Positions 1 through 64,000 are shown, numbered from the stretch's first letter. The stretch: 64,000 nucleotides of DNA from Spirulina sp. (GCA_044070495.1 JBIPSI010000001.1:128001-192000); one strand, 5' to 3'. Notes: generated by a model from the letters alone, not told the origin. Program-made: numbers and translations.

Positions 1-858
1 CTGGCGGGCCACGGATCGGTGCAGGATCTCACGGTGGCCGATATGGCCCACATGATGCTTGGGGAAGAGCGCCAAACCAAGGATATGACCAAGGTGTCCC
101 ACAGCGACGCCACTCCGATGTTGGAGGTTCACGGGCTGGCAGCCCACCGAGACAACGGCCTCGATGCCTTTGGCCCCCTCGATCTGGCGGTCTACAGCGG
201 CGAGATCGTCGGTATTGCCGGGGTTTCGGGCAACGGCCAGCGGGAACTGGTGGAGGTATTAGCAGGGCAACGTCCGGCCACCCAGGGCGAGATCCACGTC
301 AACGGCCAAGTCTACGGGGCCACCCGCCCCGAAATGACCCAGCTTGGGGTCTTCGCCCTGCCGGAGGAGCCCCTACGCAACGCCTGCGTACCAGGGATGA
401 GCGTGGCGGAAAACCTGGCCCTGCGCAACTTCGACCGTCCCCCCCATGCCAAGTGGAACCTGTGGCTAGTGCTCAAGGCCATGCGCCAAACGGCCCAAGA
501 ATTGATCGATATCTTCTCCGTCAAAACCCCCTCCCCCGATACCCCCATTCAAAACCTGTCGGGGGGCAATGTGCAGCGCACCGTCCTAGCCCGCGAACTG
601 TCCTCCCCCGACATCAAGCTGTTGATTGCGGCTAATCCTTGCTTTGGCCTCGATTTTTCAGCGGTAGACTTCATCCATAGCGCCATTGTCGAGGCCCGCA
701 ACCGAGGGGTGGCGGTGCTGCTGGTGAGCGAGGATTTGGACGAACTGCTAGCCCTCAGTGATCGCATTTTGGTGATCAGTGAAGGGCGCTTTGTGTACGA
801 TAGCCCGATTGAAGCCGCCGATGTGAAGGAAATCGGCCATCGGATGGCGGGACATTAA
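1..858 (+). CDS. Sugar/nucleoside-type ABC transporter ATP-binding protein, C-terminal ATPase domain (5' part outside window)
   Basis: GEIVGIAGVSGNGQ degenerate Walker A, LSGGNVQR signature, AVLLVSEDLDEL, typical of the second domain of dual-ABC ATPases; reading frame open to the window edge. Confidence 0.85.
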   Translation: MAGHGSVQDLTVADMAHMMLGEERQTKDMTKVSHSDATPMLEVHGLAAHRDNGLDAFGPLDLAVYSGEIVGIAGVSGNGQRELVEVLAGQRPATQGEIHVNGQVYGATRPEMTQLGVFALPEEPLRNACVPGMSVAENLALRNFDRPPHAKWNLWLVLKAMRQTAQELIDIFSVKTPSPDTPIQNLSGGNVQRTVLARELSSPDIKLLIAANPCFGLDFSAVDFIHSAIVEARNRGVAVLLVSEDLDELLALSDRILVISEGRFVYDSPIEAADVKEIGHRMAGH

Positions 859-883
859 CGCGACGGCAAGCACTGGGATGAGG

Positions 884-1027
884 CTAGGCCTTTTGGCGCT
901 TTTGGAGGGCATTCAGCATCTGCTGACGAACCGCCTCCGCCCAGAGGGCAAAGTCCTCCCGATTGTGCAGGGCGTTGCGGGACGCTGGCGATGGGGACTG
1001 GCTAGCCGAACGGGGCGTGGAAGACAT
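884..1027 (-). CDS. 47-aa small protein, PirA (Ssr0692)-like candidate
   Basis: Hand translation MSSTPRSASQSPSPASRNALHNREDFALWAEAVRQQMLNALQKRQKA; AGGAG 10 nt upstream of the ATG; C-terminal DFxxWAxxVRxQMLxxLxKR resembles, from memory, conserved cyanobacterial PirA-family proteins; below the ORF-track length cutoff. Confidence 0.6.
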   Translation of the reverse strand: MSSTPRSASQSPSPASRNALHNREDFALWAEAVRQQMLNALQKRQKA

Positions 1028-1227
1028 GGCGAAGGATCTCCTGAGGCATAGAGCAGCGGCAATTAGGGCAGTCAGCGGGAAAAAGACAAGCAGCTATCCC
1101 GCCAGAGTTGCCCTACCTCTGATCTAACAAATTTCCCCGTGCCTTGGGCCTCGGACTATGCAGGATCTGCATGATCCAGAAATTAGCCTACATAATCAAT
1201 CCTCCGAATCCCGATACCAGGATGATT

Positions 1228-3456
1228 CTAGAGCTTTGGCAATACCCGACCCAGCAGTTCCGGCGGCAGCTTCGATAAAACCGTCTGCTGTCCCGTCAGC
1301 CCCAGGATCTCGAAGTGCAGACGCACGGAATACACCAGGGCCTCAGCCAGCACATCGAGTTGGTCGGGCTGATCCTGCCAGCCCTGGTGGGCTAATAAAT
1401 AGTGGCCTAGGGCGGCCTGAAGGTGCTGCTCCCGCTGGGCTTGCTGGTCGGCGGGTAGGGCTAGGGCAATTTGGTCGTGAACAATGCCCGCACTGTGGCA
1501 GGTCGCCCATACATCAAATCCCGGAGGCTCTGGTGGCAATTGCTGAAGCGCCTGTTCCACCGCATCAAGGGCCGCTTCGTAGGCATCCACCGCCTGGCGC
1601 AGGCTTAGCAGACGTTCTTCGGGCTGCTGCATCTGCTGCTGGGCTAGGTTCCAGTAGGCGGTGCCCAGGTTGTTTTGGGTGGCGGCACAGCCCGCCGGAG
1701 TAGTCGCCAGGGTGCGATAAACCAGCGCCGTTTGGTAGGCATCAATGGCCTGTTCTAACCAGGGAATCGGGTGTTCCTGCTGGGCTAAACTCCAGTAGGC
1801 AATGCCCAGGTTGTTTTGCAGCATGGCGTATTCCTGGGGTTCGGCCTGGGGAATGCGATGGCGCAGCGCTTCTTGATAGGCGGCAATGGCTCGACGGAGA
1901 TGGTGTCGAGGCTGGTCGAGCTGGGATAGCCGCCAATGGATCGCGCCTAGGCTGTTTTGGCCATCGGCATAACCGATGGGATCCGCAGCGGCGGGGGTGT
2001 ATTGCAGGGCTTGGGTGTAGGCTTCCACCGCCCGTTCGAGGTTGGCTTGGGAGTCGCCTAGGTTGGCTAAAAGCCCATACACGCTGCCCAGGTTGCTATA
2101 CAGCCGACCCAGGGTGCCGGGGGCGACACTCGTCTGGCCGTCAATGGCCCGTTGGTAGGCGGCCACACTGCGCTGGAGCCACTGGCCCATCCCCTCCGGT
2201 TGGGTTTCCAACTGCGCCCGCATCCAGTACAGGCTGGCTACGTCATTGAGGGCATCACACCAGTCATTCTCCCCCTCTAGCAAGCCGTCAATGGCCCGCT
2301 GGTAAACCTCTAGGGTAAACTCCAGCACGGGCAAGCCCTCTGCCCCCGGCGCAATGTGCTCGCGACAGAGTTGGCCGAGGGCCAAGTGTGCCCTAGCGAG
2401 GGTTAGCGGCCCAGCCTGCTGTTGGTAGAGCAGTTGGATGTATTGCCCCAGGGGATGAATTTGGTCGTGGTGGGCTAGGGAGGGGGGAAACACTAACGCA
2501 GGTTGCGGCAAGGCCAGAAACCGAGGGGAGGGGGCAGGGGAGGGGTCTGGCACCTCGGCCTGGAAAAACGACGACGGCAAGGCTGGCTCAAGGGCTGGCT
2601 CAAGGCCTAGGGATGGCGCTTGGGCCTCTGGGGCTATCCCCAGAGAACCCAGGTCCTCGGTTACCGGGAGTCCTGACGCAGGCAAATCCACCCAGGCCAA
2701 ATGGGTCATGGGCGAGGCGGGCGGCGCTAGATCGGTCAGCGGCCAATCCATGCTCCAATCCGTCGGCCAATCCGCCGAGGGCATACCCTCCCCCTGGTGA
2801 CCTGCGATGTCTCGCCCCGCCTCCAGCCCCATGGCTGAATCATGTTTCAATCGACGTTCATCGTCCAAACCTATCCCAGGGCGACATGGGGCATGGGCCG
2901 ATGGGGTTGGCTCTCCCTCAAACTCGTATAGCCCGTTGCGAGATCGCCAAAACCCAGGCACCACCTGTTGAATTTTGCCCAGCCAAGGCCGGGGCACCCA
3001 CACCAACAATCGACAATCCAACTGGGTCAGGAGGGCGTCCACCCGAATTAGCGAGGCCAAAAAGCGGTTTTGCACCGTGGGCGACTGCCGCGTGAGGGTG
3101 GCCACCCCCAAAATTTGAAAGGCCGGAATCATGCCCGGATTTCCCCCCAGCCGTCGCTGCTGCTTCAACCACAACAGCACCTCCCGTACCAAATCTGGGC
3201 GATCCGCATCCAGCCGCAGCGTTGCCAGGGGCGATTGATCGGCCCGCACCTGAGGATTGTGTCCGCCCGATGGCAGGTAAGGATTGAGGTCAGCCTCCAG
3301 TCGATCCGCGAGCTGATCCTGCAACTCGCCATCATCACAGACCGCAATTAAGAGTTGTCGTCGCAACGGCAGTTGTAGCGCCGCCCGCAACTCTTGGTAG
3401 GCGGCCTGGTTATGCCCCAAAAACGTCTGTGAATTCAACGAAATAGCAGCAATCAC
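1228..3456 (-). CDS. Tetratricopeptide repeat protein
   Basis: Repeated QNNLGxAYWxL...AIxAYQxAL TPR units in the C-terminal half; GTG at 3456 chosen as start (ORF open to 3525). Confidence 0.8.
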   Translation of the reverse strand: MIAAISLNSQTFLGHNQAAYQELRAALQLPLRRQLLIAVCDDGELQDQLADRLEADLNPYLPSGGHNPQVRADQSPLATLRLDADRPDLVREVLLWLKQQRRLGGNPGMIPAFQILGVATLTRQSPTVQNRFLASLIRVDALLTQLDCRLLVWVPRPWLGKIQQVVPGFWRSRNGLYEFEGEPTPSAHAPCRPGIGLDDERRLKHDSAMGLEAGRDIAGHQGEGMPSADWPTDWSMDWPLTDLAPPASPMTHLAWVDLPASGLPVTEDLGSLGIAPEAQAPSLGLEPALEPALPSSFFQAEVPDPSPAPSPRFLALPQPALVFPPSLAHHDQIHPLGQYIQLLYQQQAGPLTLARAHLALGQLCREHIAPGAEGLPVLEFTLEVYQRAIDGLLEGENDWCDALNDVASLYWMRAQLETQPEGMGQWLQRSVAAYQRAIDGQTSVAPGTLGRLYSNLGSVYGLLANLGDSQANLERAVEAYTQALQYTPAAADPIGYADGQNSLGAIHWRLSQLDQPRHHLRRAIAAYQEALRHRIPQAEPQEYAMLQNNLGIAYWSLAQQEHPIPWLEQAIDAYQTALVYRTLATTPAGCAATQNNLGTAYWNLAQQQMQQPEERLLSLRQAVDAYEAALDAVEQALQQLPPEPPGFDVWATCHSAGIVHDQIALALPADQQAQREQHLQAALGHYLLAHQGWQDQPDQLDVLAEALVYSVRLHFEILGLTGQQTVLSKLPPELLGRVLPKL

Positions 3457-3769
3457 GGTGTAGGGAGGTGAGGAGTAGATAATCAACCTTGCCCAAGCCC
3501 AGCTCAAGCAGATTGCCAAAACCAAGCAATCGACCCCAAGCTAGACGTGGAAGACGTGCAACCCAATATCCAAAAGTTTCGCTGATGCCCTTAAAAACCC
3601 GGAGGATTGGGCCGTCCCTTAACTAAAGTTTCATCACTGTCACACCCATTCAGGACAGAACCTGTGCCACTTCCCCCGCCGGGTGCCGCCCCGCCGTTTC
3701 TAGGTTCGGCACTGTGGCACACCCCCCTGCCCAAAGCACGGCTAGACCGCTATACTTAAGAGTGCTTTT

Positions 3770-3842
3770 GCTGGTGTAGCTCAGTTGGTAGAGCAGCTGA
3801 TTTGTAATCAGCCGGTCGCAAGTTCGAGTCTTGTCACCAGCT
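3770..3842 (+). tRNA. trnT: tRNA-Thr(UGU)
   Basis: GCTGGTG/CACCAGC acceptor stem, TAGCTCAGTTGGTAGAGC D-arm, CTGAT-TTGTAAT-CAG anticodon arm with TGT, GTTCGAGTC T-loop; TATACT -10-like box at 3751-3756; CCA not encoded. Confidence 0.96.
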
Positions 3843-3849
3843 TTTCTTT

Positions 3850-3886
3850 AAAACCCCCTGAAGCCTTTTGGTTTCAGGGGGTTTTT
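3850..3886 (+). terminator. Intrinsic terminator after tRNA-Thr
   Basis: AAAACCCCCTGAAGCC-TTTT-GGTTTCAGGGGGTTTTT stem-loop with U-tract. Confidence 0.85.
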
Positions 3887-4431
3887 GTTGTCCGTAAACC
3901 CGCAGGATCCACAGGGCGGCCACGGTAGAGGTAGACGGTGAGGCTCTAGCGGCTTACCGATCAAGGCGTCTCGATAAAAACGTCAGAATTATGGGCCAGT
4001 ATCTCGCCGTGGAGGAGCTGACGACCAGGATAGAAGCCAGGGAACTCCGACCAGGATGTCCTTCACGCCCTATTGTTTTGATCATATTTTGCTGTTTTCT
4101 CTAGGGAAACCATTGAGAACCCTAAAAAACTTTCTGGAATAATAAATATAGTTGAACTTATGTTTAGGGTTGTTGAATGAAATTGCTACGGGTAACAGAT
4201 GAAATCTAGTCTTTTAGGGACAGATACTTTAGCTGTCTGGCCTACTCAGGGCTATCTGATTGAGTAGATAAGGCATCAGTCGCTCTGGTTTTTGTTACTT
4301 CTTTCATCGCGTTTGACTACGGGGTTGGTCGGCTCATTTTGTGCGGCCTATCGAGTCTAGTCAATCGTAGCGATTGAGGTTTTTTGACCATTGACTGTAG
4401 ATTTCAGTTGTTTTAGGAAACTTAATTCATC

Positions 4432-4905
4432 ATGAGTATTGTCGCTAAGGTCATTGCCCAATCCGACGAAGCGAATCGCTTCCTTAGCAGTGCTGAACTG
4501 GCTAAGCTCCAGGAGTTTTTCAGCAGCAGCACGGCCCGGGTTAGTGGGGCCAAAAAGCTGGCAGCTAACCAGCAGAAAATTGTGGATGAGGGCAGCAAGC
4601 GTTTTTGGGCCTCCTGCCCTAATACCCCTAGCAATAGCGGAAATCCTCAAAAAACCGCCCTCTGTCAGCGGGATCAGGGGTGGTACATTCGCTTGGTTAG
4701 CTACTGTTTGCTGGCGGGTAATTCCAAACCCCTAGAGGATATTGGCCTCGATGGTATGCGCGATATGTATGTGTCTTTGGGGGTTCCCCTCGCCAACCTA
4801 AAGCTGGCCATGAAGTGCATCAAAGAGGTGGCCCTGGGTGGCTTAACCTCTGAGGAAGCCGCTTTGGCGGCTCCTTATTTTGATCAGCTGATCCGCGCTT
4901 TTTAG
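4432..4905 (+). CDS. apcD4: Low-light/far-red allophycocyanin alpha-type subunit ApcD4
   Basis: Phycobiliprotein-type start MSIVAKVIAQSD, chromophore motif TALC78QRDQGWYIRL, extra Cys62; synteny with an apcB paralog and isiX. Confidence 0.85.
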   Translation: MSIVAKVIAQSDEANRFLSSAELAKLQEFFSSSTARVSGAKKLAANQQKIVDEGSKRFWASCPNTPSNSGNPQKTALCQRDQGWYIRLVSYCLLAGNSKPLEDIGLDGMRDMYVSLGVPLANLKLAMKCIKEVALGGLTSEEAALAAPYFDQLIRAF

Positions 4906-4959
4906 CCCATTTATTATCCATTGTGTTGAATTCACGCTATCCATTTTAAGAGGACAATC

Positions 4960-5445
4960 ATGCAAGATACCATTACGGCTGCTATCAACCCTGCTGACGA
5001 AAAAGGTAGCTATCTAGAGGGGGCTGAACTAGAGGCCCTAGAAAAGTACTTCCGCACCGGCGAAATGCGCGTGAAGGCGGCCAGCAAAATTAGCGAAAGT
5101 GCAGCTAGTATCATCAGCGAAACCGTGGCAAAAAGCTTGCTCTACGGTGACATTACCCTGCCTGGGGGCAATATGTATCCCACTCGTCGCTATGCCGCCT
5201 GCCTGCGGGATTTGAGCTATTTTCTGCGCTATGCAACCTATGCCATGCTGGCCGCCGATGCCTCGATCCTAGACGAACGAGTCCTCAATGGGCTGACGGA
5301 AACCTATGGGTCTTTGGGGGTTCCCATTGAGCCCACGATTCAGGCGATTCAAGCGATGAAAGACGTGGTTACCAGCCGCGTAGGGGCTGATGCTGGACAG
5401 GAAATGGGCGTGTATTTGGATCACCTCATTGCTGGTTTGGGCTAG
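4960..5445 (+). CDS. apcB3: Allophycocyanin beta subunit paralog ApcB3
   Basis: [10 protein letters not shown]..., [25 protein letters not shown]; lies between apcD4 and isiX. Confidence 0.85.
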
Positions 5446-5483
5446 TCGTCCACGGTCTCTGTCGTTGCAGTCAAGTCATTACC

Positions 5484-6953
5484 ATGTACGCTAAGCAACA
5501 AAACCAGGAACAGTATCCCTGGTGGGCGGGCAATGCCCGATTCATTGATCTGTCGAATACGTTTATTGTGGCCCATGTCGCCCAGGCGGCGCTGATTATG
5601 CTGTGGGCCGGTCTGTTTACCCTGTTTGAACTGGCGGTGTATTCCCCCGATACCCCCCTGTATGGTCAAGGGCTGATTCTATTGCCCCACCTGGCTACCC
5701 AGGGCTGGGGCGTGGGGGCGGGTGGGGCCATCGCCGATACCTTTCCCCTGTTTGCCATTGGGGTGATCCATATTGTGGCGGCGGGGGTACTGGCGGGGGG
5801 GGCTTGGTTCCATCGCCAGCGCCTCCCCGCGAGCTTAGCCGCTGCCCAGGGCAACGCCAGCGCCTTTCACTTCGAGTGGGGCGATGCCAAAAAGCTAGGC
5901 TTCATTTTGGGCCATCACCTGATCGTCCTGGGGCTGGGAGCGCTGTTGCTGGTGCTCAAAGCCACTCGCTTCGGCGGGCTGTACGATGCGGCCCTGGGTG
6001 AGGTTCGTCTGGTCACCGATCCGACCCTCGGTTTGGCTACCCTCTGGAGCTATCGCACCCATCTGTTCGATGTCAATAACCTGGAGGATTTGGTCGGTGG
6101 CCATGTCTACGTGGCGGTGCTGCTGATCGCCGGTGGGGCTTGGCATATCTTAGTGCCTCCGTTTAACTGGGTGCGGCAGCGGTTTCTGTTTTCTGGCGAT
6201 GGCATTTTGGCCTATTCGCTGTTTGGCATTGCCCTAGCGGGTTTTGCGGCCTCCTACTACTGCGGGTTTAACACGCTGGCCTACCCCACCGAGTTCTATG
6301 GGCCAGCCCTCCAGCTTAAGTCGGCCTTTTTGCCCAGCTACTTCGATCCCAATCGACTGCCCGGTGCGGGCTATTCCTCGCGCACTTGGTTAGCCAATGC
6401 CCACTTTTATCTGGCCTTTTTCTTCCTCCAAGGGGGGCTATGGCACTATCAGCGGGCCATGGGCTTTGATCTGGCTGGCTTGTTTGCCACCTGGCGACAG
6501 GCCAAACTGGAGGCCAGTGAAAACCCCACCCTGACTTACCAAAAGCCGGTGCAAAATGCCCCCTCGCCCCAGCTTCAGGTGCAATACGGAGCTCCCGACC
6601 TGGAGCCCCAGCCCCTGCTGGCCATGGAGCAGTCCTTTGGGGAGTTTCTCTATCGGCCCTCCCAGGGTATTGCCACCCCTGACCTGACTCAGGTCAACGG
6701 GGTACGCACCACGCTCTACCAAACGGCGTTTCGTTCTCGCCACTACCGGTTCTATCAACGGGCGACCCAAACGGCAAAGGCAGAATTTGGCTACGGCGGT
6801 GGGCGATCCTCCGGGCGTTTGTACGAGCCAGCCAAGGCCCCTGCAAGCCCCAGTGCTTACCCCACGCCTCTGCCCTCGGTGATGTATGAGCCGAGCCACA
6901 GCCATGATCAGGCCGCCACGGTTGCCCTTGAGGTAGGTGCTCCAGCCCTTTGA
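5484..6953 (+). CDS. isiX: IsiX, CP43/IsiA-family chlorophyll-binding antenna protein with C-terminal extension
   Basis: [44 protein letters not shown] motifs; ~160-aa hydrophilic tail; apcD4-apcB3 synteny. Confidence 0.85.
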
Positions 6954-6996
6954 TAGGCTAGGTTCGATCAACCCACACTAAATCCATTCTGGTGTG

Positions 6997-7030
6997 CCCG
7001 GTTTCTTCACGGAACCGGGTTTCTTTTCTT
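6997..7030 (+). terminator. Intrinsic terminator after isiX
   Basis: CCCGGTTTC-TTCAC-GGAACCGGG followed by TTTCTTTTCTT. Confidence 0.75.
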
Positions 7031-7133
7031 GGGGTAGAGCACCCACAGAAGGCGGCGGCGACTAGCCAGTTGACCAGTAGGGAACGGACAGAAAAGGCTA
7101 AGAACTGGTGGAAGAAGGCTTAGCTTTTCCAAA

Positions 7134-8093
7134 TTAAGTATCAGGGTGTTTTTCACATGTCTTTAACGCCCGTTTGTATTCCTCTTGGATTTGGTCTGCC
7201 ATCCACTCAGGTTCAAGGATTCTGACATTGCTGCCGTACTGCAAAATCCGCTGCCGAAACCAAAACCAGTGATCTTCAGTAGTTTCGATATCCACAAACT
7301 GGCCATCAGAATCTCGATGCAGCTCAACTTCGTTAGCTCGACGGGGTTGGTAGCTCGCCAAGGGGCCACTCATGCGATAGCGAATTTTTTCGGTGGGGAA
7401 GTAGAGCCGAGACCAAGGGGTAGTAGAGGCTGGGTAAACCTTGAGAATCCGATCTACTCGAAGAATCTGATTTTGCTCGATACTGGGACGTTTATCGCTG
7501 TAGCGCGGTGAGAAGTCGGGAACATGGGCAAATAGGTAGAGCAAACCATTGTGGAATCGGAGTTCTGAAAGATCGCAATCCCAATTTCTGGCATTCCCTG
7601 CACTACTGCGATAGCGAATCACATAGCGGCACCGTTGCTGGAAACGGTCTTGTAGCTGCTTCACGGTTTCTTCGAGCTTGGCCTCGCCATAGTCTACCGG
7701 AGGGCTAAAGGCGACCTTGACCTGAGATGGTTCAACTGGTGCCCTGAGCTTGCCAAGGTTGAGCAGATCGCTGGCTTGGGCTGAAAATCCCATATCGCTG
7801 AGGATATAGGCTGCCAGTGCTATGGATTCTCGCTGCTTGGGAGAGAGCAGCACTGGGAAGCATGACTCCACCAACTCATAGGGGCGATTGGGCGCACTGT
7901 TAATCTTGAAGCCACAATCCCTGAGTTTCCGGATCGCTCGGCTGACCTTCTGATCGATGTCATCAGAGGACTGACCATGCTCATCCAAGAAATCGGTCAT
8001 CAGGAGGCTTAGCGCCTCACGGGTCAAAGGCTTCTCGGATAGGCACCGCAGGATTTCGAGGGAAAACGCTAGCGGACTATAGGTAGATGTCAT
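7134..8093 (-). CDS. WYL-domain transcriptional regulator (wHTH-WYL-WCX), divergent from the cas operon
   Basis: N-terminal HTH (RAIRKLRDCGF), LYLFA..LRVDRI WYL core, C-terminal ILQYGSNVRILEP; position matches the Sll7009-type arrangement of type I-D loci. Confidence 0.88.
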   Translation of the reverse strand: MTSTYSPLAFSLEILRCLSEKPLTREALSLLMTDFLDEHGQSSDDIDQKVSRAIRKLRDCGFKINSAPNRPYELVESCFPVLLSPKQRESIALAAYILSDMGFSAQASDLLNLGKLRAPVEPSQVKVAFSPPVDYGEAKLEETVKQLQDRFQQRCRYVIRYRSSAGNARNWDCDLSELRFHNGLLYLFAHVPDFSPRYSDKRPSIEQNQILRVDRILKVYPASTTPWSRLYFPTEKIRYRMSGPLASYQPRRANEVELHRDSDGQFVDIETTEDHWFWFRQRILQYGSNVRILEPEWMADQIQEEYKRALKTCEKHPDT

Positions 8094-8162
8094 TTTTTGA
8101 CGACAACTCTCTAGAAAGGGGTAATAACTTTATCTTAGTTGAATCACTCGGCCTAAACTGCT

Positions 8163-10286
8163 GTGAAAGTCTCCCTTGAACCTCTATATTCCAAGCTCAA
8201 TGACGGGCCAGGGCATTGCCCCCTTGGGTGTCAGGAGCGTTGTCGAGTGGCTCAAAACTCTGGACTCAAGCCCCCTGAAGGCCAGCCGTGCCCCTTGTCG
8301 GTGCACCAAGCCCGTACTTGGGAATCCGTAGTAAACGGAGATGCTGACGTTATCTTCAACACAGCGGCAACGGGGGATGGCAAGTCCTTGGCGGCTTACT
8401 TAGCAGGGCTTCTCGATAAAAACTTCAGAATCATGGGGTTGTACCCCACCATTGAGTTGGTGGACGACCAAGATAGAAGCCATCGAGATAGTGATGATCG
8501 GCAAGGTTGGCACTCTCTTTTTGGGTTAAATGCCGATAAGCGCATTGATCGCCTGTACGGTGAAGAACTCAGTCGCCGCGTTCGTGATGGGGAGAGTAAT
8601 CGGTTTCAAGAACTCCGCAAGGTGCTCGAAAATAAGCCATTAATCCTGACCAATCCAGATATCTTTCACCTAATCACGCATTTCCAATACCGCGATCCCG
8701 CCTATGGTGATACAGAATTGCCACTGTTAATGGCTGAGTTTCCCAATGTGTGGGTATTTGATGAGTTCCATATCTTTGGGCCACACCAGGAAGCGGCAGT
8801 GATTAACAGTCTTAGCTTTATCCGGCGAGCATCGCAAGGAAATCGTCGTTTCCTGTTTACCTCAGCTACTCCAAAGGAGTCTTTTATCAAGCAGCTTAGG
8901 GCAGCCGGGTTTAAGACAGAGGAAATTTCTGGCACCTACTCTGATCATGACCAGCCTGGATATCGCAAGATTCTTGAAGCGGTTGATCTAGAATTTGTGC
9001 AACTCAAAAAGCAAGATGCTAAGGGCTGGCTAATAGATCACCATGCCGATATCGCAGCAGCCCTAACCGCAGAAGACAAAGGCCGAGGGCTGATCATCCT
9101 CAACTCAGTTGCACAGGCGGGTCGAGTCGTCGAGCTTCTACGGGATCTTTTTCAAGACTCAATAGAGGTTGAAGAAATTAGTGGACGCATGGATCGCGTT
9201 TCTCGTCAGCAAACCCAGGATAAGCTGAAACATTCCGCTAAACCTGTCCTGATTGTTGGCACCTCTGCTGTGGATGTTGGGGTCGATTTTAGAATTAATC
9301 TGCTGATTTTTGAAAGTAGCAATTCCGCAACTGTTATCCAGAGATTAGGTCGCTTAGGCCGTCATGAGGGATTTAAGTGTTATCAAGCCATGGCTCTGCT
9401 ACCAGAACACACACCCTGGATTCTGTCGCGATTAAAACAAACCTTATCTGAGGACGTAGGCATTGACCGAGAAGCCCTGAGAGATGCCGTGTTGGAAGCT
9501 TTTGATGCTCCTAAGGAATTTCAGGAATATCAACGAGAATGGGGTGTAGTACAGGCCCATGGAATGCTAGCAAAATTACAAGTTAAGGAGTATGCCAAGG
9601 TGATGCAGCCCGTGTATGATCGCATCACCCAAGACTTGCAGCCTCTTTATGGAAATAATATTGCAGGCACGGCAAAATGGAAACTCCGGGACTTTGATGA
9701 AGCGCCAGATGTAGTAAAAGCCATTCAGTCCGAGCTAATTCGCTTTCGGGGTGGCACCAGCCTCCAGGCGGCTGTATGGGATGATAATCGCTTCTATACC
9801 TACGACCTACTCAGAATTCTGCCCTATACCCAGGTTGAAGTACTAGAGGAATCTGATTTCCTAGATGCGGCCCGTAGCCAAGGCTATCCAGACTATACCT
9901 TTCAATACGCCCAGGTTTTTCTAAAAGTACAGCGATGGGTTGATGAGCGGATTGATATTCAACTGCGTTCTGGGCGCGACAGTAGCGAACTACAAGGGTG
10001 CACCTTGATTTTGCTTGACAAGCTACGCCTGACTCACCATCCACAGGCTGAAGTCATCAACTGCCTGAGCCGCAAAAAGCTTCTCAGTTTTCTAGTACCG
10101 AGTGACTACTGGAAAGTGCGAGATGACCTTCGAGTTGGCCCTTTGTTTGGGCTATACCCACTGACTGACAGCTCTGAGAAGAACTATGCCTGTGCTTTTA
10201 GCCAAGATGCCTTGATACTTAAGGCACTAAAAAATAGTCGATTAACTAAACTATGTCGTCAAAATTCTGATTCATTCTTTTTCTAG
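8163..10286 (+). CDS. cas3: Type I-D CRISPR-associated helicase Cas3'
   Basis: AATGDGKSLA Walker A, DEFH, TSATP, QRLGRLGRH; no HD domain. Confidence 0.93.
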   Translation: MKVSLEPLYSKLNDGPGHCPLGCQERCRVAQNSGLKPPEGQPCPLSVHQARTWESVVNGDADVIFNTAATGDGKSLAAYLAGLLDKNFRIMGLYPTIELVDDQDRSHRDSDDRQGWHSLFGLNADKRIDRLYGEELSRRVRDGESNRFQELRKVLENKPLILTNPDIFHLITHFQYRDPAYGDTELPLLMAEFPNVWVFDEFHIFGPHQEAAVINSLSFIRRASQGNRRFLFTSATPKESFIKQLRAAGFKTEEISGTYSDHDQPGYRKILEAVDLEFVQLKKQDAKGWLIDHHADIAAALTAEDKGRGLIILNSVAQAGRVVELLRDLFQDSIEVEEISGRMDRVSRQQTQDKLKHSAKPVLIVGTSAVDVGVDFRINLLIFESSNSATVIQRLGRLGRHEGFKCYQAMALLPEHTPWILSRLKQTLSEDVGIDREALRDAVLEAFDAPKEFQEYQREWGVVQAHGMLAKLQVKEYAKVMQPVYDRITQDLQPLYGNNIAGTAKWKLRDFDEAPDVVKAIQSELIRFRGGTSLQAAVWDDNRFYTYDLLRILPYTQVEVLEESDFLDAARSQGYPDYTFQYAQVFLKVQRWVDERIDIQLRSGRDSSELQGCTLILLDKLRLTHHPQAEVINCLSRKKLLSFLVPSDYWKVRDDLRVGPLFGLYPLTDSSEKNYACAFSQDALILKALKNSRLTKLCRQNSDSFFF

Positions 10287-10299
10287 GACAGCGATCTCC

Positions 10300-13287
10300 A
10301 TGACTCTCCTACAAGACTTACTGACGATCACATTGCGAGAAGACCCCGATCCGGTTCTTCAAAAGTTTGTTGAAACTGTTGTGCCAGCCATGGAACGGGA
10401 ATTTGCGCTAATTTCTGCCCTCGGAGGATCTGAAAATGTACATCACCATCGCCTCAGAGACGATCCTTACAGGGAAGAGAAAAGCGAACGATGGAGCCAG
10501 AGTGCTGACCAAAGTTTACTTGTTCACGTTCTTAACGCCATTTTGACGGCATGGAACCTGCAAAATTTCTTAGATGAGGATAAACAGCTTACCGAAGAAG
10601 AAAAGAATCTTCTATGTTTAGGACTAACCCTCCATGATTACAACAAGTATTGCCAAGGGGAAGAAGAAGACTCTCCGAAAGCCCATGAGGTTGACGAGAT
10701 TTTGAAACTTTGCCAAGACCTTGGAGAAAAGCTAAACTTCTCAGCATTTTGGTCAGAGTGGCAAGACCATCTCAGCGAGATTGGCTTTCTAGCTCAGAAT
10801 ACACAATATAAAGCAAGGACAAATATAGCTTCGGTTAATTGGCCCACCTTCAAAAGTGACAGCCGTCGCTTGAGAAATCCTTTGCGGCCTCTGTTAGCTT
10901 TTGGTGATATTGCAGTTCATATGAGCAACCCGTCAGACATATTGACCACCACTAGAGGTAATCGACTAAAAGAACACCTAGGTTCTCTTCAAATAGACCG
11001 CAAGCTAGTCTACCATCGCCTTCGCGACTGTACTGGGCTACTCAGCAGTGGTATCCATAATGCTGTTCTGCACTTTACTAAAGAACTCGATTGGCAACCC
11101 ATCTTGTTTTTTGCCCAGGGCGTTGTCTATCTTTCACCCCAAGACGCAGAAACCCCAGATCGAGATATCGTTCAGAGCGCCCTTTGGGAGCAAATTCAGA
11201 CTTTGCTAGCGGGCAAGATGCTCAGTGGTGAGATTGGCTTTAAGCGTGATGGCAAGGGTCTAAAGGTTGCGCCGCAAACTCTGGAGCTATTCAGCCCGTC
11301 CCAGCTCATTCGTGGCTTACCTGATGTTATCAAGGCAAAGGTTGGTAATGCTAAGAACCCAGCTACACCAAAGCGTCTAGAATCACTTGGTCTTAGTGAA
11401 GAAGAACTCAAACAATTAGAGCCAGCAGCAGATTTACGGAGTGATCGTTTAGCTGAACTCATCTTTCTAGCCCAGAAAGAGTTTTTTGCAAACGTTCCTG
11501 AGTTTGCCCCGTGGGTACTCAAGTATCTAGGCATTGATCAATCCATAACGCAAGAACAAACACAGGTTCAATCCGGGGGAGTTAACTATGGCTGGTATCA
11601 TGCGGCAGCCCATTATATCGCTGTGGCTGGGGGCAACACACTAGATGACGATCAAACGCAGGAAGTCTTAGAGTCTTTCTCTAATGCCCTTGCAGACTGG
11701 GCGGAAGAGCATGATTTGCTAGGAAGTCATAAAAGCCCAACCCAGGATATTTTTCTAGACTATTTGAACCAAAACCTCGAAGTCTCAGGCTGGCATCAAG
11801 AGACAACTCCTTTTGAAGATGAGTTATCAAGCTATGTCGCTGCCAAAACAAAAGCAGCACGACAACCGATCTGCTCGTTAAGCTCTGGCCAGTTTGCCTC
11901 TGAGGATCAGATGGATTCTGTTGTACTATTCAAGCCGCAGCAATACAGCAACAAAAATCCACTAGGTGGCAGACAGATTAAACGTGGCATCTCTAAAATT
12001 TGGTCGCTAGAAATGTTGATCAGACAAGCTATGTGGGCAGTTCCCGCAGGAAAGCTAGAAGACCAAAGACCTGTTTTCCTCTATATCTTTCCAGCCTATG
12101 TCTATTCACCTCAGATGGCAAAAGCCATTAGGGTTTTAGTCAATGAACTCAAAGACCGCATCAACTTTTGGGATATTCGTAAATTCTGGCAAGAGAATGC
12201 TATGGATATCCAGTCCTTGAGAACGTACCCATGGCTAGACGAGGAAGAAAAATTTGGTCGTTTTTCAGATCTGACGTATGGAGGTAGTAAGCGGAAAGAC
12301 GCTGAAGAAATTGAAAAACGAGATATTCCGTTTGTTGCCGTTACCTACACAACCACACGGGGTAAAACTGTCACCGATGCTTGGATTGAGCCTGCTTTCT
12401 TAGCACTTCTCCTTCCTATACTTTTAGGAGTTAAGGTAGTAGCCTCAACCAGTCCGGCTCCACTCTACAGTAGTGACAGCGAGTTTCGAGAGTCTGTGAA
12501 GCTAGATGGGCCAGCCGGATTTTGGAATTCCTTAGGCTTGCCAGACTCGCTACATCTTGAAGCGTGGATGCAGGGAAGGGTTCAACGATTAGATGAAATC
12601 TTGAATCGGTTATTAATCGCCTATGCCCTTCATCTTGACTGTGAAGGTGATCCACCCGATCCACGCTGGCGGGCCTTTGCGAATACGGTTCGAGACATCA
12701 TGACAGATGTGCTAAATATTTTCTCGCTTGCAGCATCACATTTTTGTGATCTGAAACGAGAACCCTACGCGGAGGAAGTAAGACGTTACTGGAGCTATGC
12801 AAAAATCTGGTCAGAAGGAAATGTTGAGATGCAAGAAAAGTTGAAGATTACCAAGCGTCTTGTGGCTGAATATCGCAGCTTCTATCGAGTCAACCTGAGT
12901 GAGTCTAGCCATGCTATTCTTTTGCCTCTTTCCAAGGCACTAGAATTGATCTTATCTGTTCCAGAAGATTGGGATGATGAAGAACTGATTTTACAAGGTT
13001 CTGGCCAACTTCAAGATGCACTAGATCGACAAAAAGTATATCGGCCTATCTTGTCCGATAAAACTCTTCCTTATCAAGAGCGTAAGATGCAAGAGTTTGA
13101 AGCTATCCAAGCTTTCATGACTACTTGCGTTAATGACTTGTTTGGTGAAATGTGCAAAGGTGATCGTGCTTTGCTCCAAGAAAACCGAAATCGAATCAAA
13201 TCTGGTGCTGAATTTGCCTATCGTTGGCTAGCCCTGCAAGAAAATAAAGCCCAATCTGAAAATCAAAAATCTGAAGGAGAAGAGTAA
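10300..13287 (+). CDS. cas10d: Type I-D large subunit Cas10d/Csc3 with N-terminal HD nuclease
   Basis: DQSLLVHVLN and LTLHDYNK HD motifs, FKPQQYSNK, 995 aa, located between cas3 and csc2. Confidence 0.93.
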   Translation: MTLLQDLLTITLREDPDPVLQKFVETVVPAMEREFALISALGGSENVHHHRLRDDPYREEKSERWSQSADQSLLVHVLNAILTAWNLQNFLDEDKQLTEEEKNLLCLGLTLHDYNKYCQGEEEDSPKAHEVDEILKLCQDLGEKLNFSAFWSEWQDHLSEIGFLAQNTQYKARTNIASVNWPTFKSDSRRLRNPLRPLLAFGDIAVHMSNPSDILTTTRGNRLKEHLGSLQIDRKLVYHRLRDCTGLLSSGIHNAVLHFTKELDWQPILFFAQGVVYLSPQDAETPDRDIVQSALWEQIQTLLAGKMLSGEIGFKRDGKGLKVAPQTLELFSPSQLIRGLPDVIKAKVGNAKNPATPKRLESLGLSEEELKQLEPAADLRSDRLAELIFLAQKEFFANVPEFAPWVLKYLGIDQSITQEQTQVQSGGVNYGWYHAAAHYIAVAGGNTLDDDQTQEVLESFSNALADWAEEHDLLGSHKSPTQDIFLDYLNQNLEVSGWHQETTPFEDELSSYVAAKTKAARQPICSLSSGQFASEDQMDSVVLFKPQQYSNKNPLGGRQIKRGISKIWSLEMLIRQAMWAVPAGKLEDQRPVFLYIFPAYVYSPQMAKAIRVLVNELKDRINFWDIRKFWQENAMDIQSLRTYPWLDEEEKFGRFSDLTYGGSKRKDAEEIEKRDIPFVAVTYTTTRGKTVTDAWIEPAFLALLLPILLGVKVVASTSPAPLYSSDSEFRESVKLDGPAGFWNSLGLPDSLHLEAWMQGRVQRLDEILNRLLIAYALHLDCEGDPPDPRWRAFANTVRDIMTDVLNIFSLAASHFCDLKREPYAEEVRRYWSYAKIWSEGNVEMQEKLKITKRLVAEYRSFYRVNLSESSHAILLPLSKALELILSVPEDWDDEELILQGSGQLQDALDRQKVYRPILSDKTLPYQERKMQEFEAIQAFMTTCVNDLFGEMCKGDRALLQENRNRIKSGAEFAYRWLALQENKAQSENQKSEGEE
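12829..13287 (+). CDS. cas11d: Cas11d small subunit from an in-frame internal start in cas10d
   Basis: AGAAGGA at 12813-12819, then in-frame ATG at 12829 (MQEKLKITKRLVAEYRSFY..., 152 aa); internal translation of Cas11d is established for type I-D. Confidence 0.7.
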   Translation: MQEKLKITKRLVAEYRSFYRVNLSESSHAILLPLSKALELILSVPEDWDDEELILQGSGQLQDALDRQKVYRPILSDKTLPYQERKMQEFEAIQAFMTTCVNDLFGEMCKGDRALLQENRNRIKSGAEFAYRWLALQENKAQSENQKSEGEE

Positions 13288-13289
13288 TC

Positions 13290-14282
13290 ATGTCTGTCCT
13301 CAAAAACCTAAAGCCTGAGTTCCATACAGCTTTCCCTCGTCTTGCTTCTGGCAAGTATGTGCACTTCTTGATGGTGCGTCACAGTCAGTCCTTCCCGGTT
13401 TTTCAGACTGATGGAGTTTTGAACGTAGCCCGTACCCAGGCTGGGTTAGAAACCACGGATAAATTTAGTCGGTTGGTCATGTTTAAGCGCAAGCAAACTA
13501 CTCCAGAGCGCTTGGCTGGGCGCGAACTTTTGCGATCTCTCGGTCTAACCACAGCGAACAAGGAAGATAAGGCCAAATTTTGCGAGTACAATGGCGAGGG
13601 ATCCTGTAAGAAATGCCCCGACTGTATTATCTACGGCTTTGCCATTGGCGATAGTGGTTCTGAACGGTCAAAGGTCTATTCAGATTCGGCCTTCTCACTC
13701 AGTCCCTATGAGCAGTCCCATAAGAGCTTTACCTTCAATGCTCCCTTTGAAGGGGGAACGATGAGCGAAGCGGGTACTATGCGAAGCTCCATTAATGAGC
13801 TTGACCATATTTTGCCTGAGGTTAATTTTCCCACAGTCGAGACTCTAAGAGATCCCACTTATGAAGGCTTTATCTATGTCTTAGGTAATCTGCTCCGCAC
13901 CCGTCGCTATGGGGCACAAGAGTCTCGCACTGGCACTATGACTAATCATCTAGTGGGTGTCGTCTTTACGGATGGAGAAATCTTCAGCAACCTATACTTT
14001 ACCCAAGCACTCTACGATGCCCTCAAAGATGATTTGAGTGCTCCAATTGACATAGTACTTACCAAGGCTCAAGAAGTGGCAGAAATCTTATTGGCCAAAG
14101 AACCTTTGAGAAAGAGTCAGCAAGTCTTTGGAGAGCAGTTGAACCAACTTCTCTCAGAGGTGACAGCAATTTACCAAAATGAAGCTGAGTTGCAGACTAT
14201 TATTGGCAGTTTATACCAGCAAACTCAGACCTATGCTGAAACCTTTGGGGCCAGCTCAGGTAAAAAGGGCAAAGGTAAGTAG
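13290..14282 (+). CDS. cas7d: Type I-D Cas7/Csc2
   Basis: FKRKQTTPERLAGRELLR, CxxCPDCIIYGFAIG, RYGAQESRTG. Confidence 0.93.
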   Translation: MSVLKNLKPEFHTAFPRLASGKYVHFLMVRHSQSFPVFQTDGVLNVARTQAGLETTDKFSRLVMFKRKQTTPERLAGRELLRSLGLTTANKEDKAKFCEYNGEGSCKKCPDCIIYGFAIGDSGSERSKVYSDSAFSLSPYEQSHKSFTFNAPFEGGTMSEAGTMRSSINELDHILPEVNFPTVETLRDPTYEGFIYVLGNLLRTRRYGAQESRTGTMTNHLVGVVFTDGEIFSNLYFTQALYDALKDDLSAPIDIVLTKAQEVAEILLAKEPLRKSQQVFGEQLNQLLSEVTAIYQNEAELQTIIGSLYQQTQTYAETFGASSGKKGKGK

Positions 14283-14302
14283 GCATCTGGGGAAATAATG
14301 AG

Positions 14303-15061
14303 ATGCTTTATCAATGTGATTTAACCCTCCATGACAACGTTTTCTTCGCCACCCGCGAAATGGGAACGCTGTTTGAAACTGAGAAATATCTGCACAACTG
14401 GGCACTTAGCTATGCCTTATTCGAGGGGCAATACTTGAACCGCCCCTACCGATTGCAAGGAGCACACGCCCAAAAGCCTAGCTACCTCGATAGTGGCCAC
14501 GAACAGAGCCTACACCCCTTAAATGAGGCAGGGATTTATGTTTTTCCTGCTCGGCCCTTGCAGTGGTCTTACCAGGTGAATACCTTTAAGGCGGCCCAAG
14601 TTCACTACTACGGCAAATCCAAGCAGTTTGGTGATAAGGGAGCTGACCGCAACTACCCGATTAACTTTGGTCGTGCTAAGGAGTTAGCTGTGGGTAGCAC
14701 TTATCGAACGTATATTGCTGCAACGGATCGATCAGTCTTGCCCACCTGGATGCGGCAGCAGGACGATGACAAACGTCAGACCTGGATTCGTTTAGGAAAG
14801 TGGGCTGCCAAGATCCATATTCGGGCTACTCCTGTAACAGGATTGGAGGAAAGAAAAGGCAAGTTTATTTGTCGTCACCCTCTCAATCCTTTAGATCTGT
14901 TACCTTCTACCGTGTTACTGATTTACAACCGGATTGTAATGCCTCCCGTGAGTTTAGTCAGCCAAGCTCAGTTAGAAGGAGATTATTGGAGACTGCCTGA
15001 TGACACCGACTTACCCATTGGTTCTTACTATGGAGCAAGATACGTTGCCAATGCCTCCTAA
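14303..15061 (+). CDS. cas5d: Type I-D Cas5/Csc1
   Basis: LHDNVFFATREMG..YLHNWALSYA, GRAKELA, WIRLGKW. Confidence 0.92.
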   Translation: MLYQCDLTLHDNVFFATREMGTLFETEKYLHNWALSYALFEGQYLNRPYRLQGAHAQKPSYLDSGHEQSLHPLNEAGIYVFPARPLQWSYQVNTFKAAQVHYYGKSKQFGDKGADRNYPINFGRAKELAVGSTYRTYIAATDRSVLPTWMRQQDDDKRQTWIRLGKWAAKIHIRATPVTGLEERKGKFICRHPLNPLDLLPSTVLLIYNRIVMPPVSLVSQAQLEGDYWRLPDDTDLPIGSYYGARYVANAS

Positions 15062-15839
15062 ATCGACATCCATCTATTCCTTGGTGGTGCTGCTAGGATC
15101 TGCGGGGCAAGGGCAACTACCTAAAACCCTAGGCCGAGCGATTCATGCTCAGGTTTTAGACTGGATGCAAGCTGGGAATCCTGTGATTGCCCAGGTGATC
15201 CACAGTACCCAAACATCCCCCATCAGTCTTTCGGGATTGATTGGAAAACGACGCAAGCATGGTACCCAACCAGATGATGAATTTTACTTCCGAATTAGCC
15301 TGCTAGATGGCGATTTGCTACAGCCTTTGCTAACAGGGATAGATGCGTGGGGAACTAAGCCTATTTCCCTTGGCAAGTTCCCCTTTGTTTGTCGAGGTTT
15401 TGAAGCATTACCTGGTGGACACAAACAAGTTCAAATGGGAGATTATCGTTTGTTAGGAACTACCAGCCCAATCCGTGATGACATTTCGCTAGAATTTCAA
15501 TCACCTACTGCCTTCAAACAGGGCAAAAAAACAATCCAGCCCTTCCCTCTACCGGAACTTGTCTTTGGTAGCCTGCTCCGCCGCTGGAATGCCTTTGCCC
15601 CAGAGGATCTACACTTTCCCCAAATTGAATGGCAGGGCATGGTTTCGGCCTTTGACCTCAAAACCCAGGTGCTGCGGCTGGAAGGTGGCCCTCAAATTGG
15701 CTCTGTAGGCTGGGTGCGCTATCGTTTTCCTGATGCCGAACAAGCCCGCATCGCGTCTATTTTGGCCCAATACGCCTTCTTTGCCGGAGTTGGGTACAAA
15801 ACTACGATGGGAATGGGGCAGGTGCAGCCCTTAACGTGA
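15051..15839 (+). CDS. cas6: CRISPR endoribonuclease Cas6
   Basis: LGRAIHA, FQSPTAFKQG, C-terminal G-loop FAGVGYKTTMGMG; ATG at 15051 overlaps the cas5d stop. Confidence 0.92.
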   Translation: MPPKSTSIYSLVVLLGSAGQGQLPKTLGRAIHAQVLDWMQAGNPVIAQVIHSTQTSPISLSGLIGKRRKHGTQPDDEFYFRISLLDGDLLQPLLTGIDAWGTKPISLGKFPFVCRGFEALPGGHKQVQMGDYRLLGTTSPIRDDISLEFQSPTAFKQGKKTIQPFPLPELVFGSLLRRWNAFAPEDLHFPQIEWQGMVSAFDLKTQVLRLEGGPQIGSVGWVRYRFPDAEQARIASILAQYAFFAGVGYKTTMGMGQVQPLT

Positions 15840-15875
15840 GCATGGAACTACGATTTACCTACGAGGCTATCCACC

Positions 15876-16136
15876 ATGACTATCCAAGACTTAATTGCGG
15901 CTCTTGCCACCTTTGATCCCCAAACGCCCGTTGTCGTCAGTGGGTATGAAGGGGGCTACAACGACGTTAGCTTTGTTCGTCCTCTATCTATCCAGCTTAA
16001 TGTCAATGACAAGTCTTACTACGGTGCTCACGATTGTGTTAAAGGTACTACGGTACCCGATATCCCTTTCACGTCAGTTGTTTATTTAGGTGGGTTTAAC
16101 CCAAACTGCGATAACCCCGAAGACTCTTACCACTAA
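15876..16136 (+). CDS. Small hypothetical protein (phage-like MTIxDLIxxL...GYEGG type)
   Basis: 86-aa ORF with GAGG RBS, co-oriented inside the cas operon. Confidence 0.7.
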   Translation: MTIQDLIAALATFDPQTPVVVSGYEGGYNDVSFVRPLSIQLNVNDKSYYGAHDCVKGTTVPDIPFTSVVYLGGFNPNCDNPEDSYH

Positions 16137-16190
16137 GGCTAACTAAAGCTAACTATTGCCTGAAAGTTTATTACCTTAAGCTTCAAGATT

Positions 16191-16634
16191 ATGCAATCCC
16201 CTTCTCTGACAGAAATTCAATCTAAAATTCCTAGGGTAGTGGAACAAACTCCCTACCTAAAATTGCTTGTGTTGTTTGGGTCTAGAGCAACAGCTAACGA
16301 CACCGAAAACAGTGATTGGGACTTTGCTGTTCTATACGATGAAGAACTGCGCCATCTCTACGAGACAGAAGCATTAGATTGGCTAAGAATTTGGTCTATC
16401 CTCCAAGCAGAGTTTAAACTTTCTGAGCAGCAGATTGACGTAGTCATTCTTAACCAATGTTCAAAAATCTCGGCCCACAATGTGGCTGAGACTGGATTGC
16501 TGTTATATGAAAGCTGCCCAGGCGAGTTTCAGAAATTTCGAGCCAGTCACTTAATGAGTTTATCCGAAAAAGCAGCCTATATCGATGATAAACGAATGGA
16601 AGTTAGGGCAGCTCTAGCCAGGTGGAAAAGATGA
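16191..16634 (+). CDS. mntA: MNT minimal nucleotidyltransferase antitoxin (MntA family)
   Basis: LFGSRA-x7-SDWD (GSx10DxD) motif; IDVVIL; ATGA overlap with the HEPN gene. Confidence 0.9.
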   Translation: MQSPSLTEIQSKIPRVVEQTPYLKLLVLFGSRATANDTENSDWDFAVLYDEELRHLYETEALDWLRIWSILQAEFKLSEQQIDVVILNQCSKISAHNVAETGLLLYESCPGEFQKFRASHLMSLSEKAAYIDDKRMEVRAALARWKR

Positions 16635-17104
16635 GCAATTTGGATGTTCCGGGTGTTCTCAAAAAATTATCCGGCATGGCCAGACGATTTGACACCCTGA
16701 AGCGATACGAGAATATTTCTCTGGAAGACTATCTGCTCAACGAGGATGTTCAAATTATCACTGAGCGGCTACTTGAACTCATTATTCAGGCTGCTATTGA
16801 TATCAATAAAATGTTTCTGAAGCAGCTTGTCAATGTCAGGTTTGTGCCAGATAGTGGACAGCCGCTTACTAATGCAGAAACATTTCGTCTTATGGCCGCT
16901 CACGAATTTATCCCATCCAATCTAGCCGAAGTCCTAGCTAGATCCGGCCAGTTTCGCAATGTTCTAGCTCATTTCTATGACGATATTGATTCTAGGCAGG
17001 TCTATGATGCATTACAAATCACCCTAGATTACTATCCAGACTACATCGAAGCGATTCAAGATCATATCGATAGTCTATTTCATGATTTGGAGGTTAACCC
17101 ATGA
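16631..17104 (+). CDS. hepT: HEPN ribonuclease toxin (HepT/DUF86 family)
   Basis: ERLLELIIQAAIDI and RNVLAHFY (Rx4HxY) motifs. Confidence 0.9.
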   Translation: MSNLDVPGVLKKLSGMARRFDTLKRYENISLEDYLLNEDVQIITERLLELIIQAAIDINKMFLKQLVNVRFVPDSGQPLTNAETFRLMAAHEFIPSNLAEVLARSGQFRNVLAHFYDDIDSRQVYDALQITLDYYPDYIEAIQDHIDSLFHDLEVNP

Positions 17105-17373
17105 CCCAAGCCAAAGTCGTCAGCGTTAACGACCAGCGACAGATCGATCTTCCCGAAGACATTCTCCAGACCCTCAATCCAGGGGATGAATATTTGGTCT
17201 GGCAAACCGGAGATAGCATTTTGCTGCAAAAAATCCAAAAACCCTCTGCCTTTGAGGCCTTGCTGGCAAAGGTGGACGCCCTAGGCCCCGACCCCGACCA
17301 ACTCAGCATGGACGCCCTTACGGCCTTGGTTAAGGACGTGCGCCGCCAACTACCCCAAACAACCAATAACTAA
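17101..17373 (+). CDS. AbrB/MazE-like DNA-binding protein
   Basis: VVSVNDQRQIDLPEDI..LNPGDEYLVWQTGDSILLQKI swapped-hairpin pattern; ATGA overlap with the HEPN gene. Confidence 0.65.
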   Translation: MTQAKVVSVNDQRQIDLPEDILQTLNPGDEYLVWQTGDSILLQKIQKPSAFEALLAKVDALGPDPDQLSMDALTALVKDVRRQLPQTTNN

Positions 17374-17408
17374 TAACCAATAACCACCCCCCAATAACCA
17401 ATAACCAA
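17359..17408 (+). repeat. Heptamer tandem repeats (AACCAAT-type) before cas4
   Basis: AACCAAT AACTAAT AACCAAT AACC..CCAATAACCAATAACC ending just before the cas4 ATG. Confidence 0.9.
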
Positions 17409-17409
17409 A

Positions 17410-17985
17410 ATGCCCGACGACTACCTTCCCCTGGCCTACCTCAATGCTTGGGAATATTGCCCGCGCCGATTTTACTTGGAATACCAGCTCGGTGAAATGG
17501 CCGACAACGAACACATCATCCTCGGTCGTCACCTGCACCGAGTGGTAGACGACGAAGGCCAACAATACGAGGGCGATACCCTCATGCGCCGCCATCAGTG
17601 GGTGTGGAGTGATCGCCTTCAGATCAAAGGCATCATCGACCTAGTTGAGCAACGGGACGATCAACTCGTGCCCGTAGAATTCAAAAAAGGCACGATGGGC
17701 CGCCACCTCAGCGATCACTTTCAGCTTTGTGCCGCTGGGCTTTGCCTAGAAGAACGCACGGGCCAAGCCATCTCCCACGGCGAAATTTTTTACCATAGCA
17801 ATCGGCGACGGCAGCAGGTACCCTTTACCCCGGAACTGAGAACGGCGACGGAGCAAGCCATTGCGGCAGCCCATGCAGCTCTAGAGACATCAATTCCCAA
17901 GCCAATCACCCATAAACGCAAGTGTCAGGCATGCAGTTTACAGAATATTTGTTTGCCGTTTGAGGTGGATTTTTTGGGGGGATAG
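17410..17985 (+). CDS. cas4: CRISPR-associated exonuclease Cas4
   Basis: YCPRR, GIIDLV..PVEFKKG, QLCA, KCQACSLQNIC Fe-S cysteines. Confidence 0.95.
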   Translation: MPDDYLPLAYLNAWEYCPRRFYLEYQLGEMADNEHIILGRHLHRVVDDEGQQYEGDTLMRRHQWVWSDRLQIKGIIDLVEQRDDQLVPVEFKKGTMGRHLSDHFQLCAAGLCLEERTGQAISHGEIFYHSNRRRQQVPFTPELRTATEQAIAAAHAALETSIPKPITHKRKCQACSLQNICLPFEVDFLGG

Positions 17986-18238
17986 TTATTTGTTATTTGT
18001 TATTCGTTGTTTGTTATTCGTTATTCGTTATTTGTTATTCGTTATTTGTTATTCGTTATTTGTTATTCGTTATTTGTTATTCGTTATTCGTTATTCGTTA
18101 TTCGTTATTCGTTATTCGTTATTCGTTATTCGTTATTCGTTATTCGTTCCTAGCAACCAACAACCAGTAACCAACAACCAGTAACCAACAACCAGTAACC
18201 AACAACCAGTAACCAACAACCAGTAACCAACAACCAAC
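17985..18238 (+). repeat. Bipartite heptamer array: 23 x GTTRTTY, hinge GTT-CCTAGC, 12 x AACCAAC/AACCAGT
   Basis: Read directly; fills the whole cas4-cas1 intergenic region up to the cas1 ATG. Confidence 0.95.
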
Positions 18239-19216
18239 ATGCCTACTCTTTATGTCACTCAACCCGACGCTGTTTTAAGTAAGAAGTACGAAGCTTTTTC
18301 CGTTGCTCTGCGCCAGGAGGATGGTTCTTGGCAGAAGCGATCTGTTCCGGCCCAGACGGTGGAGCAGGTGGTGCTGATGGGCAATCCCCAAATCACAGGC
18401 GATGCGCTGACCTATGCACTGGAGTTAGGGTTGCCCGTCCACTACCTAACCAGTTTTGGTAAATATTTGGGTTCGGCGTTGCCGGGGCATTCTCGTAATG
18501 GGCAGTTGCGGCTGGCTCAGTATGCGCTTTATTTGGATGCTGAGAAGCGGCTGGCTCTGGTGAAGAACATTGTGGAGGCCAAAATTCATAACCAATTTGG
18601 CGTTCTCTATCGCCATGGGCAGCGGGATAACCCTCTTAAGGCTCGCAAGAAGGCAGCCCAGCAGCAATCGACGCTGGACAAGGTGCGCGGCATGGAAGGG
18701 CTGGCGGCACGGGAATACTTTGCCTGCTGGCCCGCCATGCTGAAGCACGACTGGGGCTTTTCAGGCCGCAACCGTCGTCCGCCCAAGGATCCGGTGAATG
18801 CCCTGCTGAGCTTTGCCTATGCCCTGCTGCGGGTGCAGGTGACGGCGGCGGTGCATGTGGCAGGGCTGGATCCCTACGTGGGTTATCTCCATGAGGTTCA
18901 CCACGGTCAACCCGCCCTGGTGCTCGATTTGATGGAAGAATTTCGTCCGCTGATTGCCGATAACCTGGTGCTGGCAGTACTCAACAACCGCGAGATTCAG
19001 CCCAAAGACTTTACCGAAAGCCTGGGAGCCTACAATCTCTCTGACGCTGGCCGTAAAGCTTTTCTCCAAGCCTTTGAACGCAAAATGACCGATGAATTCA
19101 AGCATCCGGTCTTTGACTACCGCTGTTCTTACCGTCGTGCGATCGAACTTCAGGCTCGTCTGCTTAGTCGTCATTTACAAGAAGATATTCCTTATAAACC
19201 TCTGATGTTGCGGTGA
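18239..19216 (+). CDS. cas1: Type I-D Cas1
   Basis: RGMEGLAAREYF, RNRRPPKDPVNALLSFAY, GYLHE, LDLMEEFRP. Confidence 0.96.
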   Translation: MPTLYVTQPDAVLSKKYEAFSVALRQEDGSWQKRSVPAQTVEQVVLMGNPQITGDALTYALELGLPVHYLTSFGKYLGSALPGHSRNGQLRLAQYALYLDAEKRLALVKNIVEAKIHNQFGVLYRHGQRDNPLKARKKAAQQQSTLDKVRGMEGLAAREYFACWPAMLKHDWGFSGRNRRPPKDPVNALLSFAYALLRVQVTAAVHVAGLDPYVGYLHEVHHGQPALVLDLMEEFRPLIADNLVLAVLNNREIQPKDFTESLGAYNLSDAGRKAFLQAFERKMTDEFKHPVFDYRCSYRRAIELQARLLSRHLQEDIPYKPLMLR

Positions 19217-19220
19217 GGGG

Positions 19221-19257
19221 TGTTGGTTATTGGTTATTGGTTATTGGTTATTAGTTA
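19221..19257 (+). repeat. Heptamer tandem repeats (TATTGGT-type, 5 units) after cas1
   Basis: TGTTGGT TATTGGT TATTGGT TATTGGT TATTAGT; reverse complement of the ACCAATA tracts. Confidence 0.9.
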
Positions 19258-19272
19258 GGGGGGGTGTGGGGT

Positions 19273-19638
19273 ATGGGTAGGGGGTTTAAGGAGTTGGAGG
19301 TTTATCAATTGTCGGAGCAGTTGGCTGACGCAATTTGGGAGATTGTTTTGACCTGGGATTTTTTCGCTAAAGACACTGTAGGCAAACAATTGGTCAGAGC
19401 TGCCGACAGCATTGGAGCCAATATTGCCGAGGGCACTGGCCGAGGCAGCTACCAAGATAATGCCCGTTTTATAACCATTGCCCGTGGCTCCCTCACCGAA
19501 ACCCAGCACTGGCTCCGCCGTGCCCATAACCGCCAACTTCTCACCACCGACCAAGTCGCCACCCTCAAACCCCTTATCGATACCCTAGCCCCCAAACTCA
19601 ATGCTTATCGCAATGCCATTCTTAATGCGAGGCGTTAA
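19273..19638 (+). CDS. Four-helix-bundle protein (23S rRNA-IVP / TIGR02436-like; Avd-related fold)
   Basis: FKELEVYQLS, QLVRAADSIGANIAEGTGR, FITIARGSLTETQHWL family motifs. Confidence 0.9.
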   Translation: MGRGFKELEVYQLSEQLADAIWEIVLTWDFFAKDTVGKQLVRAADSIGANIAEGTGRGSYQDNARFITIARGSLTETQHWLRRAHNRQLLTTDQVATLKPLIDTLAPKLNAYRNAILNARR

Positions 19639-19640
19639 TT

Positions 19641-19786
19641 GTTATTCGTTGTTTGTTATTCGTTGTTTGTTATTCGTTATTCGTTATTCGTTTCTAGTAA
19701 CCAACAACCAATAACCAATAACCAATAACCAATAACCAACAACCAACAACCAACAACCAATAACCAACAACCAATAACCAACAACC
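19641..19786 (+). repeat. Bipartite heptamer array: 7 x GTTRTTY, hinge GTT-TCTAGT, 12 x AACCAAY + AACC
   Basis: Read directly; ends at the cas2 ATG. Confidence 0.95.
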
Positions 19787-20080
19787 ATGACAAAACTCCT
19801 CTATCTAATCATTTACGATCTCCCTGACGACAAGGCCGCTAACAAACGCCGCAACCGTCTCCACAAGCTACTGTCGGGCTATGGTCAGTGGACTCAGTAC
19901 AGCGTGTTTGAGTGTTTTTTGACGGCGACTCAGTTTGCGCGGCTACAGGTGCAGCTAGAACGCCTGATTAAGCCAGAGACAGACTCGGTACGACTTTATG
20001 TTTTGGATGCTGGGGCGGTGAAGCGAACGCTGACCTACGGCTCTGAGAAGCCCCGCCAAACTGAGGCGATCATCCTATGA
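19787..20080 (+). CDS. cas2: CRISPR-associated Cas2
   Basis: YLIIYDL, YGQWTQYSVFEC, DSVRLY. Confidence 0.96.
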   Translation: MTKLLYLIIYDLPDDKAANKRRNRLHKLLSGYGQWTQYSVFECFLTATQFARLQVQLERLIKPETDSVRLYVLDAGAVKRTLTYGSEKPRQTEAIIL

Positions 20081-20289
20081 TGGAGGGGTGGCAATTTTCT
20101 GGCAAACCTCAGCAAGCCCAATTTCCCTGGGGGGTTCGCCAAAACCTTGGAACCTTGAAAATTCAATACTTTTTGATGATCCACCTAGGGGTAGGAGGTA
20201 TCCTAGAGGGGCGAGAGGCAACCGTTCTTAGGAGGTTCGCCAAAACAAGGGCCAAAACCCTTGCCAGACAAGGCTTCCAGGGCGCGGCC
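20081..20289 (+). promoter_or_regulatory. CRISPR leader
   Basis: Non-coding region between cas2 and the first repeat; GGTTCGCCAAAAC occurs twice (20133 and 20234). Confidence 0.8.
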
Positions 20290-23200
20290 CTCGCCAACCA
20301 CCCAATCTCGGCAACGAGACTGAAACAGGGCTGGTTTGATCCATCCTGAGGATGGATCACTCTCGCCAACCACCCAATCTCGGCAACGAGACTGAAACGT
20401 TTCGGTCTTTGGCGAGCGCCTGCGCCTGGAAAAACTCGCCAACCACCCAATCTCGGCAACGAGACTGAAACATATCTCTGCTGAAATCTCTAGGCTTAAT
20501 CGACATACTCGCCAACCACCCAATCTCGGCAACGAGACTGAAACAGGGCTGGGTCTAGGGCTTCATCAATGGCTCGTTCTGCTCGCCAACCACCCAATCT
20601 CGGCAACGAGACTGAAACCGGTCTCCGTTCTCCTGATCAATAATCTCCGTCCCGCTCGCCAACCACCCAATCTCGGCAACGAGACTGAAACAACGGCCTA
20701 TGGCGACATACGAACAACAACTGAAGCTCGCCAACCACCCAATCTCGGCAACGAGACTGAAACGCGCTGGCACGGCGGGGGGATCGACGCCGCCGTCGAC
20801 TCGCCAACCACCCAATCTCGGCAACGAGACTGAAACACCCACGAAGGCAAATCTAGCTACGCCCCTAGCCTAACTCGCCAACCACCCAATCTCGGCAACG
20901 AGACTGAAACAGTTGTTTGGCCTCCAGCCCTTCGATCCGCTCTTTCTCGCCAACCACCCAATCTCGGCAACGAGACTGAAACTAGTCTGGGGCGCGGTCC
21001 AGTAGTTCGTCGTTGCTGACTCGCCAACCACCCAATCTCGGCAACGAGACTGAAACAAAAACACCTTGACCCGAAACTGGGTCTTAGGAACGCTCGCCAA
21101 CCACCCAATCTCGGCAACGAGACTGAAACATCAAAATTCTGATCACCTTTCCCAAAAAACACCCCCTCGCCAACCACCCAATCTCGGCAACGAGACTGAA
21201 ACATATGCTGATCATGCCAAAGCTGTTGAGCCATCCAACTCGCCAACCACCCAATCTCGGCAACGAGACTGAAACATCGCTGCGCCGCGCCACTGCCGCC
21301 GAAAGCCCTCTCGCCAACCACCCAATCTCGGCAACGAGACTGAAACCAGCTTGTTTTATCGGGGCCAAATCTGCTTTTCTACTCGCCAACCACCCAATCT
21401 CGGCAACGAGACTGAAACGAGGATTTATGGGAGCTGCTGAGATGCCAAAAAGAAGCTCGCCAACCACCCAATCTCGGCAACGAGACTGAAACGAGCCGTC
21501 GATCCATCACATCGACCTGGCCCATCCCCTCGCCAACCACCCAATCTCGGCAACGAGACTGAAACGAGACCTCCCCGATTGAGGCGCAGGCGCAGATCGA
21601 CTCGCCAACCACCCAATCTCGGCAACGAGACTGAAACACTTCGTAGTTGAGGCAGAATCGGGCACCGCCAGGGCATCCCCTCGCCAACCACCCAATCTCG
21701 GCAACGAGACTGAAACCTTTAGCATCCAGCGCCGCTTGTAGGTCGGTCTGGTCTCGCCAACCACCCAATCTCGGCAACGAGACTGAAACCCAACCTCTTT
21801 GTCTGGGATGATCCGAGCCATCAAGTCTCGCCAACCACCCAATCTCGGCAACGAGACTGAAACCGTCAAAACTTGTGAGCTTCTTCGCTAACTCATCACT
21901 CGCCAACCACCCAATCTCGGCAACGAGACTGAAACTAGGCTCTGAAACTACCGCTGGGGACGGCGTTGGGGGCTCGCCAACCACCCAATCTCGGCAACGA
22001 GACTGAAACTAAACTTCCCATGGGTCGTTGCTGTTGCTAGCAGGCTCGCCAACCACCCAATCTCGGCAACGAGACTGAAACAGGTAAAGCTCATCGTCAG
22101 GCGTGGCCACATCAGGGGCTCGCCAACCACCCAATCTCGGCAACGAGACTGAAACATATCGGGTAACCATTGCCGATCAAAGTCGCTGTTAACTCGCCAA
22201 CCACCCAATCTCGGCAACGAGACTGAAACTGACCGATGGCTCTTGAAGACCTTTACGGAAAGATTCTGGCTCGCCAACCACCCAATCTCGGCAACGAGAC
22301 TGAAACCGCTCCCTGCCACCGTCTAGGAACTTTGAGAACGGCTCGCCAACCACCCAATCTCGGCAACGAGACTGAAACTTTGCCCACGGGGGTCGGCGAT
22401 CCAAACTTGTCGGCCTCGCCAACCACCCAATCTCGGCAACGAGACTGAAACAGGGATGGCCCTCCCCGTCTCGATCTAAGTACGGGCTCGCCAACCACCC
22501 AATCTCGGCAACGAGACTGAAACCCCCGAATCAACGGCTCGGCGAAATCGTTAAATCCACTCGCCAACCACCCAATCTCGGCAACGAGACTGAAACAGCT
22601 CCTAGCAGCGTGATTGCCTGTTTCGAGCCTACTCGCCAACCACCCAATCTCGGCAACGAGACTGAAACGTGCCGTTCTTGCTGAACAGGTTTGCGAATAG
22701 GGCTCGCCAACCACCCAATCTCGGCAACGAGACTGAAACTTGTTGAATTGAACTTTGATTCGCTGAATGGGCGGAGCTCGCCAACCACCCAATCTCGGCA
22801 ACGAGACTGAAACGACATTCTTTGTCTAGAGCGGCATTGATTCTTTTTGCTCGCCAACCACCCAATCTCGGCAACGAGACTGAAACAAAACAAACGTACA
22901 AAGGAGGACGTATGTTAAAATCCAGCTCGCCAACCACCCAATCTCGGCAACGAGACTGAAACGAGGAATTGCACCTCCGGCAGTAGTCGCCACTGCCCCT
23001 CGCCAACCACCCAATCTCGGCAACGAGACTGAAACCCCTCGGTGCTTCGAATTCCCCTGGGGGTATACGTTCTCGCCAACCACCCAATCTCGGCAACGAG
23101 ACTGAAACTCCTCGCGGACGTTGGCCCAGTAGTGGGCGGAGTCCTCGCCAACCACCCAATCTCGGCAACGAGACTGAAACACTGCCCTCAGATACTAGTC

Positions 23201-24269
23201 CCACAATTCGGGTTTCTCGCCAACCACCCAATCTCGGCAACGAGACTGAAACCCATCCATCAGTTGCAGATAATCAATAAACACCATCTCGCCAACCACC
23301 CAATCTCGGCAACGAGACTGAAACGCTCTCGCATCCCCGCTACCCCTGCCATTACCCGCAACTCGCCAACCACCCAATCTCGGCAACGAGACTGAAACTT
23401 GCTGGGCTATTTCTAACACCATCTGCCACATTATCTCGCCAACCACCCAATCTCGGCAACGAGACTGAAACTGGACTCATCAACACCGTGCCAATGTGCC
23501 AATCCGAACTCGCCAACCACCCAATCTCGGCAACGAGACTGAAACCCTGCCCTCGCTCGCATGGCCCAACAAGAGTTACCTCGCCAACCACCCAATCTCG
23601 GCAACGAGACTGAAACAAAGAGGCGCGGGAATATCACCGCAATGAGAAACACCACTCGCCAACCACCCAATCTCGGCAACGAGACTGAAACGGGGCACGG
23701 CATTTCCTTCGGATGGCGATGGAGAAGCTCGCCAACCACCCAATCTCGGCAACGAGACTGAAACGACTGGCTACGCAGCACCTATGACGCCAACAAGGTC
23801 TCGCCAACCACCCAATCTCGGCAACGAGACTGAAACGGGACGGGCGGGGATGGTGGCGCTGCTGGCACCCACCTCGCCAACCACCCAATCTCGGCAACGA
23901 GACTGAAACCTTACTCCGGTAAGGTTGGCGCGGTCATATCCGCATACTCGCCAACCACCCAATCTCGGCAACGAGACTGAAACGGCGCTTCTCCCCTGGC
24001 GGCGGCGTAGGCTTTGGCTCGCCAACCACCCAATCTCGGCAACGAGACTGAAACTGTTTCCTCCATCGCCTTCTTGATGGCCCCAGACCAGGCTCGCCAA
24101 CCACCCAATCTCGGCAACGAGACTGAAACCGGAAATCGTCGTTGTAGCGGTACAACCGTTTCACCCTCGCCAACCACCCAATCTCGGCAACGAGACTGAA
24201 ACTGGGAGAATGGGAATCACCGGATACGGAAAAAAGATCTCGCCAACCACCCAATCTCGGCAACGAGAC
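20290..24269 (+). CRISPR. Type I-D CRISPR array: 37-bp repeat CTCGCCAACCACCCAATCTCGGCAACGAGACTGAAAC, 55 repeats (last truncated) and 54 spacers of ~34-42 bp
   Basis: Hand-counted identical repeats with a TCTCG-GCAA-CGAGA hairpin and ACTGAAAC 3' handle; the degenerate terminal repeat at 24239 fixes the orientation. Confidence 0.98.
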
Positions 24270-24463
24270 GGTCTGCCTTTTGTCTTCAGTCCTCTACCTG
24301 CTAGCCCTAGGTTAAAGACTGCACAGCAGGGAGACCGGAGGCAAAATGTTTTGCCGTATAGTTTAAGGTCTGATTAAAGGCGGGCTTGGCCTTAGCATAG
24401 TGGTGTGTGCGGCCTTGTCTAGGGCCGTTAGATTGGCCGTCTCTCAACCCGTTGAGCGTTCCT

Positions 24464-27400
24464 ATGTCTCCAGTTCATCTTCAAGCGCAGTTAGACCGTT
24501 ACTACCAGCAGGTGAAGCGGGTGATTCTGTCACGGCAGCACCCCGTTAGTGGTCTGATGCCTGCCAGCACGGCGGTGAACAGCCACGGCAACTACACGGA
24601 TGCCTGGGTGCGGGATAACGTCTACAGCATTTTGGCGGTGTGGGGCTTGGCCCTGGCCTACCGGCAACTGGACGACGACCAGGGGCGCACCGTGGAGCTA
24701 GAGCAGAGCGTCGTTAAGCTGATGCGGGGGCTGCTGGTGGCCAAACTGCGGCAGGCCCACAAGGTCGAGCGGTTTAAGGAACGACAGCACCCCCTGGAAG
24801 CACTCCATGCCAAGTACGATACCGCCACCGGAAATCCTGTGGTGGGGGATGACGAGTGGGGCCATTTGCAGATTGACGCCACCTCGGTCTTTTTGTTGAT
24901 GTTGGCCCAGATGACGGCCTCCGGGTTGCAGATCGTCTACACCCTAGACGAAGTGAACTTTGTGCAAAACCTGGTCTACTACATTGGCCGCGCCTACCGC
25001 ACCCCCGACTACGGCATTTGGGAGCGGGGCAACAAAATCAACCACGGTAAGCCAGAACTCAACGTTAGCTCCGTGGGGATGGCCAAGGCGGCACTAGAGG
25101 CCATGCGCGGCATTAACCTATTTGGGATGCGGGGGGGGCAGGCGTCGATTATCCATGTGCTGACCGACGAGATCGCCCGTGCCCGGATTACCCTAGAATC
25201 GCTGCTGCCGAGGGAATCCGGTTCCAAGGAAGTAGATGCCGCCCTGCTGAGCGTGATTGGCTTTCCGGCCTTTGCGGTGGAGGATGCGGATTTGGTTCGC
25301 AAAACTCGCCAAAAGATCGTCGATAAGCTGCAAGGCAACTACGGCTGCAAGCGCTTTTTGCGGGACGGCCACCAAACCGTGATCGAAGACACCACCCGCC
25401 TCCACTACGAACCGGAGGAACTGCGCCAGTTTGAGCATATTGAGTGCGAGTGGCCGCTGTTTTTTACCTACCTCTGGCTAGATAGCCTGTTTGCGGGGGA
25501 TCAGGCCCAGATTTGCTTCTACCAAGAACGGCTGGCGGCCTTGGAAATCCAGCGCGACGGGGTGGGACTGCTGCCGGAACTTTATTATGTGCCGGAAGAT
25601 AAGCTGGAACTGGAGCGGGAAAAACCCGGTAGCCAAATCCGCGAACCCAACGACAACTTGCCTTTGGTATGGGCACAAAGTCTCTATATTTTGGGCCAAC
25701 TGGTGCGGGATGGGCTGCTGAAACCGGGGGATCTCGACCCCCTGGGACGGCATTTGAAGGTGGGCGAACAGCGCTATCCCCTGGTGCAGATTGCCCTGGT
25801 GGCAGAGGATAAGGCCCTCCAGGCGGAACTGAGCAACTGCGGTCTGCCTACCCAAACCCTGGAGGAAGTCGATCCTGTCCAGGTGTTCCCGGCCTCGGAA
25901 CTATCCGCTATCTATGCCGAAATTGGCAAAAACGAGACCCTGGGCATTAGCGGGCGTCCGGTGCGGCGGCTGCGGAGTTTAACCACCTCCCGCCTGTTTC
26001 GCATCCAGGGCCAGCCAGCGGTGTTTCTGCCCTCGTTTTTAGACCAGCAGCGGTTTTACCTGACCTTGGACTACCACTTTTTGGTGGCCCAAATTCGCAG
26101 CGAACTGGCCTATATTTACGACCACTGGCGCGAACCAGGCCGCCCCACGGTGACGCTGCTCCTCACCCACGCCATGTTCCAACTGGGGCACAAGCCCATC
26201 CACCAATCGCCCCTACTGGCCCTGATGCAGGAACTCAGCACCGGACGCTGTAACCATGTGCCCGTGCGGGTTGGCCCTTTGCACCAGTTGATCATGACCG
26301 CCAGCCAGGAGCGGGTAGACAACGTCAACAACTACCAGTTGGGCAGCCATTCCGTGGGCTACAACCCTCTATGGACAGGCTACCTAGGCTTCGAGCCGGG
26401 ACGGGATGGCCCGCTTTCGCTGCTGGAGGAATTTGATCTGGAGCAGGAAACCGACCTGGAGCGCATCCTCAGCCACCTGCGAGAGTCGAGCAATGTCTAT
26501 GAACAAATTGAACTGCTCAGCACCCTCAAACACCTGAAGGGGCTGGGGTTTGATACGGGGTTGGGTGGCCCTAATCGCGCCGTAACGGTGGAAAACCTGC
26601 TAGACGAAATCTACGCCAAGGCCAGCCAGCTCGAACAGTGGGACATTCTACGGCGGGCGGCGGGCCTGCTGGAAAAGGCCGACATCACCCTCTCGGATGC
26701 CGTGACCGAACTGCTGGTGCGCCAAAAGCAAATCTCCGTGGGCAAAGCCTACAGCGAAGCCTCTCTGATCACCGATCCCATGGCCCATGGGGAAATTGTC
26801 GAAAAAATCCGCACCTTCTGCGGCGACGATGTGCGCGACCACGTCCTCACCCAGGAGGTGTTGATCGATCTCAGTTTGTTGATCAAAGCCGAACCGACCC
26901 TCTTTGACGGCCTGTTGACCCTGCGGGTGGGCTACCTGCTGCTGCTGCTAACTAGCGAACTGGCCCGCGAGGATAACCTCCCCCAGGACGAAGCCTACGG
27001 CCAGTTGTTGGCCCTCAGCCCCCATGAGCTAAAAAAACGCCTGCGTCAAGTCCTGGCCGGGTTCAGCGGCCTCAACCAGTCCATCTTCCAGCGGGAATCG
27101 CTGCACGTTAAACCCCATAGCGCCATCAACTGGCAGGTCATCCCCGACCAACTGGAGGAAATTCCTGCAACCGAAGCCCCCACCCCCCAAGACTGGTGGC
27201 GAATGCGCGTCATCGACGGCGAAATTGCCCGCATTCCCCCAGAATTTTACCGCCAGGTGTGGGAGGTGCTGCGCCATTCCAAGGGCATCGTCATCGGCAA
27301 CAAGCTAGATCGCAAAAATCGACTGGATAGCGACCGCATCCTCTCGGAAATGACTCCGGGCGAGCAAAACTTCGAGCGGCGCATCATCCACCTGCTCAGC

Positions 27401-27706
27401 AAAATCCAGGCTCCAGAATATCGCCACGTCAACCTCGAAGCCCTGCGGGAAATGGGGCAAATTTTCAAAGTAAACCCCGACCTGTACTTCGAGGACTATA
27501 TTTACCTAGACGTGCTAATCGGCCACGCCGTCCGCCTCGGCTGGCTGGATCAACAGCCCGAACGTCTGGAGACCTACGAATCCGACAAAGCCCAGGCATG
27601 GCATTCCTTCTACCAACTGCCCCCGGCCCAGTGCGCCACCTACATCGCCATGGCCCTCCAGTTCCTCACCGTCCTCGGCGAAGCAGAACCAGAACCCGTC
27701 GCCTAG
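24464..27706 (+). CDS. Glycoside hydrolase family 15 / phosphorylase kinase alpha-beta-like protein
   Basis: DAWVRDNVYS, WGHLQIDATS, PDYGIWERG, KRFLRDGHQT, IECEWPLF; ATG 24464 chosen (ORF open from 24407). Confidence 0.88.
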   Translation: MSPVHLQAQLDRYYQQVKRVILSRQHPVSGLMPASTAVNSHGNYTDAWVRDNVYSILAVWGLALAYRQLDDDQGRTVELEQSVVKLMRGLLVAKLRQAHKVERFKERQHPLEALHAKYDTATGNPVVGDDEWGHLQIDATSVFLLMLAQMTASGLQIVYTLDEVNFVQNLVYYIGRAYRTPDYGIWERGNKINHGKPELNVSSVGMAKAALEAMRGINLFGMRGGQASIIHVLTDEIARARITLESLLPRESGSKEVDAALLSVIGFPAFAVEDADLVRKTRQKIVDKLQGNYGCKRFLRDGHQTVIEDTTRLHYEPEELRQFEHIECEWPLFFTYLWLDSLFAGDQAQICFYQERLAALEIQRDGVGLLPELYYVPEDKLELEREKPGSQIREPNDNLPLVWAQSLYILGQLVRDGLLKPGDLDPLGRHLKVGEQRYPLVQIALVAEDKALQAELSNCGLPTQTLEEVDPVQVFPASELSAIYAEIGKNETLGISGRPVRRLRSLTTSRLFRIQGQPAVFLPSFLDQQRFYLTLDYHFLVAQIRSELAYIYDHWREPGRPTVTLLLTHAMFQLGHKPIHQSPLLALMQELSTGRCNHVPVRVGPLHQLIMTASQERVDNVNNYQLGSHSVGYNPLWTGYLGFEPGRDGPLSLLEEFDLEQETDLERILSHLRESSNVYEQIELLSTLKHLKGLGFDTGLGGPNRAVTVENLLDEIYAKASQLEQWDILRRAAGLLEKADITLSDAVTELLVRQKQISVGKAYSEASLITDPMAHGEIVEKIRTFCGDDVRDHVLTQEVLIDLSLLIKAEPTLFDGLLTLRVGYLLLLLTSELAREDNLPQDEAYGQLLALSPHELKKRLRQVLAGFSGLNQSIFQRESLHVKPHSAINWQVIPDQLEEIPATEAPTPQDWWRMRVIDGEIARIPPEFYRQVWEVLRHSKGIVIGNKLDRKNRLDSDRILSEMTPGEQNFERRIIHLLSKIQAPEYRHVNLEALREMGQIFKVNPDLYFEDYIYLDVLIGHAVRLGWLDQQPERLETYESDKAQAWHSFYQLPPAQCATYIAMALQFLTVLGEAEPEPVA

Positions 27707-27851
27707 ACCAAGGGGTAGGGCGAGGGCGTTTGGCCTACCGCTGCCCGTTGTCATACCCCTTTGGCAAGAGATGTTGCGGAGGGATATGTTTTAAACCACT
27801 GATAATATAGAGTAAAGTATATCTAATCCAACAAACCCATAGACTTAAACG

Positions 27852-28133
27852 ATGGTCGATCTGCTGAGCTATAGCTGCATCACCCTGGGGGTGGTGTTTT
27901 GGTTTTGGGGCACCTGGCCGCTGCTGGGGTCGAGGTCGGTGCTCTTTAAGCTGCACGGGCTTTCCGTAGCCGACACCCTTGGTTCCATGGCCATTGTGGC
28001 GGGGCTGCTGCTCAAAATTCCCAGCGAATGGCCGCTGCTGGTGTTGGGACTGATCACCCTGGCGCTGTGGAATACGGTGCTGGGCTACGTGCTGGCCTAC
28101 TGTTCCATTCCGGAGACTAGCGATGATCGATAG
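27852..28133 (+). CDS. mnhG: Mrp Na+/H+ antiporter subunit G
   Basis: FKLHGLSVADTLGS motif, 3 hydrophobic segments. Confidence 0.8.
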   Translation: MVDLLSYSCITLGVVFWFWGTWPLLGSRSVLFKLHGLSVADTLGSMAIVAGLLLKIPSEWPLLVLGLITLALWNTVLGYVLAYCSIPETSDDR

Positions 28134-28737
28134 CTATGTCTACGCCATTGTGGCCCTGCTGCCCCTCTCGGCCCTGATGCTGATGATTCAAACCAATCCC
28201 TACCAGGCCTTGGTGATTCGCGGCATTTTAGGGGCCGTCGCGGCCTTGGTCTATGCGGTGTTGGGCGGTGCCGATGTGGCCCTCACGGAAGCGCTGGTGG
28301 GCACCATGCTGGCGGTCACGCTCTTTGCCGTGGCGGTGCGATCTTCCTTGGTCATGCGCCTGGGTGTCCTCGAAGCGGACATGGCCGAGGCCAAAGTCCC
28401 CCTCCATGGCTCGGTTCCGGCTTTGCGTACGGTGCTGAAACAGCATTATCTGCGCCTGGAAATGGTGCCCTATGCCCATGCCGATAGCCTCAGCCAAGCC
28501 CTCACCAGCAAGGACGTGCACGGTATCTACCAGGCTCCATCGGGGCCGAGGGCCACGGCCGCAGAATCGTCTCAGACGGCGGATGGCCTCACCCTGCGCG
28601 TCCCTCGCCTCTACGAAATCCTCAGCGCCGAGTTACCCTCCGGCTCGGTTCCGGTTCACCTGCTATCTCCCGGCGAGTTGCCCCCCGCGACCGCCCCATC
28701 CGTCCCTCCTACCCTCACGGAGACCCCCTATCCATGA
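28123..28737 (+). CDS. Mrp-associated DUF4040 (MrpA C-terminal/MbhD-like) membrane protein
   Basis: GGADVALTEALVGT motif; overlaps its neighbours. Confidence 0.78.
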   Translation: MIDSYVYAIVALLPLSALMLMIQTNPYQALVIRGILGAVAALVYAVLGGADVALTEALVGTMLAVTLFAVAVRSSLVMRLGVLEADMAEAKVPLHGSVPALRTVLKQHYLRLEMVPYAHADSLSQALTSKDVHGIYQAPSGPRATAAESSQTADGLTLRVPRLYEILSAELPSGSVPVHLLSPGELPPATAPSVPPTLTETPYP

Positions 28738-29399
28738 AGTGGATTTATCTCGCGGCTGGCGTGCTGATGTTCCTTAAAATTTTGGTGCTGCCCGATCCTT
28801 CCACCGTTGCGGCAGAGGAGGGGATTGTTTCCGCCATTGTGGCGGATAGCGGGGTGCCCAATGCCGTATCGGGCATTATTTTCCGCAACCGCCTCTACGA
28901 CACCATTTTTGAAGTGGTCGTGTTCACCATCGCCATCATGGGGGCCAAATACCTCCTGGCAGACGAAGTGCCCAACGCCCCCTTCTATCGCTTCACCGAC
29001 GAGCCTTCCATTGTGCTAGCCCGCCTGGGGGCCACCATCGCCGCCCTGGTCAGCATCGAACTGGCGATTCGGGGGCACCTCAGCCCTGGGGGTGGGTTTG
29101 CGGCGGGGGTGGCTGGGGGCACCGCCATTGGCCTCGTTGCCATTACCGCCCCCTCGGCGGAATGGATGCAGACCCTCTACGAACGTTGGCAGGCGTCCGT
29201 CTGGGAAAAGGTATCGGTGCTCATCTTCATTGTGCTGGCGGTGATCACCCTCATCGGGCTAGAACTGCCCCAGGGCGAAGTGGGCACCCTGCTGAGCGGC
29301 GGCATGATTCCCCTGCTGAACATTCTGGTCGCCCTCAAAGTAGCCCTGGGTTCCTGGGCCGCTATCTTAATCTTCATTCGCTATCGGGGGCTGCTATGA
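28734..29399 (+). CDS. mnhB: Mrp Na+/H+ antiporter subunit B
   Basis: PNAVSGIIFRNRLYDTIFE, GHLSPGGGFAAG. Confidence 0.85.
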   Translation: MKWIYLAAGVLMFLKILVLPDPSTVAAEEGIVSAIVADSGVPNAVSGIIFRNRLYDTIFEVVVFTIAIMGAKYLLADEVPNAPFYRFTDEPSIVLARLGATIAALVSIELAIRGHLSPGGGFAAGVAGGTAIGLVAITAPSAEWMQTLYERWQASVWEKVSVLIFIVLAVITLIGLELPQGEVGTLLSGGMIPLLNILVALKVALGSWAAILIFIRYRGLL

Positions 29400-29641
29400 G
29401 TGAGGTCGATGAGTGAGGTGGCTGGAGTCCTCGCGGCATGGGGTTTCGCCGTAGTGCCCCAACGCTATGGCCTGCTTGGGTTATGGGGTTTTCACCCAGG
29501 ATTGTATGAAGAGTCCGGGGGGAAGCGGTCGTTTTGGGAGGTTTGCGGTTAAATAAGTAGGGGGCGCTCTATCGACATTTGTATCGATATGTGTCGTTTG
29601 TTGTCGCAGATATTTTCCTCAAATTTTTCAAACTTTAGGAC

Positions 29642-30931
29642 GTGAGCATGAAGCGTTTTTGGATGACTTGGCCCTCCCAGGCCCGCCAGCAACCCCTTCG
29701 GCGACCCTCCCTAAGGCCCGTGCGCTTCAAACGCCTGAAGTCGATTCCCTTACCCTCGTTGTATCCAGGCACCTGGCGACAAAACACCACCACCCAGCGG
29801 CTACAGATGGCGGGGGGGATGGCCCTGGTTGGGCTGGTGTTAACTCAATTGCCCGTTGCCCCCACCTCCCTGTGGCGAACTCCGGTAGAACCCATGGCGG
29901 TGCAGTCTTCCCTGTGGGAGAGTACGGGGTTGGTGCGGCAGTCGGTGGTGGATCTCTACCGGGCGCGGCGGCTGTTTATGCAGGCGGCCCCGCCTTCGGA
30001 CTCCACACCCTCGGCCCAGGCCCCAGGGCAATCCGGTGCTGAGGCTTCTCTAACGGCCAGCACGGCTTCAACCGCCACCGCCGTCAGTGCGCCCCCCTCG
30101 GCTTCCGCGTCCGCCAGCGTAGCCCCTGGGGCAAATCGATCTCTGCCCCAGCCGCCAACGCCCCCTAGCCCCGCCGCCAACGCCGCCTTCGACCCCGCCA
30201 AAACCATCGACACCAATTTGGAAATGCGGGTAGCGGTGGCCAAGGGCGTGAGTTCCCTAGAGGTGGCCACCTCCAACGATGGTTATCTGATGGATCTCAA
30301 CGGCCAGGGATTTTGTAACCTCCCGGCCCAAAAGAGTATGGTGCTGCGTCCCCAGGGGGGTGGCCTAGGCTATGGCGGTTGCCAGCTTACCAACACCGCT
30401 TGGCTAGAGCCAGGGGAAGGTGGTTATGTCTATGTGGGGGATAAGTGGTTCAAGGGCCGAGTGCTGCTGATGGGCAATGGTTCCACCCTCACCGCCGTCA
30501 ACTTTGTGCTGATGCACGACTATCTCAGCAGTGTGGTGGGCAGCGAAATGTATGTGACTTGGCCCCTCGAAGCCCTCAAGGCCCAGGCCGTAGCGGCGCG
30601 TTCCTACGCCCTGGTGCACCACGTCCGCCATGCTAACCGTCCCTACGACCTGGATAACACCCAGCGTTACCAGGCCTACCTCGGTATTGCCAAGGAAACC
30701 AACACCACCCAGGCCGCTGTGGCCGCCACCACGGGGGAATTCATCAGCTACAACGGCGGCATTGTCGAGTCCCTCTATGCCGCCTCCGATGCCATTGTAC
30801 AAGCGGCCCATGGCGGCAAAGGCATGAGCCAAACTGGAGCCATGGAACTGGCCCGCCAGGGCTATGGCTACACCGAAATCCTCGGCAACTACTACCCAAA
30901 CACCAGCCTCTCTCGCCTTGTGGTGCAATGA
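29642..30931 (+). CDS. SpoIID/LytB domain protein
   Basis: YLSSVVGSEM..WPLEALKAQAVAARSYA, GMSQTGA, ILGNYYP; start uncertain. Confidence 0.88.
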   Translation: MSMKRFWMTWPSQARQQPLRRPSLRPVRFKRLKSIPLPSLYPGTWRQNTTTQRLQMAGGMALVGLVLTQLPVAPTSLWRTPVEPMAVQSSLWESTGLVRQSVVDLYRARRLFMQAAPPSDSTPSAQAPGQSGAEASLTASTASTATAVSAPPSASASASVAPGANRSLPQPPTPPSPAANAAFDPAKTIDTNLEMRVAVAKGVSSLEVATSNDGYLMDLNGQGFCNLPAQKSMVLRPQGGGLGYGGCQLTNTAWLEPGEGGYVYVGDKWFKGRVLLMGNGSTLTAVNFVLMHDYLSSVVGSEMYVTWPLEALKAQAVAARSYALVHHVRHANRPYDLDNTQRYQAYLGIAKETNTTQAAVAATTGEFISYNGGIVESLYAASDAIVQAAHGGKGMSQTGAMELARQGYGYTEILGNYYPNTSLSRLVVQ

Positions 30932-30942
30932 GGCCAGCGGTA

Positions 30943-31032
30943 CCCTCGGACTCAACGAGATTCTCGGAGTCACTAAGGCTCTCGGAGTCACTAAGGCTCT
31001 CGGACTCCATGAGGCTCTCGGAGCGGAGAGAG
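30943..31032. repeat. 18-bp tandem repeat, 5 imperfect units (CTCTCGGAGTCACTAAGG-like)
   Basis: Units start at 30943, 30961, 30979, 30997 and 31015; lies between convergent genes. Confidence 0.85.
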
Positions 31033-31044
31033 TCAAGGATAGAA

Positions 31045-31476
31045 CTAATCTCCGCCAATGCTGATGGGGGTGCCGACGATTTCGGTGCCCGTGAGGTTGG
31101 CATTGATCCAGGAGGATCCGGCCACCTCGGCAAAGTAGATCTGGGCATCCGTGAGGTTGGCCTCATCTAAGATGGCATTGTTGAGCAAGGCGTTAGTTAA
31201 AAAGGCCTGACTAAGGTTGGCCCCCTCTAGGTTAGCCCCCGACAAATCCGCCCCCTCTAGGTTGGCCTCCGTGAGGTTAGCCCCCTCTAGGTTGGCTCCC
31301 GACAAATCCGCCCCGATCAGGTGAGCCTGGGTGAGGTCGGCCCCCGACAAATCGCAGCCAGCACAGAGGTTGGTGGTGAGAAGCTGCTGCACCTGGGCAG
31401 GGTTTTCGGCCTGGGTGGGCAACGCAACGATCAATGGCAGCACCAGGGCGGTTCCCAGCGCAAGGGCAAGTTTCAT
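31045..31476 (-). CDS. Secreted pentapeptide repeat protein
   Basis: Signal peptide, CAGCDLSGADL, A(D/N)L(S/E)G repeats. Confidence 0.92.
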   Translation of the reverse strand: MKLALALGTALVLPLIVALPTQAENPAQVQQLLTTNLCAGCDLSGADLTQAHLIGADLSGANLEGANLTEANLEGADLSGANLEGANLSQAFLTNALLNNAILDEANLTDAQIYFAEVAGSSWINANLTGTEIVGTPISIGGD

Positions 31477-31866
31477 GGCATTCCTCCAGGGTGGGGTGCA
31501 GCGCCTCCTGGCAAGGTCAGGCTACCTGAGGATAGGATGCAAACGGGGCAATAACGGGTTTCCCTGGGCTGAGTCTTGCCTAGGCCGAGTTTTGCCTAGA
31601 TCTGCATAAGCGAGATCTAAATCAATCTGAAGCGCTATACCATGATCGTCGCATATTCCCAAGGTCGCTGTCAGGATAAGGGCAACCACCGTAAAGAAAC
31701 GAAAGAAACGCGCCCATTAAAATACCCAAGCGCCCTAGAAACGCCTGGGTATGCTCAGGGTGTATGGGGTCAAATTATGGCCTGACGCCCCTAAACCAAT
31801 CGCCTGAACTGCAACACCCATCGACATGGGGGGCGTAGGGGTTCATGCTGCGGTAGGGGATTGGGC

Positions 31867-32202
31867 TTAGCTGTTGGGTTGAGCGTTTACAGCGGTGGCC
31901 CCATCCACACCCATGGCCACTTGTTTGGCACGCTCCAGCACACTCTCAGCATCGGGGTTGTACTTGAGGACGACGGTGGAACCCGTTTGGGCCACCCACA
32001 GGCCAACGCTATCGGAAATGTTGGCGTCGTCTAGGGCTTTGGCGACCCGCTTGGCGAGGCCGCTTTCGTCAAACTGGCCATCTAGACCCACCTTTTCGGG
32101 GGGGATTCCGGCGCTGGAGGCGGCAGCAGCCACGTTAACGGGGCCAGCGCTAGCGGCTTTGTCTTCTTCTTTTTTGCCGAAGAGTTTACCTAAGAAACCC
32201 AT
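31867..32202 (-). CDS. BON-like phospholipid-binding protein
   Basis: PPEKVGLDGQFDESGLAKRVA..VWVAQTGSTVVLK; start at MGFLGKLFG. Confidence 0.75.
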   Translation of the reverse strand: MGFLGKLFGKKEEDKAASAGPVNVAAAASSAGIPPEKVGLDGQFDESGLAKRVAKALDDANISDSVGLWVAQTGSTVVLKYNPDAESVLERAKQVAMGVDGATAVNAQPNS

Positions 32203-32350
32203 GATTGTCTCCTTTGGGGGCAAATTGAATAAAAGGGGGCTGATTTACATCAACTTCCGGCTTAACTTAGCCTCAGCCGGGTCGGTAGTCAAGACTGCTT
32301 GATACATTACCCACAAAAAAGAAGAAACCTACATATTCCGAATCCCGGCA

Positions 32351-32480
32351 CTGACTGACTGACAAAAGATTTTGCGTCGGGCGCGAAAACCACGCCCCTA
32401 CAGCATGGGTTTTATGTAGGGGCGTGGTCTCTTGACCCTTTGGCGGATCTGGGTTTTCTCAAGTTTTGTCCGTCACCCAG
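32351..32480 (-). mobile_element. ~130-bp MITE/REP-like element, copy 1
   Basis: Imperfect terminal IRs CTGACTGACTGACAAAA / TTTTGTCCGTCACCCAG; internal ACCACGCCCCTACA/TGTAGGGGCGTGGT hairpin; reverse complement aligns with 36715-36842. Confidence 0.75.
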
Positions 32481-32490
32481 ATTTCGGCAT

Positions 32491-32518
32491 CCCCAATCCC
32501 CAATCCCCAATCCCCAAT
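32491..32518 (+). repeat. STRR1-type heptamer (CCCCAAT)4
   Basis: Four exact units just beyond the RDD gene stop. Confidence 0.9.
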
Positions 32519-32520
32519 CT

Positions 32521-33306
32521 TTACGACCGATTGCCCTGCTGATAGGCCCAATACAGCGCTTCTAGGAAGGTGTCCGTGGTCATCTCCGTCGGCAGCGTTT
32601 CTAAACCAATCTGATCCCGATAACGGCGGGCCATTTGGTCGCTGACCTGGTGTTTGGCCTTGGGGCTAAGGGTGGCGCGTCGTTGCAGAAAGTCGCGGAT
32701 GGTAGCGAGGTCGTCGGGGCTGAGTTTGGCCATATCCGCCAGGGCCAAGAGATCCTGTCCAATCGCTTGGGATCGTTCTGGAATCGTGATTTTACCGCCG
32801 CTGTTAGGATCAACCTGTACCACCAAGGTACCCGCCAGCCAGTCGCCAAGGCGCTTTTCCTGGGGGGTGAGTAGAATGCAGAAAAAGCCCAGAAACAGAA
32901 TGTCATCCACCGGGCGCAGGAGGGAACGCAGGGTGGCCTGCATGATCCGTTCCGGTTGGCCATCGTCGCGGATGACGCGGATTTTGGTGTAGCGTTTGCC
33001 CGGACTTTGGCCAAACCACAGGGTTTCAAACAGCACAAAATAGCCGATGTAAAGGGCAAACAGCAGCACCAGAAAGATGGCGGTAATCCAAAGCTGGATG
33101 GTTTCCGTGGCGGTGGATAGCACCGACTCTAGGGCGAAAACCTGAATCAGCAAAAAGCTGTAGAGCAACGACAGGGCCAAAATGCCCATGCCCAAACAGA
33201 GATAATCCACCACCAGCGCCACGGCTCGGCTGCCAATGCCCGCCAGCACAAACTCCAGTTCAATGCTTTCGGGGGTGCGAATAGTAATAGTTCTAAATAG
33301 GCTCAT
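32521..33306 (-). CDS. RDD family membrane protein
   Basis: TPESIELEFVLAGIGSRAVALVVD, GQSPGKR, KRLGDWLAGTLVV; start at MSLFRT. Confidence 0.88.
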   Translation of the reverse strand: MSLFRTITIRTPESIELEFVLAGIGSRAVALVVDYLCLGMGILALSLLYSFLLIQVFALESVLSTATETIQLWITAIFLVLLFALYIGYFVLFETLWFGQSPGKRYTKIRVIRDDGQPERIMQATLRSLLRPVDDILFLGFFCILLTPQEKRLGDWLAGTLVVQVDPNSGGKITIPERSQAIGQDLLALADMAKLSPDDLATIRDFLQRRATLSPKAKHQVSDQMARRYRDQIGLETLPTEMTTDTFLEALYWAYQQGNRS

Positions 33307-33349
33307 GGTCTCAGTAGGCTCATGGGTGGCGCATGGATACCGTTGCCTT

Positions 33350-34582
33350 CTAAAATCCGTAGGCCCAGCGGGCGCGATAGCCGCGAGTATCGATGTGGGT
33401 GAAGGCGGAGGAACTGGCCAAGCCCCCCCGGTTGCCCCACCAGTCATCCAAGCGCTTGTAGACATCGTGGGGATGGATACCGGAGACATTGAAATCTACC
33501 GCATCGCCTAGGATGTGGCGAGAACGACTGGCCCCACCCACGGCGGCATTGATGGCCCTAGGTCGGTACCAAGAATTAATCGTGACGGAGCGCCCCCCAT
33601 AAATTTGCCGAATTTCCTCTAGGGCTTGGGCGATGCGCACAATGCCGTAGACCACCTGGGCGCTTTCGGGGATGCGGGTGCCGTTGTGGGTGGCTTCCCC
33701 CCAGGTAAAGTTGCCGGGGCCGCCGCTGGCGGTTTTCCAGAGAATAGGATAATTGGTGTAGTAGATGGCGCTAAAGCCCGGAAACCGCATTGCCTTACCA
33801 GGGGATTTGGGGGAGGCGGCGGGTTTTGCCGGACGTTGATCTCTCGGTTGATTGTTGGGTTCGTTACCGTTGATTTCCACATCGGGAACGTAGGCGTACC
33901 AGGTATTGCGCCGCTGTGGCCCCAGCCCGGTTCCTTCCAGGGCCACTTTGATGTGGTTTCGCTCGACGCTGCCGTAGGAATTCAGCCAAAAGACCGTGTT
34001 TTTCTTGGTAAAAAATTTGTCATCCGCCGTCAGTTCCGCCGAAAGTTGGGGCTGGGCCTTTAGCAGCGTATCGCTGACAATGCGAAGCTCTTGGCGGGCA
34101 CCGGAAACCTTCACATCGGGCTGATAGACGTACCAGGTATTACGGTTTTCTGGCCCTAGGTTGGCTCCGGCCAGGGTAATTTTGAAATGGTTCCCTAGGG
34201 CTGGCAAATAGCCGAGCAGAGCATACTGAGTGCCTGTTTTTACAAATACTTTTTGGTGGTCGGCCAGTTGGCTAGAGAGGGTGGGCGCTTGCTTAAAGAG
34301 CGTATCGCTTACCACCGTGAGCTGCACCGAGGTTTGGATTTCCACATGGGGTTCATAGACCAACCAGGTCACCGTTTGTTGATCGTCTAAGGTCGGGTTG
34401 GCGAGAATTATCTGCCAATGGTCGCCCAAATCCACGTAGTACTGAATATCGAGGGTTTTTCCCTCCGGCACCAACACCTTTTCTGCCTCCGGCAGTTGAT
34501 CCGCCGCTGCAAGGCGCTTTTTGAAGTAGGTTGCTTGCTTTGTTCTTAGGTACATAACATTGCCCTGCGGATCCGGTGACAT
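33350..34582 (-). CDS. Peptidase M15A (D-Ala-D-Ala carboxypeptidase family) with N-terminal repeats
   Basis: INSWYRP, SRHILGDAVD, FTHIDTRG; three DTLxK...WYVY repeats. Confidence 0.88.
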   Translation of the reverse strand: MSPDPQGNVMYLRTKQATYFKKRLAAADQLPEAEKVLVPEGKTLDIQYYVDLGDHWQIILANPTLDDQQTVTWLVYEPHVEIQTSVQLTVVSDTLFKQAPTLSSQLADHQKVFVKTGTQYALLGYLPALGNHFKITLAGANLGPENRNTWYVYQPDVKVSGARQELRIVSDTLLKAQPQLSAELTADDKFFTKKNTVFWLNSYGSVERNHIKVALEGTGLGPQRRNTWYAYVPDVEINGNEPNNQPRDQRPAKPAASPKSPGKAMRFPGFSAIYYTNYPILWKTASGGPGNFTWGEATHNGTRIPESAQVVYGIVRIAQALEEIRQIYGGRSVTINSWYRPRAINAAVGGASRSRHILGDAVDFNVSGIHPHDVYKRLDDWWGNRGGLASSSAFTHIDTRGYRARWAYGF

Positions 34583-34779
34583 ACTGCGGTCTGCTCACAG
34601 TTATGCCCAAATTCTAGGCAGAACTTAGGGATTAGGCCGATTTTTTCCAAACCTTTTCTATACCTTTAGAATCGGCCAGTCACGAAAGTTAATATTAGAC
34701 CGATGGGCAACGGGCTAGGGTAACCCTTGGCCCCAGTTTACCGGGGTTGTCGCCCTTCTCTACTCTGGCAGGTCTGGCT

Positions 34780-35823
34780 ATGGCAGAGGTTCCCCCAATC
34801 AAGCTGGCCATCGTCGGGCTGGGGCGATGGGGTGTGCACTTGTTACGAAACTTTTTGGCCCTGCCTGGGGCTGAAGTCGTCGCGGTGGTGGAGGCCAACC
34901 CAGATCGCCTTAGCCAAATGCAGGGGCAGTTTACCCTGCCAGCGGGCGGACAGTGGTATAGCGACTGGGCCTCTGCCTTGGCGTTGCCCGCCTTAGATGC
35001 GGTGGTGATTGCTACCCCCGCCAGCACCCACTACGACCTGATCCAGACTGCCCTGGATCGGGGGCTACATGTGCTGAGCGAAAAACCCCTCACCCTAGAC
35101 TCCGCCAGTTCCGCCGCCCTCTGTCGCCTAGCCCAGGCTCAACAACGGCAGTTGATGGTAGATCACACCTACCTCTTCCATCCAGTGGTGCAGCGGGGGC
35201 AAGCGCTCTGCCAGCAGGGGATTTTAGGCGATTTGCGCTACGCTTACGCCGCCCGTACCAACCTTGGCCCCGTGCGCCCAGATGCCGATGCCCTGTGGGA
35301 TCTGGCTATCCACGACCTATCAATTCTCAACCACTGGCTGGGTCAGGAACCTGTTCAGGTTAACGCCTGGGGATCGATCTGGCTTCAGCCCCAGCCTCGG
35401 CCCCACTTCCCAAACGGGCTGCGGGATGTGGGTTGGGTGCGCCTCACCTATGCCAGCGGCCTAGAGGCGACGGTGCAGGTCAGTTGGCTGAACCCCGACA
35501 AACAGCGACGGCTGGGCTTGGTGGGCAGTCAGGGCACCTTGGTGTTTGACGAAATGCAGTCGGCTCAGCCCCTCACCCTTTACCCCGGCCATCTGGAATC
35601 CCAAGGGTCGGCCTTTGTGCCCGTCGTCAGCCCGCCCCAGGCCATCGCCTATGCCCCCGCCGAACCCCTGGCCCAGGTCTGTCAGCATTTCCTAGACTGT
35701 GTGCGCCATCAGCGGCCCTCGCCCCTGTCCTCCGGTGAGATGGCGACCCGTTTGGTACAGGTGATGGAAGCCATCACCCAATCCGCCGAGCAGGCCACAG
35801 CGGTCGCCCTACCCTGGGCCTAG
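34780..35823 (+). CDS. Gfo/Idh/MocA family oxidoreductase
   Basis: GLGRWG, IATPASTH, LSEKPLT, WDLAIHD; start approximate. Confidence 0.88.
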   Translation: MAEVPPIKLAIVGLGRWGVHLLRNFLALPGAEVVAVVEANPDRLSQMQGQFTLPAGGQWYSDWASALALPALDAVVIATPASTHYDLIQTALDRGLHVLSEKPLTLDSASSAALCRLAQAQQRQLMVDHTYLFHPVVQRGQALCQQGILGDLRYAYAARTNLGPVRPDADALWDLAIHDLSILNHWLGQEPVQVNAWGSIWLQPQPRPHFPNGLRDVGWVRLTYASGLEATVQVSWLNPDKQRRLGLVGSQGTLVFDEMQSAQPLTLYPGHLESQGSAFVPVVSPPQAIAYAPAEPLAQVCQHFLDCVRHQRPSPLSSGEMATRLVQVMEAITQSAEQATAVALPWA

Positions 35824-36248
35824 CCTTTTCTGCCCAGCGGTAGAGGGCAGATTCCCCTGGTGGAGGGAGGGCTTTAGAGGCTGGCTTCCCCTAGCCTAGG
35901 GTTAGGGAGTTTTGCCATTACCACGGTCGATGAAGTGGCGGATTATCACCGCAACCCGCGAAGACTGACAGAGCCGTCCTGACGAAATAGCCTCGACACC
36001 ATGTCAAGGAATACTTCCATCCGTAAATACACAATAAGTTTGTTTGGGTGGCCAGGGTGCATGGGCTATAGATAGGAAAGTCGGCGCGAGGGCGTGCCAG
36101 CGCTGTCGGTTCGCCCTAGGTTCGGTGGCTCGATTCTCCCTAGGCCGAAGCCGTGGTCGAGGTCTATCCCCATTCCCGAATTCCCAGCCATCGTCAGTCT
36201 ATCCATCGCCGTTGATGCCTCTAACGTCTCTGTTCCTCACACCCTTAG

Positions 36249-36602
36249 ATGACTATGAAAACCTCCTACCCTTTGCTCGTTACCCTAACTGTCCTGGGGC
36301 TCAGTAGTGCCGCCCTCCCTGCCTGGGCAGGCTCAACCCTAGAACCCCCGGTTGCAGTCTCCATGACCGATGTGGTGCAGTCTACCCCCCACAGTGCCGA
36401 TCATCTCAACCATTTGGCCGGACGCATCCAGCGCCGCATGGCCGCTACCGACAACCCAGAGGCCATGTCCACCCTAGATTTTCAGCAGATTCCCCTGGTG
36501 GGCGATCTGTTGGATGAGGACGGTAACCTCAACCTGCCCCTGGGCCTGACGATTTACAACACCATGGGCGATACCTCCATTGGCTTTGGCTCCGAGTTTT
36601 AA
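36249..36602 (+). CDS. Exported hypothetical protein
   Basis: Signal-peptide-like N-terminus; C-terminal LPLGLTIY..IGFGSEF. Confidence 0.6.
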   Translation: MTMKTSYPLLVTLTVLGLSSAALPAWAGSTLEPPVAVSMTDVVQSTPHSADHLNHLAGRIQRRMAATDNPEAMSTLDFQQIPLVGDLLDEDGNLNLPLGLTIYNTMGDTSIGFGSEF

Positions 36603-36714
36603 TACGCATCGTCTAGGCGGCTAGCGCGACATTCCTAAGGATCCAATCTTTTTTAGAGCAAACCCGCATCAGAAAAACTCGATGCCCAATCCAGAAGATA
36701 GGGTTGAGGCCGCC

Positions 36715-36842
36715 TTGGTTGACAGACAAAACTTGCTGGAACCCATATCTGTCAAAGGGGCAGGAGACCTGACCCCTATATGCAACCTGCTGTAGGGGGG
36801 CGGTTTTCGCGCCCGACGCAGAAGCTTCTGTCTGTCAGCCAG
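36715..36842 (+). mobile_element. ~130-bp MITE/REP-like element, copy 2
   Basis: TGACAGACAAAACTTG...TGCTGTAGGGG..GGTTTTCGCGCCCGACGCA..CTGTCTGTCAGCCAG; colinear with the reverse complement of 32351-32480. Confidence 0.75.
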
Positions 36843-37036
36843 GAGGTCTCTTCACCCAGCCCGATATTGGGGGTAAGCCACCAGGAGTTTGGGTCAGGTT
36901 CCAAGTAGGAGGGGCGGATAATTTGATCGGTTTTCCTAAAAATCAAAATTGCCGCCTTTCCTAGGCCAAAGGCCGTTTCTGACGGTGGGCAAGGTTTATA
37001 CTCTATACCCAGTGCCGCACGTTGGGGTAGGGATTT

Positions 37037-37678
37037 TTGGGCGTCGATCTTCGTAGTTACGTATACATAGATAATCTGCAACCCCAGCACGCCGCCTACA
37101 TGGGCACCGTATCCCTGGGCTTTTTGCCGCTGCCGGGGGATGCCTCCCTGTGGATTGAAATTTCCCCCGGCATTGAGATCAACCGCATCCTCGACATTGG
37201 CCTCAAGGCGGCGGTGGTACGCCCCGGTACGCTGATTGTGGAACGCCTCTACGGGCTGCTAGAACTCCACGCCAACAAGCAGGGGGAAGTCCACGCCGCT
37301 GGCCAAGCCATGCTCGATGCCCTAGGGGTGAGCTATCGGGAACGCCTCAAGCCTCGGATTATCTCCAGCCAGGTGATCCGCAACCTTGACCCCCACCATG
37401 TGCAACTGATCAACCGCAACCGCCGAGGCAATATGATCGTCGCAGGCCAAACCCTCTACGTGTTTGAGGTGGAGCCTGCCGCCTATGCCTCCCTGGCCGC
37501 CAACGAAGCCGAAAAAGCCGCCCTGATCAACATTCTGCAAATTAGTTCCGTGGGTAGCTTTGGTCGCCTCTACCTAGGGGGCGAAGAGCGTGATATTTTA
37601 GCGGCCCAGCAAGCTGTCCTCGCCGCCATGGAATCGGTGGCGGGGCGCGACCATTCCGACTACCAGCGCCAAGAATAG
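37037..37678 (+). CDS. ccmP: Carboxysome tandem-BMC shell protein CcmP
   Basis: [56 protein letters not shown]. Confidence 0.92.
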
Positions 37679-37691
37679 TGGCCTACCTCCT

Positions 37692-37973
37692 ATGACCGAT
37701 CCCCGATTGCCCCAGTCCAACGATGGCGACTCCAGCAACGGATCGACGCCGCCGATGCCCAGATCCCACGCGGATCGACTGCCCCAGCCCCCCCCAGCAC
37801 CCCAGGCCCCGATTACCGAAACCCTCAGCCCCGGCATGAAGCGAGACATTCGGCGGGCCTTTTTGATTTTGCTGGGCACAGGACTCGTGATCGGCCTCCT
37901 TACCGCCACGGGGATCGTCCTGGTGATGAATCATTTCAACCTGATCGGCGTACCGGAACAAACCGCCCCCTAA
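37692..37973 (+). CDS. Hypothetical single-pass membrane protein
   Basis: Pro-rich N-terminus, one TM segment. Confidence 0.6.
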   Translation: MTDPRLPQSNDGDSSNGSTPPMPRSHADRLPQPPPAPQAPITETLSPGMKRDIRRAFLILLGTGLVIGLLTATGIVLVMNHFNLIGVPEQTAP

Positions 37974-38938
37974 CTCGCCCGTCGCTGACGAATTTGGGCC
38001 ATAAAAAACTCCTCCAGGCTTGGTCGGGCCTGTTGCAGGGAAATAATCTCAGCCCCCATTTGGGAAAGCTGCTGCACAAAGGCGTAGGGATTGCCCGTCA
38101 GGTGGCCATGCCAGAGATCCCCCTGCACCGTCAGATGATCCAGCCAGGGATCGATCTGACTAAACTGCCCCCCTCGCCCCCGCACCTGATACTGATCGGC
38201 GGTACCCAGCAGATCGCTAAGGTTCCCCACACAGACCAAATCCCCCTGATCCAAAATGGCGATGCGGTCGCAAATTACCTCCACATCGGAGAGGATGTGA
38301 CTGTTAAAAAAGATGGTTTTGCCCTCCCGTTTCAGGGCCAAGATAATTTCCCGCACCTGAAACCGCCCGGTGGGATCAAGGCCCGACATCGGCTCATCTA
38401 AAAAGACCAAGTCGGGGTCATTCACAAGGGCCTGGGCAATGCCAATGCGTTGCAGCATCCCCTTAGAATATTGCCGTAGCTGCTTCTTTTTGGCGGCCTC
38501 CTGGGGTAGCCCGACCAAGTCTAAAAGTTCCACAATGCGGCGCTGGCGGGCGGCGGCGGAAAGGCCAAACAGTCCGGCGGTGTATTGCAAAAATTCCCAA
38601 CCCGTCAAAAAATCGTAGAAGTAGGGATTTTCAGGCAGATAGCCCAACCGCTGTTTCACGGTGTAATCCCCCAGAGGTTGCCCCAACAACTGGGCCTGCC
38701 CTGCGGTGGGTCGAATAATGCCCAGCAGGGTTTTCAGCAGCGTCGTTTTTCCGGCACCGTTGGGGCCAAGCAAGCCAAAGGTTTCCCCCTGGTAAATGGT
38801 GAGGGAACAATGCTGGAGCGAGGTAATCCGCTGATTTAGCCAAAACCCCGTGCGATAGGTTTTGCCTAGATCCTGGGTTTCAATCACCACGGGCTTCGGC
38901 TGAGAATTGGCCGCAGGAGGGGACACAACGTTGCTCAT
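37970..38938 (-). CDS. ABC transporter ATP-binding protein
   Basis: GPNGAGKTT, YSKGMLQR, FLDEP, FFNSH. Confidence 0.92.
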   Translation of the reverse strand: MSNVVSPPAANSQPKPVVIETQDLGKTYRTGFWLNQRITSLQHCSLTIYQGETFGLLGPNGAGKTTLLKTLLGIIRPTAGQAQLLGQPLGDYTVKQRLGYLPENPYFYDFLTGWEFLQYTAGLFGLSAAARQRRIVELLDLVGLPQEAAKKKQLRQYSKGMLQRIGIAQALVNDPDLVFLDEPMSGLDPTGRFQVREIILALKREGKTIFFNSHILSDVEVICDRIAILDQGDLVCVGNLSDLLGTADQYQVRGRGGQFSQIDPWLDHLTVQGDLWHGHLTGNPYAFVQQLSQMGAEIISLQQARPSLEEFFMAQIRQRRAS

Positions 38939-39025
38939 AAAATCGCCAGCCCAACAAGGACATCAACACCTGTCCTAGAATACACAGACAACCCCCTAGG
39001 GGTACCCCTGTGTGAGAAAAACGCC

Positions 39026-39259
39026 ATGGATCGCTCAAAAATCGTCGCCATTGTCACCGGAGTCCTGTCCTTGCTGCTGGCCATAGGCTATCTGCTGTTG
39101 GTGCAGCTTCTAGACTTTCGGGGAGAGATGATCCCCGCGCCCATTTCCCTCCTTCCCTCACCCTCGGTAGCGGTAGGGAACCTAGCTCAGTCCATCGCTG
39201 TCGATCTGTTTAGGGGCGCTCCTGCCCTGACCCCATCGTGGCTTGAGGACGCAGCCTAA
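39026..39259 (+). CDS. Small conserved-type cyanobacterial membrane protein
   Basis: RSKIVAIVTG..YLLLVQLLDFRGEMIPAP, single TM. Confidence 0.6.
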   Translation: MDRSKIVAIVTGVLSLLLAIGYLLLVQLLDFRGEMIPAPISLLPSPSVAVGNLAQSIAVDLFRGAPALTPSWLEDAA

Positions 39260-39493
39260 GGTGAAGAATTGACGACAAACCCCAGTGAATATTAGAAATT
39301 TCTATAATTGTGCGTCATTTCTTGGTCTGATGCTGGGATACCTATCGTGGCTTAGGCTGACAGCGGCTAGGGCAAGCAATCGACCTCAGCCGTGGAGCGA
39401 CCTAGGGGTCAGAATCCAACCTGACTAACTTTCCCATAGTATTATTGCGATTAAAATCAAAAAGTTTATTCCTTAGCAAACCAGCAGGACACC

Positions 39494-40195
39494 ATGGCTA
39501 TGCAATCGTTAGAGACTGAAACCACCTTTGACTATCAGTCTGAGGGTTACAAGGACGCCTACAGCCGCATCAACGCAATTGTGATTGAGGGTGAGCAGGA
39601 GGCCTACGACAACTACTGCAAGCTGGCGGAACGTCTGCCCGACCATGGGGCGGAACTGCTGCGTTTGGCCAAAATGGAAAGCCGCCACATGAAAGGCTTC
39701 CAAGCCTGCGGCAGGAACCTCTCCGTTACCCCCGACATGGACTTTGCGCGGGAGTTCTTCGCCCAACTGCACCGCAACTTCCAGCAGGCCTGGGCCGAGG
39801 GCAAAATCGTCACCTGCCTGCTGATCCAGTCCCTGATCATCGAAACCTTCGCCATTTCGGCCTACAACATCTATATTCCTGTGGCCGACGACTTTGCCCG
39901 CAAAATCACCGAAGGCGTGGTGAAGGACGAATACATGCACCTCAACTTTGGCGAAGAGTGGCTAAAGGCCAACTTTGAAGCCTCCAAGGAAGAACTGGAG
40001 CAGGCCAACCGGGAAAACCTACCCCTGGTGTGGGCCATGCTAAACCAGGTAGCCGACGATGCGCGGGTGCTGGGCATGGAAAAAGACGCCCTGATTGAAG
40101 ACTTCATGATCACCTACGGCGAAGCCCTAGCCAACATCGGCTTCTCCAGTCGGGAAGTGATGAAGCTCTCCGCCCAGGGGCTAGCCGCCGCTTAG
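39494..40195 (+). CDS. ado: Aldehyde-deformylating oxygenase
   Basis: [33 protein letters not shown] di-iron motifs. Confidence 0.96.
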
Positions 40196-40238
40196 ACTAC
40201 CGCTGAGAAGTGGGTCTCTGTACTTGGTGGCCCCATTG

Positions 40239-40410
40239 TGAAGATCCCCCCTAGCCCCCCTTAGTAAGGGGGGAACTGGATTAAACGTTCCCCCTTTCCA
40301 CGGAGTAACCAGCGTCAAAGTCCCCCTTTTTAAGGGGGATTTAGGGGGATCTCCAAGGACGCTTCATAACCAAAGTCCCCCTTTTTAAGGGGGGTTCGGG
40401 GGGATCTTCA
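40239..40410. repeat. Cluster of REP/SDR-like palindromes (CCCCCTTTTTAAGGGGG) with 13-bp inverted ends
   Basis: TGAAGATCCCCCC...GGGGGGATCTTCA termini; CAAAGTCCCCCTTTTTAAGGGGG at 40316 and 40371. Confidence 0.85.
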
Positions 40411-40589
40411 GGGGCTGCGGATCCATCTGAGTTCTGTGTACACGGTAGCTCCCTGGGGAGGGTCGCCGCCGAGTCGTCGTCAGGGGTTTTCCCCTGGTTC
40501 GTGTTCATTGGGTCGGTAGCGGTTTATTCTAGGTAAATTGTTCCCCTGCACCACTTCCCCGGCGCACCCTACGCAGTAACGTATTTGCA

Positions 40590-41642
40590 ATGTTTGGCCT
40601 AATCGGACATCTCACTAGCCTCGACCATGCCCAAGCCGTCGCCCGTGATCTGGGATACCCAGAATACGCAGACCAGGGAATAGACTTTTGGTGTAGCGCA
40701 CCGCCGCAAATTGTAGATACCATCAAAGTCACTAGCGCCACGGGGCAGCAGATTGAAGGGAAATACGTAGAGTCCTGCTTTCTGCCGGAGATGTTAGCCT
40801 CCCGGCGGATCAAAGCGGCCACTCGCAAAATTATCAACGCCATGGCCCACGCCCAAAAGCACGGTATCGACATCACGGCCCTGGGTGGGTTTTCCTCGAT
40901 TATTTTTGAAAATTTCAACCTCAGCCAAATTCAGCAGGTACGCAACGTCACCCTAGAGTTTGAGCGCTTTACCACGGGCAACACCCACACCGCCTACATT
41001 ATTTGCCAGCAGGTCAAAGCGGCCTCGGCCATGCTGGGCATTAACCTGTCGGATGCCACCGTGGCGGTCTGTGGAGCCACCGGAGACATTGGCAGTGCGG
41101 TGTGCCGCTGGCTGAATGCCCGCACCGACATTAAGGATTTACTGTTAGTGGCCCGCAACCAAGAGCGCCTGCAAAACCTCCAAGAGGAACTGGGACGCGG
41201 TATGCCGATGGCCATGGATGCGGCCCTGCCCAAGGCGGATATTGTGGTGTGGGTAGCCAGTCTGCCCAAGGGCGTCACCGTGGATCCCACCACCCTGAAA
41301 CAGCCCTGCCTGATGATCGATGGCGGCTATCCCAAAAACCTGGATCAGCAGTTCAGCTTCGAGGGCGTCCACGTCCTCAAGGGTGGCATCGTCGAGCATT
41401 CCCTCGACATCGATTGGCGAATTATGAACATCGTCAACATGGATGTGCCTGCCCGCCAGCTCTTTGCCTGCTTTGCCGAGGCCATGCTGCTGGAGTTTGA
41501 GAAGTGGTACACCAATTTTTCCTGGGGCCGCAACCAAATCACCCTGGAAAAAATGGATTTGATCGGGCAGGCGTCGGTCAAGCACGGCTTCCGGCCTCTG
41601 CTGGATCTCAACCGCCAGCCCCTCACCGCCAAAGCCTCCTAG
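40590..41642 (+). CDS. aar: Long-chain acyl-ACP reductase
   Basis: [42 protein letters not shown]; downstream of ado. Confidence 0.96.
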
Positions 41643-41643
41643 C

Positions 41644-42609
41644 GTGATGCCCCTAACGCCCCTTACCCGCCCGCAAGACCTGGGTTCAGTGGTGGCCACC
41701 ATGGGGCAACTGGCCAGGGAAGCCAACCGCTACCCCGCCGGATCCCTGGATGGTCGATCTTTAGCGGATCGCGACCCGGATAAAATCGACCAGATGCTCC
41801 CCTTTTTTGACTGGGTGTATCACCACTACTTCCGGGTCAAAGCCGATGGCTGGGAGCACATCCCTGCCCAGGGGCCAGTGCTGATCGTGGGTTCCCACAA
41901 TGGCGGACTAGCCGCGCCCGACACCCAAATGATGACCTACGACTGGCTGCGCCGCTTCGGTAGCCAGCGTCCGGCCTATGCCGTCATGGATCCCAGGGTG
42001 TGGCAAGTGTTTCCCATCCTGGGGCGCATGGGAGCCTGGATGGGCTGCCTACGGGCCGACTCCCCTGCCGCCGTCCGTGCCCTGCGGCGGCGGGCTTCGC
42101 TGCTGGTCTACCCCGGCGGAGCACGAGACGTATTTCGGCCCCACCACCTACGTAACCAGATTTGTTTTTTCGGCCAAAAGGGCTTCATCAAACTCGCCCT
42201 GCGCGAGGAAGTTCCCATTGTGCCCGCCATTTCCTACGGTGCCCACGACACCCTCTGGGTGCTGGAGGACTTCTACGACCTCGCCGATACCTGGCGACGG
42301 AAACAGGGCTGGGACTGGCCCCTGAATCTGGATCCCGGCACCCTGCCCCTCTACCTCGGCTGGCCCTGGGGTATTGCCTTTGGCCCCCTGCCCAATTTTC
42401 CTTGGCCCGTGCAGCTCCACACCCGCGTTTGCCCACCCATCACCTTCCCCCGCTACGGCCTCGCCGCCGCCCAAGATGATGCCTACGTAGACGCCTGCTA
42501 CGAGCAAGTCCGTAAAACGATGCAGCAGTCCCTCGACCAACTCTTCGCCCTCTACGAACCCCCAATAACCAATAACCAACAACCAGCCCCCGTAGATCCA
42601 GAACTATGA
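41644..42609 (+). CDS. DGAT2/PlsC-like acyltransferase (Slr2103-like)
   Basis: VGSHNGGLAAPD, LVYPGG, KGFIKLAL..VPIVP. Confidence 0.8.
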   Translation: MMPLTPLTRPQDLGSVVATMGQLAREANRYPAGSLDGRSLADRDPDKIDQMLPFFDWVYHHYFRVKADGWEHIPAQGPVLIVGSHNGGLAAPDTQMMTYDWLRRFGSQRPAYAVMDPRVWQVFPILGRMGAWMGCLRADSPAAVRALRRRASLLVYPGGARDVFRPHHLRNQICFFGQKGFIKLALREEVPIVPAISYGAHDTLWVLEDFYDLADTWRRKQGWDWPLNLDPGTLPLYLGWPWGIAFGPLPNFPWPVQLHTRVCPPITFPRYGLAAAQDDAYVDACYEQVRKTMQQSLDQLFALYEPPITNNQQPAPVDPEL

Positions 42610-43511
42610 GTAACCCTGTTCTCCCCGCCGCCGCCGCTAGCCTCACGGAATCGACCTCCATCGCCATGGCCACCGCCATTCAGTCCGTAGAGATTCAAAC
42701 CTCCCTGGCCGCTGCCCCCATCCCCACCGCCTATGCCATGGCTGGCGGCGGAGATGAACCCATCCTGCTAATCCACGGCTTCGACAGTTCTCAACTGGAG
42801 TTTCGGCGGTTGTGGCCCTTACTAGCTCAGCATCGGCAAACCTGGGCCATAGACTTGCTGGGCTTTGGCTTTAGCGACCGCGCCCAATGTCCCCAATTGT
42901 CCCCAGCGGCAATTAAGCAGCACCTACATGCCTTCTGGCAGCAGCAAATCCAGCGGCCTATGGTGCTGGTGGGGGCCTCCATGGGCGGAGCCGCCGCCAT
43001 TGACTTTGCCCTCACCTATCCGGAGGCCGTGGCGTCCCTAGTCCTCATCGACAGTGCTGGGTTTGCCGCTGGCCCCGCCATGGGAAACCTCATGGTGCCG
43101 CCCTTGGATAGCCTTGCGACGGGTTTTTTGCGGAGTGCCTGGGTGCGTCGCAGTATCAGCAAATCCGCTTATTTTGATAAATCCTTCGTTACCCCCGACG
43201 CCGAACTCTGCGCCGCCCTGCACCTAGATTGCCCCCGCTGGAAGGAAGCCCTGATCGCCTTCACCAAAAGCGGCGGCTACAACTTCCTCGACGACAAAAT
43301 TGCCAATATTACCCAGCCCACCCTAGTGATCTGGGGCAAGCAGGATCGCATTCTGGGGACTCGCGACGCCGAACGCTTCCAGCAGACCATTTCCCAGAGC
43401 CACCTGATGTGGATTGATGACTGCGGCCATGTGCCCCACCTGGAAAAGCCCCAGGATACCGCCACCGCCATCCAAACCTTCCTAGCCCGCCTTTGCCCCA
43501 CCAAGGCCTAG
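42606..43511 (+). CDS. Alpha/beta fold hydrolase
   Basis: LIHGFDSS, GASMGG nucleophile elbow, WGKQD, CGHVPH. Confidence 0.9.
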   Translation: MSNPVLPAAAASLTESTSIAMATAIQSVEIQTSLAAAPIPTAYAMAGGGDEPILLIHGFDSSQLEFRRLWPLLAQHRQTWAIDLLGFGFSDRAQCPQLSPAAIKQHLHAFWQQQIQRPMVLVGASMGGAAAIDFALTYPEAVASLVLIDSAGFAAGPAMGNLMVPPLDSLATGFLRSAWVRRSISKSAYFDKSFVTPDAELCAALHLDCPRWKEALIAFTKSGGYNFLDDKIANITQPTLVIWGKQDRILGTRDAERFQQTISQSHLMWIDDCGHVPHLEKPQDTATAIQTFLARLCPTKA

Positions 43512-43655
43512 GGTTTACGCTTGGCTTACTCTGTTCGCCGACATCAGCGCCGCAGACCGCATCGAACCTTGAACTAGGGTTAGGGTAGCAGTGACCACAA
43601 CGGTTTCCCAAAAACCGTATCGGAGGAAGACCCCCACGTTTCTCGCTCCAAAGCC

Positions 43656-45320
43656 ATGACCATTCCCACAGATCGGACGGCGTTATACCAACTGCTTCTG
43701 GCTCTGCCGACCCCTCAGTTTGAAGCGCTGCTGTTTGACCTCAACCCGCCTAAGGGTAATATTTCGCCTCCCACCGCTCCCCGAGGGCAACGGGTGCCAG
43801 AATTGTTGGACTGGTTGGAAAGCCCCATTGGCCCCGGACTAGAGGCATTGAGAACCGCCGTAGAGCAGGTGGTCGTCGGTCACGAAAAAGGTAGCCGTGA
43901 CAAGCTCCCGGATCCACTGATCCCACAGAATCAAGGGACACCCGATTCGTCACCACGGGATGACAACGCACAAGATAACGATCCCCTCCCTCTCCCCAAG
44001 CGTCTGTTTCCCCTGCGCTTCAGTAAGACACTGATGATTTTGGCCCTGGTCAGTGGCTTTGGGGCGGCCTCCTTGGTGTCGGTCGTGCGCTTTTGGGGAG
44101 CCTTTGAACGGCTGGAACTGATGGCCTACGACCATGTGCTAACGGTAAGACCAGCGGAGCCCGTCAGTGATCGCATTATCGTCCTAGAAGCGAACCGAGC
44201 GGTGGTAGACGCTGAGCAAGCCAAAGAACCCAAAAATCTGGCAGAGACCCTATCCGATGCCACCCTCACCGCTGCCATTCAAAAACTCCAGGACTATGGC
44301 ACCAGCGTGATTGGCTTGGACTGGTATCTGCCCGCTGATCTCAGCCAGTGGTCGGCATCGGTTTTACCAGTCTTTCAGGCCTCTGATCCCGCAGGTCAAC
44401 GCTCGGCTATCTATGGCCTATGCCTCCAGCCCTACCAGGGGCGCACGGGGGAAGAAAATGCGGTACCCGCTCCCCATCCCCAGGCCATCCCCCCGGAGCG
44501 TGTGGGGTTTAGCAACTTTGCGACCGATGGCGATACCGTTCTGCGCCGACACCTGGTCAGCAATGGCCTAGGCGACACGGTTACCGCACCGCCCTGCCCC
44601 TCTACCCAAGCCTTTAGCACCCTCATTGCCCTACGGTACTTGGACGTCAACCATCCCGACCTTGGCCCCTTCCTTCCGCCAGACCTGTCAACCCCTTCAA
44701 CCTTGCGCCGCCAATCCACCCTCGGCCCCACAACCCTGGAGGGGCCGTACACCTATATTTATGGCGGCTACCAAAACCTAGACCCTGCGGCCTTGGAAAT
44801 CATGATCAACTACCGAGAACCGCCAGGGAATAATCTACGCGCCGCCTTTACCCATAAATCCCTCTACGACTTGCTAGAGAATCGGCTAGACCCCGCTGCC
44901 TTTCAAGGAAAAGTGGTGCTGCTAGGGCTAACGGACGATACCCGCATTAGCGACCGATTTTTAACCCCCTACGGTGACGAACTCGGCGTCACCCTGCAAG
45001 CCCACATGGTTGACCACCTGATCAGCTTGGCCCTGGGGGAACGACGGCAAATTTGGGTATGGACGAGGGGCGGCGAGTTTGCCTGGATTTTGCTGTGGGG
45101 TGTGATGGGCGGATGGCTGGGCGTTGTCGGGCGCAAACGACCTTGGTGGCTTACCGGATCGCTCGTGGCTGGGGTGTTGGGCATTTATCTAGCCAGTCGT
45201 TTGACGATGGGAGTCCTAGCCCTTTGGTTGCCCATGGTGCCGCCCATGGTGGCCTTCGTGCTGGCCCAAGGCACTGTGGTTTATACTGAGGCCACATTGC
45301 AAAGGAATCGCTCCGAATAG
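43656..45320 (+). CDS. CHASE2-domain membrane sensor with a small N-terminal helical domain and no C-terminal output domain
   Basis: LELMAYD, VIGLD, RVGFSN..DGDTVLRRHL, GKVVLLG, GVTLQAH, three C-terminal TMs. Confidence 0.85.
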   Translation: MTIPTDRTALYQLLLALPTPQFEALLFDLNPPKGNISPPTAPRGQRVPELLDWLESPIGPGLEALRTAVEQVVVGHEKGSRDKLPDPLIPQNQGTPDSSPRDDNAQDNDPLPLPKRLFPLRFSKTLMILALVSGFGAASLVSVVRFWGAFERLELMAYDHVLTVRPAEPVSDRIIVLEANRAVVDAEQAKEPKNLAETLSDATLTAAIQKLQDYGTSVIGLDWYLPADLSQWSASVLPVFQASDPAGQRSAIYGLCLQPYQGRTGEENAVPAPHPQAIPPERVGFSNFATDGDTVLRRHLVSNGLGDTVTAPPCPSTQAFSTLIALRYLDVNHPDLGPFLPPDLSTPSTLRRQSTLGPTTLEGPYTYIYGGYQNLDPAALEIMINYREPPGNNLRAAFTHKSLYDLLENRLDPAAFQGKVVLLGLTDDTRISDRFLTPYGDELGVTLQAHMVDHLISLALGERRQIWVWTRGGEFAWILLWGVMGGWLGVVGRKRPWWLTGSLVAGVLGIYLASRLTMGVLALWLPMVPPMVAFVLAQGTVVYTEATLQRNRSE

Positions 45321-45391
45321 CCTGGAGCCTACATAGGTCAAGCCAGGTCAAGCTAGGCTCCGTTCGATACAGGCCGAGGTGGGTATTAGCG

Positions 45392-46216
45392 ATGGCAAAC
45401 AAGTGGCTAGGACTCCTCATTGTGGCTGTCGGGTGGAGCTTTGTGGATTCCCCTAGCTGGGCCAATTCCCCAGCCTCAGATCCCGTCGCTGATACCATCC
45501 TCTATGCCCAGGGCAACCAGTCCGAGGGTTTTTGGGTACGAACCTGGCAACGGTTGCGGGGTCGCCCTGCCCCCAGCCAAAGAAGCGGTTCCACAGGGCG
45601 CGGTGGGGCCAACCACGACCGCTGCCTCTACACCACCGAAGAACTGCTGGCCCTAGTGCCCACCGCTGCCGATACAGGGCTGCCCTACCTAGAACCCATC
45701 CTCACGGGCTATCCCACCTGGTGGTTTTACGTGCCCTACGCTGGCAACGGTCGCCTCCAGGCCGAATTTGTGTTGATCGATGCCGACGAAACCATTCTTT
45801 ACGAACAGGCCATCACCGTGCCCCCAACCCCCGGAGTGATGCCTGTCTCCTGGCCCGAAACGGAGCCGCCCCTCTCCCCAGGGGAAGCCTACCGCTGGGT
45901 ATTTTCTATCCGCTGCAACCCCGCCAACCGCTCCGGCGATGCCACCGTCAACGGCTGGATCCAACGCGCCACCACCGAAGAGTCTGCCGCCCTCGCCACT
46001 CAGCTTGCCACCGCCCCCAACCCCTACCAAGTTCTCGCGGACTCCTTTTACTGGTTCGATCTTCTAGCTGCTCTCAACACCCTCAAAACCAGCGATCCCC
46101 AGCAGTTCTCGCCCCTGTGGGATGGGTTACTGTGCCAGGTCTATGCCCAGTCCGACCGCCTCGTTATCCCCACCGAAACCTGCCCCGATCTCTCCAGTCT
46201 GCCAGAACAAAACTAA
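45392..46216 (+). CDS. DUF928 domain protein
   Basis: LLALVP, PTWWFYVPY, YRWVFSIRC, VNGWIQR, YWFDLL. Confidence 0.85.
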   Translation: MANKWLGLLIVAVGWSFVDSPSWANSPASDPVADTILYAQGNQSEGFWVRTWQRLRGRPAPSQRSGSTGRGGANHDRCLYTTEELLALVPTAADTGLPYLEPILTGYPTWWFYVPYAGNGRLQAEFVLIDADETILYEQAITVPPTPGVMPVSWPETEPPLSPGEAYRWVFSIRCNPANRSGDATVNGWIQRATTEESAALATQLATAPNPYQVLADSFYWFDLLAALNTLKTSDPQQFSPLWDGLLCQVYAQSDRLVIPTETCPDLSSLPEQN

Positions 46217-46260
46217 TTCCCGTCCTTGGCTAACCTTGTCCCCTCTGCCCATCTCCAGCC

Positions 46261-49200
46261 ATGCCCCAGCCCCCAGAAAATCTCCAACACCGCCAACTCC
46301 AGCGATGGCTCAAGCCCTTTGGTATGGTCTCGCTCTTGGCCAGCAGCTACCTACTCACCCAGGCGGCCCAAGCCTTCGAGCCATTCCCACGGAGGGAGAT
46401 GCAATCCCACCTGCAAACGGGATTGGTCCAACTCCGCCAAACCCGCGTTCAACCCCTTGCATTGATCTCAGAAAGCCACCCCAATCCAGTCCTTTCTGAG
46501 GGCCTGGAAGGGCGAAATCTAGCCAAAGATATGGCTTTGTTAAGCCAGAACCCGCCAGATTCCCCAGCGGTTGAAGACCCTGAAGCTACTGAGCCGCCTT
46601 CCGAGCCTCAAGTATTGGTCGCTGAGGTAGTTGTAGAATCCCTAAGCGGTGAACTTCCTGCTGAGCTTAGAGATCTAATCTATGAGACTGTGCAGACCAG
46701 GGCAGGAAACACCACATCCCGCAGCCAACTTCAGCTAGACATTAACAATATTTTTACAACGGGCTTTTTTTCTGATGTCGATGCCCGCCCAGAAGATACA
46801 GATCTGGGTGTACGAGTTACGTTCATCGTACGGCCTAACCCCGTTCTCACCGATGTTCAGATCGTGGGAAATCAGGTGCTACCTTTAGCCATCGTTAATC
46901 AAATTTTTGCGAGTCAAAAGAATCGAATAATTAACCTACTTGATTTTCAAGATGGCATTGAATCTATTAATCAGTGGTATCAAGATAATGGTTATATCTT
47001 AGCTAAGATCATTGAGAATCCAAGGGTCTCCGACCAAGGAGTAGTTACTGTAGAAGTCACCGAAGGCGTGATTGAAGCCATTGAAGTACGGTTTGTGGAT
47101 GAGAACGGAAATACTACTAATGAGCAAGGCCAACCTATTCAAGGCAAAACTCAAGAGTATGTGATTTTGCGGGAGTTTCAAAGTCGTCCAGGTCATGTGT
47201 TTCAAGAATCTCGCATTGAGAGCGACTTTCAGAGGGTAAGAAATCTAGGGTTCTTAGGTAGAGTCACTCCTGGATTAGAGCCTAGTGAAGTTGACCCTCG
47301 CCAGATCAGGGTTATTATTAATATTAATGAGATTAAAAATAATTCGTTTTCAGCAGGGGCGGGAAGAAATTTTTCTGGCAATATTTTTCTTTCCGGCGGT
47401 TACAGCAACAAAAATCTTCTAGGACGAGGGCAAACACTAGCTTTCGAGACAGAGGTTGGCATTTCCGAAACAAAGCTTACTGCATCATTGAACAGTCCTG
47501 GCACTCTGGATAAATCACTTGCTACGCCTTCGGAATTAAATGGCGCAGTTAATGCTGTTAACATAGCCGTTAGTCGGATGAGAGAGCAACCTCTAGATAA
47601 GGAAAGACGCTTAGAGGCCATCGATAAAATGAAAAAGCTACACCGTCTTTCTCAAGCTACGAATAATAAATCTTTAGAGATATTAGTTCTGAACAATTTA
47701 ACCAACTTGTATTTGCGTGATAATGTTATTGACTTTCTTAAGACCTCTGACGAGGCGCTAGAGCTAATTAACAGGATTGAGAGTCCGGCTTTGGAAACGT
47801 ACTTTTTACTTCGTCAAGTCAAAGCCTATAGAGCCTTAAGTAAGCCTCAACGAGCATTGGATAACTATACTCAAGCACTGGAAAAGATCAACAAACTTCA
47901 AAAGAATGTTAATCTATCCAACTGGCTCGGCGAAGATATGTTTGACGCCTTGTCGGACGAATGGCATCTTAGAAGTCAAGAAGATTCGTTCTCTGACAAG
48001 GACATTGCTCAAGCGCTCAATCTAGTTAAATTGGGTATTTTATTGGACACAACTTTTACTTATAGTGTTCTCGGGGATTACCAAGCTGGGCTCTATATGG
48101 CCAGCTCGAATGAGTTTTCAAATACAACAAATTCATTGTTAGATTACATTAACAATTTTTTGAATAGCAATCTAATAAAATTGACATCAGTTGTCGGATC
48201 AAATGAGCCTAATAACGAAAAAGATGGCGATTTGGTTGAAGCATTCTTTTTCAATTTTTGGTTAGTCGAAGCCAAGAAAACTTATCAGGTTTTTCTCAGT
48301 AATATACCAGAAATTTACAAGAGAAAAACCCTCTCTATTCTCTTCTCTGATCTTGATGAGCTTGAATCAAGAGCTATTCAGGAGGCTCGAATTAAAGACA
48401 TGAGTATCTCTCCCAGGAAACAAATAAACCTGCTTTTGTACCGCTCAATGGAATTCCTGTCTAGTCCTGATTATCTTAGTAGCGACGGATTCTTGAGTGG
48501 ATTTGGTGCAGATTTTATGGGGCCTGTTTTGCTTGAGATCCAACCGCTTATCCCAGAGGCATTTGATCTTGAAACTCAGATGTGGAATGCAGAAAAACTA
48601 GAGGCTATCATCAATATTTCAAAAGACTCTCTAATTCAGCATTTTTCTGAATCGGGAGACCAGCAAACAATTACGCTAGTCAATCAGTTCAGCGGTCTGA
48701 TTGATTTTTTTGTACAAAGCTTTGTATCCGGGTCTCGTTTTGAGAAGGATAGCCCTGAGTATTATCAGTACAGGGTAGAACTTGCTCAGACTGCTTTAAG
48801 GGACTGGCAGGGCCAAAATAGTATCAGTCGGGAGTTTGATTGGACTAAAGGATTTATTCTGAAATCTCAGGGTGATGCTCACTATCGGCTTGGCGACTAT
48901 GAAACAGCGGCTTCTGTTTATGAAAGTGCTATTCCATTCTTGATCAAGGCCGAAGAGTTTTATAAAGGAGGATTTAGAAACTCAAATCCTAAAATCCAGA
49001 GCTTCATAGGAGCAGTCAAACATAATGAAAGCTTGTCATGGGCGAATCAACTCATTTTTCAAATACTTTTTTCTCAACGTCTCTCGACTTCCTTAAGCGC
49101 GGCTGATGCCCATCTAGAACTGAAAAAATCAAGTACGGCAAAAGCCCGATATCTTGACGCCTTGGAGCTTAGTGAGAGAGTCATAGCAGAAGAATTTGTC

Positions 49201-50904
49201 TACAAACAGACTGAACTGTCAGAAATTTACTACGGCCTAGCACGGGCTGAGGCAATGTTAGGCAATGCTAAAGAGGCAGAAGAGGCAATAGAACAATCAA
49301 TTGCTATTAGTGAATCATCCTTTCCCAATGAGTCGGTCTCTGGCGGCACTGGGGTTCTAGATTTGGGATTTACCTACGGCTATGGTCTGCCCTATCGAGG
49401 ATCAATTTCGGCCAGCTTTAAACTTGAGACAGAAAATCCCTGGTTAGCGGCAAGTACGAATCAAGATTTTTTAGTAGAGCGACGTTGTGCGACGGTAACA
49501 CAGTATTTTGAATGTCGGCAAAAATATTTTGACTTTTACATTAGCTGGCTATTGCAACAGCACCAGGCCAACCCCACGATGGGGTTTGATGTAAGGGCCT
49601 TTGAGGCCAGTGAGCAGGCCAAATCCTTCAGTTTTCGGCGACCCGATAGCGAGGTTTCGGCTCAGGATCGGTTTGCTCCGACTCGTACTTTGGCGGAGAT
49701 TCAGGCGGCAATTGGGGACAACGAAACGCTGGTGCTGGAATATTTTCTGGGTCAGGAAGTCAGCTATTTGTGGATGCTAGGCCAGGATGGGGCGCTGCAA
49801 GTTTACACCCTACCCCCTCGCGCCGAGATTGAAGCCCAGGCCCAGGTGTTCTACGACCTGTTGACCTCGCCGACCGGGCGGGTGCGGCCCCAAACGACGG
49901 CCCAGGCGGGGGCGGCCCTCAGTAACATGATTCTTGGCCCCGTGGCCGACCAACTGGGCACCCAGCGCTTGGTGATCGTGGCCGATGGATTGTTGCAGTA
50001 TCTTCCCTTCGCCGCCCTGCCCAACCCCAACCCCGACAACCTGCCGACGGTCTCAGCCCAGCAAGGGGAATATGGCCCTGCGCTGAATCCCCTGCTGCTG
50101 GATCACGAGGTGGTGCATCTGCCCTCGGCCTCTACCTTGGTGGCGCTGCGGCGCAATGCCCCCTCGCGGCCCCAGCCTACCCAGGAACTCGCCTTTTTCG
50201 CCAATCCTGTTTTCAATCACAAAGACGAACGGGTGCGGCAGGTAAAGCTGTTCCCTTGGTCACGGCCCTTTAGTCAGGCGGAACTAGACAACATCGAAGC
50301 CCTCTACAGCGCCATTCCCGCCACCGAGGAAGAGTTAGACCGCATCCTAGCCGCTAACCTACTGCCAGAAGGCAAGGTGAAAACCTTCTTTGGCTACGAG
50401 GCCAACCTTGAGGCGGCGCTAGATTCCCAGTTGGGGCAGTATCGCATCGTGCACTTTGCCTCCCACGGCATTTTCAATAGCAATGCCCCAGAGCGTTCCG
50501 GCGTGGTGCTGTCGGGCCTCAGCGAGGCTGGGGTGGTGCAGGCGGGTCTATTGTCGCCCACCTACGCCTTTAACGACATGAACCTTTCTGCTACGGAACT
50601 GGTCGTCCTCAGCGGTTGCCGCACGGGGCTAAGCCAGGGCCACATTGGCCGCGAGGGCATGACCGGGCTCACCAATGGCCTGTTTGATGCCGGGGCCGAG
50701 CGCGTGGTGGCCAGCCTGTGGAGCGTGCGAGATGACGCTACCCGTGAGCTGATGAATCGGTTCTATGGGTTAATGCTAGACCCAGAAAACCCGCTACCGC
50801 CCGCCCAGGCCCTCACCGAGGCCCAGCGCTCGATGTGGAACGAACCCCGCTGGCAAACCCCCTACAACTGGGCCGCGTTTACGCTCCAGGGCGTTTGGGA
50901 GTAG
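46261..50904 (+). CDS. POTRA + TPR + CHAT (caspase-like protease) fusion protein
   Basis: Omp85-type POTRAs (TTSRSQLQLDINNIFTTGFF; GKTQEYVILREF), TPR-like helices, CHAT motifs LVIVADGLLQYLPFAAL, VHFASHG, LVVLSGCRTG, VVASLWSV, PYNWAAF; true start may be MVSLLASS. Confidence 0.85.
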   Translation: MPQPPENLQHRQLQRWLKPFGMVSLLASSYLLTQAAQAFEPFPRREMQSHLQTGLVQLRQTRVQPLALISESHPNPVLSEGLEGRNLAKDMALLSQNPPDSPAVEDPEATEPPSEPQVLVAEVVVESLSGELPAELRDLIYETVQTRAGNTTSRSQLQLDINNIFTTGFFSDVDARPEDTDLGVRVTFIVRPNPVLTDVQIVGNQVLPLAIVNQIFASQKNRIINLLDFQDGIESINQWYQDNGYILAKIIENPRVSDQGVVTVEVTEGVIEAIEVRFVDENGNTTNEQGQPIQGKTQEYVILREFQSRPGHVFQESRIESDFQRVRNLGFLGRVTPGLEPSEVDPRQIRVIININEIKNNSFSAGAGRNFSGNIFLSGGYSNKNLLGRGQTLAFETEVGISETKLTASLNSPGTLDKSLATPSELNGAVNAVNIAVSRMREQPLDKERRLEAIDKMKKLHRLSQATNNKSLEILVLNNLTNLYLRDNVIDFLKTSDEALELINRIESPALETYFLLRQVKAYRALSKPQRALDNYTQALEKINKLQKNVNLSNWLGEDMFDALSDEWHLRSQEDSFSDKDIAQALNLVKLGILLDTTFTYSVLGDYQAGLYMASSNEFSNTTNSLLDYINNFLNSNLIKLTSVVGSNEPNNEKDGDLVEAFFFNFWLVEAKKTYQVFLSNIPEIYKRKTLSILFSDLDELESRAIQEARIKDMSISPRKQINLLLYRSMEFLSSPDYLSSDGFLSGFGADFMGPVLLEIQPLIPEAFDLETQMWNAEKLEAIINISKDSLIQHFSESGDQQTITLVNQFSGLIDFFVQSFVSGSRFEKDSPEYYQYRVELAQTALRDWQGQNSISREFDWTKGFILKSQGDAHYRLGDYETAASVYESAIPFLIKAEEFYKGGFRNSNPKIQSFIGAVKHNESLSWANQLIFQILFSQRLSTSLSAADAHLELKKSSTAKARYLDALELSERVIAEEFVYKQTELSEIYYGLARAEAMLGNAKEAEEAIEQSIAISESSFPNESVSGGTGVLDLGFTYGYGLPYRGSISASFKLETENPWLAASTNQDFLVERRCATVTQYFECRQKYFDFYISWLLQQHQANPTMGFDVRAFEASEQAKSFSFRRPDSEVSAQDRFAPTRTLAEIQAAIGDNETLVLEYFLGQEVSYLWMLGQDGALQVYTLPPRAEIEAQAQVFYDLLTSPTGRVRPQTTAQAGAALSNMILGPVADQLGTQRLVIVADGLLQYLPFAALPNPNPDNLPTVSAQQGEYGPALNPLLLDHEVVHLPSASTLVALRRNAPSRPQPTQELAFFANPVFNHKDERVRQVKLFPWSRPFSQAELDNIEALYSAIPATEEELDRILAANLLPEGKVKTFFGYEANLEAALDSQLGQYRIVHFASHGIFNSNAPERSGVVLSGLSEAGVVQAGLLSPTYAFNDMNLSATELVVLSGCRTGLSQGHIGREGMTGLTNGLFDAGAERVVASLWSVRDDATRELMNRFYGLMLDPENPLPPAQALTEAQRSMWNEPRWQTPYNWAAFTLQGVWE

Positions 50905-50912
50905 CAAAGTCG

Positions 50913-52154
50913 CTAGGTGGTGTACTCAGCGTTGATTTTCACGTAGTCGTAGCTGAGGTCGCAGCCCCAGGCTTGGCCAAAGCCGGGGCCATCGCCGATG
51001 GAAACCTGGATGGCGACGGTGTCGGTTTTGAGGTATTCCCCTTGGCTAGATTGGGTGAGGTAGGCGCTAGCGGCTTGGCGATCAAAGGGAAGGGGCTGGC
51101 CGTGTTCCATCAGCAGGAATTCGCCCAGTTGCACCCGTAGGTCGTCTTGGTCGAAGGTGACCCCAGCCCGTCCGGCGGCGGCGGCGATGCGGCCCCAGTT
51201 GGGGTCGTGGCCAAAGATGGCGGATTTGACCAGGGAGGATCCGGCGATGGTGCGGGCCACTTGGTTGGCGGCGGCTTGGTTGACGGCCCCGGAGACGGTT
51301 ACTTCGATTAGGCAGGTGGCCCCTTCGCCATCGCGGGCAATGGATTTGGCCAGGTATTGGCAGACGGCGGTGAGCATGGCCTCAAGCTGCTCCGCCTCTG
51401 GGCCTTCGTCGGTGATGGCGGGGGTGCGGGATTCGCCGTTGGCTAGGGCGATCAGGGAATCGTTGGTGCTGGTGTCGCCGTCTACGGTGATTTGGTTAAA
51501 GCTGCGGTCGGCGGCGCGGCGCAGCATGTCTTGCCACAGGGTAGGCGACACGGTGGCATCGCAGGTGACGAAGGAGAGCATGGTGGCCATGTTGGGGTGA
51601 ATCATCCCCGACCCCTTGGCAATGCCGCCAATGCGTACCGGGCGGTCGTGGAGGAGGGTTTCCATGGCGATGGTTTTGGGCACCAGGTCGGTGGTGATAA
51701 TGGCGGACGCTGCCGCATCGGAACCCGTGGGGGAGAGGGCCTGCACCAGGTTAGGAATGCCCGCCTTGAGTTGATCCATCTTGATCCGCTGGCCAATCAC
51801 CCCGGTGGAGGCAATCAGCACCGCATCGGCAGGAATATTCAAGGCGACAGCGAGGGTTTCGGCGCTATCTACGGTGTCTACCCAGCCCTGGTTTCCGGTG
51901 CAGGCATTGGCCTGTCCGGCGTTGACCAAAATGGCGCGGCTGCTGGAACGGGCCTCTAGGCGCTGGCGGCAATAGTCTACACAGGCGGCGCGGACATGGC
52001 TGGTGGTGAACACCCCCGCCGCAATGGCGTCACATTCAGAGTAAATCAGGGCCAAATCTGGCGCACCGGAGGGCTTCAGCCCCGCCGTAATCCCCGCCGC
52101 CTGGAAGCCCTTAGGAGCCGTGACGCCGCCCTCAACAATCTGCCACTCCGCCAT
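50913..52154 (-). CDS. argJ: Ornithine acetyltransferase / N-acetylglutamate synthase ArgJ
   Basis: KGSGMIHPNMATML, ITVDGDTSTND, DGEGAT, DPNWGRI, YVKINAEYTT. Confidence 0.97.
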   Translation of the reverse strand: MAEWQIVEGGVTAPKGFQAAGITAGLKPSGAPDLALIYSECDAIAAGVFTTSHVRAACVDYCRQRLEARSSSRAILVNAGQANACTGNQGWVDTVDSAETLAVALNIPADAVLIASTGVIGQRIKMDQLKAGIPNLVQALSPTGSDAAASAIITTDLVPKTIAMETLLHDRPVRIGGIAKGSGMIHPNMATMLSFVTCDATVSPTLWQDMLRRAADRSFNQITVDGDTSTNDSLIALANGESRTPAITDEGPEAEQLEAMLTAVCQYLAKSIARDGEGATCLIEVTVSGAVNQAAANQVARTIAGSSLVKSAIFGHDPNWGRIAAAAGRAGVTFDQDDLRVQLGEFLLMEHGQPLPFDRQAASAYLTQSSQGEYLKTDTVAIQVSIGDGPGFGQAWGCDLSYDYVKINAEYTT

Positions 52155-52248
52155 TGCCGTTGTTCCTTGTGGATGGTGTTTTGCAGGGGATTATACCAAG
52201 CCCCCCGTCCTGGGGATGCTTACCCAAGACCCATTTCCTATTCCCGGC

Positions 52249-53916
52249 TCATTCCCACTCGGCGGCGTATTGCAGCAATAGGGGCGGCAGCTTGAGGTCG
52301 GCGGGGGTACGATGGCGGGCCTCAAACACGCCTACAATGTCCTTGGGGCCGGGGTTACCCTTGGCCTGTCCGGTCACACCGCTAGCAATCACCACGGCGC
52401 AGCAGCCCCCGCTTTTCTGCTGCCACTGATCCCACCGTTCCAACTGGCGCTGATCGGGGCCGGGGTCACTTTCGTACTCGGCAAACAGGTGCAGTTCGCT
52501 ATCTCCGGTTTGCAGGAGTCCTAGTTCAAAATGGACGCCGTTAAAGGGATCGCTGCCAGGGTTAAAACACACAGCCTGAACGCCCTGGGCTGATTGCAGG
52601 TCTTTGATCAGAGCCTTGGCCTTGGGGCGGGAGGTCTGAATGATCACCACGGGCAGGGTGGCTTGCTTGGGCAGAGGGCCATCGGGATGATCGGCGTAGG
52701 CCACCATAGGATCCAGTTTGGCAAACTCCAGCCAGGATCGTTTGATTTGGGTAAGCAAAATAAGCGCCCCCTCCGGCACATAGTCGTCGCGCAGGACGGG
52801 GAAGGTGAGAACGTCATCGCTGTCGTCGTCGTCACCAATCGCTTGCTCGGTTTGTTCCAGCAGCTCTTCAGTAACTTCCGGCAGGGTTTTGACCGTTACC
52901 TTGAGGGCCGGAGCGCTGCTTTTTTCTGGATTGGGAATGCGATAGCTGCCCTTTAGATCGGGGTAGGGGGGCTTTTCTAGGCGCGACCGATGCTTGGACA
53001 GGAACCGCTGGAGCGCCTCCATGGCCACGAGAAAAATGGCTCCCTCTTCGTCGGCCAGTTGGCTTCGCAGTCCTTCCAGGGGGTGAATACTGCCAAAGAT
53101 TGGATCCACCGCATCGGGGGCGGCGTTGGCCCAGCCTAAGGCCGCAAAGGGGCCGCTGGGAACCGGATCCTCCAACAGTTCAAAGTTTACAAACAGGCAG
53201 TCCTGCTCTAAAAAGGCCTCCTGCATTTGTTTGGGCGATTGTTGTCCCATCAGCACCCGTTCCCGAAACTGTTTCAGGGAGTCTAGGGTGCGGTACATCA
53301 ACAGACCATACTCCACCCCGCCCATGCCCAGCACCGAAACATAGAGGGTCTCAATATCCCAAGCGTTTAGCTCGATAGCGATCACCTGCTGCTCGTTGAG
53401 GCTGTGCCAGGGGCCAAGTTCCCAGACTTCCATGGCCTTGTCGATCATGGCGTCGCCGTAGCGTTCGGGCAATTCCGCTTCCTCCAGGCCGCTAGCCTGC
53501 TGGAGGGCGTTGAACAACTCGTCAATCAGCGGCAGTTCCGGGGCGTAATCTACTTCAATATCCAGCCCTTGAATCGCTCCACGCAGGTAAAACTGAATCT
53601 CCCGATCACTCACCACAATCTTTTTAGGGCGGGCCGGAGGCAGGGAACTTTGGGGCGATTCGATAGCCTGGATCAGGGTGCGAACAATCGGCTCGTAGCC
53701 GCTGCTAGAGGGCACCATGGTAATGCCGCGTACCGTGCCGTGGCCGCTGTCTACCCAAAGAATACAGTCGCTATGTTCACTACTCCCATTGCGATTCCAG
53801 GTGTTCGCATCTTCCTCCACCAGTCCACTCATCGGTCGCCGAGCCCCCTCCCATACGCTAGCAATCCGGGGCAGCTGCTTGAGGCGATCAATGGTAATAC
53901 GGTTCAATCGAGTCAT
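52249..53916 (-). CDS. Conserved cyanobacterial hypothetical protein
   Basis: 555-aa ORF with host-like coding pattern (VWEG..R, REIQFYLRG, VLGMGGVEYG). Confidence 0.75.
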   Translation of the reverse strand: MTRLNRITIDRLKQLPRIASVWEGARRPMSGLVEEDANTWNRNGSSEHSDCILWVDSGHGTVRGITMVPSSSGYEPIVRTLIQAIESPQSSLPPARPKKIVVSDREIQFYLRGAIQGLDIEVDYAPELPLIDELFNALQQASGLEEAELPERYGDAMIDKAMEVWELGPWHSLNEQQVIAIELNAWDIETLYVSVLGMGGVEYGLLMYRTLDSLKQFRERVLMGQQSPKQMQEAFLEQDCLFVNFELLEDPVPSGPFAALGWANAAPDAVDPIFGSIHPLEGLRSQLADEEGAIFLVAMEALQRFLSKHRSRLEKPPYPDLKGSYRIPNPEKSSAPALKVTVKTLPEVTEELLEQTEQAIGDDDDSDDVLTFPVLRDDYVPEGALILLTQIKRSWLEFAKLDPMVAYADHPDGPLPKQATLPVVIIQTSRPKAKALIKDLQSAQGVQAVCFNPGSDPFNGVHFELGLLQTGDSELHLFAEYESDPGPDQRQLERWDQWQQKSGGCCAVVIASGVTGQAKGNPGPKDIVGVFEARHRTPADLKLPPLLLQYAAEWE

Positions 53917-54254
53917 GGACTAGGGTGCTCAGAATGAGAGAACTGGAGATGATAACCCAGGCAAAGCCCTCGGTGGCTGGGTTGAATATAGGCAAAAGGC
54001 AACGGTCGGCATAAAGGGGTTTAATGGTCAGGCCGAGGAAAGACCGCCCATAGCCCCACGATTTCCCAAAGCCTCACAGTAAACTATAGAAAGTTCCAAG
54101 GGAAACAGCGAAGGTCAGCCCTCAAAAGTGTTAGATTTCAAAACATTTTATCCACGGCTCTAGCGGACATTAACCGCTAGAATAGTTAACCGCTAAGTTA
54201 TAGCGGCCACGCTTTGCCAAGTTTGCGTCCCCAGTTCTTAGTCGAAAGGTTGTC

Positions 54255-54611
54255 ATGGCACAGGTCACCGAACAAACTCGAGGCATTCTGCTCTCCGAAA
54301 CGGCCCTAGCGCACGTCAAAGCTCTCCAGCAGCAGCAGGGGGGAAAAGCCCTTTGTCTGCGGGTGGGGGTACGCCAAGGCGGTTGCTCCGGCATGTCCTA
54401 CACCATGGACTTTGAAGACGCCAGCAACATCAACGAACACGACGAAGTCTACGACTACGACGGGTTTCAGGTTGTTTGCGACAAAAAGAGCCTGCTCTAT
54501 CTCTATGGGATGATGCTCGACTATAGCGACGCCCTGATTGGCGGTGGCTTTCAGTTCACCAACCCCAACGCCAGCCAAACCTGTGGCTGCGGCAAATCCT
54601 TTGGGGCCTAA
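54255..54611 (+). CDS. iscA: A-type Fe-S cluster assembly protein (IscA/HesB family)
   Basis: [22 protein letters not shown]. Confidence 0.9.
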
Positions 54612-54623
54612 CATCCACACACC

Positions 54624-55040
54624 ATGACCCAAACCGTTGAATCCCTGTTTGATACCGCCATTGAGCGCTATAAGGCGGGGGAAGAACCCGCTGATCTAAT
54701 TCCCGTTTTCAAAGATATCTGTGACCGTGCTCCCAAGAGTGCTGCGGCCTGGGCCTGTTTGTCCTGGCTGTATCTGCTGACGGACAAGCCCAACTCTGCT
54801 GTTAAGGCCGCCCAAAAGTCCGTCAAACTCAGCCCCCAGGATCCCCAGGGCCGAGTGAACCTAGCAGTGGCCATGCTGGATGCGGGCAAACCCGGTGTGC
54901 GCCAGCATGTGGAAATTGCCAGCCAGGTGATGACCGTGGCGGAAGACCTCCGCACCGAAGTGATGCAAAACATTGAGGACGGCCTCACCCGCAAGCCCGA
55001 CTGGGCCAGTCTAGAACGAGTCAAAGCTTGGCTTTCCTAG
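54624..55040 (+). CDS. Small TPR-like protein
   Basis: AAWACLSWLYLL..AAQKSVKLSPQDPQGRVNLA. Confidence 0.8.
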   Translation: MTQTVESLFDTAIERYKAGEEPADLIPVFKDICDRAPKSAAAWACLSWLYLLTDKPNSAVKAAQKSVKLSPQDPQGRVNLAVAMLDAGKPGVRQHVEIASQVMTVAEDLRTEVMQNIEDGLTRKPDWASLERVKAWLS

Positions 55041-55169
55041 GGCGGCATCGCCAGGGATAGGAAAGCCTACCTCAGCGAAGTACCATTCGTTAACCCTTCT
55101 GTCCTGTCCGGCACCATGGGTTGTGGGCAGGAGGGCTTTTTGATGGGGCTAGTCCATCCAGTCTGCGCC

Positions 55170-55916
55170 CTAGGCCAGGGGAGACTTAGATGGGATACCG
55201 GGCAGACGGGGGAATTTATCGGGGGTGCGGCTGACTTTGTCGATCACCACGTTGTGGCGCACGCCGTGGGTCATGGGGGTGGTCATGGGACGAACTTCCC
55301 GTAACTTTCCCCCCAGACGCGGCAAAATAGCCACCAAACTCTCCTCTTCCTGGGCCGACCACTGGCCTCGATAGAGAATGGCCTGTCCGCCCAGGTTCAG
55401 TAGGGGCAGGGCATATTCCGCGCAGGTGTTGACTGGCCCCACCGCCCGCAGCAGCGCCAGGTCAAAAGCCTCCCGGTAGATCGGCTGATGCCCCACCTGT
55501 TCAGCCCGTTCGGCCAAAAATTTCACGTTGTCTAAGCCCAGGTCGGCACTAGCCTGCTGAAGGGCGGCAATCTTTTTGCGGGTCGCATCCATCAGGGTCA
55601 CCGTCCAGCTAGGGCAGGCCATGGCCAGGGGCAAACCCGGAAACCCGCCCCCCGTGCCAATATCCACCACCGACTGGGGTTGCTCGGCTAGGGCGCTATC
55701 CACCAGCCAAGGGGCCACCCCCTGAAGGGAATCCCACAGGTGCTTTTCCCAAAAGTCCTCCGGGCTGGTAATGCGGGTGAGGTTGAGGGTTTGGTTCAGC
55801 GCCACAATGGCCTGGTACAGTGCCTCAAAGCGGGTCTGGAGATCCGCCGTGGGCTGCCAGTTGAGGGTGGTTTGCCACAGTTCCGTGGGGTTGGGGAGGG
55901 CAGGGGGTGTCGTCAT
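55170..55916 (-). CDS. rsmG: 16S rRNA m7G527 methyltransferase RsmG
   Basis: NLTRIT..KHLWDSL, DIGTGGGFPG, RAVG. Confidence 0.94.
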   Translation of the reverse strand: MTTPPALPNPTELWQTTLNWQPTADLQTRFEALYQAIVALNQTLNLTRITSPEDFWEKHLWDSLQGVAPWLVDSALAEQPQSVVDIGTGGGFPGLPLAMACPSWTVTLMDATRKKIAALQQASADLGLDNVKFLAERAEQVGHQPIYREAFDLALLRAVGPVNTCAEYALPLLNLGGQAILYRGQWSAQEEESLVAILPRLGGKLREVRPMTTPMTHGVRHNVVIDKVSRTPDKFPRLPGIPSKSPLA

Positions 55917-56584
55917 CACCAGTCGGCCTCTGAGGGGGTGGATTGAGGGGTGGCCTGACGCTCTAGGGTAAGTTGTCCCTGGTTCAGTCGCCAGCAGCAA
56001 TCTGCTAGGTGGGCCAGTTCATCGGCATCGTGGGACACCACCAGTAGCGTCCAGTTCTGCTTGAGCTGTTGCAGAAGGCCGATGATTTGCTGCCGCATCG
56101 ACCAATCTAGCCCCGCCGTGGGTTCATCCAGCAGCAGCAGGTAGGGCTTACGAATGAGCTGTACCGCTAGGGCCAACCGCCGCTGCTGGCCACCGCTGAG
56201 GGAGTGGGGCAGGGCGGTGAGGGCCAACTGATCAAGCCCCACCGCCTTCAGGGCTTGGTTAATCTGGGGCCGATCCAGTTCGGGGTGGCCCAGGCGCAGT
56301 TCCTCTAGAATGGTGTGGCCGCAAAAGTGTCGCTCTGGAAACTGGAATACTAAGCCTGCAATCTGGCGCAAGGCTTCCGGCTCCAGGGTTTGGTCGCGCC
56401 ACTGAATCTGCCCTGAGCTGGGCCGAGCAAAGCCCGCCATCAGCTCCAATAATGTACTTTTTCCCGACCCGCTAGGGCCATAGATCACCCCCAACTGCTG
56501 GGGAGCCAAGTCTAAGGACACCTGGTTTAGGATAGCCGCTGGGGTGGCCGGAGGATGGTAGGTCAGTTGGTCAAGGTGCAACAT
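55916..56584 (-). CDS. ABC (ECF-like) ATP-binding protein
   Basis: GPSGSGKST, VFQFPERHF, LSGGQQRR, LLDEPTAGLD. Confidence 0.9.
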   Translation of the reverse strand: MLHLDQLTYHPPATPAAILNQVSLDLAPQQLGVIYGPSGSGKSTLLELMAGFARPSSGQIQWRDQTLEPEALRQIAGLVFQFPERHFCGHTILEELRLGHPELDRPQINQALKAVGLDQLALTALPHSLSGGQQRRLALAVQLIRKPYLLLLDEPTAGLDWSMRQQIIGLLQQLKQNWTLLVVSHDADELAHLADCCWRLNQGQLTLERQATPQSTPSEADW

Positions 56585-56883
56585 GGGTGAAACAGGAGGA
56601 TTCCCTGGGGCATGTTCAGTGTGCCCCAAATTGACTTCAAGGCAGCGACAAGAAGAGCAGTAGGACAGTGTAGCATCTGTAACAGTGGCTCGACCCATTT
56701 CTGGGTGGGGGGAATCACAATAAAAGCGAGTATCAATGACAATCCATCCTCCTTTTTGATCCTCTACGCCGTTGCGGGTTGAGGACGGCCTAGGTGGATG
56801 AACTTGAGGGTTATCTACCGCCCGTTTCCCTGGCCCCGTTATCGTCAGTTCGATAGGCTCCGGTCGTAACTTTCTTTAATGTA

Positions 56884-57843
56884 GTGAGTAATTCTATGGT
56901 GGTTCAATCATCCCAACGGTCTGCAACGGTCCTACGATTCCGCCGCCCTCGGTGGCAAACCTGGTTAGCCACCACCCTCACGACCGCCATGGTTGGTTTA
57001 ACGGCCCTGCCAGCCCTAGCGGGGGATCCCTTCCGCCCCAGCAATCCCCACGCCATTGGCGAGGCCACCGAGGCCACCTTCGAGGCTCTGTTCTACGAAG
57101 GGGACTACACCGAGGCGCAGCGTTTGGTCAATCAGGCCATCGCCGCTGAGCCAAACGAGCCCATGAACTACGCCATTGCCGCCGCCCTCGACTATCTCAA
57201 TCAAGACCTCAGTTCGCTGCTGGAAAAAGCCCAGCAGACCCAGTCCGTTGCCGCCACCCTGAAGGAAACCGATCCCCTGCGCGGCCACCTCTATACCGCC
57301 GTGGGCATTTTCCTAGAGGGTGCCCACGTTATCCAAAGCCGGGGGTTAGCTCGCGGCACCCCTACGGTACTGCGCATGTTGCAGCAGGTGTTTGCCGAAC
57401 TAGATGCTGCCGAGGCCATCAGCCCCAACGATCCTGAACTGAGCCTGCTGAAGGGCTTTATGGATTTGCTGTTGGCGGTAAACTTGCCCTTCGCTAACCC
57501 CGATCAGGCCATTAGCCGCCTGCAACAGGGCCACCCCGACTACCTCTCCCAGCGGGGCATTGCCATTGGTCTGCGCGACCTCAAACGCTACGACGAAGCC
57601 CTAGTGGCCGTCAACAACGCCCTAGTGGCCGCTCCCAATAACCCCGACCTGATGTATCTCAAAGCTCAGATTCTCTTCCTCAAGCAGGACTATCAAGGGA
57701 GCCTGCCCTACTACGCCAGCGCCCTCACCTATGCCGATCAACTGCCCACATCTACCGTGCAGCGGATCCGGTTTGAGGAATGCCAAGCCCAGGGGCAAGA
57801 CTCCTCTATCTGCGGCACCTACCTCCAGGCTGGTCAAAATTAG
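56884..57843 (+). CDS. Exported TPR protein (Sll0314/Alr1548-like)
   Basis: ALAGDPFR, DPLRGHLYTAVG, ELSLLKGFMDLLLAVNLPF. Confidence 0.75.
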   Translation: MSNSMVVQSSQRSATVLRFRRPRWQTWLATTLTTAMVGLTALPALAGDPFRPSNPHAIGEATEATFEALFYEGDYTEAQRLVNQAIAAEPNEPMNYAIAAALDYLNQDLSSLLEKAQQTQSVAATLKETDPLRGHLYTAVGIFLEGAHVIQSRGLARGTPTVLRMLQQVFAELDAAEAISPNDPELSLLKGFMDLLLAVNLPFANPDQAISRLQQGHPDYLSQRGIAIGLRDLKRYDEALVAVNNALVAAPNNPDLMYLKAQILFLKQDYQGSLPYYASALTYADQLPTSTVQRIRFEECQAQGQDSSICGTYLQAGQN

Positions 57844-57947
57844 CCGGGGATTGTCTCGTTGGCCTTCTCCCCAACGCATCGGTCTAAGCAGTAGGGGTAT
57901 GTCACAATGAACTGTCCCCTACTGCTTTTGGAGAGGAACCTGCCCCA

Positions 57948-58403
57948 ATGCACGTTGAATTTCGCGAGTGCGACTTTTTTAATATTTGGATTTGGCTTCA
58001 GTTCGAGACCGTGCCCTCTAGCCTAGAGCAGCAATATATCGACGAAGTGTTTTCCTCCTGGTTTTTCCTCGGCAAACTGGGCGGGTTCAACGCCGAAAAC
58101 CTTCAGGTGCAAGATACTGGCCTAGACATCAGCTATCTACCCTACGACGAAAGCCAATTGGGCAACAGCCTGCTGTCCGTCATGCACAACATGGGCGAGG
58201 TGGAGTACCAAGGGCTGTGGGCACGGTGCTGGTTTGACCTGGGCACCAGCGATGCCTTGGCCCTCGATGTGCTGATCAACGCCTTCGAGCAATTCAGCCG
58301 CGAGTACGTCACCATCAAAACCTGCTACATCGGTGGCGAAAACCCCGACTGGCCCATCCCCCGCAACCGTCGTCCCGAATTTGTGGATGACAACGATAAC
58401 TAA
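57948..58403 (+). CDS. DUF3531 family protein
   Basis: FRECDFFNIWIW, SWFFLGKLGGFNAENLQ, RCWFDLGTSD. Confidence 0.8.
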   Translation: MHVEFRECDFFNIWIWLQFETVPSSLEQQYIDEVFSSWFFLGKLGGFNAENLQVQDTGLDISYLPYDESQLGNSLLSVMHNMGEVEYQGLWARCWFDLGTSDALALDVLINAFEQFSREYVTIKTCYIGGENPDWPIPRNRRPEFVDDNDN

Positions 58404-58501
58404 GCACCCACTCATCGCCTTCACCACCACCGGGCCAAAACCGCTGAGAACTTTGCGGTATGGTAAAACTATGCCCTGGCTGAACCTAGCGGAGAATCCC
58501 C

Positions 58502-58990
58502 ATGTCCTGGAATAGTTCCCCCTCCATTCCCGACCGTCTGTTTGCGGCCCTGCCCTACATTTTGGCCATCACCGCCGGGCTACCCTACGGGGTGTTTGTG
58601 GTGCAAGAAGTTCCGGCCATTCAGTTCTTGCTGTTGCCCTTTGCCCCGCTGATTCAGATTTACACAGGTCTTGAGCGCACCATTCCCTTCTTCGGGCTGA
58701 TTGTTTTCTTCGCCCTCATTTTGCTGGTAGTGCGTAACGAAAACATCAGCCGCTTCATCCGCTTCAACACCATGCAGGCCATTCTGCTGAGCTTCATCCT
58801 GGCGGTGTGCGGCTTAATTCTGGATTTATTGCGGCCCGTGCTGGGCGGTGGGCTGCTGGTACAAACCTTTGCAAGTGCTTTGTTCCTAGGGATGTTGGTC
58901 TCCGTTGGCTACTCCCTGGTGCAAACCTTCCGGGGTGAGTACGCCGACATTCCCACCATTTCCCAAGCCGTCCACATGCAGGTGCGCTAG
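58502..58990 (+). CDS. Tic20 family (Ycf60-like) membrane protein
   Basis: DRLFAALPY, VVRNENISRFIRFNTMQAIL, YADIPTISQAV. Confidence 0.88.
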   Translation: MSWNSSPSIPDRLFAALPYILAITAGLPYGVFVVQEVPAIQFLLLPFAPLIQIYTGLERTIPFFGLIVFFALILLVVRNENISRFIRFNTMQAILLSFILAVCGLILDLLRPVLGGGLLVQTFASALFLGMLVSVGYSLVQTFRGEYADIPTISQAVHMQVR

Positions 58991-59088
58991 GCCCGGACAA
59001 CCACGGATTCTTGGGGTGTGCCTTGGCAAAAATGACCCTGTAGATCCAAGACCCATCGGTTAAGCAAGGCTAGGATTACCGATCCGTC

Positions 59089-59865
59089 CTAGGCTCTGGC
59101 GGCGACGACATTTTCTAACGCGCCAATGCCTTCAATTTCCACCCGCACCCGGTCGCCAATGGCGAGGGGGCCAACTCCCGCCGGAGTGCCCGTTAGCACC
59201 ACATCACCGGGAAGCAGGGTCATAATGTGGCTGATGTAGGTGATCAACTGGCCAGGGTTGAAAATCATCATGTCGATGGACGCGGACTGCACCGGATTGG
59301 GGTCGTCGTTGAGAAAGGTTTGAATGACGGCGGCGGGGCTAATTTCCCGCACAATCCAAGGCCCCAAGGGACAGAAGGAGTCGAACCCTTTGGCCCTCGT
59401 CCACTGGCCATCTTTTTTTTGCAGGTCGCGGGCGGTGACATCGTTGGCGATGGTATAGCCCCAGATTTTGCTCTGGGCTTCCTCTAGGGGCACTTGGGCG
59501 CAGCGTTCACCAATAATAATAGCCAGTTCTCCCTCGTAATCCACCTGCTGAGACTGGGGCGGATAGTAAATCGACGATCCCGACGAGATCACCGTGGTAG
59601 AAGGCTTCAGGAAAATCAGAGGTTCCGGCGGCGGCGGCGTCCCCATTTCGGCGGCGTGGTCGGCATAGTTTTTACCGACGGCAACCACCTTAGACGGGGC
59701 ACAGGGAGCCAAGATCGTGTACTGAGCCGGGAGTAGCTCAGCCTCCGTGGGTTGTCCCTGGAGCCAGGGTGGCGCATCCAACACCTGCACCCGGCGGTCG
59801 GGATGAAGCAACCCATAATGGAGCTGCCCAAGGTGAGACTGAACTCTAACGTAGCGCTGCGCCAT
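59089..59865 (-). CDS. Fumarylacetoacetate hydrolase family protein
   Basis: GKNYADH, DYEGEL, NDVTARD, KGFDSF, TGTPAGVG. Confidence 0.92.
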   Translation of the reverse strand: MAQRYVRVQSHLGQLHYGLLHPDRRVQVLDAPPWLQGQPTEAELLPAQYTILAPCAPSKVVAVGKNYADHAAEMGTPPPPEPLIFLKPSTTVISSGSSIYYPPQSQQVDYEGELAIIIGERCAQVPLEEAQSKIWGYTIANDVTARDLQKKDGQWTRAKGFDSFCPLGPWIVREISPAAVIQTFLNDDPNPVQSASIDMMIFNPGQLITYISHIMTLLPGDVVLTGTPAGVGPLAIGDRVRVEIEGIGALENVVAARA

Positions 59866-60018
59866 AATACTTGCTAAATCTTGATATAATTGTAGATCCT
59901 TGTCTTTACGCTAGCCGCAAGGCTCCTGGCCCCTAGGTTCCCCCTAGGCTGGTTGTTAGGGGGCTATAAACGCTGTTTTCAAGGGTGTAAAGGCCATTTT
60001 TGTCCATAAGGAGCCTCC

Positions 60019-60354
60019 ATGAAATCATACATGTACGAAACCATGTACATTCTGCGTCCCGACCTCAATGACGAGGTTGTGGATGGCACCATTGGTAAAT
60101 ATCAAACCATGCTCAAGGATCAGGGTGCCTCCATTCTGGAAACCCAGCACCGGGGCAAGCGTCGTTTGGCCTACGAGATCGACCGCAACCGGGAAGGCAT
60201 CTACATCCAGATGAACTACACTGGCCCTGGCGAAATCGTGGCTCCCCTAGAGCGGGCGATGCGTCTTAGCGATGATGTCATTCGTTTCCTCACGGTGAAA
60301 CAAGAGACCGAGGAAGCCCCGGTGGCCGAAGCCGTCGTCGAAGACGCTGAGTAG
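60019..60354 (+). CDS. rpsF: 30S ribosomal protein S6
   Basis: [27 protein letters not shown]. Confidence 0.96.
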
Positions 60355-60426
60355 ACGATAGCCAAGTTATCTGCTCCCTGCGGCCCCGCAACCTAGCCCC
60401 CTGGCTTAACGTTTAGGGAGCCATCA

Positions 60427-60468
60427 GCGCCACAGTGCCTTCGGGAACTGTGGCGTTCTATTTGTTTT
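60427..60468 (+). terminator. Hairpin downstream of rpsF
   Basis: GCGCCACAGT..ACTGTGGCGT stem followed by a T-rich tract. Confidence 0.55.
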
Positions 60469-60659
60469 CAGACTTTTGAAAACAGGTGTGCCAGTTTTGG
60501 CAGCAGGTGCTACATTAGCAGCAATTTGGCCCTCCCCTAGGTTAGAAGCCAGGTCATCACCCAAAGAAAGCTTAGCTAACAGCGTTTCTCTGGGCTAAAA
60601 CATGGGCTAGGGGATTAGGGTTCAGCCCTGGTTGGCCAAAGCTAGTCGGTAATCGTTAG

Positions 60660-61235
60660 TTGGATGGGAGTAGTCCTGTGACGTCGTCTCCGTACACAGA
60701 TATGAATGATCAGCAGGCCGAAGTCGCGCGCCTGACCGCTGAGTTGGAAATTCGTGACCAGCTTGTGCAACAACTCTCCCAGGAGTTATTTCGGCTGGTG
60801 AAGGGCAATGCTGGGTTTATGCCTAGCCCTGAGGTCTCCGAGCAGCACCAGGCCGAGGTACGCGCCCTGCGGGATCAGCTACGGGGCGTGGAAAAGCAGA
60901 TTGACTTTTACCAAGGCCAGCTAGAGGAACGGGATGCCGAGGTGCTGCAACTTCGCCAAACGGTTCAGGAACTCACGGATCGTTCGCGGATGCTGGAGCA
61001 GGTTGTGCAAGAACTGCCCACGGTGTATCGCCAAAAGTTTGCCGAGCGCCTAACCACCGTGAAGCAACGGGTAGCCGAACTCCAGCGGGAGAACCGCCAG
61101 CTTCAGGCCGAATTGCAGAGCGTTACCTACCGCTTGGCCCTGCGTACCCGTCGCAGCCAACGCCTAGAACTGCCCAGCCTCAGCCAGGAGGGCAACCTAG
61201 ACGGCCTCTCGCTGCCCTCCTTCGGCAACGCCTGA
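60660..61235 (+). CDS. Coiled-coil protein (Npun_F5560-like)
   Basis: RDQLVQQLSQELFRLVKGN, LTDRSRMLEQVVQELP..YRQKF; start uncertain. Confidence 0.75.
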   Translation: MDGSSPVTSSPYTDMNDQQAEVARLTAELEIRDQLVQQLSQELFRLVKGNAGFMPSPEVSEQHQAEVRALRDQLRGVEKQIDFYQGQLEERDAEVLQLRQTVQELTDRSRMLEQVVQELPTVYRQKFAERLTTVKQRVAELQRENRQLQAELQSVTYRLALRTRRSQRLELPSLSQEGNLDGLSLPSFGNA

Positions 61236-61423
61236 GGATCTAGACTTTCAACCCACCTTCGGCTATTCGCACGACAGACTTAGATCAGATTTTTTTAGAT
61301 CAGATTTCTGAGGCGGGTCGCTCTAACGGGGCGGGTCGCTAGGACTTGGAGCACAGGACGAGACAACTCACATGGGGCATCACCGCTGTTTTCTCTTGCC
61401 TAGAATTACCGTCTAGAAGCACC

Positions 61424-61765
61424 ATGGATTTTGACACCGCCCACCAGTTTTTGCTCCAACAAACCCTTTCCCCCAGCGATGACCAGCGGGAAACCTTTAT
61501 TGCCTGCCTACGCCAAGGAAAACCACCCGTGCCGGGACAGGTCACCTCGCTACTCCTAGCCCTCAAGGTCATCTATGAAGCGCTTAAGGATGAACCTGTG
61601 CTAGACCGCACCCTGCTCAAAGCTCTACTGGTTTTGATTGACGACAGCGGCCAACTTTACCGTCAGGGTATCACCGAAGGCATTATGTGGCCCCCGCTGC
61701 TAGCTGACGACCTCACCCGCCTGCGCCAAGCCGCCCGTTCCATCATGATTGGCCAAGCCACCTAG
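61424..61765 (+). CDS. Conserved cyanobacterial hypothetical protein
   Basis: LRQGKPPVPGQVTSLLLALKV..WPPLL; start at MDFDTA. Confidence 0.7.
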   Translation: MDFDTAHQFLLQQTLSPSDDQRETFIACLRQGKPPVPGQVTSLLLALKVIYEALKDEPVLDRTLLKALLVLIDDSGQLYRQGITEGIMWPPLLADDLTRLRQAARSIMIGQAT

Positions 61766-61770
61766 TTCTG

Positions 61771-62418
61771 ATGCGCCACGCTCCTGCCTGTGTCCTAGTT
61801 TTTGCCCGCTATCCCACCCCTGGACAGGCTAAAACTCGGCTCATTCCGGCCCTCGGCCCAGAGGGGGCCGCGCAGTTGTATCGATGGCTGGCGGAACGGG
61901 TGATTGCCCAGGCTCGATCCTTGCAGCGTCAGGGTTTGGTGGATATCGCCCTCTGGCACAGCGGCGCAACGGCAGAGACCATGGGCGACTGGCTGGGCCA
62001 AGACCTGATCTACTGCGCTCAACCCGAAGGGGATCTCGGCCATCGCCTCGCCACCGCCATGGACTGGGCTTTTAATCAGGGGTACGAGTCGGCCCTAGTG
62101 ATTGGTACCGATTGCCCTGATCTCGATGCCGCTATTTTGAACCAAGGTTTGGAGTCCCTCGCCGCCGGAGTCGATCTGGTGTTGGGGCCAGCCCAGGATG
62201 GCGGCTACTACCTTCTGGGATTAACCGCTCCCCAGCCCACCCTGTTTGAAGGCATTGCCTGGAGTACGTCCACCGTCCTAGCCCAAACCAAAGCCCAGGC
62301 CCAACGACTTCACCTTACTGTTGCCGATCTGCCCATCCTCACCGACATCGACACCCCAGAGGATTTAGCGCATTTATCGCCATCCTGGCCCGTATCCTTG
62401 AGGAAGCCCGAACCCTAG
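61771..62418 (+). CDS. TIGR04282-type glycosyltransferase (DUF2064)
   Basis: ARYP..GQAKTRL, QPEGDLG, IGTDCP, GPAQDGGYYL, DIDTPEDL. Confidence 0.85.
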   Translation: MRHAPACVLVFARYPTPGQAKTRLIPALGPEGAAQLYRWLAERVIAQARSLQRQGLVDIALWHSGATAETMGDWLGQDLIYCAQPEGDLGHRLATAMDWAFNQGYESALVIGTDCPDLDAAILNQGLESLAAGVDLVLGPAQDGGYYLLGLTAPQPTLFEGIAWSTSTVLAQTKAQAQRLHLTVADLPILTDIDTPEDLAHLSPSWPVSLRKPEP

Positions 62419-62431
62419 GAGCGGTAAGACG

Positions 62432-63139
62432 GTGCCCTACCCCACCATCTCAGTTATTATTCCTACCCTCAACGAAGGGGGTACTCTGGCATCCACCCTA
62501 GACCGCTTGCTGCAAGAACCCAACCTAGAGGTGATCGTGGCGGATGGTGGCAGTACTGACGATACCTGCGCCCAGGCCCAGGCCAAGGGGGTTCAGGTTG
62601 TCCAAGCCACGGGTGGGCGAGGGGCACAGCTTAACCAGGGAGCGGCGGTAGCCACGGGCGAAATTCTGATCTTTCTCCATGCCGATACTCAATTACCCGC
62701 CAATGTTGAGATCTTGGTACAGCAGGCCCTAGCCGAACCCGATACCGTCGCTGGAGCCTTTGACCTAGCTATCGATGGCCCTGGCTGGAGACTACGCTGG
62801 ATTGAGCAGGGCGTGAAGTGGCGATCTCGCTGGCTGCGCCTACCCTACGGCGACCAAGCGCTGTTCCTCACCGCCGAGCACTTCCACCGCATGGGGGGCT
62901 TTGCTAACCTGCCCATCATGGAAGACTTTGATCTCGTGCAGCGCCTGAACCGCCAGGGCCGTATCGCTATGGTCTCAACCCCCGTGACCACCTCTAACCG
63001 TCGGTGGCAACGGCTAGGGGTATGGCGCACCACCGTCGCCAATCAAGCCATGGTGATCGGGTATCTGCTCGGCCTAGACATCCATAGCTTGGCCCACTGG
63101 TACCGCAGCCTAGGAAAATCCCGAACTCCGTCTTCCTAG
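62432..63139 (+). CDS. TIGR04283-type GT2 glycosyltransferase
   Basis: SVIIPTLNE, DGGSTD, FLHAD, PYGDQALF, IMED, TSNRRW. Confidence 0.87.
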   Translation: MPYPTISVIIPTLNEGGTLASTLDRLLQEPNLEVIVADGGSTDDTCAQAQAKGVQVVQATGGRGAQLNQGAAVATGEILIFLHADTQLPANVEILVQQALAEPDTVAGAFDLAIDGPGWRLRWIEQGVKWRSRWLRLPYGDQALFLTAEHFHRMGGFANLPIMEDFDLVQRLNRQGRIAMVSTPVTTSNRRWQRLGVWRTTVANQAMVIGYLLGLDIHSLAHWYRSLGKSRTPSS

Positions 63140-63260
63140 GCAAGGGTCGGATAACCAGATCTGGTTTGCGGCCCCTCCGGCATCGATGGGCCAGAAAACC
63201 TTGTCTCTACAGTTTATTGGGCAGAGACTTGGGGATTCCTCATTCGGATTTGGACTGAGG

Positions 63261-63806
63261 CTACATCATGGCCCCAACGCTCTGCCAGGTGGTGGCCACA
63301 AACACCACAAAGGCAATTAAGGCCAAAATGCCCTGGAGCACGTTGCCCACCAGGGTTCCGACCACAATGGCCAGCCCCACCTTGCCCGACTGGATAACCC
63401 GCTGCCCCAGTTTTAGCTCGCGGCGATGGAGGAATTCGCCCACAAAAGCTCCGATCACCGTCCCCAGCAGCAAGCCCAGGAGCGGAATACCCGTGGGCAG
63501 CAGCGGCAGCAAACCAAAAAGGCCCAGAAACATGCCGATAAAGGCCCCAATTTGCCCCCAGGAACTGGCCCCCACTCGCTGCGCCCCCAGCACCCCAGCC
63601 AGATAGTCAATCAGCACACTCAGCACGGTGGCGACGATAGCCACCCCCAGCGCCCACTTAAGGCCGCCAAAACCCGCCACAAAACCCCATGCAACCACGG
63701 CCCCCAGCACCAGACTAATCCCTGGCAGCGCTGGCACCACTGCCCCCACCACGCCTATCAGCATCACCAGCAGCAGCAGCCCATACACCGCAGGCTGCCA
63801 AGCCAT
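63261..63806 (-). CDS. DUF456 membrane protein
   Basis: GAVVPALPG, DYLAG..GA..GAS, GAFVGE; start approximate. Confidence 0.82.
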   Translation of the reverse strand: MAWQPAVYGLLLLVMLIGVVGAVVPALPGISLVLGAVVAWGFVAGFGGLKWALGVAIVATVLSVLIDYLAGVLGAQRVGASSWGQIGAFIGMFLGLFGLLPLLPTGIPLLGLLLGTVIGAFVGEFLHRRELKLGQRVIQSGKVGLAIVVGTLVGNVLQGILALIAFVVFVATTWQSVGAMM

Positions 63807-64000
63807 CGAAAAACCCACCTGGGCAACCAATACGCCAATTGGCAGGGGAAATAAGAAAACATCGACATCCATGGCAAGCGGGGGCATCCTAGGCCAGTTA
63901 GGGGCATCTACCTGTAATGTACACCATGACTCAATTCCCGTTCCGGTGGCCTAAAACGGCAGGCACACCGCAGATTTCGGCAACCCCATCCACCGCCCAA

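Follow-up and report, generated by a model that had tools for sequence, protein, structure and literature searches.

Coxiella burnetii reportedly carries an intervening sequence (IVS) with S23p in helix 45 of its 23S rRNA. The 23S rRNA intervening-sequence protein family (PF05635/TIGR02436) is large and structurally solved, yet it is without a known function; Avd of the diversity-generating retroelements comes from a related four-helix-bundle fold family. The rRNA IVS with a PF05635-family open reading frame (ORF) is presented, in the sections of the literature that deal with it, as a selfish and horizontally acquired element that is excised by RNase III (PMC4990558), and Leptospira provides one example of an ORF-bearing IVS (Ralph and McClelland 1993, cited in PMC3936711). 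Members of this family, annotated as 23S_rRNA_IVP, have also been reported among cas genes, including one in Pleurocapsa between cmr3 and cmr2 (Zhang, Doak and Ye 2014, PMC3936711), and the gene described here is similarly placed. The passages of that paper and of Altae-Tran et al. (2023, PMC10910872) that concern these genes raise a possible cas-associated function and mention neither flanking repeats nor presence/absence.

Two kinds of repeat also bear comparison with this locus. Cyanobacterial heptamer repeats (STRR) are tandem and intergenic and occur at many loci per genome, as do the tracts reported below. Heptamer repeats that end directly before start codons are described for Beggiatoaceae and cyanobacteria, and our A/C tracts resemble the TAACTGA direct repeats in their forward orientation and in ending just before start codons that have no Shine-Dalgarno site (PMC4679880). 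In the parts of that source that treat orientation, STRR and TAACTGA repeats are direct repeats with one inverted case, whereas the tracts of this locus form complementary pairs around a gene, an arrangement that follows a protein family.

In this study we describe a type I-D CRISPR-Cas locus of Nodosilinea, located in a 64,000-nt stretch of DNA (the window), in which a PF05635 gene encoding a four-helix-bundle (4HB) protein lies between cas1 and cas2. The 570-nt cas1-cas2 spacer that holds this gene is probably a widespread foldback cassette, largely selfish in the manner of the 23S rRNA IVS, and not a component of the cas system. As in the 23S rRNA IVS, a PF05635-family gene sits in a loop and its complementary flanks form a long stem, the whole measuring about 430 to 600 nt. 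Unlike the IVS, which interrupts a 23S rRNA helix, the cassette has coding sequence on both sides, that of cas1 and that of cas2. Its stem is built up from 7-nt tandem repeats and is supplemented by an inner hairpin, and cleavage would divide an mRNA, whereas the pieces of a cut rRNA are kept together in the ribosome. Like MITE and insertion sequence (IS) elements, it has termini that are inverted, occurs in multiple copies and is present at some orthologous sites but not at others; unlike them, it carries no transposase (the 4HB gene is the only ORF), no target-site duplication is seen, and its termini are tandem arrays whose unit varies from copy to copy. Nor was an RVT domain, expected of a diversity-generating retroelement, detected among the 15 window genes scanned (positions 7134 to 20349). 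What has been an rRNA curiosity may be a general cassette design with complementary arms, fixed polarity and a lineage-specific period, found far from rRNA.

Organization of the cas4-cas1-cas2 region

Repeat tracts were detected with Tandem Repeats Finder (TRF) and by direct inspection of the sequence; all features named here are on the plus strand. Profile searches identified Cas3, Cas10d/Csc3, Csc2, Csc1 and Cas6 upstream, and TRF found no period-7 tract within 8163 to 16131, which confirms that heptamers are absent from the cas3-to-cas6 junctions. Six heptamer tracts occupy the junctions from an AbrB-like gene to cas2. The AbrB-like gene, a small ORF of 90 aa (17101 to 17373) whose stop codon falls within the first A/C tract, has a product with no match in Pfam, NCBIfam or PADLOC. 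Its homologue in the related genome G052 is followed by a PIN-domain gene that is missing at the window locus. The first A/C tract (17361 to 17408; period 7, unit AACCAAT, 6.9 copies) forms the leader of cas4 (17410 to 17985; PF01930, E = 8e-23). Between cas4 and cas1 lies a gene-less hairpin, made up of a (GTTATTY)23 G/T arm (17985 to 18148; TRF unit GTTATTC, 23.4 copies, 91% matches), the hinge CCTAG (18149 to 18153), where the predicted fold places the loop, and a (AACCAACAACCAGT)6 A/C arm (18154 to 18238; TRF 18154 to 18239, period 14, 5.9 copies, 100% matches). This last arm is the leader of cas1 (18239 to 19216; PF01867, E = 3.5e-93) and abuts its ATG at 18239.

The cas1-cas2 spacer opens with (TTGGTTA)5, the outer 5' arm of the cassette (19223 to 19257; TRF, 5 copies). 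It is followed by the 4HB gene (19273 to 19638; 121 aa), whose start was taken as the ATG at 19273 and not as the GTG at 19264 given in the ORF list. Next come an inner G/T arm of GTTATTC/GTTGTTT units (19633 to 19692; TRF unit CGTTATT, 8.6 copies), the hinge TCTAGT of an inner hairpin (19693 to 19698, the loop position in the predicted fold) and an (AACCAAY)12 A/C arm (19699 to 19786; TRF 19699 to 19787, 12.7 copies), which is both the 3' arm of the cassette and the leader of cas2. This arm abuts the ATG of cas2 at 19787 (cas2, 19787 to 20080; PF09827, E = 3.2e-22), and a CRISPR array with a 37-nt repeat follows at 20290 to 24269 (TRF rows with a period of about 73). The hinge TCTAGT is also present in the genome G019. 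A scan of 15800 to 20400 for promoters and terminators gave counts that were not above those of shuffled sequences. A search of sequencing runs for this DNA returned no RNA run, and the best-matching DNA runs shared only 0.21 to 0.24 of its words.

TRF and the sequence itself bear out the order proposed in an initial annotation of this DNA, namely A/C arm, cas4, G/T arm-hinge-A/C arm, cas1, G/T arm, 4HB gene, G/T arm-hinge-A/C arm, cas2. The A/C tracts do reach the start codons, with a gap of 0 nt at cas1 and cas2 and of about 1 nt at cas4, and no GGAGG-like motif is present 5' of the ATG of cas4, cas1 or cas2, as had been claimed for the Shine-Dalgarno site. The statement that the tracts flanking the 4HB gene are exactly complementary was also correct, since (TTGGTTA)5, read in reverse complement, agrees exactly with the AACCAAT units of the 19699 to 19787 tract. 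The more general description of the heptamers as complementary needs qualification: it is exact for the TTGGTTA arm, but the GTTATTY arms mismatch the A/C arms at one or two positions per heptamer. In the cassette, a G/T tandem-repeat arm thus precedes the PF05635 gene, and the gene is followed by an inner G/T arm, then by a hinge and finally by a complementary A/C arm of considerable length. We propose that this plan is the design of the ORF-bearing 23S rRNA IVS set at an operon junction.

Predicted folding of the spacers

The predicted fold of 19205 to 19800 (-219 kcal/mol, z = -7.5) consists of an outer stem that extends up to the cas2 AUG and an inner hairpin. In this minimum-energy fold the A/C tract at 19699 to 19786 has two partners, the outer 5' arm at its distal part and the inner G/T arm at its proximal part. 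The outer stem, (UUGGUUA)5 with the A/C arm, has a complementary-pair score of 71. For the cas4-cas1 hairpin, the sense RNA gave -51 kcal/mol with a moderate z of -3.15, and the antisense gave -67.9 kcal/mol with a z of -5.2. As the antisense strand folds no worse than the sense strand, nothing favors RNA over DNA hairpins specifically. By analogy with the rRNA IVS, the arms in an operon transcript would form long duplexes that RNase III could cut, and such cutting would separate the cas1, 4HB and cas2 messages.

Alternatively, the arms could act as an RNA switch, in which pairing with the G/T arms hides the A/C leaders of cas1 and cas2, and alternative pairing, processing or the 4HB protein tunes translation. 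The A/C arms lie directly against the ATGs, the predicted folds pair them over their whole length as far as the cas2 AUG, all of the tracts belong to one complementary family (six pairs at the locus) and so allow alternative pairings, and A/C tracts serve as leaders genome-wide. Nevertheless, close relatives that share these cas genes have no tracts, the sense fold at the cas4-cas1 junction is weak and falls below that of its antisense, and some cassettes, for example at kdp, are antisense to the host operon. We regard such a switch as distinctly improbable.

Heptamer tracts across the genome

Period-7 or period-14 tracts of at least 28 nt number 216 in the 5.31-Mb genome, about one per 25 kb, and six of them (482 nt) fall within 2.5 kb at the cas locus. 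This is the densest cluster genome-wide, the best cluster elsewhere having three tracts, and the tract at 17985 to 18148 is the longest period-7 tract of the genome. Complementary pairs of tracts no more than 1.5 kb apart are rare, with only 12 among the 642 tandem tracts of the genome; nine of the 12 are located at 4HB loci, and the cas locus holds six.

These frequencies bear on another account of the locus, in which cyanobacterial heptamer repeats expanded by ordinary slippage at neighboring junctions and the 4HB gene is there by coincidence. Heptamer tracts are indeed common, as the 216 show, and one solo A/C leader tract (G000:C17) arose by local expansion: its closest relative does not have it, and two others have it in degenerate form. 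Set against this are the rarity of complementary pairs and their concentration at 4HB genes, the complementary arms that 4HB genes elsewhere carry at frequencies far above controls, and the joint absence of tracts and gene in two related genomes (G048 and G052). Slippage by itself is a very remote prospect, largely refuted by the rarity of pairs and the controls of the wide samples described below.

To determine how A/C tracts relate to genes, ORFs downstream of tracts were counted under a strict rule, since a looser ORF rule applied to all skewed tracts was too noisy (879 of 3,000 random positions passed). An ATG ORF followed the tract in 14 of 39 cases in the A/C sense vs 1 of 39 in the G/T sense in the window's own genome, and the random-position control gave 247 of 5,000 (4.9%). 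Throughout the genome, therefore, (AACCAAY)n tracts placed against start codons form a type of leader without a Shine-Dalgarno site. Whether the solo tract G000:C17 might be the footprint of a cassette was considered and rejected, as none of the 30 orthologous loci had a cassette in the 170 nt upstream. The refuting condition set in the initial annotation is thus borne out by half: tracts of this polarity proved common at other gene starts, but complementary pairs are almost confined to 4HB genes. For cyanobacterial heptamer repeats this provides one concrete structural context beside their ordinary role as leaders.

The gene-less cas4-cas1 hairpin would most simply be a relative or remnant of a 4HB cassette, and it could have originated by deletion between two direct G/T arms. 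Gene-less repeat hairpins were also found away from 4HB genes, at C51 and several other loci, so the case for a remnant between cas4 and cas1 is circumstantial.

Complementary arms at other PF05635 genes

All four PF05635 genes of the window's own genome have complementary tandem arms, with a different unit at each (TTGGTTA, GAAGGTTG, GGGGGTGAG and TTCAAAG). To compare loci, a stem score was defined as the local pairing score of the 250 nt upstream against the 350 nt downstream of a gene; a duplex-energy calculation on the same flanks gave large energies everywhere and did not discriminate. Among the 23 genus-level 4HB loci with full flanks, 22 scored at least 45 and 16 at least 60, and in a crude gene set from the window's own genome the corresponding numbers were 68 and 18 of 3,737, the 18 including 4HB genes and their neighbors.

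Two wider samples were also scored against displaced controls. The diverse alignment A1 of 4HB proteins offered no conserved stretch for a locus search, and the closer alignment A2 was used instead; the resulting 67 loci represent one 4HB clade only. In this second clade 58 of 67 loci scored at least 45 vs 2 of 114 displaced controls, and in the window's own 4HB clade the numbers were 24 of 29 vs 0 of 58 (pooled controls, 2 of 172). The check across genomes suggested in the initial annotation thus shows complementary flanks around most relatives of the gene. The G-rich arm was the 5' arm at 65 of 65 loci of the second clade and at 24 of 24 of the own clade, the complementary 3' arm being C-rich. 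Loci below the stem threshold were 9 of the 67 and 5 of the 29, plus L032 of the genus sample. Inverted arms are not universal, as the kdp cassette of G053 has a same-strand unit on both sides and the arms in G005 are a hybrid.

Within the genus, most cassettes lie in unrelated operons (kdp, opp, ABC, thiolase, znu and others), in either orientation. As the neighbors are mostly housekeeping operons, targeting of defense islands was dropped as a general rule. One relative, L017, lies inside 23S-like rRNA sequence, identified as such from its flanks, and has complementary flanks, which supports the previously suggested link to 23S rRNA intervening sequences. The literature search, which left most subscription journals outside its coverage, returned no account of repeat arms around PF05635 genes outside rRNA.

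Filled and empty orthologous sites

To identify sites with and without the cassette, orthologous type I-D loci with a Cas1 identity of about 94 to 97% were compared. In G048 and G052, whose Cas1 is 95 to 96% identical, the cas4-cas1 gap is 2 nt and the cas1-cas2 gap is 13 to 27 nt, and both junctions have neither tracts nor 4HB gene; these are the empty sites that the initial annotation had proposed looking for. G019 carries a cassette at the cas1-cas2 junction, and G010 has a 4HB cassette between cas4 and cas1, in which the gene copy is 88% identical and frameshifted. The 4HB gene is therefore not conserved across these loci, being absent from G048 and G052 and frameshifted in G010. A similar pattern is seen at the kdpA-kdpB junction, which is filled in 4 of 15 genomes (564 to 758 nt) and empty in 11 of 15 (25 to 107 nt). 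Between filled and empty cas junctions the spacer was replaced, with no target-site duplication, transposase or other trace of a mobility mechanism found.

The gene is gained and lost together with its arms. A single ancient insertion that was later removed precisely, and more than once, could also give this presence/absence pattern. The idea of a repeat-mediated gene cassette is upheld by the joint presence or absence of gene and arms in orthologous loci and by the similar packaging of most 4HB relatives. That of a scaffold dedicated to cas4, cas1 and cas2 is not, given relatives with 95 to 96% identical Cas1 that have neither tracts nor 4HB gene, the genome-wide habit of A/C tracts before ATGs and cassettes of the same design in unrelated operons. 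At this locus, insertion swaps the tight coupling of cas4, cas1 and cas2 for long foldback spacers. The cassette appears to be insertable and largely selfish, and it and the cas operon may tolerate each other because the 3' arm supplies the leader of the next gene.

A further possibility is that CRISPR adaptation uses the 4HB protein as a functional accessory, an Avd-like nucleic-acid-binding oligomer that aids Cas1-Cas2 or RT-Cas1, with the repeats as mere packaging. 4HB genes repeatedly adjoin cas1 in the genus, at cas1-cas2 in the window and G019 and at cas4-cas1 in G010; at L011 the gene lies between RT-cas1 and cas2, and at L032 it follows RT-cas1 without arms. In the portions of the literature that treat these genes, 18 are counted in cas loci (Zhang and Ye 2014, PMC3936711) and 23S rRNA IVP is named among new adaptation-module associations (2023, PMC10910872). 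However, the gene is wholly absent from loci with 95 to 96% identical Cas1, the G010 copy is frameshifted, the L011 gene is antisense to cas1 and cas2, the majority of genus cassettes are in the unrelated operons listed above, and the protein matches no PADLOC model. An accessory role is accordingly considered unlikely, and the foldback cassette remains the preferred reading. For CRISPR annotation, this means that a gene that recurs as "cas-associated" could be a passenger and not a part of the cas system.

The four-helix-bundle protein and inheritance of arm period

The 4HB product matches PF05635 with 102.1 bits (cutoff, 33.8) and TIGR02436 with 96.2 bits (cutoff, 24), and a PADLOC search gave no matching model. 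Judged by sequence similarity only, it resembles the structures PDB 2GSC (E = 9.3e-10) and 2RLD. The family motif is given, where that source describes it, as GxxRxxxSxxxNxxE (PMC3936711); the R-x3-S-x3-N-x2-E portion is found in the translation as RAADSIGANIAE, with the leading G displaced, and alignment A1 shows no variation at R39 and S43. The initial annotation also suggested that the oligomer binds nucleic acid with a 7-nt period; the one indirect hint of this is that arm period follows the 4HB protein tree.

A broader and more speculative proposal, which we put forward as a possibility only, is that the 4HB protein recognizes the periodic arms of its own cassette. Together they might then make up an element that is mobile without a transposase, entering operon junctions as well as the interior of genes while its arms are kept complementary; some STRR might be cassette arms or remnants, and the rRNA IVS might be the landing site that was noticed first.

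The arm period is 7 nt in the 4HB clade of the window and mostly 8 nt in another clade. On a tree of 123 4HB proteins, the period changed 5 times vs a mean of 34 changes in 200 shuffles (minimum, 25). Arm period is thus inherited along the 4HB protein lineage.

The type I-D locus and its heptamer tracts

The genome, 5.31 Mb in 74 contigs (56.7% G+C), carries the window on contig C1, and its named close relatives are members of Nodosilinea, a genus of cyanobacteria. Spanning window positions 8163 to 24269 is a type I-D CRISPR-Cas locus made up of an effector part (Cas3 helicase, Cas10d/Csc3, Csc2, Csc1, and Cas6), a nucleotidyltransferase/HepT pair, a small AbrB-like gene, an adaptation part (cas4, cas1, a PF05635/TIGR02436 four-helix-bundle [4HB] gene at 19273 to 19638, and cas2), and a CRISPR array. 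A 90-amino-acid ORF (20077 to 20349) that overlaps the cas2 stop codon and reaches into the first CRISPR repeat has no family match and is probably leader sequence, not a gene.

Using Tandem Repeats Finder, six heptamer tracts were found from the AbrB-like gene to cas2, in the order given in the initial annotation, i.e., an A/C tract before cas4, paired G/T and A/C tracts between cas4 and cas1, a G/T tract before the 4HB gene, and a further pair before cas2. As it had also stated, the cas3-to-cas6 junctions are free of such tracts. The sequence itself bears out that the A/C tracts reach the cas1 and cas2 start codons and stop approximately 1 nt short of that of cas4, and a purine-rich Shine-Dalgarno motif is indeed absent before the A/C tracts of all three genes. 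The 164-nt (GTTATTY) tract of the window is the longest of the 216 period-7/14 tracts of at least 28 nt in the genome. Six tracts (482 nt) are packed into 2.5 kb at this locus, with no more than three together anywhere else in the genome; the clustering is not due to chance, and the original observation is confirmed.

Complementary repeat arms accompany 4HB genes

Each of the four PF05635 genes in the genome is preceded by a tandem-repeat arm and followed by the reverse complement of that arm, the units differing from gene to gene (TTGGTTA/AACCAAT in the window, and GAAGGTTG/CAACCTTC, GGGGGTGAG/CTCACCCCC, and TTCAAAG/TTTTGAA at the others). The 642 tandem tracts of the genome include only 12 complementary pairs whose members are no more than 1.5 kb apart, with nine at 4HB loci (six in the window locus, one on contig C19, and two on C20) and three elsewhere, on C38 (a distant pair), C51, and C7. 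Complementary tract pairs are rare and follow the 4HB gene.

The 4HB family was identified in 23 of 41 related genomes (54 matches). A stem score, measuring how well the 250 nt upstream of a gene pair locally with the 350 nt downstream of it, was applied to 27 genus-level loci with an ORF found by phmmer. Of the 23 with full flanks, 22 scored at least 45 and 16 at least 60, the only one below 45 being L032, located after RT-cas1. A control sample of 1471 crude genes from the window genome had a median score of 29, with the 95th percentile at 39.5. Across all 3737 such genes, 68 reached 45 and 18 reached 60; the 18 include the 4HB genes and their neighbors, and the flanks of the remaining high-scoring genes are unrelated dispersed palindromic elements. 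A second 4HB clade was represented by 80 named loci from Nostoc, Calothrix, Microcoleus, Symploca, Anaerolineae, Acidobacteriota, and others. Scores of at least 45 and 60 were obtained for 58 and 51, respectively, of its 67 full-flank loci, versus 2 and 0 of 114 displaced controls in the same loci. Of 401 cyanobacterial genomes sampled, 43 contained the clade of the window gene (59 to 72% identity), with scores of at least 45 in 24 of 29 loci versus 0 of 58 controls.

The G-rich arm is the 5' arm in 65 of 65 loci of the second clade and 24 of 24 of the window's clade, and the layout of 5' arm, gene, inner G arm, hinge, and C arm is common to many copies besides that in the window. Arm period was 7 in 29 of 29 loci of the window's clade (units include TTGGTCA, TTAGTCA, TTGTCAG, GGTAATG, and TTGGTTA) and mostly 8 in the second clade. 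On a phylogeny of 123 4HB proteins built with FastTree, 87 of which were labeled by period (38 with 7, 41 with 8, and 8 with 9), period required 5 changes, compared with a mean of 34 and a minimum of 25 in 200 label shuffles. As relatives share labels by descent, this result shows only that each gene lineage passes on its period even as the unit sequence turns over. In orthologous cassettes the unit often differs in both arms at once; therefore, the arms evolve in concert, perhaps through template switching across the hairpin. At L021 (G037:C23:827278-827708), a small dispersed palindrome has inserted into the 4HB gene and split it; elements of this type flank many genes in the window genome.

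Filled and empty junctions

Five cas loci whose Cas1 proteins are 94 to 100% identical were compared. In relatives G048 and G052, cas4 and cas1 are separated by 2 nt and cas1 and cas2 by 13 to 27 nt, with no tract at either junction and no 4HB gene between cas1 and cas2. G019 has a long A/C tract before cas1 and, between cas1 and cas2, a cassette with longer arms and the TCTAG hinge seen in the window; no cas4 was present within 1.5 kb upstream. In G010 the cas1-cas2 junction lacks tracts, and a 4HB gene (88% identity) flanked by short heptamer arms lies between cas4 and cas1, read in two frames owing to either a frameshift or a sequencing error. The window itself carries a 253-nt gene-less hairpin between cas4 and cas1 and a 570-nt 4HB cassette between cas1 and cas2. 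In G048, G052, and G010, the AbrB-like gene and cas4 are separated by a PIN-domain gene (window 17101-17409 versus L036:201-916). The window has an (AACCAAT)n tract instead of this gene, so that its antitoxin-like AbrB-like gene is an orphan.

At the kdpA-kdpB junction, an antisense 4HB cassette of 564 to 758 nt was found in 4 of 15 genomes, with 25 to 107 nt devoid of repeats in the other 11. By KdpB identity, the carriers are not mutual closest relatives. The kdp cassette of G053 has a same-strand, noninverted unit on both sides, and the arms of that in G005 are a hybrid of two types. The window adds a filled, empty, and shifted cassette series within one CRISPR adaptation operon, and a gene-less hairpin at a site filled in a relative.

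This hairpin occupies the exact site of the G010 cassette and has its arm family and CTAG hinge in common with the hairpin 3' of the neighboring 4HB gene. Similarly, a gene-less GGGAGTC hairpin in L005 is at the exact site of a full cassette in L006. Such a hairpin could remain after a deletion between a cassette's two direct G/T arms. Gene-less hairpins also occur away from 4HB genes. One G/T and A/C heptamer hairpin (C51:12915-13069, L193) lies between hoxE-like and hoxF-like genes, with the same polarity relative to its operon as the cas4-cas1 hairpin. Between pntA and pntB, arms of the same family (C7:63491-63799, L192) surround a 71-amino-acid ORF with no Pfam match, and this element may be a cassette with different cargo.

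A/C tracts as leaders

A/C tracts are not particular to the window locus and are a phenomenon separate from complementary pairs. For the 39 (AACCAAY)-type tracts with at least three units in the genome, an ATG within 15 nt of the tract end opened an ORF of at least 100 amino acids in 14 cases in the A/C sense and 1 in the G/T sense, compared with 247 of 5000 random positions. The second cas1 of the genome (C20) is likewise preceded by an A/C tract at its ATG. In the Beggiatoaceae and a range of cyanobacteria, heptamer direct repeats are described that run in forward orientation to just short of start codons, often with no Shine-Dalgarno sequence (PMC4679880). One solo A/C tract (C17) is absent from the closest relative, with only degenerate A/C-rich sequence in two others, indicating that A/C leaders expand locally. 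The analysis separates ordinary A/C leaders from cassette arms and adds a fixed arm polarity and a lineage-bound arm period.

Predicted fold and relation to known systems

The sense RNA of 19205-19800 has a predicted fold of -219 kcal/mol (z = -7.5), in which an outer stem would pair the (UUGGUUA)5 arm with the distal A/C arm as far as the cas2 AUG, and an inner stem the inner G/U arm with the proximal A/C arm. The antisense strand is predicted to fold equally strongly, and for the cas4-cas1 hairpin the predicted sense fold is weaker than the antisense. The Coxiella intervening sequence, which contains an ORF of the 4HB family, undergoes excision by RNase III (PMC4990558). By analogy with that element, the arm duplexes are probably cut, so that the messages would be separated and the A/C arm would act as the leader of the next gene. 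This would explain how a 570-nt insert can lie between cas1 and cas2 without silencing cas2.

The window element, likened here to an rRNA intervening sequence in its putative working, differs in lying in an mRNA operon. Its protein belongs to PF05635/TIGR02436 and has sequence similarity to the solved XCC0516. A diversity-generating retroelement was rejected, as no reverse transcriptase was present among the window genes scanned, as was a conventional transposon, given no transposase and no target duplication in the junction comparison. A full-text literature search, largely confined to journals without subscription, did not turn up any account of 4HB cassettes with repeat arms outside rRNA.

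Genomic settings of the cassettes

Within the genus sample, cassettes lie in either orientation at junctions of kdp, opp, other ABC, znu, thiolase/acyl-coenzyme A dehydrogenase, and other operons; from its flanks, the L017 cassette appears to lie inside 23S-like rRNA sequence. Besides the window, G019, and G010, a 4HB gene adjoins cas1 at L011 (G004:C114), antisense between an RT-cas1 fusion gene and cas2, and at L032 (G024:C2), co-oriented after an RT-cas1 fusion gene, without repeat arms, and followed by a ParE-like toxin-domain gene. PF05635 genes have been reported in cas loci (PMC3936711) and with adaptation modules (PMC10910872); the passages concerned do not mention repeats. The neighborhood of cas1 may be a preferred landing site, a tolerated site, or a sign of function. 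Of the two readings in the initial annotation, a mobile gene cassette was supported and a scaffold dedicated to cas regulation was not.

At L005:600-3314 (G026) and L006:100-2502 (G005), a large ORF harbors a 4HB cassette with GGGAGTC arms. The host ORF has a DPACGSASF methyltransferase-like motif and no Pfam match, and its reading frame is open through the entire cassette, giving a 905-amino-acid frame; the gene-less hairpin of L005 is also in frame. In the window genome, a (TTCAAAG)n-armed cassette (C16:82450-83591, L004) has apparently disrupted an IS200-like Y1 transposase gene, the Pfam Y1_Tnp match before the insert covering only profile positions 5 to 60.
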